From the NCBI GenBank assembly GCA_964485845.1, contig CAZAKP010000003.1:1-43069 (forward strand): a stretch of 43,069 nt of DNA, given 5' to 3'. This DNA is from an uncultured bacterium. Lineage in GTDB: Bacteria > Hydrothermota > Tepidihabitantia > Tepidihabitantales > Tepidihabitantaceae. The translations under genes and the position numbers were made by a program. The notes below the pieces were generated by a model. It did no database searches and had not been told where the DNA came from. It saw nothing but the letters and a program-made list of their open reading frames with translations. Shown one piece after another: positions 1 to 43,069 of this stretch. Numbering within the stretch: position 1 is the stretch's first letter; every line of letters starts with the position of its first letter.

Positions 1-213
1 CCTTCCGCCGGTGTCTTGTCCCGGCAGTACTGGGACCGCGCGCCGGAGTCGCAGATACCGGCGCAGGCGTTCATGGTTGCCCTTCAGGGTGTCAAGAGTC
101 AGATATTCCGCCGGGGCCACGGCTCCGGGCGTCGATTGGAGATTGGACATGAGCGCTGCCCCATCCCAGAATAAACCCAAAAGGCGACAGCCGCGCAACG
201 CCTTGCTAGGGAT

Positions 214-822
214 GTGGCTTGCCTCGTCCGCGGAAGGTTCATGAGCCGTACACGGTGCCTTTCCTCGATCCCTGCTTCAGAGGCATTCCGGCCATTCTTC
301 ATGGTGCCGAAGGCCATCTACAAGAGGCATCTCCTGAAGTACGCAACGCCCGCCGAGACGCTCGTCTTCTTCGCGCTTCTCCACTTCCGTTGGGGCGATA
401 CGATGGAGGCGTTCGTCGGCGTAGAGAAGCTGGCTCAAACAACGCATCTGAACCCAAGCACGGTGATGAAGGCAACCAAAGGACTTGCCGAGATTGGGCT
501 GATTGCGAAACGTGGGAGAACCGACGAGCGAGAGTTGCGATATGAGTTGCTGCCATACGGCTCAGACCCTCCACCCAACAGTGCGGAAATCGTGATCAGA
601 AGAACCAGACGGGCGAGGCGCAAGCCGTCCCATGATGCCAGTGGCCACTTTCGGTGGCAATCAGACGAATCCCCAGGGCCGACAAGTTCTGCCGCGTCGC
701 GCGCCTGCCCACAAGGAGAGACAGACACGTCCAGTGGGAATGGACACCCAAACTCCAGTGAGACTGGAGTCCAGAACTCCAGTACCAGTGGACACCATAG
801 AGAAGTACTCCAGAAGCAATGA
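214..822 (+). CDS. Helix-turn-helix protein, HTH_36 / phage-plasmid replication-initiator-like
   Basis: Translation contains FFMVPKAIYKRHLLKYATPAETLVFFALLHF...VGVEKLAQTTHLNPSTVMKATKGLAEIGLIAKR, a winged-helix pattern. The C-terminal half is low complexity. Start is uncertain (GTG 214, ATG 241 or ATG 301). Confidence 0.5.
   Translation: MACLVRGRFMSRTRCLSSIPASEAFRPFFMVPKAIYKRHLLKYATPAETLVFFALLHFRWGDTMEAFVGVEKLAQTTHLNPSTVMKATKGLAEIGLIAKRGRTDERELRYELLPYGSDPPPNSAEIVIRRTRRARRKPSHDASGHFRWQSDESPGPTSSAASRACPQGETDTSSGNGHPNSSETGVQNSSTSGHHREVLQKQ
731..813. repeat. Iteron-like short repeat cluster (ACTCCAGT x4 including one inverted copy; CCAGTGG..GACACC x2)
   Basis: ACTCCAGT occurs at 752-759 and 776-783, and as ACTCCAG at 807-813. 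Its inverted copy ACTGGAGT is at 763-770, forming an 8-bp palindrome with a 3-nt spacer. CCAGTGGGAATGGACACC is at 731-748 and CCAGTGGACACC at 785-796. Confidence 0.6.
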
Positions 823-837
823 AGACGTACAGAGGCT

Positions 838-1314
838 TTGATGAGAGAACAGTGTACTAGAGAGAGTAAGATAAGCTGCTGTTCTCCATGCATTCGGGAG
901 AGAGAGCGACTGAAGGACGTCCAGAGGACTTCACGCTGCTCGCTCACGGAGGGTTGCGGCGCTCCGATCTGCCCTTTGTCGCCTGCTGGTGTGTGGTTTG
1001 CCGACGAACCCGTCTGCCGCAGCCGGAAGCACGGCGCTGGGGTTCGTTGGGTGAAGGTACAACGACGAATTGCGCGGCTGACGCAGGCTGTCGGTTACTT
1101 CACGCAGGCCGACCTTGAGCGCATCAGAAAGGTGAGGCGCGGAATTCGGGGCAGGAACCCGGACGCCGACCGTCGCCAGAATGCCGGAGCGCAGCACGGC
1201 ACGGTATCGAGAGGCGGGGTTCTACGGGCCTATGCCCGAAGTCTGGACTCCAAACCCATGACTGAGACGAACCGAGAGGCGGACGTCCTCTCGTCGCCTA
1301 TGCAGAGTGCCTGA
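838..1314 (+). CDS. Hypothetical protein of the integrated element (Cys-rich N-terminus)
   Basis: 158-codon ORF with an AGAGG motif 5-6 nt upstream of the ATG. No recognisable family. Confidence 0.3.
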   Translation: MMREQCTRESKISCCSPCIRERERLKDVQRTSRCSLTEGCGAPICPLSPAGVWFADEPVCRSRKHGAGVRWVKVQRRIARLTQAVGYFTQADLERIRKVRRGIRGRNPDADRRQNAGAQHGTVSRGGVLRAYARSLDSKPMTETNREADVLSSPMQSA

Positions 1315-1383
1315 CCGATGTACGGTCTTGACATGGTTCGAATCTCTTGAGAGCCTATGCCGTCTAAAAGGAAAGGAGTTACC

Positions 1384-2463
1384 ATGCGGCTATACCGACG
1401 TGGTGACTCTCAGTATCTTGATCTGGGCGTGATAGACGGCAAAAGGGTACGACTGAGCACCGAACGACTGCTGAAGCTGATTCAGCTTCATGGGTTGCTT
1501 GGTGCGAGAGTGCAAAGGCCAATCGGCATCGAGAAGGCGATGCGGGAGTACATGCAGCGTTGCAGTAACGGAACCGAGAACCGGCACGGCAAACCGAAGT
1601 CAGCTTCTCAGGCCAAGCGCGATAGGCAGGTTCTGACTCGGCTGGCGGCGGAGTTCGCCGGGCGCGAGGTCCACGAAGTGAGCGGCACTGACCTGCGCAG
1701 CTACGTCGCGAGGAGAAGCCTTGAGCGTTGCCCGATAAAGGGCACGACCATCAAGGTCTCGACGATGAACCGCGAGGTGTCCGTGCTCAAGAGCTTCTTC
1801 GGTTTCTGCGTCCGCGAGCAGCACTGCAATGAGAATCCCGCAGCCGACTTGAAGCAGAGGGCCGAGCACAACGAGAGAAGGTCATGGGCCGCTTCGGAAT
1901 CAGAGCTTGCGCGATGGCGCGAGCAGTTGGACGGAACCGAGCGCGACATCTTCGACACCCTGGTGGGAACGACCATGCGCGTCGGCGAAGTCCTGCGGCT
2001 GAAGCCGTGCGACTATGATCCGGTGCATCGTACTCTCCTCGTGGCACAGCCGAAGGAGCAGCGTCCCGCAGAAGTGCCGGTCAACAACCACGTTCGGGCC
2101 ATCATCGAGGCCCGGCTTGGTGGGGAATGGCTCTTCCCGTCAGGGCGCGGCAGGCCGTACACCGTGAGCGGAATCCGCAGCCTGCTCTACCGGGCGCGAG
2201 ACCGCGCCGGGCTTCGCAGGTTCACGGTGCACGACCTCAGACGCTCGGCCGCGACCGCCATGCTCGACGCAGGCGTGGACCCGAGACGAGTGCAGGCCGT
2301 GCTCAGGCATCGGAACCTGAACACGACCATGCGGTATCTCGGGATTCGCGCCGAGGGACTGAGCCAGGCAGTCGAAGCCATCAGCGGACTCGGACTGGCA
2401 CAAACGCGGCACAGCCCGGAACCGGACTCTCTGCAAGTGCCCGAATCTGCGCAAGTAGCATGA
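1384..2463 (+). CDS. Tyrosine recombinase / phage-type integrase
   Basis: The C-terminal catalytic region reads ...FTVHDLRRSAATAMLDAGVDPRRVQAVLRHRNLNTTMRYL, giving the R..HxxR..Y signature. AAGGAG lies 6 nt upstream of ATG 1384; the ORF track starts at 1357. Confidence 0.9.
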   Translation: MRLYRRGDSQYLDLGVIDGKRVRLSTERLLKLIQLHGLLGARVQRPIGIEKAMREYMQRCSNGTENRHGKPKSASQAKRDRQVLTRLAAEFAGREVHEVSGTDLRSYVARRSLERCPIKGTTIKVSTMNREVSVLKSFFGFCVREQHCNENPAADLKQRAEHNERRSWAASESELARWREQLDGTERDIFDTLVGTTMRVGEVLRLKPCDYDPVHRTLLVAQPKEQRPAEVPVNNHVRAIIEARLGGEWLFPSGRGRPYTVSGIRSLLYRARDRAGLRRFTVHDLRRSAATAMLDAGVDPRRVQAVLRHRNLNTTMRYLGIRAEGLSQAVEAISGLGLAQTRHSPEPDSLQVPESAQVA

Positions 2464-2470
2464 CCTGAGC

Positions 2471-2515
2471 ACCGGTTTAGAAATCCGATGCTCTGTCCAT
2501 CTGAGCTACAGGCGC
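2471..2515 (-). pseudogene. Truncated tRNA-Arg(TCT): 5' portion only (acceptor 5' strand, D arm, anticodon arm)
   Basis: The reverse complement reads GCGCCTG TA GCTC AGATGGACA GAGC A TCGGA TTTCTAA ACCGG. Continuing into 2440-2470 there is no T arm (no TTCGA) and no CAGGCGC acceptor complement. Confidence 0.65.
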
Positions 2516-2614
2516 GAACGGAACAGGGATCGAGTGGTCCAGGGATCGGGTGCCGGCGCAGGACGCAGGCCTGGGCCCCAATCGCTGACCCCTAGCCCTT
2601 CGTCCCTCTGCCAG

Positions 2615-2689
2615 TCGGGGAGACTGGATTTGAACCAGCGGCCCCCACGTCCCAAGCGTGGTGCGCTAACCGGGCTGCGCTACTCCCCG
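2615..2689 (-). tRNA. tRNA-Pro (anticodon TGG)
   Basis: The reverse complement folds as CGGGGAG TA GCGC AGCCCGGTTA GCGC A CCACG CTTGGGA CGTGG GGGCC GCTGG TTCAAAT CCAGT CTCCCCG A. All four stems pair. CCA is not encoded. Confidence 0.9.
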
Positions 2690-2770
2690 GAAGAACGAGT
2701 GCTCAAGTGGTCGTCTGGTCCAGTGGTCAAGTGACAAACCACAGGCCATCGGCCGCAGTCACTCGGCGTT

Positions 2771-2799
2771 AATATAGGCGGGATTCGAACAGAAGTCAA
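2771..2799 (-). promoter_or_regulatory. Sigma70-type promoter upstream of tRNA-Pro
   Basis: The minus strand reads TTGACT-N17-TATATT (-35 at 2794-2799, -10 at 2771-2776), about 80 nt upstream of the tRNA 5' end. Confidence 0.5.
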
Positions 2800-2841
2800 T
2801 TCACGGCCAACTGTCAGTCCGAATCGACGGCCGAGACAAGA

Positions 2842-4023
2842 TTAATGTCGGGACCGACGTGGCGGGCGTTCTATGTGCCAATCGGTCAGTAGGTCGTTGG
2901 CGCTTGCGACGACACGTTTACCTGCAAGCAGCTTCACGAACGTCCGGTTCCGAGTTCTGAAACAGGCGAGTCTCGGCTTTCGACAATTCGGGAGCAGGTG
3001 ATAGGGCGGCACAGGACAGAGGCGGCGGCCGCACCCGCGAGCGGAGTGCTGGCTCAGTCGCCCGGGTTCTGCTGCGGAATCCGACGGTGCAGCATTCCTC
3101 TGCGCGAGAACCCGGCCGGGCGATAGCACTCGTTCGATCTCGTGCCAGAACTGCCCGGTCAGGCTGATGCTAAGCCGATACGACGGAACCGCATCGCCAA
3201 GAGCCCAGGCTGCCTGCAGGTACTTCCGGCAGAGGGCCCGGTTGGCAGAGCCCTCCGGGTTGAACATGACCTTTCTGCCAAGCTGAAAGGCCGATTCCAC
3301 TATCAAGGCAGTGGCGGGCGTGGTCGTGACCGGCTCGGCCCGGTCCGCTGATGATTGCTTGAGAAACAGCATGGCCTTGAGGGGCACGGCCTGCTCCACC
3401 GGCCATGATTCGGTCGGGGCCAGCCCATGCAGACGGCTCCAGGTCGGCCAGGGATGGGCCCAGTAACGGCCGTGCACATCGCGCACAACCAAGGTGCAGT
3501 CGTCAGAGAGCGAGCGCCAGGGGCATGGCAGGCGCCGGCTGGCAGTGGTTTTGCCGGCTCCGCTGGGGCCGGCGAGCAGGAAGCCAGCCCCGTCGTGCAA
3601 GGCAAGGGCACCGTGCAGCAGAATTCCTTTTCGAGCAAGCGAATCGGCTGCGACGGCTGAGGCGACACGCTCCATCCTGATTGTCTCGGTGCGTCGGTCC
3701 CGGGTCGGTCCCAGGCGGCAGACAAAACGAGGGCTGGTAGTCCGGCGCGTGCCGCCGGCTTTATCGAAGCCTGATGCCACGTATAACACGCGCCCGCCTT
3801 GCGCCGGGTCGAGCCGCATCACCCGGCCCAAAGTCTCCACCGTCGCTTTTGACTGCTCGTCCAGTGCCCGAATCACCCATCGCTGCCCGTCGGCTAAAGC
3901 AATCCCGAGGTTGGGCGAAGCCGAATACGGCCGAGTCTTGAGCTTCAAGGGCAGAATTCTAGGTGAGCACGCTGGCGAGTCAATGGGCGGCCGATGTCTC
4001 CGGTACTGGATGAAGTACCGCAT
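2842..4023 (-). CDS. Divergent HprK-fold P-loop kinase-like protein (HPr kinase C-terminal-domain-like)
   Basis: The motif GILLHGALALHDGAGFLLAGPSGAGKTTASRRL...SLSDDCTLV resembles the HPr-kinase C-terminal domain with Walker A. It is clearly distinct from the canonical hprK at 15958-16929. ATG 4023 is preferred over TTG 4068. The last ~100 aa are low complexity and Cys-containing. Confidence 0.7.
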   Translation of the reverse strand: MRYFIQYRRHRPPIDSPACSPRILPLKLKTRPYSASPNLGIALADGQRWVIRALDEQSKATVETLGRVMRLDPAQGGRVLYVASGFDKAGGTRRTTSPRFVCRLGPTRDRRTETIRMERVASAVAADSLARKGILLHGALALHDGAGFLLAGPSGAGKTTASRRLPCPWRSLSDDCTLVVRDVHGRYWAHPWPTWSRLHGLAPTESWPVEQAVPLKAMLFLKQSSADRAEPVTTTPATALIVESAFQLGRKVMFNPEGSANRALCRKYLQAAWALGDAVPSYRLSISLTGQFWHEIERVLSPGRVLAQRNAAPSDSAAEPGRLSQHSARGCGRRLCPVPPYHLLPNCRKPRLACFRTRNRTFVKLLAGKRVVASANDLLTDWHIERPPRRSRH

Positions 4024-4143
4024 AGCTCCATCTTCCGGTGGACGCCCGAATCCGACGGCTCGGACCAAAGAAGGAGGCGGGGTCCGGGACCGGATCCCGC
4101 CCGCTCTCCCAGACGGATTGGGTGCCCTGACCCTTGGACGCGC

Positions 4144-6714
4144 CTACTCGATAATGACCTTGGTTGTCTTGATGTCGTCGTCGCCCACGAGCTTGACAAA
4201 GTAGACGCCGGGGTTCAAGCCGTTCGCGTCGAGCCGCGCGGTATTCGTGCCCTCCCGGTAGCCTGCAGTTGCCAGGGGCCTTACGAGCCTGCCGACCGCA
4301 TTGTAGAGGTTTATGTTGACCTTGCATGCCCGCACCAGGGTGTAGGTCAGAAGTCCATGACCACGGAGCGGGTTCGACGACAGGCTGACACGGTTGACGG
4401 CCGCGCCGGGCACCGGTGGCCTGCCTGACTTGAAGTCGATCGGGAAACCGATCCCGGCGACCTCGTCGACGAGCCAGCCGTGGCCGACAATTTCGTCGTC
4501 ATCGGAGGCAAAGTTCCAGCGGACTTTCATGTAGTCGCCGCTTGACACCGGAATTGTGAAAACCGACTGCCGCCAGCCGGATGAGTTGCCGGACCAGCCC
4601 GATGCCCCAAGGGCGATGACCGTACCTTCATAGGTTTGGCCGCTCGATGGAGAAAGCACGCCCCCATCGGTCCAACTGCTGCCATTGTTGGTTGAGTACA
4701 GGTACGAGATGTTACCGCCATCATGGCCGGCCTGGGTGTTGTAGTTGTGCTGGAACGCGATCGCCGGATTGGACTGTGTCACCTCGAATGCCGGTGACGT
4801 CAGTTGGGTATGTGTGTCGTAGTCGTAGTCCCCATCCCGGCCGACGCCCCAGATTGTTTCGTCCATCGGCGGAGGTGCCCAGCCGTTCCAGGTCAGTAGG
4901 CCCCAACTCCAGCCGCCGTCGGTCGACGCGCTGAACTCAGTGTGGTTGTCCTCGTCGAAAAAGTAGATGAAATCGCATCCCTGAAAAATCGCGGTGGCCC
5001 TGTCGTTGCCTGGTGTCACGTCGCCGGCTAGCATCGTCGTGCACTTGGATGTGAAGAGACCGCTCGAAAGCTCGAACGGATAGAACGTGACCACGCGAGT
5101 CTCGCCTGCCTTGAGTCCCCGCAATGTCTGAGTCTTCGAATAGACTTCCGATCCGCCTTTGGTGATGGTGAATGTCGCTTTGAATGAGCGCGGGCCATCG
5201 TTGTCAGCGTCGGCGTGAATCGAGGCCATGGGCGGGATACCCCAGCTCTTCCCGTACGTTTCATCGTTGAGGAAAGACGCCACCGGGCGTTCGATGCTGA
5301 GAGTGCTGATGTCACCGTCAAGCGGCAGAGTGTCCACGACGCGCGCCCAAATTCGATCGCAGCCATCGTAGTCGTACGAGCCGACCACGTCGGTAGGCGA
5401 GTGGTATACGACTATCGCCGTGCCCTCGGCGGGCCCGCAGGCAAGCGCGGGTTTCTGTGCATATCCTCTCGTCGATATGGTGAAGTCTGTTCCGCCCACT
5501 ATCCCGCCTTGCAGGTTGACCCGGCAGCCGAAGATGTCGTAGGTGTTGCCGTCACGGCTGTCATCCCAGGCGACGAAGTAGTCGATACCGTCGAAGGCGG
5601 CAGTTGGCTCCTGCTGAGCACCGGATGCGTTGCAGACCGTGAATTGGCTTTCATGGCTGCCGTCGGTATGAACAAGCTCGCCGTAGATGTTGTAGTCGCT
5701 TCCGGGCAGGTCTTGCCAGACGACGAGGTAGTTGGTGCCGTCAAAATCGATAGCAGGCAGAGGAAAACTGACTGCGGCGCTGGCGATTACTATTCCATCG
5801 GGGTCGGTGACTTCTCCGGTGCCGGCAACCCGCGCCCCGATGACGCCTCTGCTTCCGATCGAGTAGGAGTATTCCTCCCAGACGGCGAGGTAGTTGGCGC
5901 CGTCGGACGCGATCGATGGGTAGTCTGAATAGTAGTCCTCGTTGTAGCCAACAGGTATTGCGTTGGCCTCAATCGTCCCTTCATTGTTTACCAGCGCGCC
6001 GACGATGAGTGAATTGTAGTAGTCTTCAGTGTATTCATCCCAGGCTACGAGAAACTTGTCGCCATTGGAGGCGATCGAAACCTTGTAGTCACACAGACCG
6101 TTGCTCGAGATGGTGCTGGCTATGTTCGTGACTGTGCGGTTCGTGTCCACGAGTGCACCGTGGATGTTGCCGTCATCCCAGTCCATCCAAACGACGAGGT
6201 ACCTCGTGCCATCGAAAGCGACCGCCGGACCTGCGCGGTCATGGTCCGGTGTGCTGGGCGAGATCCGAAAGCTGCTTTGGTCGACGAGCGAACCATCAGC
6301 TTTGACTCGCGTTCCGCGTATTTCGTACGTGCCCATGTCATTCTCCATATACCAGACCACGAGGTAGTTGAGGCCGTCAAAGGCCACGGCGGCATCCGAC
6401 TGATCGACAGGGTAGTCGTTCCAGTATAGGGAATCGGGCGCAGGCATGAACTCAGCGCCGAATGGGCAAGTACCAAGTCTGCGCGGCGTCCCTGGGCGCC
6501 GTCCGGACATTGCCTGCCGGGGCGCCTTGTCGGCACTAAGCCATTGTCTAAGGGCTGTGTGCCGTGCTTCGGGACTGAGTTTTCTCAAACTCTGCAGGAA
6601 TTGCCGACGTTGGGCAGGGATGGTGCCGCGAATCGGCGAGTCTGCGCCAGGACCTGCGAAAGCGAAGGCGAGCAGGCCCGCGGCTGCAAGAAGCAAGAAC
6701 GATTTCTTCGACAT
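4144..6714 (-). CDS. Large secreted repeat protein with Por/T9SS type-A C-terminal sorting domain
   Basis: GGAGG lies 6 nt upstream of ATG 6714, followed by the signal peptide MSKKSFLLLAAAGLLAFAFA. There are about 6-7 modules of ~55 aa (AVAFDGxNYLVVWxD...IxGxRV). The C-terminus ...NLYNAVGRLV...GVYFVKLVGDDDIKTTKVIIE is typical of a T9SS CTD. Confidence 0.85.
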   Translation of the reverse strand: MSKKSFLLLAAAGLLAFAFAGPGADSPIRGTIPAQRRQFLQSLRKLSPEARHTALRQWLSADKAPRQAMSGRRPGTPRRLGTCPFGAEFMPAPDSLYWNDYPVDQSDAAVAFDGLNYLVVWYMENDMGTYEIRGTRVKADGSLVDQSSFRISPSTPDHDRAGPAVAFDGTRYLVVWMDWDDGNIHGALVDTNRTVTNIASTISSNGLCDYKVSIASNGDKFLVAWDEYTEDYYNSLIVGALVNNEGTIEANAIPVGYNEDYYSDYPSIASDGANYLAVWEEYSYSIGSRGVIGARVAGTGEVTDPDGIVIASAAVSFPLPAIDFDGTNYLVVWQDLPGSDYNIYGELVHTDGSHESQFTVCNASGAQQEPTAAFDGIDYFVAWDDSRDGNTYDIFGCRVNLQGGIVGGTDFTISTRGYAQKPALACGPAEGTAIVVYHSPTDVVGSYDYDGCDRIWARVVDTLPLDGDISTLSIERPVASFLNDETYGKSWGIPPMASIHADADNDGPRSFKATFTITKGGSEVYSKTQTLRGLKAGETRVVTFYPFELSSGLFTSKCTTMLAGDVTPGNDRATAIFQGCDFIYFFDEDNHTEFSASTDGGWSWGLLTWNGWAPPPMDETIWGVGRDGDYDYDTHTQLTSPAFEVTQSNPAIAFQHNYNTQAGHDGGNISYLYSTNNGSSWTDGGVLSPSSGQTYEGTVIALGASGWSGNSSGWRQSVFTIPVSSGDYMKVRWNFASDDDEIVGHGWLVDEVAGIGFPIDFKSGRPPVPGAAVNRVSLSSNPLRGHGLLTYTLVRACKVNINLYNAVGRLVRPLATAGYREGTNTARLDANGLNPGVYFVKLVGDDDIKTTKVIIE

Positions 6715-6730
6715 GGTCCTCCTTCCTTGT

Positions 6731-6925
6731 CTAGCTGGGCGATATCCCGGCTTGGCAACCACCGCTGGCTAGGTGGCCCGTGACGCAGGTACCCTGCCAC
6801 TTGTATTCTCGGTAGCCAGCGGCGCTGCCGTTAAGGCCGCATTCTCCGTATGCTCGGTCAGAATCGTGAAGGTGAACGGCTTGCGGAGATTCGTATTCCT
6901 TGCGTTTCCTGGGCTTTTCTTTCAT
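6731..6925 (-). CDS. Small ORF (64 aa), candidate modified-peptide precursor
   Basis: Translation: MKEKPRKRKEYESPQAVHLHDSDRAYGECGLNGSAAGYREYKWQGTCVTGHLASGGCQAGISPS. A strong SD is present (GGGAGGTAGCAAG ATG). The ORF fills the gap between the PqqD-like gene and the next gene on the same strand. Confidence 0.5.
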   Translation of the reverse strand: MKEKPRKRKEYESPQAVHLHDSDRAYGECGLNGSAAGYREYKWQGTCVTGHLASGGCQAGISPS

Positions 6926-7018
6926 CTTGCTACCTCCCGGTGAAGTTCATTTTTCTCGGTTCTTCGTCGGTCGCCAAGCTTCCATTGTTCCTTGTCATGG
7001 TGAGTCACGGGTCGCTAG

Positions 7019-7345
7019 TCATTTTCTGCCTCTTGTCGCCAGACGGGGGTTGCGTGCTGGTATTTCGTGGCCGACAAGACCCTCGTCCGCTAGCGTTCCG
7101 AGCAGCCGGGCAACGTCGTTCACCATGGAACCGGGCGCATCGGGATAGTGACGACGGACTCCGGCGACGATATCGCTGACCGTTCGTCTACCATCTGCAA
7201 GTCCCCAGATGAGGGCTCCGGGTGGACTTACCGCTACGGCCACGCCGGTATCAGGGTTGGCCAGCAGGCTCCAGCCATCCGACCTATTTTGGCAGATTGC
7301 GAGCGGGTTGGGGAATGGCCGCTCTGGCAGAGGCAGCGTAGACAC
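7019..7345 (-). CDS. PqqD-family protein (RiPP recognition element-like)
   Basis: ...SDGWSLLANPDTGVAVAVSPPGALIWGLADGRRTVSDIVAGVRRHYPDAPGSMVNDVARLLGTLADEGLV matches the PqqD pattern. Start is uncertain; GTG 7345 gives 108 aa. The ORF-track start at 7528 would add an Arg/Ser/Pro-rich stretch that does not look coding. Confidence 0.75.
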   Translation of the reverse strand: MSTLPLPERPFPNPLAICQNRSDGWSLLANPDTGVAVAVSPPGALIWGLADGRRTVSDIVAGVRRHYPDAPGSMVNDVARLLGTLADEGLVGHEIPARNPRLATRGRK

Positions 7346-7581
7346 GGAGGCCCTTCGGTGGGCGGAAAGGCAGGAGTGCCGAGCCGGCTCTCTGCTCTTC
7401 GACTTCACATTCCTTGCTGCGATGGTGGGCCTCCGATGAGCGAGAGTGTGCGGAAACGTCCTGGACTCGCCTTTGCGGCGAGCAGGAGAGGAAGACGCGG
7501 CTGCAATTGGTCGCAGTCCGCAGAGCACCTCAGTGTCAAACCCATAAACCGATGCAGGTCGACCTTCCGGGTCGCCTGGGC

Positions 7582-7689
7582 TCAGCCGCCCGCAGGCTTA
7601 GGGAGGACATTTTGCAGCTCCTGGCCCCGGAGCTGTTCGTGGGCTTTTGAGTCCGCGCGGGTCGAGACCCGCCGTAGTCCAGCGGTCAT
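7582..7689 (-). CDS. Possible 35-codon leader ORF at the 5' end of the PqqD operon
   Basis: Translation: MTAGLRRVSTRADSKAHEQLRGQELQNVLPKPAGG. GGGAG lies 4-5 nt upstream of the ATG, and the ATG is about 27 nt downstream of the predicted transcription start. There is no family assignment and it may not be translated. Confidence 0.25.
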   Translation of the reverse strand: MTAGLRRVSTRADSKAHEQLRGQELQNVLPKPAGG

Positions 7690-7722
7690 GTCGCTCCCTG
7701 GCTTAAGCCTTGAATTCTCTGT

Positions 7723-7751
7723 ATTCTATGATTCGCGTTTTGCGTTGTCAA
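7723..7751 (-). promoter_or_regulatory. Sigma70-type promoter of the PqqD / peptide / T9SS-cargo / kinase-like operon
   Basis: The minus strand reads TTGACA-N17-TAGAAT (-35 at 7746-7751, -10 at 7723-7728). Confidence 0.5.
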
Positions 7752-7841
7752 GGGGTAAATCCGGCGAAGGACAAACGGGTGTGGCCGCCGAAGGCTGTCA
7801 GTGGTCCGCGGGCGAGATCTCGTTTCGGGGGCGAGTCAGCG

Positions 7842-7870
7842 TTGACTTGGCAGCAGTTATCGGCTAGAAA
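7842..7870 (+). promoter_or_regulatory. Sigma70-type promoter 6 nt upstream of the M23 peptidase GTG (leaderless geometry)
   Basis: TTGACT (7842-7847), N17, TAGAAA (7865-7870), then 6 nt, then GTG at 7877. Confidence 0.45.
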
Positions 7871-7876
7871 CTGTGA

Positions 7877-8452
7877 GTGTTGTTTCGCAGGCGGCGCACA
7901 GCGGTGAGACGATTCTTCGCGTTCTTTGCCCCGCTGGCGCTCCTAGCCGCGGGCGGCTGCGCCGCTCTGTATACGGTGACACCGCGCTACTCGCGCGGTA
8001 ATCCGCGGTCGGGCGGGAGGGAAACCACGCCGCAACAAGGCACGGCCGGGCGGGCCCGGAAGGTTCAGGCGGACGGCCGGAAGGGGGTGCTGCCCTGGCC
8101 GGCGCAGGGACAGGTAGTCACGGGGTTCGGCAGTGTCGTCGACCCGAGGTACGGGACGACGACCAAGAGCACGGGCATCGATGTCATTACCCGGAGCGGC
8201 AGCCAGGTTGTGGCGGTTGACTCAGGTACGGTGAGTTTCGCAGACATCTTCATGGGCTATGGCCGGATGGTCATCATCGACCATGGGAAACGGATTCACA
8301 GCATCTATTCGAGGCTGGCCGAGGTGAAGGTGAAAGTAGGCAACAAGGTGGCGAAGGGCGGCGTCATCGCTCTTGCCGGAGATACGCTGCATTTCGAGTT
8401 CCGGGTCGGGGGGAAGTCGGTCGACCCGATGGAATGGCTTGTACCAAGATGA
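7877..8452 (+). CDS. M23 family (LytM-domain) metallopeptidase lipoprotein
   Basis: Contains a lipobox LLAAGGC. The C-terminal region GIDVITRSGSQVVAVDSGTVSFAD...GRMVIIDHGKRIHSIYSRL...GDTLHFEFRVGGKSVDP is typical of M23. An alternative start is GTG 7904. Confidence 0.85.
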   Translation: MLFRRRRTAVRRFFAFFAPLALLAAGGCAALYTVTPRYSRGNPRSGGRETTPQQGTAGRARKVQADGRKGVLPWPAQGQVVTGFGSVVDPRYGTTTKSTGIDVITRSGSQVVAVDSGTVSFADIFMGYGRMVIIDHGKRIHSIYSRLAEVKVKVGNKVAKGGVIALAGDTLHFEFRVGGKSVDPMEWLVPR

Positions 8453-8463
8453 GGACTCGGATA

Positions 8464-8700
8464 GTTCAGAAGTCAGAGTTCAGAAACCAGAGTTCAGAAT
8501 TGCGGACCGGAATGGGAACCACCGATGAACACAGATGAACACTGATTGCGGCGACGGAGAAACCAGAAGCCGAAGCCGCAGATGAACGCCGATGAACGCA
8601 GATGCCGTTGACGGAGAAACCAGAGACCAGAGACCAGAAACTAGAAGCTGGAACCATGGATGAATACAGATGAACGCAGATGGGGGCTGCGGGAATCTGG
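8464..8700. repeat. Composite intergenic micro-repeat region (heptamer arrays NNNCAGA plus three GATGAACRCN decamer doublets)
   Basis: Heptamer arrays are at 8464-8498 (GTTCAGA AGTCAGA GTTCAGA AACCAGA GTTCAGA) and 8618-8652 (AACCAGA GACCAGA GACCAGA AACTAGA AGCTGGA). Decamer doublets are at 8524-8546, 8581-8604 and 8659-8682. Confidence 0.8.
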
Positions 8701-8745
8701 AAGACCGGGACCCACAAACTGCAGATCTGAAACTGGAACCGGAGA

Positions 8746-8773
8746 TTGACATTGGCTGGGAGCGGGCTAGATT
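8746..8773 (+). promoter_or_regulatory. Sigma70-type promoter of the HEAT-repeat protein gene
   Basis: TTGACA (8746-8751), N16, TAGATT (8768-8773). This is followed by a 25-nt leader carrying AAGGAG. Confidence 0.5.
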
Positions 8774-8798
8774 GACTTCTCCAAAAAGGAGTATGACT

Positions 8799-11705
8799 AT
8801 GCGTAAATACGTCGCTTCCGCGTTGTTGGTCCTGGCTGCGATTGCGGCAGCCGACTCGCTGTCTGCGGTCAAGGGCATCGATTCGCTGAGCATGAGCGCC
8901 ATTAAGCTCGGGATGGACGCGAACGGGATGCAGGTTGACGAGCTGGGTTTCTTCAAGCAGTGGTCGGTGGACAGCTTCTTCAGGTTGAAGGTAGTTGACC
9001 GGCTGCTCGACCATCCGCTGGAGGTCGTCGCCTATACCGAGTCGACAGCGGCACGGACAGTATCGCTCGAGTCCCTGCCGGCGGGCAAGATGCTCGACGA
9101 GTGGCGGGTGCTGGACTGCGGCATCAGCCCCGGTGATTCGGCCCGGCTCTGGAAAGAGGTCGAAGCCAAGGCGAAGACGCAGCTTCCCGGCACTGAAGGC
9201 CTGGGTGAGATTGGACGTTCCATCAACCTGCTGCTTGCCAGCTATCGCGTGGGGGACAAGTACCTGAAGCAGGCTGTTGCGAAGCTCTCGCCTTACGAGT
9301 TGGACGGGCTGCTGGGCGAAGGCCCGGACTTCTGGAAGGACGAGGACGACACGGTCGAGAAGTCGTTCAGCGGCAAGATGCATCAGGAGTTCGGCAAGCA
9401 GTACGACACGAGCCGCGAGTTCAAGCTGGAAACCCTGACCGTGTACGTGCGGAAGCTGGACCGGCACGCGCTGGCGCTGTCGGGCATGGCGGTCGTGATG
9501 GCCGCGACTGAGGCCCGGCGCTTGATTGCGGGCCGCCCAGTGAATCCCCATATTCCTAGCCCGCACGAATACGACACGCCAAACGCTCCGGGCGTTGACG
9601 GCGGCGTCTTGTTCAGCGCCGAGACTGAATGGGGCAAGGTGGTCGTCGGTAAGCAGGGCGACAATGTCTACCATGATGACTGCTGTATCTTGATCGACGT
9701 AGGCGGCAATGACCGTTACATGAACCGGGCCGGTGGCGCGGTCGGGTTCCTGTCCAAGCCTTTCAGCACGGTGATTGACATGGCGGGCAATGACTACTAC
9801 TGGTCGGACCGCCTGTACAGCCAGGGCGCGGCTTTGTTCGGCGTGGGAATACTGATTGACTGCCAGGGTGATGACGTCTACCGTGCGGCTCACTATTCGC
9901 AGGGCGCGTCCCAATTCGGGACCGGACTTCTGTGGGATATGTCGGGTACGGACCTCTACGATGCCGGGTTCTTCGCCCAGGGCGCGAGCGACTTCGGGAC
10001 CGCGTTGCTCATGGACAACAGCGGGAACGACAACTATCGGTGCTGGTGCTACGGGCAGGGGTTTGCTTCGACGTGGGCGGCAGGTACGCTGGCCGACTTC
10101 GCGGGGAACGACGTGTACACGGCGGGCGGGAAGTATCTGCACGTGCCGCTTCTGCCGCACGAGTATCGTTCGTTCTCGCACGGGTTTGCCATCGGACGCA
10201 GGCCGGATGCGGGCGGGGGCGTGGCCCTTTTGTGTGACCAGTCGGGAAACGACTTCTACGATGGCGAGGTGTTCTGCGAGGCGACGAGCTACTGGTATTC
10301 GCTCGGTATGATCTGGGACGGGTCGGGCTACGACCACTACACCGCGGCGCAGTACACGCAGGGGGCAGGTATCCACCTGTCGGTCGGAGTACTGGTGGAC
10401 GAGGGAGGCTGCGATTCGTACATGACGCGCCTCGGGCCGGCTCAGGGCCAGGGGCACGACCTTTCGGTCGGCGCGCTGGTGGACCGCGGCGGCGACGATT
10501 ACTATTGCTGTTCCGGTGGGCAGGGCATCGGGCTGACCAACTCGGCCGCGTTCCTGATTGACGAGGACGGGAACGACTGCTACGTGACGCAGGATTCGCT
10601 CCTCGGCCAGGGTTCGAGCAACTTCGCGCGCGGGTTCGGCGGCATGGGTATCTTCGCCGATCTGGCAGGTACGGACAAGTACAGTCAGCGCAACGTGGCG
10701 ACCGAGCGGGCGTTCTGGACCAAGGGCACGTACGGGTCGGGCCTCGACTTTGACCGGCCGGCCTCGGTCGAGAACTTCGAGCCGGACGTGGACACTTCGA
10801 GCGCGAGCATCGATAGCATCATCACCGCGCCGGTCGAGAGCGTATTCAAGACTGCATCGATGTGGCGGGTAGGGAACGTGATAAAGAAGGTGGAGCGGGC
10901 GCGGAAGGAACTCGTGAAGCTCGGACCCAAGGCGCTTCGGTACGTGGCCGAGAAGAAGATGGATACGAAGGATGGGCTTGAGTCCGAGGCGATAGAGGTG
11001 CTGGTCAAGGCGTGGCCGGATTCCTCAAAGCCGTATCTCTACAAGGCGCTTCGGGACGAGCGACTGCTCGCGCGGAATAACGCGGCCTATTTCCTCGGCA
11101 AGCTGGGCCGGGATGGCTTCGATGCCGTGGAGTCCATCTATGTCGCGCTCAAGGACAAGAGAATCAGCCCGCGGCGCGGCGTCTACGCGTTCGGCGACAT
11201 CGGCGACTCGCTGGTCGTGCCGAGGATGCTCTACCTGCTGTCCGACAAGATGGAGATTTCGCGCATCGTTACGGCCGAGGCCTGCGGCAAGCTGAAGAAC
11301 CCGGTCGCGATTCCGGACCTCATCAAGGCGCTCGGCGACAGGTACTTCACCGTCAGGTCTGCGGCCGAGGCGGCGCTCGTCGCCATCGGCCGGCCCAGTC
11401 TTGAGCCGGTCATGGCCGGGCTGCCGAAGCTCAAGCCGGTCGCGCTCGGACACGCGCTCAGGACCGCCGGGGCGCTGGCTGCGAAGCTGGATACGACCGA
11501 GGCGGATTCAGAAGTCAAAACCGGTCTGCGCGACGCGTTCATGTCATACGTCACGCATCCCGACAACTTCGTGCGCATCCAGGCGGTCGCGGCCTCGGGC
11601 GTGGTGCTCGACGACGCCACCTGCTCGGCCCTGCAGTCTGCGCGCGCCAACGAGAAGGACTGGTTCGTCCTCTCAAAGTACAGAGAGGTTTTGGGGGCGA
11701 GGTAG
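8799..11705 (+). CDS. Secreted protein with ~26-aa GxDxY beta-helix-like repeats and C-terminal HEAT (PBS-lyase-type) repeats
   Basis: AAGGAG lies 7 nt upstream of ATG 8799, followed by the signal peptide MRKYVASALLVLAAIAAA. About 11-12 repeats of the type VIDMAGNDYYWSDRLYSQGAALFG follow. The C-terminus has HEAT-like ...NNAAYFLGKLG...VYAFGDIGD...EACGKLKN...AIPDLIKALGDRYFTVRSAAEAAL. Confidence 0.8.
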   Translation: MRKYVASALLVLAAIAAADSLSAVKGIDSLSMSAIKLGMDANGMQVDELGFFKQWSVDSFFRLKVVDRLLDHPLEVVAYTESTAARTVSLESLPAGKMLDEWRVLDCGISPGDSARLWKEVEAKAKTQLPGTEGLGEIGRSINLLLASYRVGDKYLKQAVAKLSPYELDGLLGEGPDFWKDEDDTVEKSFSGKMHQEFGKQYDTSREFKLETLTVYVRKLDRHALALSGMAVVMAATEARRLIAGRPVNPHIPSPHEYDTPNAPGVDGGVLFSAETEWGKVVVGKQGDNVYHDDCCILIDVGGNDRYMNRAGGAVGFLSKPFSTVIDMAGNDYYWSDRLYSQGAALFGVGILIDCQGDDVYRAAHYSQGASQFGTGLLWDMSGTDLYDAGFFAQGASDFGTALLMDNSGNDNYRCWCYGQGFASTWAAGTLADFAGNDVYTAGGKYLHVPLLPHEYRSFSHGFAIGRRPDAGGGVALLCDQSGNDFYDGEVFCEATSYWYSLGMIWDGSGYDHYTAAQYTQGAGIHLSVGVLVDEGGCDSYMTRLGPAQGQGHDLSVGALVDRGGDDYYCCSGGQGIGLTNSAAFLIDEDGNDCYVTQDSLLGQGSSNFARGFGGMGIFADLAGTDKYSQRNVATERAFWTKGTYGSGLDFDRPASVENFEPDVDTSSASIDSIITAPVESVFKTASMWRVGNVIKKVERARKELVKLGPKALRYVAEKKMDTKDGLESEAIEVLVKAWPDSSKPYLYKALRDERLLARNNAAYFLGKLGRDGFDAVESIYVALKDKRISPRRGVYAFGDIGDSLVVPRMLYLLSDKMEISRIVTAEACGKLKNPVAIPDLIKALGDRYFTVRSAAEAALVAIGRPSLEPVMAGLPKLKPVALGHALRTAGALAAKLDTTEADSEVKTGLRDAFMSYVTHPDNFVRIQAVAASGVVLDDATCSALQSARANEKDWFVLSKYREVLGAR

Positions 11706-11833
11706 AGCGCGGACGAAGGCAGATGTAAGACGAGAGAGGTTAGATGTGAGAAGTAGAAGGACCAGACCCGTTGGCGAGCAACGGCAAGAGCACGCCAAGG
11801 GCGCGTCGCACAGACGAGGGCTATGTTGGGGAG

Positions 11834-11907
11834 TAGCGGGGGCTGGATTCGAACCAGCGACCTTGAGGTTATGAGCCTCACGAGCTTCCAGGCTGCTCCA
11901 CCCCGCA
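11834..11907 (-). tRNA. tRNA-Met (anticodon CAT), initiator-like body
   Basis: The reverse complement TGCGGGG TG GAGC AGCCTGGAA GCTC G TGAGG CTCATAA CCTCA AGGTC GCTGG TTCGAAT CCAGC CCCCGCT A closely parallels bacterial tRNA-fMet. The 1:72 position is unpaired (T/T). Confidence 0.85.
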
Positions 11908-11919
11908 ATCAGCACACGT

Positions 11920-11948
11920 ATTAAAGCAAGAACCACCTCCTTAGTCAA
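11920..11948 (-). promoter_or_regulatory. Sigma70-type promoter of tRNA-Met
   Basis: The minus strand reads TTGACT (11943-11948), N17, TTTAAT (11920-11925), about 12 nt upstream of the tRNA 5' end. Confidence 0.5.
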
Positions 11949-12097
11949 GGATAATGGTGGGCCCTGAATCGGGCGCGAGGCGCTCCACGAAGATACGGAG
12001 AGCGGTAAGCAGTTCGGGTAGTCGCCTGGTGTTCCTGGTGGTCCAGCGTCGAGTTTGCTGCTGTAGATGCTTTGTGGATGGAGGAGTATAATGTCCC

Positions 12098-12610
12098 ATG
12101 GTTGAGCCCCAAACTGCGGAACCCGGCAGGTCCGGAGCTAACCGGGTCGTCGTCGCGCTCGGGATGGCGATGGCCGCGTTCGCTCTGGCCGCTGCCTTGT
12201 TTGTCGTCGCCAAGAGCCTGCGCCGGGTCCGGCCGGAACCGCTGCCGCCGTCGCTGAAGACTGCTCCACCAGACACCGGGTTGGTGATGTTCCGCGCGAG
12301 CATGCGACGCAAGGTGACGAACCTGATGGCCCGGTGCGAGTCTAAGAGGAAGCAGCTCGGGGGCAGGATGACGCCGGCGCAGGATTCGCTGAGCCGGCGG
12401 TGCGACTCGGCCATCGCCGAGGTGCGGGGTCGGATCGCGGCGTTCGACACGATCAGCCGGGCAAACCGGAAGGTCAGTGCAGACAGCGTTCGGTCGGCGT
12501 ACGACCGCGCTAAACTCGCTGCGAGGCTCTTTACTCGCTCCGCGACGTGGAGCGACGTTATCGGCCAGGATTCGCTCGACCTTGAAATAAAGAGGCTGAT
12601 CAGCGAGTAG
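12098..12610 (+). CDS. Hypothetical membrane-anchored protein
   Basis: 170-codon ORF with one N-terminal hydrophobic helix (VVVALGMAMAAFALAAALFVVA). A perfect TATAAT (12087-12092) lies 5 nt upstream of the ATG. Confidence 0.5.
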   Translation: MVEPQTAEPGRSGANRVVVALGMAMAAFALAAALFVVAKSLRRVRPEPLPPSLKTAPPDTGLVMFRASMRRKVTNLMARCESKRKQLGGRMTPAQDSLSRRCDSAIAEVRGRIAAFDTISRANRKVSADSVRSAYDRAKLAARLFTRSATWSDVIGQDSLDLEIKRLISE

Positions 12611-12661
12611 CGGGACAGACTCGTTTCGGCGCCGGGTCGGGGACGGCCCGGCGTGCCTTTC

Positions 12662-12689
12662 TTGACTCATGGTGAGTTTCGCCTATCTT
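12662..12689 (+). promoter_or_regulatory. Sigma70-type promoter 5 nt upstream of an in-frame purL GTG (leaderless geometry)
   Basis: TTGACT (12662-12667), N16, TATCTT (12684-12689), then 5 nt, then GTG at 12695. Confidence 0.45.
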
Positions 12690-12694
12690 GGCCT

Positions 12695-15565
12695 GTGCTT
12701 TGGCGCATCGAGATAACCAAGACGACAACCGACCCGGAAGCGAAGGCGCTCGAATCCGACATTCGCGACATAGCGGGCGGAGCGACCGCCGATGTCCGGA
12801 TTACCCGCCTCTACTACCTCGATGGTGACATCGGCAAGCCGGAAGCCGAGCGGATTGCCGCCGAGGTGCTCTGCGACCCGGTCTGCGAGAGCTCCTGCGT
12901 TCGTCCCGCGGTGGTCGCGCCCACCGGCACGGAGGTGTTGTACAATCCTGGAGTGATGGACCCGAGTGTGGAGAGTATCGCCCGCTCGCTCGCCGACCTC
13001 GGGTTCGAGCACGTCGAGGTCCGCACCGGCCGCGCGTATGAGTTCGAGTTCAGCGGCGGCCGGGGCCGGCGCGCCGCCGATTCGATCCGAAACCTGATCG
13101 TCAGGGGGCTCTTGGTCAATCCGATCATCCAGCATGCGGCCAGGCCCGGGGAGCAGGTCTTCGTCCATACGAAGCCGTACCGGTTCAGGAAGAGCGCAGT
13201 GAAGCTGCGCGGGCTTTCCGGGCCGGAGCTCGTGGAGCTTTCCAAACAGGGGCTTCTGGCCTTGAGTCGCGCGGAGATGCGTGCCCTGCAGAAATACTTT
13301 GAGAGGCTGGGCCGCGACCCGACCGATGTTGAGTTGGAGACGTTTGCCCAGACGTGGTCCGAGCACTGCCAGCACAAGACGTTCAAGGGCATGATTGACA
13401 TCGACGGCAGGAAGGTGAAGAATCTGCTCAAGTCGACGGTGTTCAAGCTGACTCAGGAGCTGAACCTGCCGTGGTGCCTATCGGTGTTCCACGACAATTC
13501 AGGCGTAATCGATTTCGACGAACGGTACGGCGTCAGCTTCAAGGTCGAAACGCACAACCACCCTTCCGCACTTGAACCCTACGGAGGAGCGGCAACGGGA
13601 ATCGGTGGAGTCATCCGCGATTGCCTGGGAACCGGGCTCGGGGCGAGGCCGATTCTGAACACCGACGTGTTCTGCTTCGCGCCGATCGACACCCGGTCGG
13701 AGGAGGTCCCGCGCGGCGTTCTCCATCCGCGTCGAGTGATGAAAGGCGTGGTTGCAGGCGTCCGCGACTACGGCAATCGGATGGGCATTCCGACGGCCAA
13801 CGGAGCCGTCTACTTCGACCCGGGCTTCCTCGGTAACCCGCTGGTTTTCTGCGGGACTCTGGGCCTTATTCCTAAGGACAGACTCGTCAAGCAGGTACGG
13901 CCCGGCCAGCAGATTGTGTTGCTCGGGGGAAGAACCGGACGGGACGGCATTCACGGCGTGACTTTTGCCTCGCTGGAATTGCACCAGAAGTCTGAAGAGA
14001 TCTCAGGCGGCGCGGTCCAGATTGGGAACCCGATTGAAGAGAAGAAGGTAGCCGACGTCGTCCTCGCCGCCCGCGACCGGGGTCTGTTCAGCGCCATCAC
14101 CGATTGCGGTGGCGGCGGGCTCTCGTCTGCGGTCGGCGAGCTCGCGAGCGATCAGGGTTGCGAGGTCTGGCTGGACCGCGTGCCGCTGAAGTATGCCGGG
14201 CTGTCACCGGCCGAGATATGGATATCCGAGGCCCAGGAGCGCATGGTCGTCTTTGCCGGGCAGGACCAGGTCAAGGAGCTGCTCGAATTGGCGGAAACGA
14301 ACGACGTCGAGGCCACGGTAATCGGCAGGGTCACAGGCAAGAGCCGTTTGGTGCTCAAGTTCCGCGCGCATCGGGTGGCGGACATCGACATGAAGTTTCT
14401 GCATCGCGGTTGGCGCGGCACGTCCAAGAAGGCGCATTGGCAGCGGCCGGAGACAGCCGACCCTTCGGTGCCGACCGGCCAGGACCTGACCGCCGAGATA
14501 CTCAAGCTGTTGCAGGCGCCGAATATCGCCAGCAAAGAATGGGTGGTCAGGCAGTACGACCACGAGGTACAGGGCACGTCCGGACTGAAGCCGTTCTGCG
14601 GTCAGAGAAACACTGGTCCGAGTGACGCGTGCGTGGTGATGCCGATTCGCGGCTCACTGCGGGCGTGCGTGGTGGCGTGCGGACTGTGCCCGCGGTATGG
14701 ACTCATCGATCCCTACTGGATGGCGGCATCGGCCATCGATGAAGCCCTGCGTAACTGCGTCGCGGTCGGTGTCGACATTGAGCGCGTCGCCCTGCTGGAC
14801 AATTTCTGCTGGGGCAGTCCGGACCGCCCGGACCAGCTCGCCGGGCTGGTGAGGGCCGCCGAGGCGTGCTATGACATCGGCAGGAAGTACCGGGTGCCGT
14901 TTATTTCCGGCAAGGACTCGCTGTACAACGAGTTCAAGAACGAGTCGGGCGAATCACTGCCCATCCCGCCGACTCTGCTTATTTCGGCGGTAGGCGTCAT
15001 CCCGGATGCATCCCGCACAACCACCCCGGATCTGAAGGATGTGGGTTCGTCCGTCTACCTGCTTGGAGAGACACGTGAAGAGCTCGGAGGCAGCGAGTAC
15101 TTCCGTCGGCACCAGGGCCTCGGACGCGAAGTGCCCAAGGTCGATGCGGCGCGCGGACGCCGGACCATGGTCGCCGTCGGTTCAGCCATCCGCAGCGGCA
15201 TTGTTACCGCCTGCCACGACGTTTCTGACGGCGGTCTGGGGATAGCCATGGCCGAAATGTGTTTCGCCGGCGGAATCGGGGCGCGGCTCTCCCTGGACAA
15301 GGTCCCCGGGAGCCAGCGGTTCAAGCGCGACGACTTCCTGCTCTTCAGTGAGTCCAACAGCCGTTTCCTTTGCGAGGTGCCGCCGCGGCAACGCGATGCA
15401 TTCGAAAGCCTGGCCGCAGGCTTGAGGATCCCCTGCCGAGCCATCGGGCGTACGATAGCGGAACCGGAGTTGATAGTCGACGGGTTGCGTGGCGACACGC
15501 TGGTGCGCCTCAGTTTGAGCGAGGCCGAGAGCGCTTGGCGCCGGGCGCTGACCCGTCGCCTCTAG
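12695..15565 (+). CDS. purL: Phosphoribosylformylglycinamidine synthase subunit PurL with fused PurS-like N-terminal domain
   Basis: The PurL signature ...FAQTWSEHCQHKTFKG... and AIR-synthase-like repeats are present. About 185 extra N-terminal residues begin LWRIEITKTTTDPEAKALESDIRDI...DVRITRLYYLDG, which is PurS-like. There is no glutaminase domain. The ORF-track start is 12653. Confidence 0.9.
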   Translation: MLWRIEITKTTTDPEAKALESDIRDIAGGATADVRITRLYYLDGDIGKPEAERIAAEVLCDPVCESSCVRPAVVAPTGTEVLYNPGVMDPSVESIARSLADLGFEHVEVRTGRAYEFEFSGGRGRRAADSIRNLIVRGLLVNPIIQHAARPGEQVFVHTKPYRFRKSAVKLRGLSGPELVELSKQGLLALSRAEMRALQKYFERLGRDPTDVELETFAQTWSEHCQHKTFKGMIDIDGRKVKNLLKSTVFKLTQELNLPWCLSVFHDNSGVIDFDERYGVSFKVETHNHPSALEPYGGAATGIGGVIRDCLGTGLGARPILNTDVFCFAPIDTRSEEVPRGVLHPRRVMKGVVAGVRDYGNRMGIPTANGAVYFDPGFLGNPLVFCGTLGLIPKDRLVKQVRPGQQIVLLGGRTGRDGIHGVTFASLELHQKSEEISGGAVQIGNPIEEKKVADVVLAARDRGLFSAITDCGGGGLSSAVGELASDQGCEVWLDRVPLKYAGLSPAEIWISEAQERMVVFAGQDQVKELLELAETNDVEATVIGRVTGKSRLVLKFRAHRVADIDMKFLHRGWRGTSKKAHWQRPETADPSVPTGQDLTAEILKLLQAPNIASKEWVVRQYDHEVQGTSGLKPFCGQRNTGPSDACVVMPIRGSLRACVVACGLCPRYGLIDPYWMAASAIDEALRNCVAVGVDIERVALLDNFCWGSPDRPDQLAGLVRAAEACYDIGRKYRVPFISGKDSLYNEFKNESGESLPIPPTLLISAVGVIPDASRTTTPDLKDVGSSVYLLGETREELGGSEYFRRHQGLGREVPKVDAARGRRTMVAVGSAIRSGIVTACHDVSDGGLGIAMAEMCFAGGIGARLSLDKVPGSQRFKRDDFLLFSESNSRFLCEVPPRQRDAFESLAAGLRIPCRAIGRTIAEPELIVDGLRGDTLVRLSLSEAESAWRRALTRRL

Positions 15566-15945
15566 ATCTCTATCGCCTGGACCGCGGCCTTTCCCGTTTC
15601 GATGAGAAAAGGGATCAGTTCGGTGAACGACTTCTTGCGGCGGTGATATAGAAACCGCACGAGCATCGCCAGGTTGGTGCCGCTGAGCACGGCGATGTGC
15701 GGGTGTTTGCGCTTGACCGCGACCCCAGCGTTGGCGCAGCTCGTGCCAAGCATGTCCGCAAAGACCACGACGTCGCCTTCGGGCAGGCCCAAGATTGCCT
15801 GTTCGAGCCGGCCGTGAAGCTCGTCCACCGGGCACTCGAGATTGGAGAGTGTGGTCACGCCATCGGTATCCGGCACGATGGCACGCGCCGCCTCCAGCAG
15901 GGCAAGGGGCAGGCTGCCCTGGCCGATGATGACGGCGCAGACCAC
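15562..15945 (-). CDS. PTS EIIA component, mannose/fructose family
   Basis: 127 aa: MVCAVIIGQGSLPLALLEAARAIV...VVVFADMLGTSCANAG...IAVLSGTNLAMLV. This matches the EIIA-Man fold pattern and the gene lies downstream of hprK. Confidence 0.75.
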   Translation of the reverse strand: MVCAVIIGQGSLPLALLEAARAIVPDTDGVTTLSNLECPVDELHGRLEQAILGLPEGDVVVFADMLGTSCANAGVAVKRKHPHIAVLSGTNLAMLVRFLYHRRKKSFTELIPFLIETGKAAVQAIEI

Positions 15946-15957
15946 TGCCGAGCTACC

Positions 15958-16929
15958 TCACTCCTGGTCGTCGGTGATGAAGGGGTCGATTCGCGGGGAC
16001 TTGCTCATTACCGAAGTAAGCGCGTCGTCGAAGACCTTGGCCGGCTGGTAACCGAAGACCTTGAGTATGTGGTTCTTGGCAATCACCTCGAGCACGAGTG
16101 CAAGGTTCTTGCCCGGAATGACCGGGATCGTCACTCGCGGTATCCTGACGCCGAGGATGTCAGTGAGCCGTTCTTCGATGCCGGTCCGTTCATAGTCCAT
16201 GCCCGGTTTCCATTGCACGAGCCTGACTTCGACCTCGATCCGTTTCTGGATACGGATGGCTCGCACCCCATAGAGGCTGTACACGTCAACGATTCCTACT
16301 CCGCGGATTTCGATGTGGTGCGCAAGTTCCGGAGTGCGGGCTGCCGAATAACCCATTACTATGCCGGTGCCGCGGCGCAGCACTTTGACGAGGTCATCGG
16401 CGATCAGCCGATGTCCCCGGTCGACCAGATCCAGCGCGCACTCGGATTTGCCAATGCCTGAATCGCCGGTGATGAGCAGGCCAACTCCGAAGACGTCGAC
16501 GAGCTCCCCGTTGACAAAGTCTTTCGGCGCAAGGCGGTAATCGATGAACGCGGTCAGCGCGTGAATGAACGGCGTGGTGTCCATCGGCGTGAGCAGGATC
16601 GGAACCTGGAAGTCGTCGGCCTCCGTTTTCCAGACATCAGGCGGATTCAGCCCTTTGGTCACGATAACGCAGGGGGGACGCAGCGTCAGGAGCCGGTGCA
16701 CGGCATCGCGCTGCTGTGCAGGAGTCATGGTCGCCAGGTATGACAGCTCGGTACTGCCGACGATCTGGAGGCGTTCGCGCAGGAACACACCGGTATACCC
16801 GGCCAGCGCCATGCCTGGCCGATTGATGTCGCCGGTGGCGACGATACTGGTCGCGAGCCCCTGCTTTCCCGCCACGACCTTCAAACCCCATTCCTCGCGC
16901 TTCTCAGCAGCGAGGTCGGCGACGGACAT
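15958..16929 (-). CDS. hprK: HPr kinase/phosphorylase
   Basis: GELVDVFGVGLLITGDSGIGKSECALDLVDRGHRLIADDLV...IEIRGVGIVDV is the canonical HprK P-loop plus signature. ATG 16929 gives 323 aa; the ORF-track start at 17025 overlaps hpf. Confidence 0.9.
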   Translation of the reverse strand: MSVADLAAEKREEWGLKVVAGKQGLATSIVATGDINRPGMALAGYTGVFLRERLQIVGSTELSYLATMTPAQQRDAVHRLLTLRPPCVIVTKGLNPPDVWKTEADDFQVPILLTPMDTTPFIHALTAFIDYRLAPKDFVNGELVDVFGVGLLITGDSGIGKSECALDLVDRGHRLIADDLVKVLRRGTGIVMGYSAARTPELAHHIEIRGVGIVDVYSLYGVRAIRIQKRIEVEVRLVQWKPGMDYERTGIEERLTDILGVRIPRVTIPVIPGKNLALVLEVIAKNHILKVFGYQPAKVFDDALTSVMSKSPRIDPFITDDQE

Positions 16930-16939
16930 CGGCCGAACG

Positions 16940-17266
16940 TCAGACTCCACTGGGTGGCGGCGGCGCGTGGTTGGGCCGTTTGCGGTCCTGGAACTTGCCC
17001 TGCTGGCGCAGCAGTTGGGCGACAACCTTGTCGATTACGTCGTTGACCGCGATGTACATGTCTTTTCCCTGTCCGGTAGCCGTGAGCACCGCATGACTGA
17101 GATGAACCTTGGCTTCGGCGATATCCTTTGCCCCTTCCTTGAGGAGGACGATTTCGGCCTTGATGATGTGGCTGTTGAAGTGGTCGAGCTTCTTCACTTT
17201 TTCATCCACGTGTGCTTTCAGATACGGCGTGATTTCGAGATGACGTCCAGTGAGCGTTAGGTTCAT
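16940..17266 (-). CDS. hpf: Ribosome hibernation promoting factor (HPF/RaiA family)
   Basis: MNLTLTGRHLEITPYLKAHVDEKVKKLDHFNSHIIKAEIVL...AVLTATGQGKDMYIAVNDVIDKV. GGAGGA lies 4 nt upstream of the ATG. Confidence 0.9.
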   Translation of the reverse strand: MNLTLTGRHLEITPYLKAHVDEKVKKLDHFNSHIIKAEIVLLKEGAKDIAEAKVHLSHAVLTATGQGKDMYIAVNDVIDKVVAQLLRQQGKFQDRKRPNHAPPPPSGV

Positions 17267-17296
17267 AGATTCCTCCTGATGGAAAACCTCTGTATC

Positions 17297-17324
17297 ATCA
17301 TAGGCGCTGCGGACCGATGGTCAA
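17297..17324 (-). promoter_or_regulatory. Sigma70-type promoter of hpf-hprK-EIIA operon
   Basis: The minus strand reads TTGACC (17319-17324), N16, TATGAT (17297-17302). Confidence 0.5.
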
Positions 17325-17452
17325 GCACTCCCTGAATCCGACATGGGATACCCGCGCAAAGACACGGGGCCTGGGGAGAATAACAGGCTCGGGTGATTCT
17401 GTCGGGTTGGTGTTCCAGATGTCTGCTTCGTCGAATGTCGGGTTTGGGCGCA

Positions 17453-18037
17453 TTAGAGTTCGCGCCGGCCCTCAAGCGCGCGCAGGATGGTTTCGGTGTC
17501 GGCAAGGTCGAGGTCGGAACCTACCGGCAGGCCCCGCGCAATCCGGGTGACGCGCACTCCCGCAGTCTTGAGCTGTCCGGCGACGTAGATGGCGGTCGCT
17601 TCTCCCTCGGTCGTCGGATTGGTGGCGATGATCACCTCGCGAACGCCGGATGCGGCCCTTGCCAGCAGCTCCTTTACGTGCAGGTCCTCGGGACCGATGT
17701 TGTCGATCGGTGACAGTATCCCACCCAGCACGTGATAGGCGCCGCGGTGCTGGCCGGATTGCTCCAAGGTAAGGACGTCGGCTGGCTCTTCGACGACACA
17801 GACTACCGAATGATCCCGAGTCGGGTCAGAGCAGATATCACACCGGTCCCCTTCGGTGAGACTGAAGCAGATGGGGCACGGCCGGAGCTTGGAGCTGGCC
17901 TCGATAATTGAATCCGCCATCTCGCGAGCGACCTCGGGCTGCTTGAGGAGGTGAAAAGCGATGCGCTGCGCCGTCTTGCGGCCGATCCCGGGCAGCTTCA
18001 CCAGCGTCGCTACCAGTTGGTCGAGGGAACGCCTCAG
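17453..18037 (-). CDS. recR: Recombination protein RecR (probable CTG start)
   Basis: Contains the KLPGIGRKTAQRIAFHLL HhH motif, a C4 zinc finger (CPICFSLTEGDRCDIC) and a Toprim region. The in-frame sequence upstream of GTG 18001 encodes RRSLDQLVATLV, which is RecR-like N-terminus. AAGGAG lies 5 nt upstream of CTG 18035-18037. Confidence 0.85.
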   Translation of the reverse strand: MRRSLDQLVATLVKLPGIGRKTAQRIAFHLLKQPEVAREMADSIIEASSKLRPCPICFSLTEGDRCDICSDPTRDHSVVCVVEEPADVLTLEQSGQHRGAYHVLGGILSPIDNIGPEDLHVKELLARAASGVREVIIATNPTTEGEATAIYVAGQLKTAGVRVTRIARGLPVGSDLDLADTETILRALEGRREL

Positions 18038-19509
18038 CGATGCTCCTTTTCGTCGACCTCGCCCAGGATGCGGCTGACTCTTTCGCGGGTAGGGTCCGGG
18101 GCCGGTTTCCTCGACAGCTGGACCGCGAGGTCAAGCGGCCGACCGGCGATCTCGGCAAGAATGGCAGCCAGCTGCGATCCGTTTTCTTCAAGTTTCTCGG
18201 CCGCCGACTTCTGCTTTGCCGGGAGCGAGATGGAAAGCACGTCGTCCTTGAGCGACACAGGAGTAGCAAGTTCCAGGAATCCGGCGAGCATCGGCCGATG
18301 GGCGTTGGTGCGAAGTCGCAGTTCGTCCCAGAGCGCGCTCATGGTCAGGGGACCGTCGGCGGCCGCGGGAGTTGCGCATTCGTCCGGTGTCGAGTCCCGG
18401 GGCGCAGCGGCGCCAGATGGACCCGAGCGACCCGATGCCAGCTCGAGCGACATCACTTCGAGCAGCACGCGTGGAAACTGCGTCGAGCCAGCCTGGGTTT
18501 CGTAGGCGGTGATGCCGTGGAGAATCCGTAAGAGGTTACCGCGACCAAATGCCCCGGCCTGACACAGCATGCGCTCGACCTCGTTCGGAAGTAGGCCCAG
18601 GTCACTTTCTCCGCCGCTGACTTCAAGCGCCAGCAGATTGCGGAAGTGCTGCACGACTCCCGTGTAGAACTCGATGTGGTCGTAACCTGACTCGAACAGC
18701 CGGTCGATGAAGTTCATCAGCCCTGGACCATTACCAGCAAGCACGAGGTCCGCATAGTCCGAAAATAACTCCGCCGGCACCAGCCCCAGCAGCTCTTCTA
18801 CGTCTTTTAGCTCGATTCCGTCCGGCCGATATGCCGCCAGCTGGTCGAGGATACCCTCGCCGTCACGGATCGCGCCATCGGCGCGGCGGGCTATCGCCAT
18901 CAGCGCGGAGTCCGAGGCTCTGATACTTTCCCGTCGGGTAAGCCACGTCAGTCGGTCCTTTATCTCGGTCGGCGTCGCCCGACGGAAGTCGAATCGCTGG
19001 CAGCGAGAGACTATGGTCGCAGGTACCTTGTGCGCCTCGGTCGTCGCGAAGACGAACTTCACGTGGGCCGGCGGCTCCTCCAGGGTCTTAAGCAGGGCGT
19101 TGAATGCCGACGGAGAGAGCATGTGAACCTCATCGATGATATAGATCTTGTATCGCCCGGAGCTTGGTGTGTACCTCGCGTTCTCACGCAGTTCGCGTAC
19201 GTCGTCCACGCTGTTATTCGATGCCCCGTCAATTTCGATGACGTCCAAGCTCCGCGAAGCCGCTATCTCAACGCAGAAAGAGCATACGTTGCATGGATCG
19301 ATGGTCGGTCCCTTCTCGCAGTTCAGGCTTTTCGCGAGGATGCGGGCGGTCGTGGTCTTGCCCACGCCCCGCGGTCCGCAGAACAGGTAAGCATTGGCCA
19401 GCCGGTTCCGTTCGATCGCGCGCTTCATCGTGTCGCGGACGTGGTCCTGTACCAGCAGTTCATCAAAGCGCTGCGGCCGGTACTTGAGAGTGAGGACGCT
19501 ACGTGCCAT
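18034..19509 (-). CDS. dnaX: DNA polymerase III subunit gamma/tau
   Basis: YRPQRFDELLVQDHV...YLFCGPRGVGKTTTARILAKSLNCE...CNVCSFC...VIEIDGASNNSVDDVRELRE. AGAGGA lies 8 nt upstream of ATG 19509. Confidence 0.9.
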   Translation of the reverse strand: MARSVLTLKYRPQRFDELLVQDHVRDTMKRAIERNRLANAYLFCGPRGVGKTTTARILAKSLNCEKGPTIDPCNVCSFCVEIAASRSLDVIEIDGASNNSVDDVRELRENARYTPSSGRYKIYIIDEVHMLSPSAFNALLKTLEEPPAHVKFVFATTEAHKVPATIVSRCQRFDFRRATPTEIKDRLTWLTRRESIRASDSALMAIARRADGAIRDGEGILDQLAAYRPDGIELKDVEELLGLVPAELFSDYADLVLAGNGPGLMNFIDRLFESGYDHIEFYTGVVQHFRNLLALEVSGGESDLGLLPNEVERMLCQAGAFGRGNLLRILHGITAYETQAGSTQFPRVLLEVMSLELASGRSGPSGAAAPRDSTPDECATPAAADGPLTMSALWDELRLRTNAHRPMLAGFLELATPVSLKDDVLSISLPAKQKSAAEKLEENGSQLAAILAEIAGRPLDLAVQLSRKPAPDPTRERVSRILGEVDEKEHR

Positions 19510-19567
19510 GGCCGGTTCCTCTTCTCGGCTACTGATTCGCCATCGCTCAGTCCCTATCAACACCAGA

Positions 19568-19849
19568 GGTCCGGTCGTGCGGGCGTCTTCGTCCGATCAG
19601 GGAGAGAGTCATGCGGGCAGGCGACTCCAACCAGGCAGACTTGCGACTGGCCACCAGTCCGCTTACCGTTGCTACCTTCCGGTTCTGGCGGGGTTCACGG
19701 CAGCGGCCATCGCAAGACCCGGCTTTCATCGTCGCCAGACTCGCAGACTTTGTTCGCCCCGGTTCGGCCTCGTGACGCTCTTTCGATCCCGCATGGGCGG
19801 GTTTCGGGTTACAGGGGACCGCCGACTCCCCATCTAGCACGACCGGACC
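19568..19849 (-). ncRNA. ffs: Signal recognition particle RNA, large (Bacillus-type, with Alu domain)
   Basis: The minus strand contains the domain IV core GTGAACCCCGCCAGAACCGGAAGGTAGCAACGGTAAG (GGAA tetraloop, AGCA loop). It also has an Alu-like 5' region GGTCCGGTCGTGCTAGATGGGGAGTCGGCGGTCCCCTGTAACC. The 3' end GCACGACCGGACC pairs with the 5' end. The location upstream of dnaX is the usual one. Ends are approximate. Confidence 0.8.
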
Positions 19850-19855
19850 AGAAAC

Positions 19856-20821
19856 CTAGCGGGTGAATATCTGCGGATCGGGAAACACGTTCTGCGTGTT
19901 TATGTCTTCCGGCAGTACGCCGGCGAGTCTGAGGCGGCTGGCGAGGGCGGCGACTGCGGGTTTGTTTATCTCCGTATTCCGTTGAATCTCGGGCAGGCGG
20001 CAGAACCCGCAGGACTGCGTGCAGTACGGGAAATGCCTGGCCAGTATCTGCTTCGCCGCATCGGCTTTGGTTTCGACCATCGCCATGGCAGCATCAGTGG
20101 CGATCTTCAGGCGCTTGGGTCCCTGGCGATAAGACTGTACGAAGCGCGGCGCAAACCCGACGGCTGCGCCGGGGAACGGCTGGGAGACAAACCGAGCGAG
20201 TGCGCTGTATTGGATGATGCGATATTGCGTCGTGTCCAGCGGGCACAGAAGCGGTTCAATCACCCAGGCCGCGTCGCAGTTGCCGGCAGCCAATTCCTGG
20301 TCGAGCGACGAGAGCGGGACCTCGGCGAGTTTCACGTCCTCGGCCCGGAGCCCGAGGTTGGTCAGCATGACCGGAATGTAGTCACGCACTTGCGGAGGAT
20401 AGATGAACCGACGGCCCCGGATGTCGGTAGCGGTCCTAACCGGAGACTTGAGCGGAGCGACGATCGCATCCACCGGGAGAGACTGGCGGAATTCCTCGCT
20501 CATGAAGACCTGCAGGGTTTCTCCTTTAGCGGCGATGTGCTTCAGAACCGCGCTCCACGGGAAGACGCCCACATCGACCTTGCCCGCAAAGAGGTCGGTC
20601 AGCGCCTGGTCAGGGTCGGAGTAGAAGACTAGGGTCGGATTGATGCGGTTTTTGACGAACAGGCTCTCATCAATGCCGACGAGTATCGGCAGTGCCGTTG
20701 ACGAGCTGTCACAGGCAAACTTGAGGTCAATCGGTCGGTTCTGTTGGATCTGCGGGTAGAGGATGACGAAAACCAGCAGGGCGGCGAGCAACACGATCAG
20801 GACATTGAGAAGTTTGGTCAT
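19856..20821 (-). CDS. Periplasmic substrate-binding protein, NMT1/SsuA-like (ABC transporter type)
   Basis: N-terminal membrane anchor MTKLLNVLIVLLAALLVFVIL. The pattern ...ALPILVGIDESLF...LFAGKVDVGVFPWSAV... is typical of the NitT/TauT-type binding fold. AAGGAAG serves as SD. Confidence 0.6.
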   Translation of the reverse strand: MTKLLNVLIVLLAALLVFVILYPQIQQNRPIDLKFACDSSSTALPILVGIDESLFVKNRINPTLVFYSDPDQALTDLFAGKVDVGVFPWSAVLKHIAAKGETLQVFMSEEFRQSLPVDAIVAPLKSPVRTATDIRGRRFIYPPQVRDYIPVMLTNLGLRAEDVKLAEVPLSSLDQELAAGNCDAAWVIEPLLCPLDTTQYRIIQYSALARFVSQPFPGAAVGFAPRFVQSYRQGPKRLKIATDAAMAMVETKADAAKQILARHFPYCTQSCGFCRLPEIQRNTEINKPAVAALASRLRLAGVLPEDINTQNVFPDPQIFTR

Positions 20822-20838
20822 GCTTGGGCTTCCTTGGG

Positions 20839-22476
20839 TTAGCGGCCCTTTCTCAGCTTGTCTGCGGTCTCGAAAGCCTTCAGGGCTTTGTCCTTCTGGT
20901 CGGTCTCCCGGTAGCAGATGCCGAGGTTCTGGTACGCATCAGCGCTGGAGGGGTCGAGTTTGACAGCAATCAGCAGATTGACGATGGCCCGTTCGTAGCC
21001 AGCTCTCGCGGCGTCCTTCCTGCCGGCATCGGAGAGAGCCGTGGCCAGACCAGTCTGGCTCGAACCCAGCCACAGGTATGCCTGCTCCATCAGTTGCGGC
21101 ATCCCGATGCTGAGGAACATGCCGGCAGTATCCGCGACGGTTGCGGCGGCGGTCAGGTGGCGCTCCCTCAGGTCGGGGAAGTAAAGCCAGCTGAACCCCA
21201 CATTTCTGCTTCCCTTGGCTGTTAGTATCGAGTCGACCGTCGCGGTCAGCCTGTCGGTTAGAGCGACGTGACCAGACTCGGCTATGGCCGGTGTCACGAG
21301 CGCGAGCACCGAGTCGAGCCAGGGCTGCGGTAGACGTCCAACCGGTACCACCGTGCCGTCAACTACGGCGCGCAGCGATTTCTCGGCCAAGCTGTCCTTC
21401 TGACCCTGGTACTGAGTGATTCCGAGGTTGAAGAGGGAGGTGAAGTCGGACGAGTCGTATTCCACCGCGCGGGCAAAAAGCGTCTCGGCCTTGGCCCGGA
21501 ATCGTTCCGAGGTATCCTTGTTGGTTTCAGTAGCGGCACGCAGCATGGCCGTGCCTGCCCGTGAACTGGCCGCGTTCAGGTTGTTGGCTGCGTAGAAAAG
21601 CCGGCTGGCGATCTGGGCCACATCGGCGAGTTGCTTGCTCGCACCTAGGGTGGTCTCGATGTACCGCTTCAGCTCAGACTGGTCCCGCAGCCGGCTTTTC
21701 TCAAGCAGCTGAGACGTTACCTGGTTCAACTTGACCGTGTCGGTGGGCTTCAGCAGCTTAGCCAGGTCGGCCTTGGCGGCAACGAAGCGCTTCTCATAGG
21801 AGGCAATCGCCTGGTCATAGTAAAACATGGTCGAATCCCAGCGCACGGCCTTTGCCTCGGCGCCGGACCAGAGGCTGTCCGGTTTCTCGAGAAAATAGAG
21901 CCCGAGCAGGCTCAGGGCCTCGGGTGCGCCCGCGTCCAGCTTCAGCAGGTTGTCGGCGGTTGCGCGCATGTCATCGTAGCGCTTGAGGGCCGAATAGATG
22001 TTGGCGACCAGCGCGTAGGTCTGGGATTTTGAGGGGTCGATCTTGAGTGCCGCGAGAGCGTAGCGGAGCGCCGAGTCGTAGTCCTCGATGTTGTATCTGG
22101 TCCGGGTCGCACTGATGAGTGCTGTCCAGGCGAGGTACTGCCACTGCTCGTTCGCGCGGATCCTGGCGGCGGCCGCCGTATCTCTGTCCATCGCGGCCAC
22201 AAAGTGATCGGCAGCAGCCGAGTCGTGGTGCAGCTGTTCTTCACAGAGTCCCAGCCAGAGTTCGATCTGGGCAAGGGTTGCATTGTCCGCGGTCGTTCCG
22301 TACACGGTCAGCGCTTTGGTGAACTGCTCCTTGGCACGGTCGTAGCGCTGGCCCTCGTAGTGGATCCGGCCGCCGCGCATCAGCGCGTCAAGCGGAATCT
22401 GCTGCGCGACGAGCGGCACAGCCAGCGCTGCCGTCAGCAGAATAATAGCCAGACTTGACTTGCGGAAACTTGGCAT
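20839..22476 (-). CDS. Secreted tetratricopeptide (TPR) repeat protein
   Basis: AAGGAGG lies 6 nt upstream of ATG 22476, followed by the signal peptide MPSFRKSSLAIILLTAALAVPLVA. TPR-like helices are present (e.g. ...PSSADAYQNLGICYRETDQKDKALKAFE...). Confidence 0.8.
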   Translation of the reverse strand: MPSFRKSSLAIILLTAALAVPLVAQQIPLDALMRGGRIHYEGQRYDRAKEQFTKALTVYGTTADNATLAQIELWLGLCEEQLHHDSAAADHFVAAMDRDTAAAARIRANEQWQYLAWTALISATRTRYNIEDYDSALRYALAALKIDPSKSQTYALVANIYSALKRYDDMRATADNLLKLDAGAPEALSLLGLYFLEKPDSLWSGAEAKAVRWDSTMFYYDQAIASYEKRFVAAKADLAKLLKPTDTVKLNQVTSQLLEKSRLRDQSELKRYIETTLGASKQLADVAQIASRLFYAANNLNAASSRAGTAMLRAATETNKDTSERFRAKAETLFARAVEYDSSDFTSLFNLGITQYQGQKDSLAEKSLRAVVDGTVVPVGRLPQPWLDSVLALVTPAIAESGHVALTDRLTATVDSILTAKGSRNVGFSWLYFPDLRERHLTAAATVADTAGMFLSIGMPQLMEQAYLWLGSSQTGLATALSDAGRKDAARAGYERAIVNLLIAVKLDPSSADAYQNLGICYRETDQKDKALKAFETADKLRKGR

Positions 22477-22575
22477 TGTGGTCCTCCTTAGACCTGCTGA
22501 AGAGCCGTGGCCTATGATAGCCATTTCAGTGGTACTGTCAACTCGCGGCGCAGCGCCGGCGGTGCCTTGTGGCGT

Positions 22576-22604
22576 TTGACTTGCTGGTGCCACACAAGTA
22601 TATT
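22576..22604 (+). promoter_or_regulatory. Sigma70-type promoter 8 nt upstream of gyrA GTG (leaderless geometry)
   Basis: TTGACT (22576-22581), N17, TATATT (22599-22604), then 8 nt, then GTG at 22613. No SD lies between. Confidence 0.5.
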
Positions 22605-22612
22605 TACCGCCT

Positions 22613-25060
<2,448 letters not shown>

Positions 25061-25120
25061 CCCACGGGCGCAGCTCGCTCTCCGTTTTCCGCTCAACACT
25101 CGTCGTTCTACTACCGCTGC

Positions 25121-26332
25121 GTGCTTGCCGTTTCGTGTGGTCTGCTGGCGGGTGTCGTCATGACGTGCGCAAGGCGGGTGGTAAGCCCGTCCGAACGGCC
25201 CGCGCGCATCTTCGTGACCGATGCGCGGCTGGACCGCATGCCGCTCTATGCCGCGGCGGTCAAGGCGCAGCAGTCAGTCAGCCCGACCATCTGGCTGGCG
25301 ATCGGTGACGCATTCGCCGACCGTCGACTGAAGAACCTGACCGACGGGGATGCCCAGGTGTCTTTGCTCAACCGGGCAGGTATTGACGCTATCGTTCTGA
25401 CGCCCGCGTGGCTCGGATTTGGTCTGCCCCGGTTGGCCGAGATCGTCTCAAAGGGCCGCTACTATGCTTTGTCGGCCAATCTCGTCGACGCGTCCGGTCA
25501 GACGATTGGTTACCCGTTCATGGTGAGGAGGAGCGGGACGGCTGTTGTTGCCATTACCGGCATTGTACTGGACTCCGCGAATGTACTTACGCACCTTGCG
25601 GGCATTAAGTACGCCGCGCCGGGGTTGGCGGCGGGCAAGGCGATTGCACTGATGCGGCAGCGGGCGGACCTGGTTGGGGTGATGGTCGAACCTCGTTCGA
25701 CCGGTCCGGCCTGGGGCGCTGACTTTGCGGTTGACTTGAACTCGTCAGCCGGGTACGCGATGACTCCCTCGGTCGACTCCAGCCGCATCAACTGCTATGA
25801 CGTCAGCGCAGACGCAAATCGCCTGACCGCGACGACCGTGGATCTTGTTCAGCTCGGGCCCGACACGTCAGTGGCGCGGCTGCTCGATTCTTTCCGCGCG
25901 GCGGCCGGTTCCCTGGCTGCGCGACCCCTGCCGGCGGCGCGTACACCGCGGACCCGTGCCCGGCTGACCGACGAACTGGTACGCGGTCTGCTCGCCGCCA
26001 AGTTGGCCGATGGGTTTCTGTGCGACTCGCTCTTCGTCGCTGACTCCAGCGAACCGACGTCGGTCGGGGATCTAATCGACATCCTGCGCGATCCGGGACG
26101 GCTGGCGCTCCTGCCGGTTTCGGGAGTCGATCTCGGTCGCTTGCCTCCAGAACTCGTGCTGCGGCCGGGACTGTCACGCGCCAAACTCAGCCAGGGGCAG
26201 ACGTATCGCGTCGCCACGACGGTCGACTACCTGCAGCGTCACCCGGATTTGGCGGAGCCGGGCTTCGATCTGTCGGCCCGGCCGCTCTGGACAATCTGCC
26301 TCCAAATCCTAGAATCTGGCTCAGTCAGATGA
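25121..26332 (+). CDS. Hypothetical lipoprotein, 5'-nucleotidase/metallophosphoesterase-like (weak)
   Basis: 403-codon ORF with a possible lipobox VVMTC. There is loose resemblance to UshA-type N- and C-terminal domains (..VSLLNRAGIDAIVLTPAW.., ..GDLIDILRDPGRLALLPVSG..). Catalytic motifs are not evident. Confidence 0.45.
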   Translation: MLAVSCGLLAGVVMTCARRVVSPSERPARIFVTDARLDRMPLYAAAVKAQQSVSPTIWLAIGDAFADRRLKNLTDGDAQVSLLNRAGIDAIVLTPAWLGFGLPRLAEIVSKGRYYALSANLVDASGQTIGYPFMVRRSGTAVVAITGIVLDSANVLTHLAGIKYAAPGLAAGKAIALMRQRADLVGVMVEPRSTGPAWGADFAVDLNSSAGYAMTPSVDSSRINCYDVSADANRLTATTVDLVQLGPDTSVARLLDSFRAAAGSLAARPLPAARTPRTRARLTDELVRGLLAAKLADGFLCDSLFVADSSEPTSVGDLIDILRDPGRLALLPVSGVDLGRLPPELVLRPGLSRAKLSQGQTYRVATTVDYLQRHPDLAEPGFDLSARPLWTICLQILESGSVR

Positions 26333-27036
26333 GCAGCTATATAAAGAGGTTCAAACTCGGCCGTTTCGTCTGGACGGTCCTCGTAGCCTTCTACTTCCTG
26401 GTCTTCTTCACGAACTTCTTCCGTGACGCGATGCCCAGCCGCATGGGGCTGCCTGTGCTGTTCGCATACGTCTTTGTCCTCTGGTTGTCGATCGAGTATT
26501 ACTTCGGCTCGCCTTTCTTTCAGTCGGGCGTGGTCGAGCATTCGGCGTTCTGGCGTGGCATCTTCGCCTTCTTTGTCTATCCATTCCTTGCCTACCTCGG
26601 CGCGGATCTCATCTGGTGGCACTGGACTCAGATCCCGGTTCCGTTCGCAGTCACCGGTGTTATCGGTCTCGTCGTCTTCGGCGTCGGCACATACCTCAGG
26701 TTGGGGACCTTGTTCGACCTGCTCAGGATCGCCCAGGTCAGGCCGCCGGCCCGGGGCAGCAAAGAGGAGACGGTATTCCTGCCCGAAAAACGGTTTGTGG
26801 GTCTCAGATTCCAGAGGATGACGCGCCACCCCCGTTACCTAGCCACCTTTGTTCAGCTGGCAGGTGCAGCCTTGGTTTTCCGTTCCTGGGGTGGCTTGGT
26901 GCTCGCGACTATCGCCGGGCTCCCGCTGCTGCTCGTACAGGCCGGGCACGAGGATGCTCACCTGCGGGACCTGCTCAAGAGCGAACTCAAGACGTACACC
27001 GAATCCGTGCCCGCGTTCTGGCCCCGCTTCCGTTAG
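26329..27036 (+). CDS. Isoprenylcysteine carboxyl methyltransferase (ICMT/PEMT) family membrane protein
   Basis: Polytopic membrane protein carrying the family motif ...LRFQRMTRHPRYLATFVQLAGAALVF.... The start overlaps the upstream stop codon (ATGA). Confidence 0.75.
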   Translation: MSSYIKRFKLGRFVWTVLVAFYFLVFFTNFFRDAMPSRMGLPVLFAYVFVLWLSIEYYFGSPFFQSGVVEHSAFWRGIFAFFVYPFLAYLGADLIWWHWTQIPVPFAVTGVIGLVVFGVGTYLRLGTLFDLLRIAQVRPPARGSKEETVFLPEKRFVGLRFQRMTRHPRYLATFVQLAGAALVFRSWGGLVLATIAGLPLLLVQAGHEDAHLRDLLKSELKTYTESVPAFWPRFR

Positions 27037-27101
27037 CCATACCAGTCCGCGTTTCCATCTGTCCACTGCCCGCTGGTACTCCGTCCGCTCCACCGCCAGA
27101 C

Positions 27102-27129
27102 TTGACATCGATGCAATGCAAGTTACATT
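27102..27129 (+). promoter_or_regulatory. Sigma70-type promoter of small Cys/His ORF
   Basis: TTGACA (27102-27107), N16, TACATT (27124-27129). Confidence 0.4.
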
Positions 27130-27156
27130 CAACTCACAGCCAAGCTGGAGGTAGAT

Positions 27157-27321
27157 GTGATCGAGTACCGGCTGAAGAAGAACACGCATGTCTGGCACTG
27201 GGCGCACCATTGCTCCCAGTGGCCGACGTTCGACTACGAGGTCCATCGCGGCGAGCCCACATGGGGCGAGAAGTGCGAGGAGTGCAAGCAGAAGCAGACG
27301 CCTGAGGACGTAGAGGAGTAG
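27157..27321 (+). CDS. Small Cys/His/Trp-rich protein (54 aa), not in the ORF track
   Basis: GGAGG lies 5 nt upstream of GTG 27157. Translation: MIEYRLKKNTHVWHWAHHCSQWPTFDYEVHRGEPTWGEKCEECKQKQTPEDVEE. It has its own promoter-like element. Confidence 0.45.
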   Translation: MIEYRLKKNTHVWHWAHHCSQWPTFDYEVHRGEPTWGEKCEECKQKQTPEDVEE

Positions 27322-27667
27322 CCGCGTCCGCGGCCACGAATCCCTGAGGAGCGCGGCCCAGGGCAGCCCGGAGAAAATCGGCACGCTCGCCGTAGCATCG
27401 CCACGACTTGGACACCCATGCTGCCCGGCTGAATCCGGATCTGCCTCCTTTGCCGGTGAACAAGTTCAGCTCTCCCCGAACAGAAGCCTGGTTACTCCAG
27501 CCGGCTCAGTCGTCGAGTCATGGTAGCCCGCGCGACGGCGGCCAGATCCGCGTTCCCCGACACTAACGTCAGCCGCCAGCGGCCCGGATAAGTCTTCGAC
27601 GAAGGCGAGAGGAGTTGAGATGGCGGATCAGCAGTCCATCACTGCATTGATGACGCCTGTTGCAGCT

Positions 27668-28084
27668 TCACGCTGGCTCGTCGTCCTCGATGTCTTCAGG
27701 TGCGACCGGTCCGCCGGGGAGGAGACGTCTGAGACTCAGCAGCGATATCCGCGCCGCCTCGGCGTGGTGAGCGTTGGCCTGGCGCTTCCGGCGTCTCCGT
27801 TCACTGGCCTCGATCTGTTCTCGCGCCCGGGTTTCCTGCAGCAACTGCCGAACCGGAATCACCGGCTCAGGGACCGAACGCCCGAAGCGTCTGACATACC
27901 TGTCCTCGATACGCTGGGCGAGCGGCACAACAGCACGTCCCTTGACTGGACCCAGGCTCCTCAGCAGGCGCTGCGGGTTCGTGCCGAGTTCACGTGCCAT
28001 CTGGACGTGGGCATCAGACAACCCGTGCAGCCGCTTCGCCTTGACCCAATTCTGCAGTACGGCTGACGTGTCGTGTTCGCTCAC
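27668..28084 (-). CDS. Hypothetical protein
   Basis: 138-codon ORF with high third-position GC and protein-like composition (..WVKAKRLHGLSDAHVQMARELGTNPQRLL..). It is preferred over the antisense ORF 27620-28066. Confidence 0.55.
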   Translation of the reverse strand: MSEHDTSAVLQNWVKAKRLHGLSDAHVQMARELGTNPQRLLRSLGPVKGRAVVPLAQRIEDRYVRRFGRSVPEPVIPVRQLLQETRAREQIEASERRRRKRQANAHHAEAARISLLSLRRLLPGGPVAPEDIEDDEPA

Positions 28085-28141
28085 GTCCGGGTATCGCAGA
28101 TGAACCCGAACTCGCGGGCGGGTGTGTCCCTCGTCCGAGTG

Positions 28142-29479
28142 CTACTTCAGCCAGCGGAGGCCGCCGACCCGCTGATAGCCTAGCTGTATCGTCATCAGCG
28201 GTCCGGATATCGAGAGGATCCTCGCCTTGGCAAAGTGGTCGTCCGGGCCCCAGCCGTCAACCGCGGGGCTGAGCCAGAGATAGTATACCTCATCCACGGT
28301 CAGCCGGTTCTCATCCGAGTAGCCGGCGGTGTCGGCGAGCTTGGCGTTCTCGTACACCGTGGTGTTGGCATCCCTGAACACGTTGCCCTTGGAATTCCAG
28401 CCGTACTTGCCCGCGTTGACCAGGAACATCGAGTCATGGTGGGTCTGGTTGTCCGCGTAGTAATCCAGTTTGGGGTTGTTGCCGGAGGCAAATGAATAGG
28501 TTGTGGCCTTGCCGGCGGAGTCGAACCCGAAGGCGTGATGGTGGAAAGTGTCAGAGTCGCTGATGCCGTAGATCGCGACGCTCGTGGTCTCGACAATGCC
28601 CACCGGTATCACTGACGGCGGGCTCTTGCGGCTGCCCTTCGCGGCTCTGACTTCGAGAGCCGCGCACGATCGGGTGATGTCGTAGGTAGTGTCGGTTGTC
28701 TTATGGACGGAATCATCGATCTTGACCTCATAGAAGTCTGCATTCGCCACGGTGCCCCAGGTCAAGCGCAGCGCGGCTCCCTTCAGCAGTGGCACGCAGG
28801 CCACCTCGGGCGTGGCCGGCGCTTCGACATATGTGACTGAGACCGCCAACGGGTTCGACCACGGCGACTCGTGACCGCGTGCATCCTTGGCCCGCACCAT
28901 GACGTTGTACGAGCCGGCGGCGCTGAAAATGTGCTGCTCACGGCAGACTGATTCGCTCGCGACCGGTCCGGCCCAATCCCCGACGGTGTCGCCCCAGTCG
29001 AACTGGAACCACACGCTATCGTCCAAGGGGTGAGTTGTCTTCGTGGTGAACGTCGCGGCGACGCCGGTCGTGCAGGCGGCCGGCCCGGTCGGCGTCTGGG
29101 GCTGGTCCGGCGGCCAAAACGCCACTCCGACGAGGATCGAGTCCGACCACCCTGATTCGGCGAGCTTTGTGTCCCGTGCTTTCACCTTCACGTAGTAGGC
29201 GCCGGAATCCGTGAACTTGTGCGCCCGCGTGACCTCTTCTCCGCTCGCGTACCCATCATCCCATTCGTCGGCGGTCGCGTCGCCCCACGATACCAGGAAG
29301 CCGACGCTCTGGTTCTCGGGGTCAGTGGTCTTGAAAGTGTAAGTCTGAGACTTGCCCGGTACGCCGGTCGCCGGGCCGCTGAGCGTCGGAGTTGCCGGCG
29401 GCTCGTTCTGCTTTCAGCCGGTGAAGAACACGGCGAGGACCAGGCAGCAGACAACAGCGGATGCGGTCGTTCTACGCAT
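28142..29479 (-). pseudogene. PKD-domain lipoprotein gene interrupted by a single in-frame TGA at the lipobox cysteine position
   Basis: GGAGGTAAC precedes ATG 29479. The signal peptide MRRTTASAVVCCLVLAVFFTG is followed by TGA (29414-29416). The same frame then continues KQNEPPATPTLSGPATGVPGKSQTYTFKTTDPENQSVGFLVSWGDATADEWDDGY... into the 349-aa ORF ending at 28142. Two PKD-like modules are present. Confidence 0.65.
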
Positions 29480-29532
29480 GTTACCTCCAGTCAACGGTCA
29501 CGGAGAATCCTCGGGCCCTCTGACACGACTGC

Positions 29533-29561
29533 ATTCTAGGACCCGTTTCCGGGTTTGTCAA
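29533..29561 (-). promoter_or_regulatory. Sigma70-type promoter of the PKD lipoprotein gene
   Basis: The minus strand reads TTGACA (29556-29561), N17, TAGAAT (29533-29538). Confidence 0.5.
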
Positions 29562-29641
29562 TAGGGAATCGATTTGGGGAGGAGGGAGGAAAGCCGAACA
29601 AATGCTCACTCGCCGTCCGGCGGTGCGAGCCTGCGCCCGGG

Positions 29642-30478
29642 TTAGCCGTGGGCTCTCGCATGGCGGGCAGGCAGCGCTGACCGGACGACGCAGCCCACGA
29701 AGTCAACGAACCCGGCTGCGTCCGCCTCCAGCCGGGGCGTGGTCGAGCCGCGGATCCTGAGCCGGTTGCGGCATGCCGCCAGGAGCACCGCTCGCCAACG
29801 GCGCGGCAGCGACGTCCGAGCCCAGCAATATGCTTCTTTCTTCGACGCGATGGTACGGTGCTCGGCCGTATAGAGGATGCGGCAGGCGGTGAGGATGGCA
29901 TAGGCATTGTGGTGGAACGCACGGGCCGAGCGGTCGCCGGCGTTCTTTGCCAGGTCTTGCTCAAGATAGTCGAGTTCCAGGCGCAGGGCCAGCTTCAGTC
30001 GGCGCCAGGATACCGACGGCGAGATTGACCGGGCGTTTGGGCCATGAAGCGTCACTCCGCACTGGCCGATGTTGAGCCAGATGATGGGATTGCCGTCCGA
30101 ACCGTGTCGCACGAGCTTGCCCGCGTGGAACCCGCAACACCTCGATCGCTTGTCGAAGAACTCGTGGTTAATGATGAAACGAATGTCAAGACGTCTCACC
30201 CAGGCATTACTGCGCGACGCGCTGCGGAACCAGCGTGCCATGGTGGCGAATTCAGCGCGAGAAAGGTCTCTCCGGGTCACGACCACCGCGTCGACGTCGC
30301 TGCAGCGCCGGTCAAACGTGCCATAGCTGAGTGAGCCCCAGAGATAGATTCCGACGAGGTTGCCGTCGATGATGGCCGGCACCTCGTCGGCGATACGTCG
30401 AAGCAGGTGCGCGAGCTCACGCGGAAGTCCCGGGAGCCGCGACGGCTGTCTCGGCTGACTCCCGGAAGGTCTAGTCAA
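29642..30478 (-). CDS. Nucleotidyltransferase, ANT(3'')/AadA-like with DUF4111-type C-terminal domain
   Basis: ...LVGIYLWGSLSYGTFDRRCSDVDAVVVT... is a pol-beta-type NTase G-S..D.D motif. The C-terminal helical domain is as in aminoglycoside adenylyltransferases. TTG start. Confidence 0.75.
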   Translation of the reverse strand: MTRPSGSQPRQPSRLPGLPRELAHLLRRIADEVPAIIDGNLVGIYLWGSLSYGTFDRRCSDVDAVVVTRRDLSRAEFATMARWFRSASRSNAWVRRLDIRFIINHEFFDKRSRCCGFHAGKLVRHGSDGNPIIWLNIGQCGVTLHGPNARSISPSVSWRRLKLALRLELDYLEQDLAKNAGDRSARAFHHNAYAILTACRILYTAEHRTIASKKEAYCWARTSLPRRWRAVLLAACRNRLRIRGSTTPRLEADAAGFVDFVGCVVRSALPARHARAHG

Positions 30479-30526
30479 AGGTCCTTGACTTACCGGACCA
30501 GCGGCGCTCGGTAATCTCGTTCGTCG

Positions 30527-31606
30527 CTAACGCTGCAGAACGAGGTGCGCGGTGGCGCGCTCTCCACCCGCGTCGCAGCAAACGAAGTACGTCCCTGCGG
30601 GCAGTCGCCGGCCCGCGTTGTCTCTCCCGTCCCAGACCAGGTCCGACTCCCGGTTGACCTCAAGCGTCCGCACCAGCCGTCCTCCCGTGTCGAACACGCC
30701 GGCTCTGGCGAGACAACCTGCCGGGGCATCGCAGGCAAGCCTTGTGAGGTGGACGAACGGATTCGGCTCGGGCCGCGACAGAAATCCACGTCTGGCCGGT
30801 GTAGCGGCGCCGCCATCGAGCACGCCCGTCGCCCCGCCGACCTTGTAGACCCGGTCGGTGGAACTGCTCACGTTCCAGAAGAAGCTGCCATCCCACACCA
30901 GACCGAGCGGGCTCGGCACCTGCCATTCGAAGCTATCGACCACGGTTCCCGCGGGGACAGTCATCTTGTACGCGAATTGGGTCCCCATATCCACGCCCCA
31001 CAGGTAGGTCCCGTCCCAGGCGATACCGAGCATATCGCCGTTCGGAGGGATGAACTGCGAGACGACTGCGCCGGCAACCGTATCCAACTGGTAGATATGT
31101 CCGGTGCCGGTGTAGTCGCTGTGCCAGAGGTACTGGCCATCCCACGCGAGTCCCCACGAATTCGGGTCAGCGGACGCGCTGTCCGGCAGCCGGAAAGACC
31201 GGAGCGCATTGCCGGTGGCCGGGTCGAGCTCGTAGGCCCGGGCGCTTTGCTCGTCCACCATCCAAAGGTGTGCGCCGTCCCAGGTGAGGTCGGCCGGGAA
31301 TACCACCTCTGGAGGCAGGCCGAACACGGTCTCGACAACCCCGGTCGAGCTTAGCCGGTACAGCACTGCCGAATCGCCGCGACTGAGCCAGAAGTGCTCG
31401 CCGTCCCAGGCCAGGCCATTACAGAACGGGCCGGGACAGGTGAACGACCACAGAGTGTCACCGGGCCCAGGCAAGGCCGGGCCGAACACGGCTGATGTCC
31501 GCGTCCCGAAACCATCGGCCTGCTCAAACCTTCCGGCTGCCATCCTGGCTTCGGACGGCGGACAGAAGTGCAGCGCCACTACGCAGACTAAGGCAAAGTG
31601 CTTCAC
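30527..31606 (-). CDS. Secreted beta-propeller-like protein (WDGxxxW repeats) with T9SS C-terminal sorting domain
   Basis: GGAGG lies 7 nt upstream of GTG 31606, followed by the signal peptide KHFALVCVVALHF. There are five repeats: GLAWDGEHFW, DLTWDGAHLW, GLAWDGQYLW, GIAWDGTYLW, GLVWDGSFFW. The CTD reads ..EPNPFVHLTRL..GVFDTGGRLVRTL..LPAGTYFV... Confidence 0.8.
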   Translation of the reverse strand: MKHFALVCVVALHFCPPSEARMAAGRFEQADGFGTRTSAVFGPALPGPGDTLWSFTCPGPFCNGLAWDGEHFWLSRGDSAVLYRLSSTGVVETVFGLPPEVVFPADLTWDGAHLWMVDEQSARAYELDPATGNALRSFRLPDSASADPNSWGLAWDGQYLWHSDYTGTGHIYQLDTVAGAVVSQFIPPNGDMLGIAWDGTYLWGVDMGTQFAYKMTVPAGTVVDSFEWQVPSPLGLVWDGSFFWNVSSSTDRVYKVGGATGVLDGGAATPARRGFLSRPEPNPFVHLTRLACDAPAGCLARAGVFDTGGRLVRTLEVNRESDLVWDGRDNAGRRLPAGTYFVCCDAGGERATAHLVLQR

Positions 31607-31736
31607 AACATATCCTCCTATCACTGACCGTTGTCCGACCTGGCGGGTCCAGGCACAAGTGGGCGCAATTGGGCTGTGGCTCGATGTGCCTTTCCGGCCA
31701 TCCGGAAATATGCGAGTGTTCCCATGGAGCCTGGGC

Positions 31737-32306
31737 TCAGAACCGGTACAGCCGGGTATGGCAGGCAAGCTCGGCCTTGGCGAGGATGTGGCCGGCGGCG
31801 GCCTCTTCTATTTCGGCTGGGCCGGTCGGCAGGAAGGTGCATGACACCGTCGTATCGAGTGCGTAGAGGGCAAACACAAAGCGGTGTGTCCGGCGGCCCG
31901 GTCGGCGCAGCCCAACATAGCTGCAGCAGCCGGTTCCCGCGTCCGCGCCGTGGCTGCCGGCGCCCTCGGCAAGATAGCGTGTATCGCCGGGAAGGTTGAG
32001 CGCGAGCCAGTGTGTCCCGAATTCCCCTGCTCCTGATGCCTCGACTTCGTACAGGATAAGCGCGAACCAACGGGTCGAATCGGGCACATTGGTCCACTCC
32101 AGCGGAGGCGAGGGCGGTGACCCGAGGGGGTCGGCATAATAGTCGGGTACGGTGCCGCCGTGATGGAATGCCGGGCTGGACAGAACCATCGGCGGCTTCC
32201 GGAGTCTCACGATTGAGGTCGTCGTCTCGCCGCCACAGCCGAATGGCAGGAGAACGGCGACCGCGCACAACCCGATGCCAGCGACGTCGCGGGGGCAGGC
32301 CTTCAC
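31737..32306 (-). CDS. YbhB/YbcL (PEBP / Raf-kinase-inhibitor-like) family lipoprotein
   Basis: Lipobox LLPFGCGG. The pattern ...SPPLEWTNVPDSTRWFALILYE...THWLALNLPGD...RFVFALYALD is typical of PEBP. Confidence 0.85.
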   Translation of the reverse strand: MKACPRDVAGIGLCAVAVLLPFGCGGETTTSIVRLRKPPMVLSSPAFHHGGTVPDYYADPLGSPPSPPLEWTNVPDSTRWFALILYEVEASGAGEFGTHWLALNLPGDTRYLAEGAGSHGADAGTGCCSYVGLRRPGRRTHRFVFALYALDTTVSCTFLPTGPAEIEEAAAGHILAKAELACHTRLYRF

Positions 32307-32312
32307 TGCGGG

Positions 32313-32341
32313 ATTGTAGGGTCCGGCAGCGCAGATGTCAA
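32313..32341 (-). promoter_or_regulatory. Sigma70-type promoter 6 nt upstream of the PEBP GTG (leaderless geometry)
   Basis: The minus strand reads TTGACA (32336-32341), N17, TACAAT (32313-32318), then 6 nt, then GTG at 32306. Confidence 0.5.
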
Positions 32342-32434
32342 ATGGAATGAATGTGGGATACCCGGGGGAGAGGTCGAAGGCGCGCCGTCTGACGGAGCGG
32401 GTTCCGCCCGGATTTCCCTGGGTGTCTGGCAGGG

Positions 32435-35400
32435 CTATTTGCCGGCCGAGAGGATGAGGGGCAAGGCAGTGAAGACGATGAACGTCGAAACCTTCTTGCC
32501 GGGATATAGGCGAGAGCAGGCGGCTTCGTAGTATTTGAGCTGGCCTTCGTAGTACTCATAAGCCAGTGATGGGGCGTCTTTCTTTCCAACCCTGAAAGTC
32601 TTGTAGTCGTAGATGCGTACTTCGGCGTCAGTGACAATCACGCGGTCGATGCGGCCGGTGTGAATCGCGCCTGTTGCGTCACGGTACATCACAGGCAATT
32701 CGGCGAACGAGCCCGGCCGGCGTCTGACTATGTTCCAGACTTCCGGTTCAGATTGCAGATCGGAGATTGCAGATTGCAGACTGGCGGACAGTGACATGTC
32801 CAGCCCGTTGAGACGGAGGAGCCTTTCGATCTCGGCGGCAAGCGGACGGCGGTCAGCGGTCAATGTCCCATTCGATATCTCTTCCAGTAGTCGGTGGATG
32901 ACCTCGCCCAGACCGACTGAATCTTCGCCATGGCGTTGGAAGTCGGCGGGCAGGTTTCGCGTTATGGCACGCAACGAGGGGCGAGGGGCGGGGAGCGAGG
33001 GGAGTGGGATTCGACGCGGGGCCGGTTTCCTGTCCCGGGCCACCGGCGCCGGGGACGATGGTTCGGGGACTGACGCCGGAGTGATGCAGGTCACGCCGGG
33101 GATAGGCGGTTCGAATGCGAAGCCATCTTCAGTCTCATTGAGTCCCAGGTTCTCAATGAGCCAGGCGAGTCGGGTCTTTGTGAGCGCCCGGGAGTTCCAT
33201 ACGCCGCTCAGGAACATCGCGTCGCGAGCCCGCGTACAGGCGACGTAGAACACACGTTTCTCTTCCTCGAATTCCTTTTCGACAAAGGTGCGATGGAACG
33301 GGTGCTCCCTGCGGATGCCGGACTCCGGTATGTAGGATACAAGGACTCGGTCCTGATCCACTTCCTCGACCACGAGGCTCGGGCCGGACCAGCCGGCCGC
33401 TTTGATGCCGTCGTCGAGCCCGGGCAGGAACACCACCGGGAACTGCAGGCCCTTGGCGGCGTGAATCGTGAGTATCTGGACGCCGGGCTGGTCCTCGACC
33501 CGGACGTCGGCCTTGGCCTCATCCTGTCCTGCCTGCGCGAGCGCGTTGAGGATACGAAGCGGGTGCATTCCGTCGGCTTCCAGGTCCTCGATGATTCCGA
33601 GGAACTTCCGGACGTTGGCTTCGCGCTGAGCTTCCCAGAATCTCGTCCACACCTTTCGCTCATCAAGCGCGCCGGAAAGAATGCGCGCGAGCGGTTTGCG
33701 ATGGACGTCCGAAAGCCACTTGCTCAACGCGGACACGGCCGTGTCGAGCGGGGTATCGGGCTGAGCGTTCGACCTTACCCGGTCCCAGAGGAACAAAGAA
33801 TTGGCGATTGGCGATTGTCGATTGTCGATTGGCGGCTGATTGGCGAAGAAGAGGTCGCGTTCGGGGACGTCGAAGAACGGGCCGCGTAACGTTACGTAGA
33901 GCGAGGTGTCGTCAGCCGGGTCGACAAGGAACTTGAGCAGCGAGTGGAGGTACTGAACTTCGTCTTCCGAGTAGAATCCGGAGCCGCCGAGCACCAGAAA
34001 CGGGACACCGGCATCGCGCAACGCCTTCTCGTAGATGGCGAGGTGCGTCCGCGAGCGGATGATGACGGCGATGTCCTGGTACTCGCAGGGCCGGCCGATC
34101 TCAATGCTCTCTTTCTTCTCGTAGACAGTCAGGGGTTCGGGCGAGTTCACAAGGGACAGGATTCGTCCTGCGATAATGCCCGCCTCGATGCTCCTGCGCT
34201 CGGCCACGTTCTCGTCCGAGCGAGCCAGAACGATCTCGACCCTGCCCGGGTCAGAGTTCTCGCGGGCGCAGGTGAAGGGAGCATAGCACGTGCGCCAGGG
34301 GTCCAGGGATTGGCGATCGGCGATTGGCGATTGGCTATTGGCAGGGGGCAGGGAGGAAGGTGCGAACATGAGTCTGGAGAATAGCGCGTTGTCGAAATCG
34401 ATAATGGCCTGGAGGCTCCGGTAGTTCTTTTCAAGAGTCTCTCGCTCCAGGCCGTTGCCCAGCCATTCTTCGAGCTTGTCTGCTGCCTTGGAGAAGACAT
34501 CTACCTTGGCGTCGCGGAACATGTAGATGGACTGCTTCTCGTCGCCGACGATGAAGAGCGTGGGTTTGATACCCAAGTCGGTCTTCGCGCCTTCGCCCGC
34601 CCGCCACTCCTCGGTCAGCTTGTCGATGATGCCCCATTGCAGATAGCTCGTGTCCTGGAACTCGTCGACAAGAATGTGGTCGGTGTGCTCGTCGAAGGCG
34701 TGCAGGATATTCTGCCATTCAGATTCGGCGTGGAGCACCCGCCATGCCAGATACTCCATGTCGTCATAGTCGACGAGGCCGGACGCGAGCTTGGCTCTGG
34801 AGTACGCGTCGAGGAATCGGCGCTGGAAGAGGTCGAGAGCGTGGCCGAATTCGTCGTTCCAGAGCGCGGCCGCGATGAGATTCCGGTATTCGCACATCCT
34901 TCTGTTCCAGTCCTGAGCTTCGTCGGAACACCCACGGATGCGGGGAGAGCCTGACCCGGTGCGATATACGTCCCGATTGGCTTCCAGCAGCGCGAAGACC
35001 TGCCGCAGTGAATCTATGTCGAACCGCCGCGGGAACAAGCTTGAGTAGTCCGGGAATAGAGTTCTGCCCATGCTGTCTTGCCGCAGTTCCGCCGCAATCG
35101 ATTCGAGCCGGCCCGTATCCGAACCAAGCAAGCGCCCGCGCCGGATGGCAACTCGTTTGTCGAAGAGGCTGTCGAACAGGGCAGAGAGCCTGGTCCAGCC
35201 TTGAGTGCGGTCGCGCGTCACCAGGTCGATAAGGTTCTTGTAGTAGCTTGAGTTGCGCTCATTCTCGGCCACGTTCATCAGCGTGTCGTACTTGGCGCTC
35301 TCCCAGGTGGTGGTGACGTCCGACAAGACGTCAACGCGCGGGTCGAGTCCGAGCAGCGGCGCGAAACGCTTGACCAGCGAGAGGCAGAAGGAGTGGATGG

Positions 35401-35677
35401 TTGAGATGCGCAGCCTGAGCACGTTCTCGCGCAGGCTCCTGTGCAGGGCCGGGTCTTCTTTGGCCAGGCGGTCGAAGATGCGCTCCTTCATCTCAGCCGC
35501 CGCCTTCTCGGTGAAGGTGAGCGTAAGGATCCGTTCAGGCTTGACGCCCAGCCTGAGCAGGTCAATGTAGCGCTGGCTCAGCGCCTGGGTCTTGCCTGAA
35601 CCGGCCGGTGCGAAGACGACCTTATGGCCAATGGCGATTGGCGAATGGCGATTGGCGAATGGCGGCGGGGAGGGCAT
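32435..35677 (-). CDS. addA: UvrD-type helicase / PD-(D/E)XK nuclease, AddA-like subunit
   Basis: Walker A VFAPAGSGKTQ and UvrD/Rep motifs are present. The C-terminal nuclease motif reads GRIDRVIV...RIYDYKT. The start abuts the addB stop (TAGATG). Confidence 0.9.
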   Translation of the reverse strand: MPSPPPFANRHSPIAIGHKVVFAPAGSGKTQALSQRYIDLLRLGVKPERILTLTFTEKAAAEMKERIFDRLAKEDPALHRSLRENVLRLRISTIHSFCLSLVKRFAPLLGLDPRVDVLSDVTTTWESAKYDTLMNVAENERNSSYYKNLIDLVTRDRTQGWTRLSALFDSLFDKRVAIRRGRLLGSDTGRLESIAAELRQDSMGRTLFPDYSSLFPRRFDIDSLRQVFALLEANRDVYRTGSGSPRIRGCSDEAQDWNRRMCEYRNLIAAALWNDEFGHALDLFQRRFLDAYSRAKLASGLVDYDDMEYLAWRVLHAESEWQNILHAFDEHTDHILVDEFQDTSYLQWGIIDKLTEEWRAGEGAKTDLGIKPTLFIVGDEKQSIYMFRDAKVDVFSKAADKLEEWLGNGLERETLEKNYRSLQAIIDFDNALFSRLMFAPSSLPPANSQSPIADRQSLDPWRTCYAPFTCARENSDPGRVEIVLARSDENVAERRSIEAGIIAGRILSLVNSPEPLTVYEKKESIEIGRPCEYQDIAVIIRSRTHLAIYEKALRDAGVPFLVLGGSGFYSEDEVQYLHSLLKFLVDPADDTSLYVTLRGPFFDVPERDLFFANQPPIDNRQSPIANSLFLWDRVRSNAQPDTPLDTAVSALSKWLSDVHRKPLARILSGALDERKVWTRFWEAQREANVRKFLGIIEDLEADGMHPLRILNALAQAGQDEAKADVRVEDQPGVQILTIHAAKGLQFPVVFLPGLDDGIKAAGWSGPSLVVEEVDQDRVLVSYIPESGIRREHPFHRTFVEKEFEEEKRVFYVACTRARDAMFLSGVWNSRALTKTRLAWLIENLGLNETEDGFAFEPPIPGVTCITPASVPEPSSPAPVARDRKPAPRRIPLPSLPAPRPSLRAITRNLPADFQRHGEDSVGLGEVIHRLLEEISNGTLTADRRPLAAEIERLLRLNGLDMSLSASLQSAISDLQSEPEVWNIVRRRPGSFAELPVMYRDATGAIHTGRIDRVIVTDAEVRIYDYKTFRVGKKDAPSLAYEYYEGQLKYYEAACSRLYPGKKVSTFIVFTALPLILSAGK
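32750..32784. repeat. Heptamer array AGATTGC x5 (imperfect) inside addA
   Basis: AGATTGC AGATCGG AGATTGC AGATTGC AGACTGG. Translated in frame on the minus strand as ..LQSAISDLQSE... Confidence 0.75.
33800..33845. repeat. Heptamer array ATTGGCG/ATTGTCG x5 (+1) inside addA
   Basis: ATTGGCG ATTGGCG ATTGTCG ATTGTCG ATTGGCG gctg ATTGGCG. It encodes ..ANQPPIDNRQSPIANS... Confidence 0.8.
34309..34343. repeat. Heptamer array ATTGGCG x5 (imperfect) inside addA
   Basis: ATTGGCG ATCGGCG ATTGGCG ATTGGCT ATTGGCA. It encodes ..PPANSQSPIADRQS... Confidence 0.8.
35623..35664. repeat. Heptamer array (A/T)ATGGCG/ATTGGCG x6 at the 5' end of addA
   Basis: TATGGCC AATGGCG ATTGGCG AATGGCG ATTGGCG AATGGCG. It encodes residues 5-18 (..PPFANRHSPIAIGH..), directly before the Walker A motif. 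Confidence 0.8.
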
Positions 35678-38536
35678 CTAGGAGTCCTTTGCGTCTTCGC
35701 GGAAGCCGCAGGTGTGACCGAGGTCGCAGTATTCGCAGGCGCGGTCATCACCCGGCCTGGCCGGGAAGACCCCGCTGCGGATGGCCTTTACCACTTCGAT
35801 GGCGTTCTCGACCGCAGCCTTGATCATCTCCTCGACGCCGTACTTCCTTCCACCGAACCAGATGACGCGTGGGTCGCGCAGCGAGTAGACGCCGAAGTTG
35901 TCCGGTCGGGACTCGGGATTCGCGTTCCGGAACAGCCATGCGTACAAAGGGAGCTGAAGGTGGGTGCCGTCGAGAACGGCCTTGCCGCCGACATTGGTTG
36001 GGCTTCCGGTTTTGTAGTCGAGAACCCTGAAGAGCCCGCCCGAAGAGTCTATCCGGTCGAACCTGCCCCGCAGGCTGATATCACTGGTCAGGTTGCCCGC
36101 GAGTGAGAGTTCGGTTCGACCGGGCTGAAACCCGCCTTCGCGCAACTCGGTCTCAATCCGGATGATGTCGGGCAGGAGGTTGGCGAAGACGCGGCGGGTA
36201 ACCTCGGTCCAGAAGCGCGTCAGGTCGACCTCCTTCAGGGTCGCGTCCAGCGCCTTCATGGCTGCGTCCTGAATTCGCTCCACCGGCACCGGGCCGCCTG
36301 CATAGAGCTTCTCCATCACGAGATGCACAACCATACCCCACTGTCGCGCATCGACGTCGTAGCTTGGTTCCTCCGGAACTTCCATCCCGAGAACGGTCTC
36401 GATGTAGAACGCATACGGACAGCGCCGGTACTGTTCCAGCCTCGTGACGGACACGGGGCGGGAAGGACCGTAGCTGCGGGCCAGCGCGGAGCGCACTTCC
36501 TTGTCGCGGCTGAAGTCAACGACGAGGGCCGTATCCTCGAAGCGGACGTCGTTCTGTTTGCCCTGGGCGAGCTGCTCCTCGGCCGCCGAGCAGATGACCT
36601 CGGACCGGCCGACCTTGGTTGGACTTATGGCCATGAACGGCGTAGGCAGTACCGGCTGGCCTTGCCGCGATGAGTGGTAGCTCAGGAAAGGCGGGTTGGG
36701 CGACGATTCCAGGTTGCGGCGGAAGTGGAACCGCTGCCAGTCTCGGTGCCAGTCCACGTCCGGCATCCCCAGGGCGGAACGGACTCGGTCCGGCAGTATC
36801 GGGTCGGCAGTGTACGCGCTCGGCAGGTTGGTTTCCGTCAGGCCGCAGAAATAGAGGCGGCGCGGGTGGATTCCCAGCGTCTCGGTCATGTCTACAACCG
36901 TGACGCCGGTCGCTGTCGGTTCGGGCGTGCGCTGGGCGAGCCCAATGAGATACTCGAGAGTCTTGATGAACTCGGACCGGTTCCGGTCCTGGGTGCCGAA
37001 CTCCTGCTCGAACAGCGTCAGTGAATCGAGGATATCATAGAGAGACTTGCGGTCCGAGAGCAGCTCGCCGCGTTCCTCGTCCATGCTCTCAGGCTTCGAG
37101 AGGAAACCGGCCCTGCCCAGAAGCTGCTTAAGCGACCGTGCATACTCGCCGAGCGTGGAGGCGGAACCGAGCGCGGCTCCCATCATCCGCGTGGCCGAGC
37201 GCACCCGCTTCTCCATATCGAGAAGGAAGTCATCCTCGGGTTTCTCCAGTTCATCGTTCTCAGCGGCGCGGACGCGGTCACGCAGCTTGTCCCAGTTGCG
37301 ACGTCCCTTGATGATACCGGCACGGCACGAGTAGTAGCTGAGCGCCGACGCGCACCGGTCCCGCGTCGATGTATCCACGTCCGACTCAAGCCGCATCAAT
37401 CCGGGAAGAAAGGGCGACGTCAGTGCGGCGGTCGCGGCAAGCCTCTCGTAGTCTGAGTCGATGCAGCGCAGAAGCTCGAGCACCGCGACTATGGGCGGCG
37501 AGGCCGAGAGACATGTGCTCGGATAGATAGTCGCCGGAATGTCGTAAGCGTCGAACACGCGCCTGAGCAGAGGTGCGTACTCCGCGAGAGAGGGGACGGC
37601 GATAAAGGTGTCGCTGAGTTCAGCCAGGCCACCGGCGATGAGGTCGCGGCAGATGGCCTTCGCTTCTTCCTCGGCGTCAGAGTATTCAAAGAAGGCGGGT
37701 ATGGATACGACCGGCTCGTGGATGCGCTCCGTCTCGAACTCGGCCAGCGATGAGACGAATGACTTGAAGCGTTCCGCCATTGCGTAGTCGAGGTCATTCG
37801 GGTCGCCTGCATGGCCGAGTGCCAGTGTAGTCCCGGCATTCTCAATCAGCGTTCGTATGAGGTCGGCCTCGAGCCGGTCAGGGGCCACGAAGCTGTCGAG
37901 GACAAGCACGTGAGGCAGCGCGGCCTTCGGGACAGACTTCGCGGCCTCGGCCATGATGCCTTCGTCATCGGTCCAGTTGGAGCGGGCGAGTTCAGATTCG
38001 TAGGTGTCCAGCGCGGCCAGAGCGTCGAGGCAGCGGGCGAGCGGCTTCTCGAACCCGACGAGCAGCGCCTCGAACGTCGATTTCAGCGACCGGCGGTCGT
38101 GCGCGGGGACATAGCGGCGGATCTGAGTGATGAAGTCGGCGACTGCACGGGCATAGCCGATAGAAGGAAGCGCTGACTGATGAGCGATAAGTGATGAGTG
38201 TGCGGGTCCATCACTGACTGGAGCCTGCGGCTCGCGACCCTTGTCTGTCAGCAGGCGCTGGACCAGGAGCGGTTTGAGTTCAGCCGGCAGGCGGCGGGCC
38301 GAACCGTATCGGTCGTGGATGTCGCGGGCGAGCTGGCGGAGCGTGGCGAATTGGGGAGGGACGATCGCTTCCCGGCCGCTGAGCCTCAGGAAGTCGGCCT
38401 TGGCCTGGTCCAGCCGGCGCGGGCTGGGGCAGAGGTAGAGGATATCGCCGGGGTCAGGGGCGGCGTCCAGCGCGGCTCTAATCAGGCGCTCGCCGGCGTC
38501 ATGAACGCCGAACGAGGCGAGGAGAAGCTTTCTCAA
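35678..38536 (-). CDS. addB: AddB-like helicase-nuclease subunit (PD-(D/E)XK nuclease with C-terminal Fe-S cysteines)
   Basis: The nuclease motif GRFDRID...RVLDYKTGS and the terminal cysteines ..DRACEYCDLGHTC.. are present. The gene lies immediately upstream of addA. TTG start at 38536. Confidence 0.85.
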   Translation of the reverse strand: MRKLLLASFGVHDAGERLIRAALDAAPDPGDILYLCPSPRRLDQAKADFLRLSGREAIVPPQFATLRQLARDIHDRYGSARRLPAELKPLLVQRLLTDKGREPQAPVSDGPAHSSLIAHQSALPSIGYARAVADFITQIRRYVPAHDRRSLKSTFEALLVGFEKPLARCLDALAALDTYESELARSNWTDDEGIMAEAAKSVPKAALPHVLVLDSFVAPDRLEADLIRTLIENAGTTLALGHAGDPNDLDYAMAERFKSFVSSLAEFETERIHEPVVSIPAFFEYSDAEEEAKAICRDLIAGGLAELSDTFIAVPSLAEYAPLLRRVFDAYDIPATIYPSTCLSASPPIVAVLELLRCIDSDYERLAATAALTSPFLPGLMRLESDVDTSTRDRCASALSYYSCRAGIIKGRRNWDKLRDRVRAAENDELEKPEDDFLLDMEKRVRSATRMMGAALGSASTLGEYARSLKQLLGRAGFLSKPESMDEERGELLSDRKSLYDILDSLTLFEQEFGTQDRNRSEFIKTLEYLIGLAQRTPEPTATGVTVVDMTETLGIHPRRLYFCGLTETNLPSAYTADPILPDRVRSALGMPDVDWHRDWQRFHFRRNLESSPNPPFLSYHSSRQGQPVLPTPFMAISPTKVGRSEVICSAAEEQLAQGKQNDVRFEDTALVVDFSRDKEVRSALARSYGPSRPVSVTRLEQYRRCPYAFYIETVLGMEVPEEPSYDVDARQWGMVVHLVMEKLYAGGPVPVERIQDAAMKALDATLKEVDLTRFWTEVTRRVFANLLPDIIRIETELREGGFQPGRTELSLAGNLTSDISLRGRFDRIDSSGGLFRVLDYKTGSPTNVGGKAVLDGTHLQLPLYAWLFRNANPESRPDNFGVYSLRDPRVIWFGGRKYGVEEMIKAAVENAIEVVKAIRSGVFPARPGDDRACEYCDLGHTCGFREDAKDS
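38173..38200. repeat. Heptamer array (CTGACTG ATGAGCG ATAAGTG ATGAGTG) inside addB
   Basis: A 7-nt periodicity is visible. It encodes ..AHSSLIAHQSA.. on the minus strand. Confidence 0.6.
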
Positions 38537-38548
38537 GGTCAGCCGGGG

Positions 38549-38620
38549 GCTAGCAGTCAGTTACCAGATGGCTGTTGGGGGTCGCCTCCCGCTTCTAGCT
38601 CATAGCCTCTGACTGCTAGC
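38549..38620. repeat. Perfect 12-bp inverted repeat GCTAGCAGTCAG ... CTGACTGCTAGC with 48-nt spacer
   Basis: The arms are at 38549-38560 and 38609-38620. The element lies between the small basic ORF (whose stop codon is inside the right arm) and the addB start. Confidence 0.7.
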
Positions 38621-38726
38621 TCTTCGTTCCGGCTTTGGTCGCGAGCTTGCGTGCGTCTTTGCGGCGACGGGCTTTCACTACCCGGCGGTGGCGCATACGG
38701 CGGACCTTGATTTTGCTTCTTGCCAT
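38616..38726 (-). CDS. Small highly basic protein (36 aa), ribosomal-protein-like composition; not in the ORF track
   Basis: AAGGAG lies 5 nt upstream of ATG 38726. Translation: MARSKIKVRRMRHRRVVKARRRKDARKLATKAGTKS. Confidence 0.45.
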   Translation of the reverse strand: MARSKIKVRRMRHRRVVKARRRKDARKLATKAGTKS

Positions 38727-38740
38727 ATTACTCCTTAAGT

Positions 38741-40162
38741 CTACTTGAGGATGACCACGGTCTTTGTCGAGTTGCCGGCGATAAGCAGGTAGCTGCCGGC
38801 TGCAACCGGGTGTCCGGTCCGGTCGGAACCGTCCCAGAATCGCCCCACTCCGGCAACGAGCGTTCGTACATCGCGGCCGGATGCATCGTATACGTCCACG
38901 CGGTCATCCGCCGGGCCGGGCAGCGCGATGCGACCGGGCAGCCGCAGGATGGTTGTTCGTCTGCCGCCCGGCAGGTTGCGGGAGTCCGGTTCGGCAACGG
39001 CCGTGAACGGTTCGTTGTGGACGCAGAATACCTGCTGCGAGTCGGACTTCACTGCCGAATCGACCAGCACCAGGGCGTGGCCGCAGTGGTTCGGGTCAAT
39101 CGCGATAGCGCCGAAGCTGGTCCGGCCGTCGTCGCGAATCGCGGAGTTGTAGAACAACCCGGAGGAATTGGAGACGTGGAATATCTCCTCAGTGTTGAGG
39201 TTTCCGTTGATTCTCTCCCAGGTCGCGTGGACATCGTTGCCATCCATCGCGAATCCCCGCATGGCGGCGCTGGCCGACGCGGTCATCAGGACCGTGCTGT
39301 CCCACTGGGTCGAGTTGGGCGGCCGGTGCAGGTAACACGTGCGGAACGGGTAGCCCCAGCCGTCGTTGCCGCTGCAGACGAGGTGCAACTCGCCGGAGTC
39401 TGCGGCAGCGATGGCAGAGCTGAAGTCGTTCAGGCTCTTGCTTTCAAGTATCTCGTAAGTCCAGGCGGTGTCGCCTGGCCCCGCGTTCTGGGCATGGTGG
39501 ATGTGGTAGGTGCCGTAGTCGCCGCCCCGGTAGGTGATGTGCGCGGTTCCCCCCGGCTCGATCGCCAGCCACGGGTTGGCGCCGCTCCCGAATCCGCCGA
39601 GCTGGCTGCCGCTCAGCACCTGTGTTCGCCAGGCGCCGGCGCGTCTCGCGCAGGCTATGTGATAGGTGTCGCTCGAATCCAGCGTGATCCAGGCCAGGTT
39701 CGGAATCGTATCGGCTTCGAGCGCGATCGTCGGCAGCCACTGTTCGAGCGAGTCGTCGGTCATGCGGGTCGTCACCCATTGACCGGTCCGGTTCGTGGCG
39801 TAGAAGACATCGGCAGCCGACCCATACTGAACGGTCCACGCGATGTGGGCAAAGCCCGATCTCCGTTCGACCGCGATCACCGCGCAGGCGTTCGCCGTCT
39901 CCGCCAGTGCCTCCGGCTCGGTCCAGGTGCCGGCGGCGGGCCGGCGCGCGAACATCACCCGGCGCTGCGAAGGGCTCACCTGTTCGGTCCAGACCGCCGA
40001 CAGATTTGCGCCGGAATCGGCCGCCAGCGCCTGCATCGAAAGTGACTTGAGGGTGACGCTGTGGGTGATGGTATCGGTCCCGGTCGTTATCCAGTCGCGG
40101 GTCGCGCCGAACGACGCGGTCGCGAGAGCCAGCAGGCTAATCAGTGACTTTGAACACTTCAT
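38741..40162 (-). CDS. Secreted BNR/sialidase-like repeat protein with T9SS C-terminal sorting domain
   Basis: Signal peptide MKCSKSLISLLALATASFG. Recurring strand motifs (AHIAWT, NLAWITLD, AHITYRGGD, VHATWER) are present. The CTD reads ..VDVYDASGRDVRTLV...VAAGSYLLIAGNSTKTVVILK. Confidence 0.75.
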   Translation of the reverse strand: MKCSKSLISLLALATASFGATRDWITTGTDTITHSVTLKSLSMQALAADSGANLSAVWTEQVSPSQRRVMFARRPAAGTWTEPEALAETANACAVIAVERRSGFAHIAWTVQYGSAADVFYATNRTGQWVTTRMTDDSLEQWLPTIALEADTIPNLAWITLDSSDTYHIACARRAGAWRTQVLSGSQLGGFGSGANPWLAIEPGGTAHITYRGGDYGTYHIHHAQNAGPGDTAWTYEILESKSLNDFSSAIAAADSGELHLVCSGNDGWGYPFRTCYLHRPPNSTQWDSTVLMTASASAAMRGFAMDGNDVHATWERINGNLNTEEIFHVSNSSGLFYNSAIRDDGRTSFGAIAIDPNHCGHALVLVDSAVKSDSQQVFCVHNEPFTAVAEPDSRNLPGGRRTTILRLPGRIALPGPADDRVDVYDASGRDVRTLVAGVGRFWDGSDRTGHPVAAGSYLLIAGNSTKTVVILK

Positions 40163-40394
40163 CGTGCTCGTGAACGTGGCACCGCACCTTCATCCCGGCA
40201 TCCTGTCCGACTTCGAGTCGCGGGATGGAGTGGTGCTCGACCTCGAGCGATTCCACCACCTGGGTGCAGTCGCTGGTGTGTCCTTTGATGTGGATGGTGT
40301 CTCCGACCGCTATCGGCCCCTCGGTAGCCTTGACGACGGCGACTTCCAGCTTGCCGAAATAGTGCGTTATGAGTCCAACCTTTGTTTCAGCCAT
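40137..40394 (-). CDS. Translation elongation factor-like small protein (EF-Tu domain 2-like barrel)
   Basis: MAETKVGLITHYFGKLEVAVVKATEGPIAVGDTIHIKGHTSDCTQVVESLEVEHHSIPRLEVGQDAGMKV... AGGGAG serves as SD. The 3' end overlaps the next gene by 26 nt. Confidence 0.7.
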   Translation of the reverse strand: MAETKVGLITHYFGKLEVAVVKATEGPIAVGDTIHIKGHTSDCTQVVESLEVEHHSIPRLEVGQDAGMKVRCHVHEHDEVFKVTD

Positions 40395-40450
40395 GTTTCT
40401 CCCTTGTTGGTTTCTCCTCCGTCATTCGGACCTGGGACTTCGCCATTCCT

Positions 40451-41740
40451 CTAAGGGTAGACCTTCTCAAGCATACGCGGGAACGGTATCGTCTCGCGGA
40501 TGTGTTTGAGCCCGCAAATCCAGGCCACGGTACGTTCGAGCCCCAGCCCGAAGCCGGAGTGGGGGAACGAGCCGAAGCGACGTACGTCCAGATACCACTC
40601 GAACGCCTTGCGCGGCAGCTTGTATTCGTCGATGCGCTTCTCCATCTCCTTAAGGTCGTCTTCCCGTTGCGACCCACCGACGATCTCGCCATAGCCTTCT
40701 GATGCTATCATGTCGAAGGCGAGGGCGAGGGTCGGGTCAGCGGCGTCGCGTTTCATGTAGAAGGCCTTGATTGCCGCCGGGTAGTGGTGAATCATCACCG
40801 GCCGGTCGAATGCCTCGCCCAGGAGCGTCTCCTCGTCGCCGCCGAAGTCGTCGCCCGGCCTGATTTCCTTGCCCTTGTCCTGGAGCAGCTTTATCGCCTC
40901 GTGATACGAGATGCGCGGGAAAGGCGGCTTGATTGCTTCAAGCTTCGTTGTGTCGCGCTCCAGCGTGGCCAGTTCGGGCTTCCGCTTTTCGAGCACGCGC
41001 TGCACCGTGTAAGCGACCAGTTCCTCAGCGAGAGACATGTCGCCGGCGAGGTCGAGGAAAGCAACCTCGGGTTCGAGCATCCAGAACTCCATCAGGTGGC
41101 GCCGGGTCTTCGATTTCTCGGCGCGGAAGGTCGGGCCGAAGCAATACGTCTTGCGCACCGACGCGGCAATCGCCTCGTTGTAGAGCTGCCCGGTCTGGGC
41201 GAGATAGACCTGTTCGCCGTAGTAGTCCACCGGAAACAGCGTTGTGGTCCCTTCGCCTGCCGCGGGCGTCAGTATGGGCGTGTCGCCCAGCACGAAGCCG
41301 TTTTCATCGAGGTAGTCGCGCATCGCCTTCACGATTTCCGAGCGGATGCGCAGAACCGCGTGCTGGCGGGCGGAGCGAAGCCAGAGGTGGCGATGCTCCA
41401 TCAGGAACTCCACGCCGTGCTCCTTCGGCGTGATGGGATAGGGCTCCGCGAGCTGGATGAGCTTCAGATTGGTGGCGGTCAGTTCGAATCCGCCCGGCGC
41501 GCGCTTCTCCTCGCGCACCGTACCGGTGACCTCAACCGATGATTCCTGCGTCACCGAGTCGGCCAGGTCGAACGCCGCCCCCGGCACCTGGTTCTTCAGG
41601 AACACGCACTGGATGACGCCGGTGCCGTCGCGCAGCATGACGAATCTTATCTTGCCTGAAGACCGCTTGTTGTAGACCCAGCCGGCGAGGGTGACTTCTT
41701 TGCCGACTGAGGCGCCGATTCGCTCTATCACTGTATCCAC
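40451..41740 (-). CDS. asnS: Asparagine--tRNA ligase
   Basis: Class IIb synthetase with an N-terminal OB fold. Motifs ...[28 protein letters not shown]... and ...GGSQREDD...[14 protein letters not shown]... are typical of AsnRS of about 430 aa. Confidence 0.9.
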
Positions 41741-41746
41741 GGACGG

Positions 41747-41774
41747 ATTCTAGGGCGGGAGTCGGGCAAGTCAA
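41747..41774 (-). promoter_or_regulatory. Sigma70-type promoter 6 nt upstream of asnS GTG (leaderless geometry)
   Basis: The minus strand reads TTGACT (41769-41774), N16, TAGAAT (41747-41752), then 6 nt, then GTG at 41740. Confidence 0.5.
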
Positions 41775-41820
41775 GCGCCGGGAGGGCTTGCGGACCCCGG
41801 CCGGGGAGATCCCGGCGCGG

Positions 41821-41848
41821 TTGACATGAAGCCGGCCCGGGCTAACAT
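41821..41848 (+). promoter_or_regulatory. Sigma70-type promoter 7 nt upstream of an in-frame mlaE GTG (leaderless geometry)
   Basis: TTGACA (41821-41826), N16, TAACAT (41843-41848), then 7 nt, then GTG at 41856. Confidence 0.4.
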
Positions 41849-41855
41849 TGCCCGG

Positions 41856-42596
41856 GTGAGAGTTTTGCTTGCGCCGGTCGATTACCTGACCTTTCTGGTC
41901 CGGTGTCTGGTGGAGTCGTGGGACCTCCGCCGGACGTGGCCCCGGTTCATCGACCAATTGTCGGTTCATGGCGTCGGCGCCCTGCCGGTAATCGTGCTGA
42001 CGTCGGTTTTCATCGGCCTGACCACGGCAGTCCAAACCAGCTACCAATTGATGGGCGTGGTGCCCAAGTACTTCGTCGGCATGGGGGTGGGCAGGATTGT
42101 GCTGATTGAACTCGCACCGGTGCTGACCGGGTTCATCGTGGCCGGCCGGTCGGCCTCGGCCATCGCCGCGGAACTGGGCGCGATGCGGGTATCCGAGCAG
42201 ATCGACGCGCTCGAAGTGATGGGCGTCGACCCCTACCGCTATCTCTGCCTGCCGAGAATCATGGCAGCGACTATCGGCCTGCCGCTGCTCGTCGTCGTGA
42301 CCGAGGTCGTGGCGGTGTTTACGGCGCTGATCATCTCGGCGAGAATGCTCGGAGTGCCGGCGAGCACGTTTACCTACGGCGTGACCCATTTCTTCATGGT
42401 CCGGGACTTCACGGGCGGAATCGTGAAGGCCGCGCTGTTCGGGATGCTCATCGGCAACAGCGGCTGCTACTACGGATTCAACGTCCAGGGCGGCGCGCAG
42501 GGAGTGGGCCGGGCCACAACCAGCGCGGTTGTGCTTTCGGCAGTGCTCATCCTGCTGGTTGACTTCGTCGTGGCGCTCATCTTCTTCAACACATGA
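41856..42596 (+). CDS. mlaE: MlaE-family ABC transporter permease
   Basis: ...IGLTTAVQTSYQL...IVLIELAPVLTGFIVAGRSASAIAAELGAMRVSEQIDALEVMGVDPYRYLCLPRI... is the MlaE signature. The ORF-track ATG at 41826 sits inside the predicted -35 box, so GTG 41856 is preferred. This start is uncertain. Confidence 0.8.
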   Translation: MRVLLAPVDYLTFLVRCLVESWDLRRTWPRFIDQLSVHGVGALPVIVLTSVFIGLTTAVQTSYQLMGVVPKYFVGMGVGRIVLIELAPVLTGFIVAGRSASAIAAELGAMRVSEQIDALEVMGVDPYRYLCLPRIMAATIGLPLLVVVTEVVAVFTALIISARMLGVPASTFTYGVTHFFMVRDFTGGIVKAALFGMLIGNSGCYYGFNVQGGAQGVGRATTSAVVLSAVLILLVDFVVALIFFNT

Positions 42597-43069
42597 TACG
42601 GGTTGAGGATGTCAGCAAGCGGTTCCGGCGCAACGTCGTGCTGGACGGGGTCAACCTTGAGGTGCCGGACGGCGCCACCACCGTGATACTTGGGCCTTCC
42701 GGCATCGGCAAGACCGTGCTGCTCAAGATAATGGCCGGGGTACTGGCGCCGGACCGGGGACGTGTGTTCCACGACGGCAAACAGGTGCACTTCGGCCGGT
42801 TCGCGGACAACCGCGACCTCGCCGGCGCGCTCGGCTACGTGTTTCAGGGCGGGGCGCTCTTCGACTCGCTCACCGTTGCCGAGAACGTAGCCCTCGTCCT
42901 GGAAGAGACGACTCGATTGACCCGCGCGCAAATCCGCAGCCGGACCGAAGAAGCACTGCGCCGCGTGGGCATGGCCGACCACGCCGGGCTCTACCCGCGC
43001 GCCCTGTCCGGCGGCATGACGCGGCTCGTGGCTATCGCCCGGGCGCTGGTTGCCGACCCGCCCGTCCTG
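42593..43069 (+). CDS. ABC transporter ATP-binding protein, MlaF-like (3' end outside window)
   Basis: The ATG overlaps the mlaE stop (ATGA). My own translation reads MIRVEDVSKRFRRNVVLDGVNLEVPDGATTVILGPSGIGKTVLLK...LSGGMTRLVAIARAL, giving Walker A and the ABC signature. Confidence 0.85.
   Translation, partial: MIRVEDVSKRFRRNVVLDGVNLEVPDGATTVILGPSGIGKTVLLKIMAGVLAPDRGRVFHDGKQVHFGRFADNRDLAGALGYVFQGGALFDSLTVAENVALVLEETTRLTRAQIRSRTEEALRRVGMADHAGLYPRALSGGMTRLVAIARALVADPPVL

Follow-up and report, generated by a model that had tools for sequence, protein, structure and literature searches.

The window, the stretch of 43,069 nucleotides of bacterial DNA analysed here, carries on its minus strand a module of four genes, in the order PqqD, a 64-residue precursor peptide, a T9SS propeller gene and a short-form ScmC. 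All features of the initial annotation were found at or near the positions first assigned to them. The layout of the module, related below to the SynChlorMet (SCM) cassette, is as follows.

7723..7751, minus strand: sigma-70-like promoter TTGACA(ACG)-N17-TAGAAT of the PqqD-peptide-T9SS unit, matching 11 of 12 consensus positions
7409..7722, minus strand: conserved 5′ leader, non-coding, ~300 nt, separating PqqD from its promoter
7019..7408, minus strand: PqqD-family, ScmD-like leader-peptide recognition protein (PF05402, start conservation)
6731..6925, minus strand: SCM-type precursor peptide, 64 aa (peptide family, leader motif, dN/dS)
4144..6714, minus strand: T9SS-sorted surface protein, 856 aa (signal peptide, propeller, beta-sandwich domains, Por_Secre_tail CTD)
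3956..3983, minus strand: second promoter-like site TTGACT-N16-TAGAAT, directly upstream of ScmC, matching 10 of 12 positions
2842..3948, minus strand: short-form ScmC, an HprK-like P-loop protein that lacks the S26 peptidase domain (TIGR04249)
2614..2689, minus strand: tRNA-Pro(TGG), marking the module's downstream boundary (ARAGORN)

The four ORFs are intact, and dN/dS values of 0.10-0.33 across them indicate purifying selection. The order ScmC, tRNA-Pro, tRNA-Arg is also found in loci L001 and L005.

The genes had been read as a single transcription unit. The promoter ahead of PqqD (7751-7723) is real and conserved in related loci: a TTGACAACG box followed by TAnAnT is identical in 10 of them (the window, L007, L008, L029, L031, L034, L035, L036/L042 and L040). 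A second promoter-like site (3983-3956), separated from the ScmC start by 7 nt, is also conserved, in L001, L005, L008 and L033, each time 6-7 nt before the start codon, and it speaks against one unit spanning all four genes. From this arrangement, ScmC appears to have a leaderless promoter of its own. The 5′ leader has a mean column identity of 60% in an eight-locus alignment, in which GAAAGGT and CTGCG...GCAG are among the invariant blocks. It shows no codon periodicity, no Rfam match and no convincing covariation.

The PqqD-family assignment is borne out by PF05402, which covers the entire domain at 45 bits (GA 23.4). The top NCBIfam match is ScmD, TIGR04248, at 50 bits and thus under the cutoff of 100. 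Translation probably begins at GTG 7408, giving 129 residues, rather than at 7345 as first annotated, to judge from its alignment with the GTG, TTG or ATG starts of homologues (122-143 aa as called). The gene has a dN/dS of 0.22.

The small ORF is likewise real. A GGGAGGT sequence lies 7 nt 5′ of its ATG, the family comprises 21 representative clusters at E < 1e-3, and dN/dS is 0.105. The peptide has a leader, YESPQAVHL, and a core with three conserved Cys residues (GxC, CVTG and GCxAG), within which CVTG..A..GC is invariant. Small ORFs adjoining canonical SCM cassettes in other phyla share with it the motif YE-x-P-x-A-[IV]-x-L in the leader and Cys-x-x-Gly in the core; the window peptide is therefore an SCM-type precursor. 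Gly occupies the +3 position after 39 of 48 Cys residues in canonical cores and 50 of 55 in the T9SS-linked cores, against a Gly frequency of 0.20. The terminal Ser stressed in the initial annotation is not a feature of the family, as the C-terminus is variable and ends in Ser in only 3 of 16 peptides. A C-terminal Ser phosphorylation of the paeninodin style was rejected on these grounds. The lack of a signal peptide on the precursor, and of an exporter at the locus, counts against the functional pairing proposed below, in which a cytoplasmic peptide would have to meet a T9SS cargo.

The start of the T9SS gene lies 16 nt beyond the peptide stop codon, and in most loci the gap is about 0-25 nt. 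That its product is a T9SS-sorted repeat protein, embedded in the operon, is upheld by Por_Secre_tail (31.2 bits, GA 27) and TIGR04183 (37.9 bits, cutoff 23), both above threshold, and a signal peptide was recognised by inspection. Seven FDGxxYLVVW repeats are modelled by AF2 as a seven-bladed beta-propeller, which spans residues ~85-465 and has a pLDDT of roughly 80-90. A Foldseek search with this model returned generic seven-bladed propellers only, so the fold yields no functional clue. In all eight full-length homologues whose context was read, the peptide gene directly precedes the T9SS gene.

The last gene, annotated at first as a divergent HprK-fold protein, does carry GPSGAGKTT and has a remote likeness to HprK/P. 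Its family, however, is ScmC: TIGR04249 matches at 164.3 bits (cutoff 125), and its homologues carry the precomputed annotation PF27840:ScmC. The TTG at 3948 (368 aa), which agrees with the start positions of orthologues, is more likely the start codon than the ATG at 4023 that had been chosen. Across 29 homologues, residues H137, G157, K158, T160, D174 and D175 are invariant. The His, the Walker A Lys and Thr and the Asp-Asp pair of the HprK/P type are thus kept, and the gene, with a dN/dS of 0.22-0.24, is under purifying selection. The ScmC profile aligns to the LHG...GxSGxGKS...DD segment of HprK/P, sharing the local motif h-H-G...G-x-G-h-h-h-x-G-x-S-G-x-G-K-[ST]...D-D, but the N- and C-terminal domains differ, and neither Pfam Hpr_kinase_C nor Hpr_kinase_N is matched. 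The similarity is remote, with E = 0.004 to PDB 1ko7 and E = 2e-4 (hhalign) to the genuine HprK/P of the same genome, which is encoded separately at 15958-17025. AF2 gave no reliable model of the core of ScmC (pLDDT < 50), which leaves weak sequence similarity as the basis for assigning an HprK fold. We found no biochemical activity reported for any ScmC in the literature.

The SCM cassette is a computationally defined system, described by the NCBIfam models TIGR04248 (ScmD), TIGR04249 (ScmC), TIGR04250 (ScmE) and TIGR04251 (ScmF); our literature search found no paper on it and no experimental characterisation. The kinase-like protein of the window is an ScmC, above the trusted cutoff, and its PqqD protein is ScmD-like. 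It follows that the module derives from Haft's SynChlorMet, which the initial annotation named only in passing, and is not the separate kind of cassette that had been proposed. The precursor agrees, having the leader motif and Cys-x-x-Gly core of the small ORFs beside verified cassettes. The differences are as follows. The window lacks both radical SAM/SPASM enzymes and the ABC exporter, its PqqD protein scores at half the ScmD cutoff, and its ScmC lacks the S26 peptidase domain found on the ScmC of L014, L003, L043 and L044. Instead, loci of the window type have one or two T9SS propeller genes between precursor and ScmC. We therefore favour, with moderate confidence, the reading that the RiPP-like SCM cassette has here a T9SS-linked derivative, specific to a lineage that is probably candidate division WOR-3, and that this derivative works by the mechanism proposed below.

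Other systems also resemble the module. In paeninodin-type lasso clusters, an HprK-like kinase acts on the C-terminal Ser of the precursor. These clusters share with the window a PqqD-type RRE, an HprK-like P-loop protein and a small precursor, and with its relatives an NTP_transf_5 gene. The window has no lasso cyclase or B2 protease, however; C-terminal Ser is not conserved in its peptide family, neither the leader nor the core of the peptide is related to those of lasso precursors, and ScmC belongs to another family. HPr-rel-A, in which HprK-related kinase A (TIGR04352) is partnered by a PqqD-family protein, offers a similar triad of PqqD, HprK-like protein and nucleotidyltransferase, but with 17.7 bits on TIGR04352, whose cutoff is 200, the window ScmC is not a member.

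The co-occurrence of PqqD, small Cys peptide and HprK-like protein with a T9SS cargo, noted in the initial annotation, recurs. At least 10 related loci keep the promoter, leader, PqqD, peptide and T9SS propeller, usually with a short ScmC. The architecture without radical SAM genes is found in the window, L005, L007, L008/L027, L028, L031, L033, L036/L042, L040, L041 and the P0161 contig. This clade lacks ScmE and ScmF (the radical SAM/SPASM enzymes), the ScmC-fused S26 domain and the ABC exporter. In contrast, canonical cassettes and the WOR-3 long-form cassettes have two radical SAM/SPASM enzymes, an ScmC-S26 fusion and usually an ABC exporter. The canonical L014 has ScmD (104 bits), ScmE (574), ScmF (516) and ScmC (153), all above cutoff. 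The long-form L003, L043 and L044 have two PqqD genes, precursor, ScmC-S26, NTP_transf_5 and ABC exporter; two radical SAM/SPASM enzymes are present in L043 and L044, and at least one in L003, which ends inside the first. Its gene content is not rigidly fixed at four: L040 has no ScmC within 10 kb, and L035 and L045 have no PqqD upstream.

The initial annotation had also proposed a minimal, self-sufficient pathway. That is, PqqD would recruit the peptide and ScmC would be the sole modifier, by a paeninodin-type phosphorylation without radical SAM chemistry. Several observations are consistent with this proposal. As first claimed, no known RiPP core enzyme is present: in 28 further major ORFs of the window, domain and CxxxCxxC scans detected neither a radical SAM or YcaO domain nor a lasso cyclase or lanthionine synthetase. 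No radical SAM gene was found in the ~20-kb neighbourhoods of at least six related loci either, and ScmE and ScmF were found neither in the 43 kb here nor in 10 kb of flanking sequence on each side of L007, L008, L040 and L042. Selection retains PqqD and ScmC, the latter with its HprK/P-like catalytic motifs, and in relatives ScmC is followed by NTP_transf_5; a pairing of kinase and nucleotidyltransferase is seen in phosphorylated lasso peptide clusters. Nevertheless, we consider self-sufficiency unlikely. The variable peptide C-terminus and the remoteness of ScmC from HprK_rel_A and Hpr_kinase_C argue against it, and the core retains the Cys-x-x-Gly of radical-SAM-associated SCM precursors. 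Moreover, in L045 two peptide-T9SS pairs, a short ScmC and NTP_transf_5 directly adjoin a full SCM cassette and so form one contiguous stretch with genes like ScmE and ScmF. Action of the radical SAM enzymes in trans is thus possible.

A somewhat less probable explanation makes the T9SS gene a passenger: a gene for a surface protein that is abundant in WOR-3 would have entered an ancestral cassette on a single occasion and been passed on ever since, functionally unconnected to the peptide. The propeller family is indeed very large, numbering more than 2,430 homologues of which most are T9SS proteins of WOR-3, the fold is uninformative, no exporter would carry the peptide to the cell surface, and synteny among loci related by common descent is not independent evidence. 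Against a passenger stand the short gap, the linkage in every homologue with context read, and the persistence of the pair while peptides diverge to ~40% identity. The pair is also duplicated as a unit in L045, with similar repeats in L037 and L041, and is kept where ScmC (L040) or PqqD (L035) is absent.

That the module is the non-functional remnant of an SCM cassette which lost its core enzymes is very improbable and already largely refuted: ScmE, ScmF, S26 domain and exporter are all absent by comparison with full cassettes, an IS30-like transposase replaces PqqD, peptide and T9SS gene in the close relative L001, and the module of L042 is interrupted by a defence island, but the selected, intact ORFs, the invariant ScmC motifs and peptide Cys residues, the two conserved promoters and the recurrence of the architecture all argue against decay. 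HprK-like/PqqD pairs confined to the side of lasso cyclase or radical SAM genes had been expected of a decayed fragment. Distant ScmC/ScmD pairs do lie beside two radical SAM/SPASM genes, whereas the architecture of the window clade recurs without radical SAM or lasso genes and under purifying selection, and therefore it is a stable derived variant rather than a fragment.

For the SCM-derived module, we propose that PqqD binds the leader motif and hands the peptide to ScmC, which, at the expense of a nucleotide triphosphate, would modify a side chain of the core that bears a hydroxyl. The likeliest site would be the invariant Thr of CVTG or a nearby Ser, the C-terminus being an unlikely one. 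In many relatives the NTP_transf_5 enzyme may perform a second step. The three Cys-x-x-Gly sites, having the motif of canonical SCM cores, would most likely be cross-linked by enzymes of the ScmE/F type whose genes lie elsewhere in the genome, the window module serving as a satellite.

A precedent by analogy comes from quinohemoprotein amine dehydrogenase, in which the small subunit QhpC is cross-linked by the radical SAM/SPASM enzyme QhpD, exported and joined with the beta-propeller QhpB. Methylamine dehydrogenase likewise consists of a light chain and a propeller heavy chain. In the window, too, the genes for a small, Cys-containing RiPP-like peptide and for an extracytoplasmic seven-bladed propeller form a pair, and the parent SCM cassette also has SPASM enzymes and an ABC exporter. 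The likeness is one of arrangement, and no sequence homology was seen. The window has no haem subunit, QhpD, QhpE, QhpF or QhpG and shows no sign of a cofactor, and its propeller, a T9SS cargo, carries adhesin-like domains at the C-terminus. We found no earlier description or explanation of a peptide-T9SS propeller pairing in the literature. This one-to-one pairing is the new element of the locus, and it is tempting to propose that the peptide and the propeller protein encoded downstream would be a co-expressed functional pair.

The locus lies on the minus strand at positions 2842–7751, and the four ORFs proposed for it were confirmed in the sequence. Its parts are as follows.

7409–7751, minus strand: upstream promoter and 5′ leader
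From 7408, minus strand: gene for a PqqD (ScmD-like) protein
6731–6925, minus strand: 64-codon ORF for a candidate precursor peptide
4144–6714, minus strand: gene for an 856-aa T9SS protein
3983–3956, minus strand: second promoter-like site
From 3948 (probable start) to 2842, minus strand: gene for a P-loop protein, ScmC

We regard this locus as a variant of the known, uncharacterised SynChlorMet (SCM) cassette; the points of real interest are the pairing of the peptide with the T9SS protein and a candidate family of SCM precursors. By sequence, the locus is homologous to the SCM cassette, and it would resemble an RRE-dependent RiPP pathway in operation. To our knowledge, the cassette's enzymes have lacked a known substrate or product ever since it was defined, which makes it an orphan, and a literature search found nothing published on the cassette or ScmC, or connecting PqqD with T9SS.

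The P-loop protein matches the ScmC model TIGR04249 at 164.3 bits (trusted cutoff 125), with residues 100–300 covering model positions 92–292 of 292. Its homologues are labelled ScmC or PF27840; 528 are detectable, and the named ones come nearly all from candidate division WOR-3. The initial annotation had proposed an HprK-fold kinase, but the check with PF07475 (Hpr_kinase_C), the model of the HprK/P family, gave no Pfam match, and what aligns with that family is a motif block. An alignment of 29 ScmC homologues shows no variation at His137, at the Walker A residues Gly157-Lys158-Thr160, or at Asp174-Asp175. A profile of these homologues pairs the block with HprK/P 1ko7 (E = 0.004) and with the window’s own HprK (E = 2e-4), the similarity being local and weak in both cases. 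An AF2 model from a 29-sequence alignment has a catalytic core with pLDDT below 50, and a Foldseek search of the PDB with that model returned nothing at E ≤ 0.001. Motifs, not fold, support ScmC as an HprK-like P-loop enzyme. A genuine HprK/P is encoded beside an EIIA-Man-like gene (15562–17025, minus strand; Hpr_kinase_C 190 bits, Hpr_kinase_N 106 bits), and the organism has a normal HPr kinase apart from ScmC.

Many ScmC homologues are fusions of about 500 aa with an S26 signal-peptidase-like domain, whereas the ScmC of the window is a short form without it. In an Aminicenantes cassette (L014, 9500–11116) the S26 domain is N-terminal to ScmC; in the WOR-3 long forms (L003, 14470–16008; alignment A1) it separates the ScmC core from a conserved C-terminal tail. 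The fusions in the two groups look independent, and they point to a leader-peptidase role.

The predicted recognition protein matches Pfam PqqD (PF05402) over the full domain at 45 bits (GA 23.4), as had been expected. Its best NCBIfam match is ScmD (TIGR04248), with a score of 50 bits (cutoff 100). Its orthologue in the WOR-3 full cassettes is their first PqqD, which a local HMM scores at 126–141 bits. The locus alignment shows GTG 7408 to be a start codon conserved in relatives, giving a protein of 129 aa, with homologues called at 122–143 aa.

Compared with the SCM cassette, the locus thus has ScmC above the trusted cutoff and ScmD below cutoff, and it lacks two of the four defining features, ScmE (TIGR04250) and ScmF (TIGR04251); no Radical_SAM or SPASM match was found in the 43-kb window. 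Nor does any ORF of the window carry an N-terminal CxxxCxxC motif. A Pfam scan of the 28 other major ORFs found housekeeping functions, e.g., PurL, the genuine HprK/P, RecR, DnaX, GyrA, AddAB-like nucleases and AspRS, and no radical SAM, YcaO, lasso or lanthipeptide domain, which bears out the earlier claim that the window encodes no core RiPP enzyme. On this sequence evidence, the locus does not appear to be a lasso, HPr-rel-A or HprK/P system. The lasso cyclase (Asn-synthetase-like) and B2 protease of a paeninodin-type phosphorylated lasso cluster have no counterpart among the Pfam domains of the window’s ORFs, and ScmC scores 17.7 bits against the HPr-rel-A kinase A model TIGR04352, for which the cutoff is 200.

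A scan of the genome collection with the ScmC profile found at least 17 loci, with none from the window’s T9SS-linked clade among the matches listed. Canonical cassettes are the setting of the ScmC relatives from Aminicenantes, Anaerolineales, Rokubacteria and others. In one of them, L014, all four proteins score above cutoff (ScmD 104, ScmE 574, ScmF 516 and ScmC 153 bits). Six canonical cassettes contain a candidate precursor, with a leader of the form KYExPxx[IV]xL and a repeated Cys-x-x-Gly core, as listed below. This combination is a criterion that we propose here from the canonical loci; it lies outside the NCBIfam definition. The L014 candidate, the only one of the six scanned, matched no NCBIfam model.

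Candidate precursors in canonical SCM cassettes (locus, coordinates)
L010, 2474–2779
L011, 423–701
L012, 1840–2079
L014, 6250–6642
L017, 9531–9806
L018, 9774–9977

In three WOR-3-like long-form loci (L003, L043 and L044), a pair of PqqD genes is accompanied by one or more radical SAM/SPASM genes, a precursor, an ScmC-S26 fusion, NTP_transf_5 and ABC exporters; there are two radical SAM genes each in L043 and L044 and at least one in L003, a locus that ends inside the gene.

The 64-codon ORF, which is preceded by a GGGAGGT Shine–Dalgarno sequence, has no family match among the domain models scanned. An exhaustive profile HMM search was required to find its relatives: it gave 21 representative clusters at E ≤ 0.001, whereas a word-indexed search gave only two relatives. 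Members share the conserved leader YE[APS]PQA[IV]xLxDxDRA[YF]GxC and the invariant core CVTGxxAxxGC. In the window, the peptide carries the leader YESPQAVHL followed by CGLNG, CVTG and CQAG, and the same leader and Cys-x-x-Gly motifs occur in L010–L018, L003 and L043–L045. Gly occupies the position +3 from Cys for 39 of 48 canonical-core Cys residues and for 50 of 55 in window-type peptides, against an overall Gly frequency of 0.20. Since the leader motif and the Cys-x-x-Gly cores are shared with peptides beside canonical cassettes, the window peptide is, by its motifs, assigned as an SCM-type precursor. Its proposed C-terminal Ser phospho-acceptor fared less well. Only 3 of 16 family members end in Ser, and the tails differ in length and sequence, which removes the basis for a paeninodin-like phosphorylation of the C-terminus.

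Is the locus merely a decayed cassette? The gene order promoter, leader, PqqD, peptide, T9SS propeller (sometimes with a larger second paralogue), short ScmC and often NTP_transf_5 recurs, or at least a part of it on short contigs, in L005, L007, L008/L027, L028, L031, L033, L036/L042, L041 and the P0161 contig, and none of these loci has a radical SAM gene within reach. The four window genes show dN/dS of 0.10–0.33, indicating purifying selection; the peptide has the lowest value (0.105, window vs. L040). The recurring order and the selection on all four genes largely rule out a decayed fragment, the possibility that the initial annotation had raised against its own reading. Individual losses do occur: ScmC is missing within 10 kb in L040, and PqqD is missing in L035. 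In L001, the locus of the closest ScmC relative (68% identity), an IS30-like transposase (2975–3970) stands in place of the PqqD, peptide and T9SS genes, with ScmC and its own promoter kept. In L042, a defence-type island (14287–19358) with an AAA_21 ATPase and DUF4276 (PARIS-like), an FRG-domain protein and GmrSD lies between the T9SS genes and ScmC.

At the downstream boundary, within window positions 214–2689, an HTH protein and a tyrosine integrase (1357–2463) abut a degraded tRNA (2448–2515; Rfam 26.4 bits, below GA) beside an intact tRNA-Pro. In L001 and L005, both the tRNA-Pro and the tRNA-Arg(TCT) genes are intact and are followed by Ham1; in the window, an integrative element has probably inserted into the tRNA-Arg. 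Truncation of the cassette by the integrase is dismissed, as the order ScmC–tRNA-Pro–tRNA-Arg is ancestral and the integrase lies beyond the tRNAs.

The upstream promoter matches the consensus at 11 of 12 positions, with the box TTGACAACG followed by N14 and TAnAnT; ten related loci carry exactly the same box. Downstream comes a leader of about 300 nt, conserved in 8–10 related loci. It gave no indication of a structured RNA (RNAalifold covariation term 0.02 kcal/mol; no match in Rfam), and a +1-frame ORF within it, of which the stop overlaps the PqqD start (GTGA), lacks three-base substitution periodicity and is taken to be incidental. The leader may act as a regulatory RNA or as an operator region. 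The upstream promoter had been taken to drive a single transcription unit. It is present, but the unit is not strictly single, for a second promoter-like site, TTGACT-N16-TAGAAT, stands 7 nt ahead of the in-frame TTG 3948. This site is kept in L001, L005, L008 and L033 and ends 6–7 nt ahead of the ScmC start codon in each. It is therefore probable that ScmC starts at TTG 3948 on its own leaderless transcript, giving a protein of 368 aa vs. the 393-aa call.

The 856-aa protein has an N-terminal signal peptide, MSKKSFLLLAAAGLLAFAFAG, read directly from the sequence, and residues 780–856 match PF18962 (Por_Secre_tail; 31.2 bits, GA 27) and TIGR04183 (37.9 bits, cutoff 23). With both signal peptide and C-terminal sorting domain, it fits a T9SS type A cargo. 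The model of residues 85–465 is a confident propeller (pLDDT about 80–90), for which Foldseek gave only generic seven-bladed propellers (GH145, PL42, CylK, peptidase S9 propellers) and no functional lead. Its propeller repeat occurs in more than 2,430 other T9SS proteins. A peptide gene precedes each of the eight full-length T9SS homologues with readable context, and in most loci about 0–25 nt separate the peptide stop from the T9SS start. In L045 two peptide–T9SS pairs stand one after the other, which shows the pair behaving as a unit. Other probable surface proteins of the window, with PKD or FlgD_ig domains, are encoded at 28142–29191, 30527–31768 and 38741–40162 (minus strand); no peptide gene stands ahead of any of them, the local HMM for the peptide having matched only at 6734–6946.

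As to mechanism, the observations establish the homology of the parts, the leader and core motifs, the synteny, the selection and the promoters; the scheme that follows goes beyond them as inference. PqqD would bind the peptide leader, the established role of PqqD-type RREs. ScmC, given its conserved HprK/P-type residues, might place a phosphate, or some other group derived from a nucleotide, on a Ser or Thr of the core, a modification that NTP_transf_5 could extend in the relatives. The Cys residues would be converted to thioethers by ScmE/F-type enzymes. For the source of such enzymes, L045 is instructive. Its module of two peptide–T9SS pairs, short ScmC and NTP_transf_5 is followed directly by a full cassette with PqqD and radical SAM genes, two of each, plus a canonical precursor and a long ScmC. 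The alternative is a self-contained pathway without trans-encoded enzymes. Given the Cys-x-x-Gly kept in the core and the contiguity in L045, the most economical reading is that the window module is a satellite of the SCM system, with the cross-linking enzymes, and perhaps a peptidase and exporter, encoded elsewhere.

A further proposal, which we consider rather unlikely, is that the peptide, instead of diffusing away as a natural product, serves the downstream propeller as a dedicated small partner: a subunit with cross-links, or a ligand bound covalently or tightly. Its maturation by PqqD, ScmC and trans-encoded SPASM enzymes would take place in the cytoplasm, and its joining to the propeller outside. 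In quinohemoprotein amine dehydrogenase, a propeller protein is assembled with a small subunit that carries cross-links, and the QhpC γ-subunit of this enzyme, like the light chain of methylamine dehydrogenase, would be the parallel. The QhpC-like analogy is speculative, and it is weakened because the locus has no peptide signal peptide or exporter. If the proposal is true, every T9SS paralogue, together with the peptide encoded just for it upstream, would form a two-component surface machine, and RiPP chemistry would be used, in a way previously unseen, for building T9SS cargo.

For the orphan SCM cassette, a precursor family can now be proposed, united by one leader motif and a core of Cys-x-x-Gly sites. 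A whole clade keeps the recognition protein, precursor and ScmC and sheds the radical SAM enzymes, peptidase domain and exporter, a natural dissection, and three or four small genes now suffice to test what HprK-like ScmC proteins do. The conserved one-to-one pairing of a RiPP-like precursor with a T9SS-secreted propeller is absent from the literature searched, and we know of no RiPP logic that predicts it. If the pairing is functional, it would connect the maturation of peptides with the biology of surface proteins in an uncultivated phylum.
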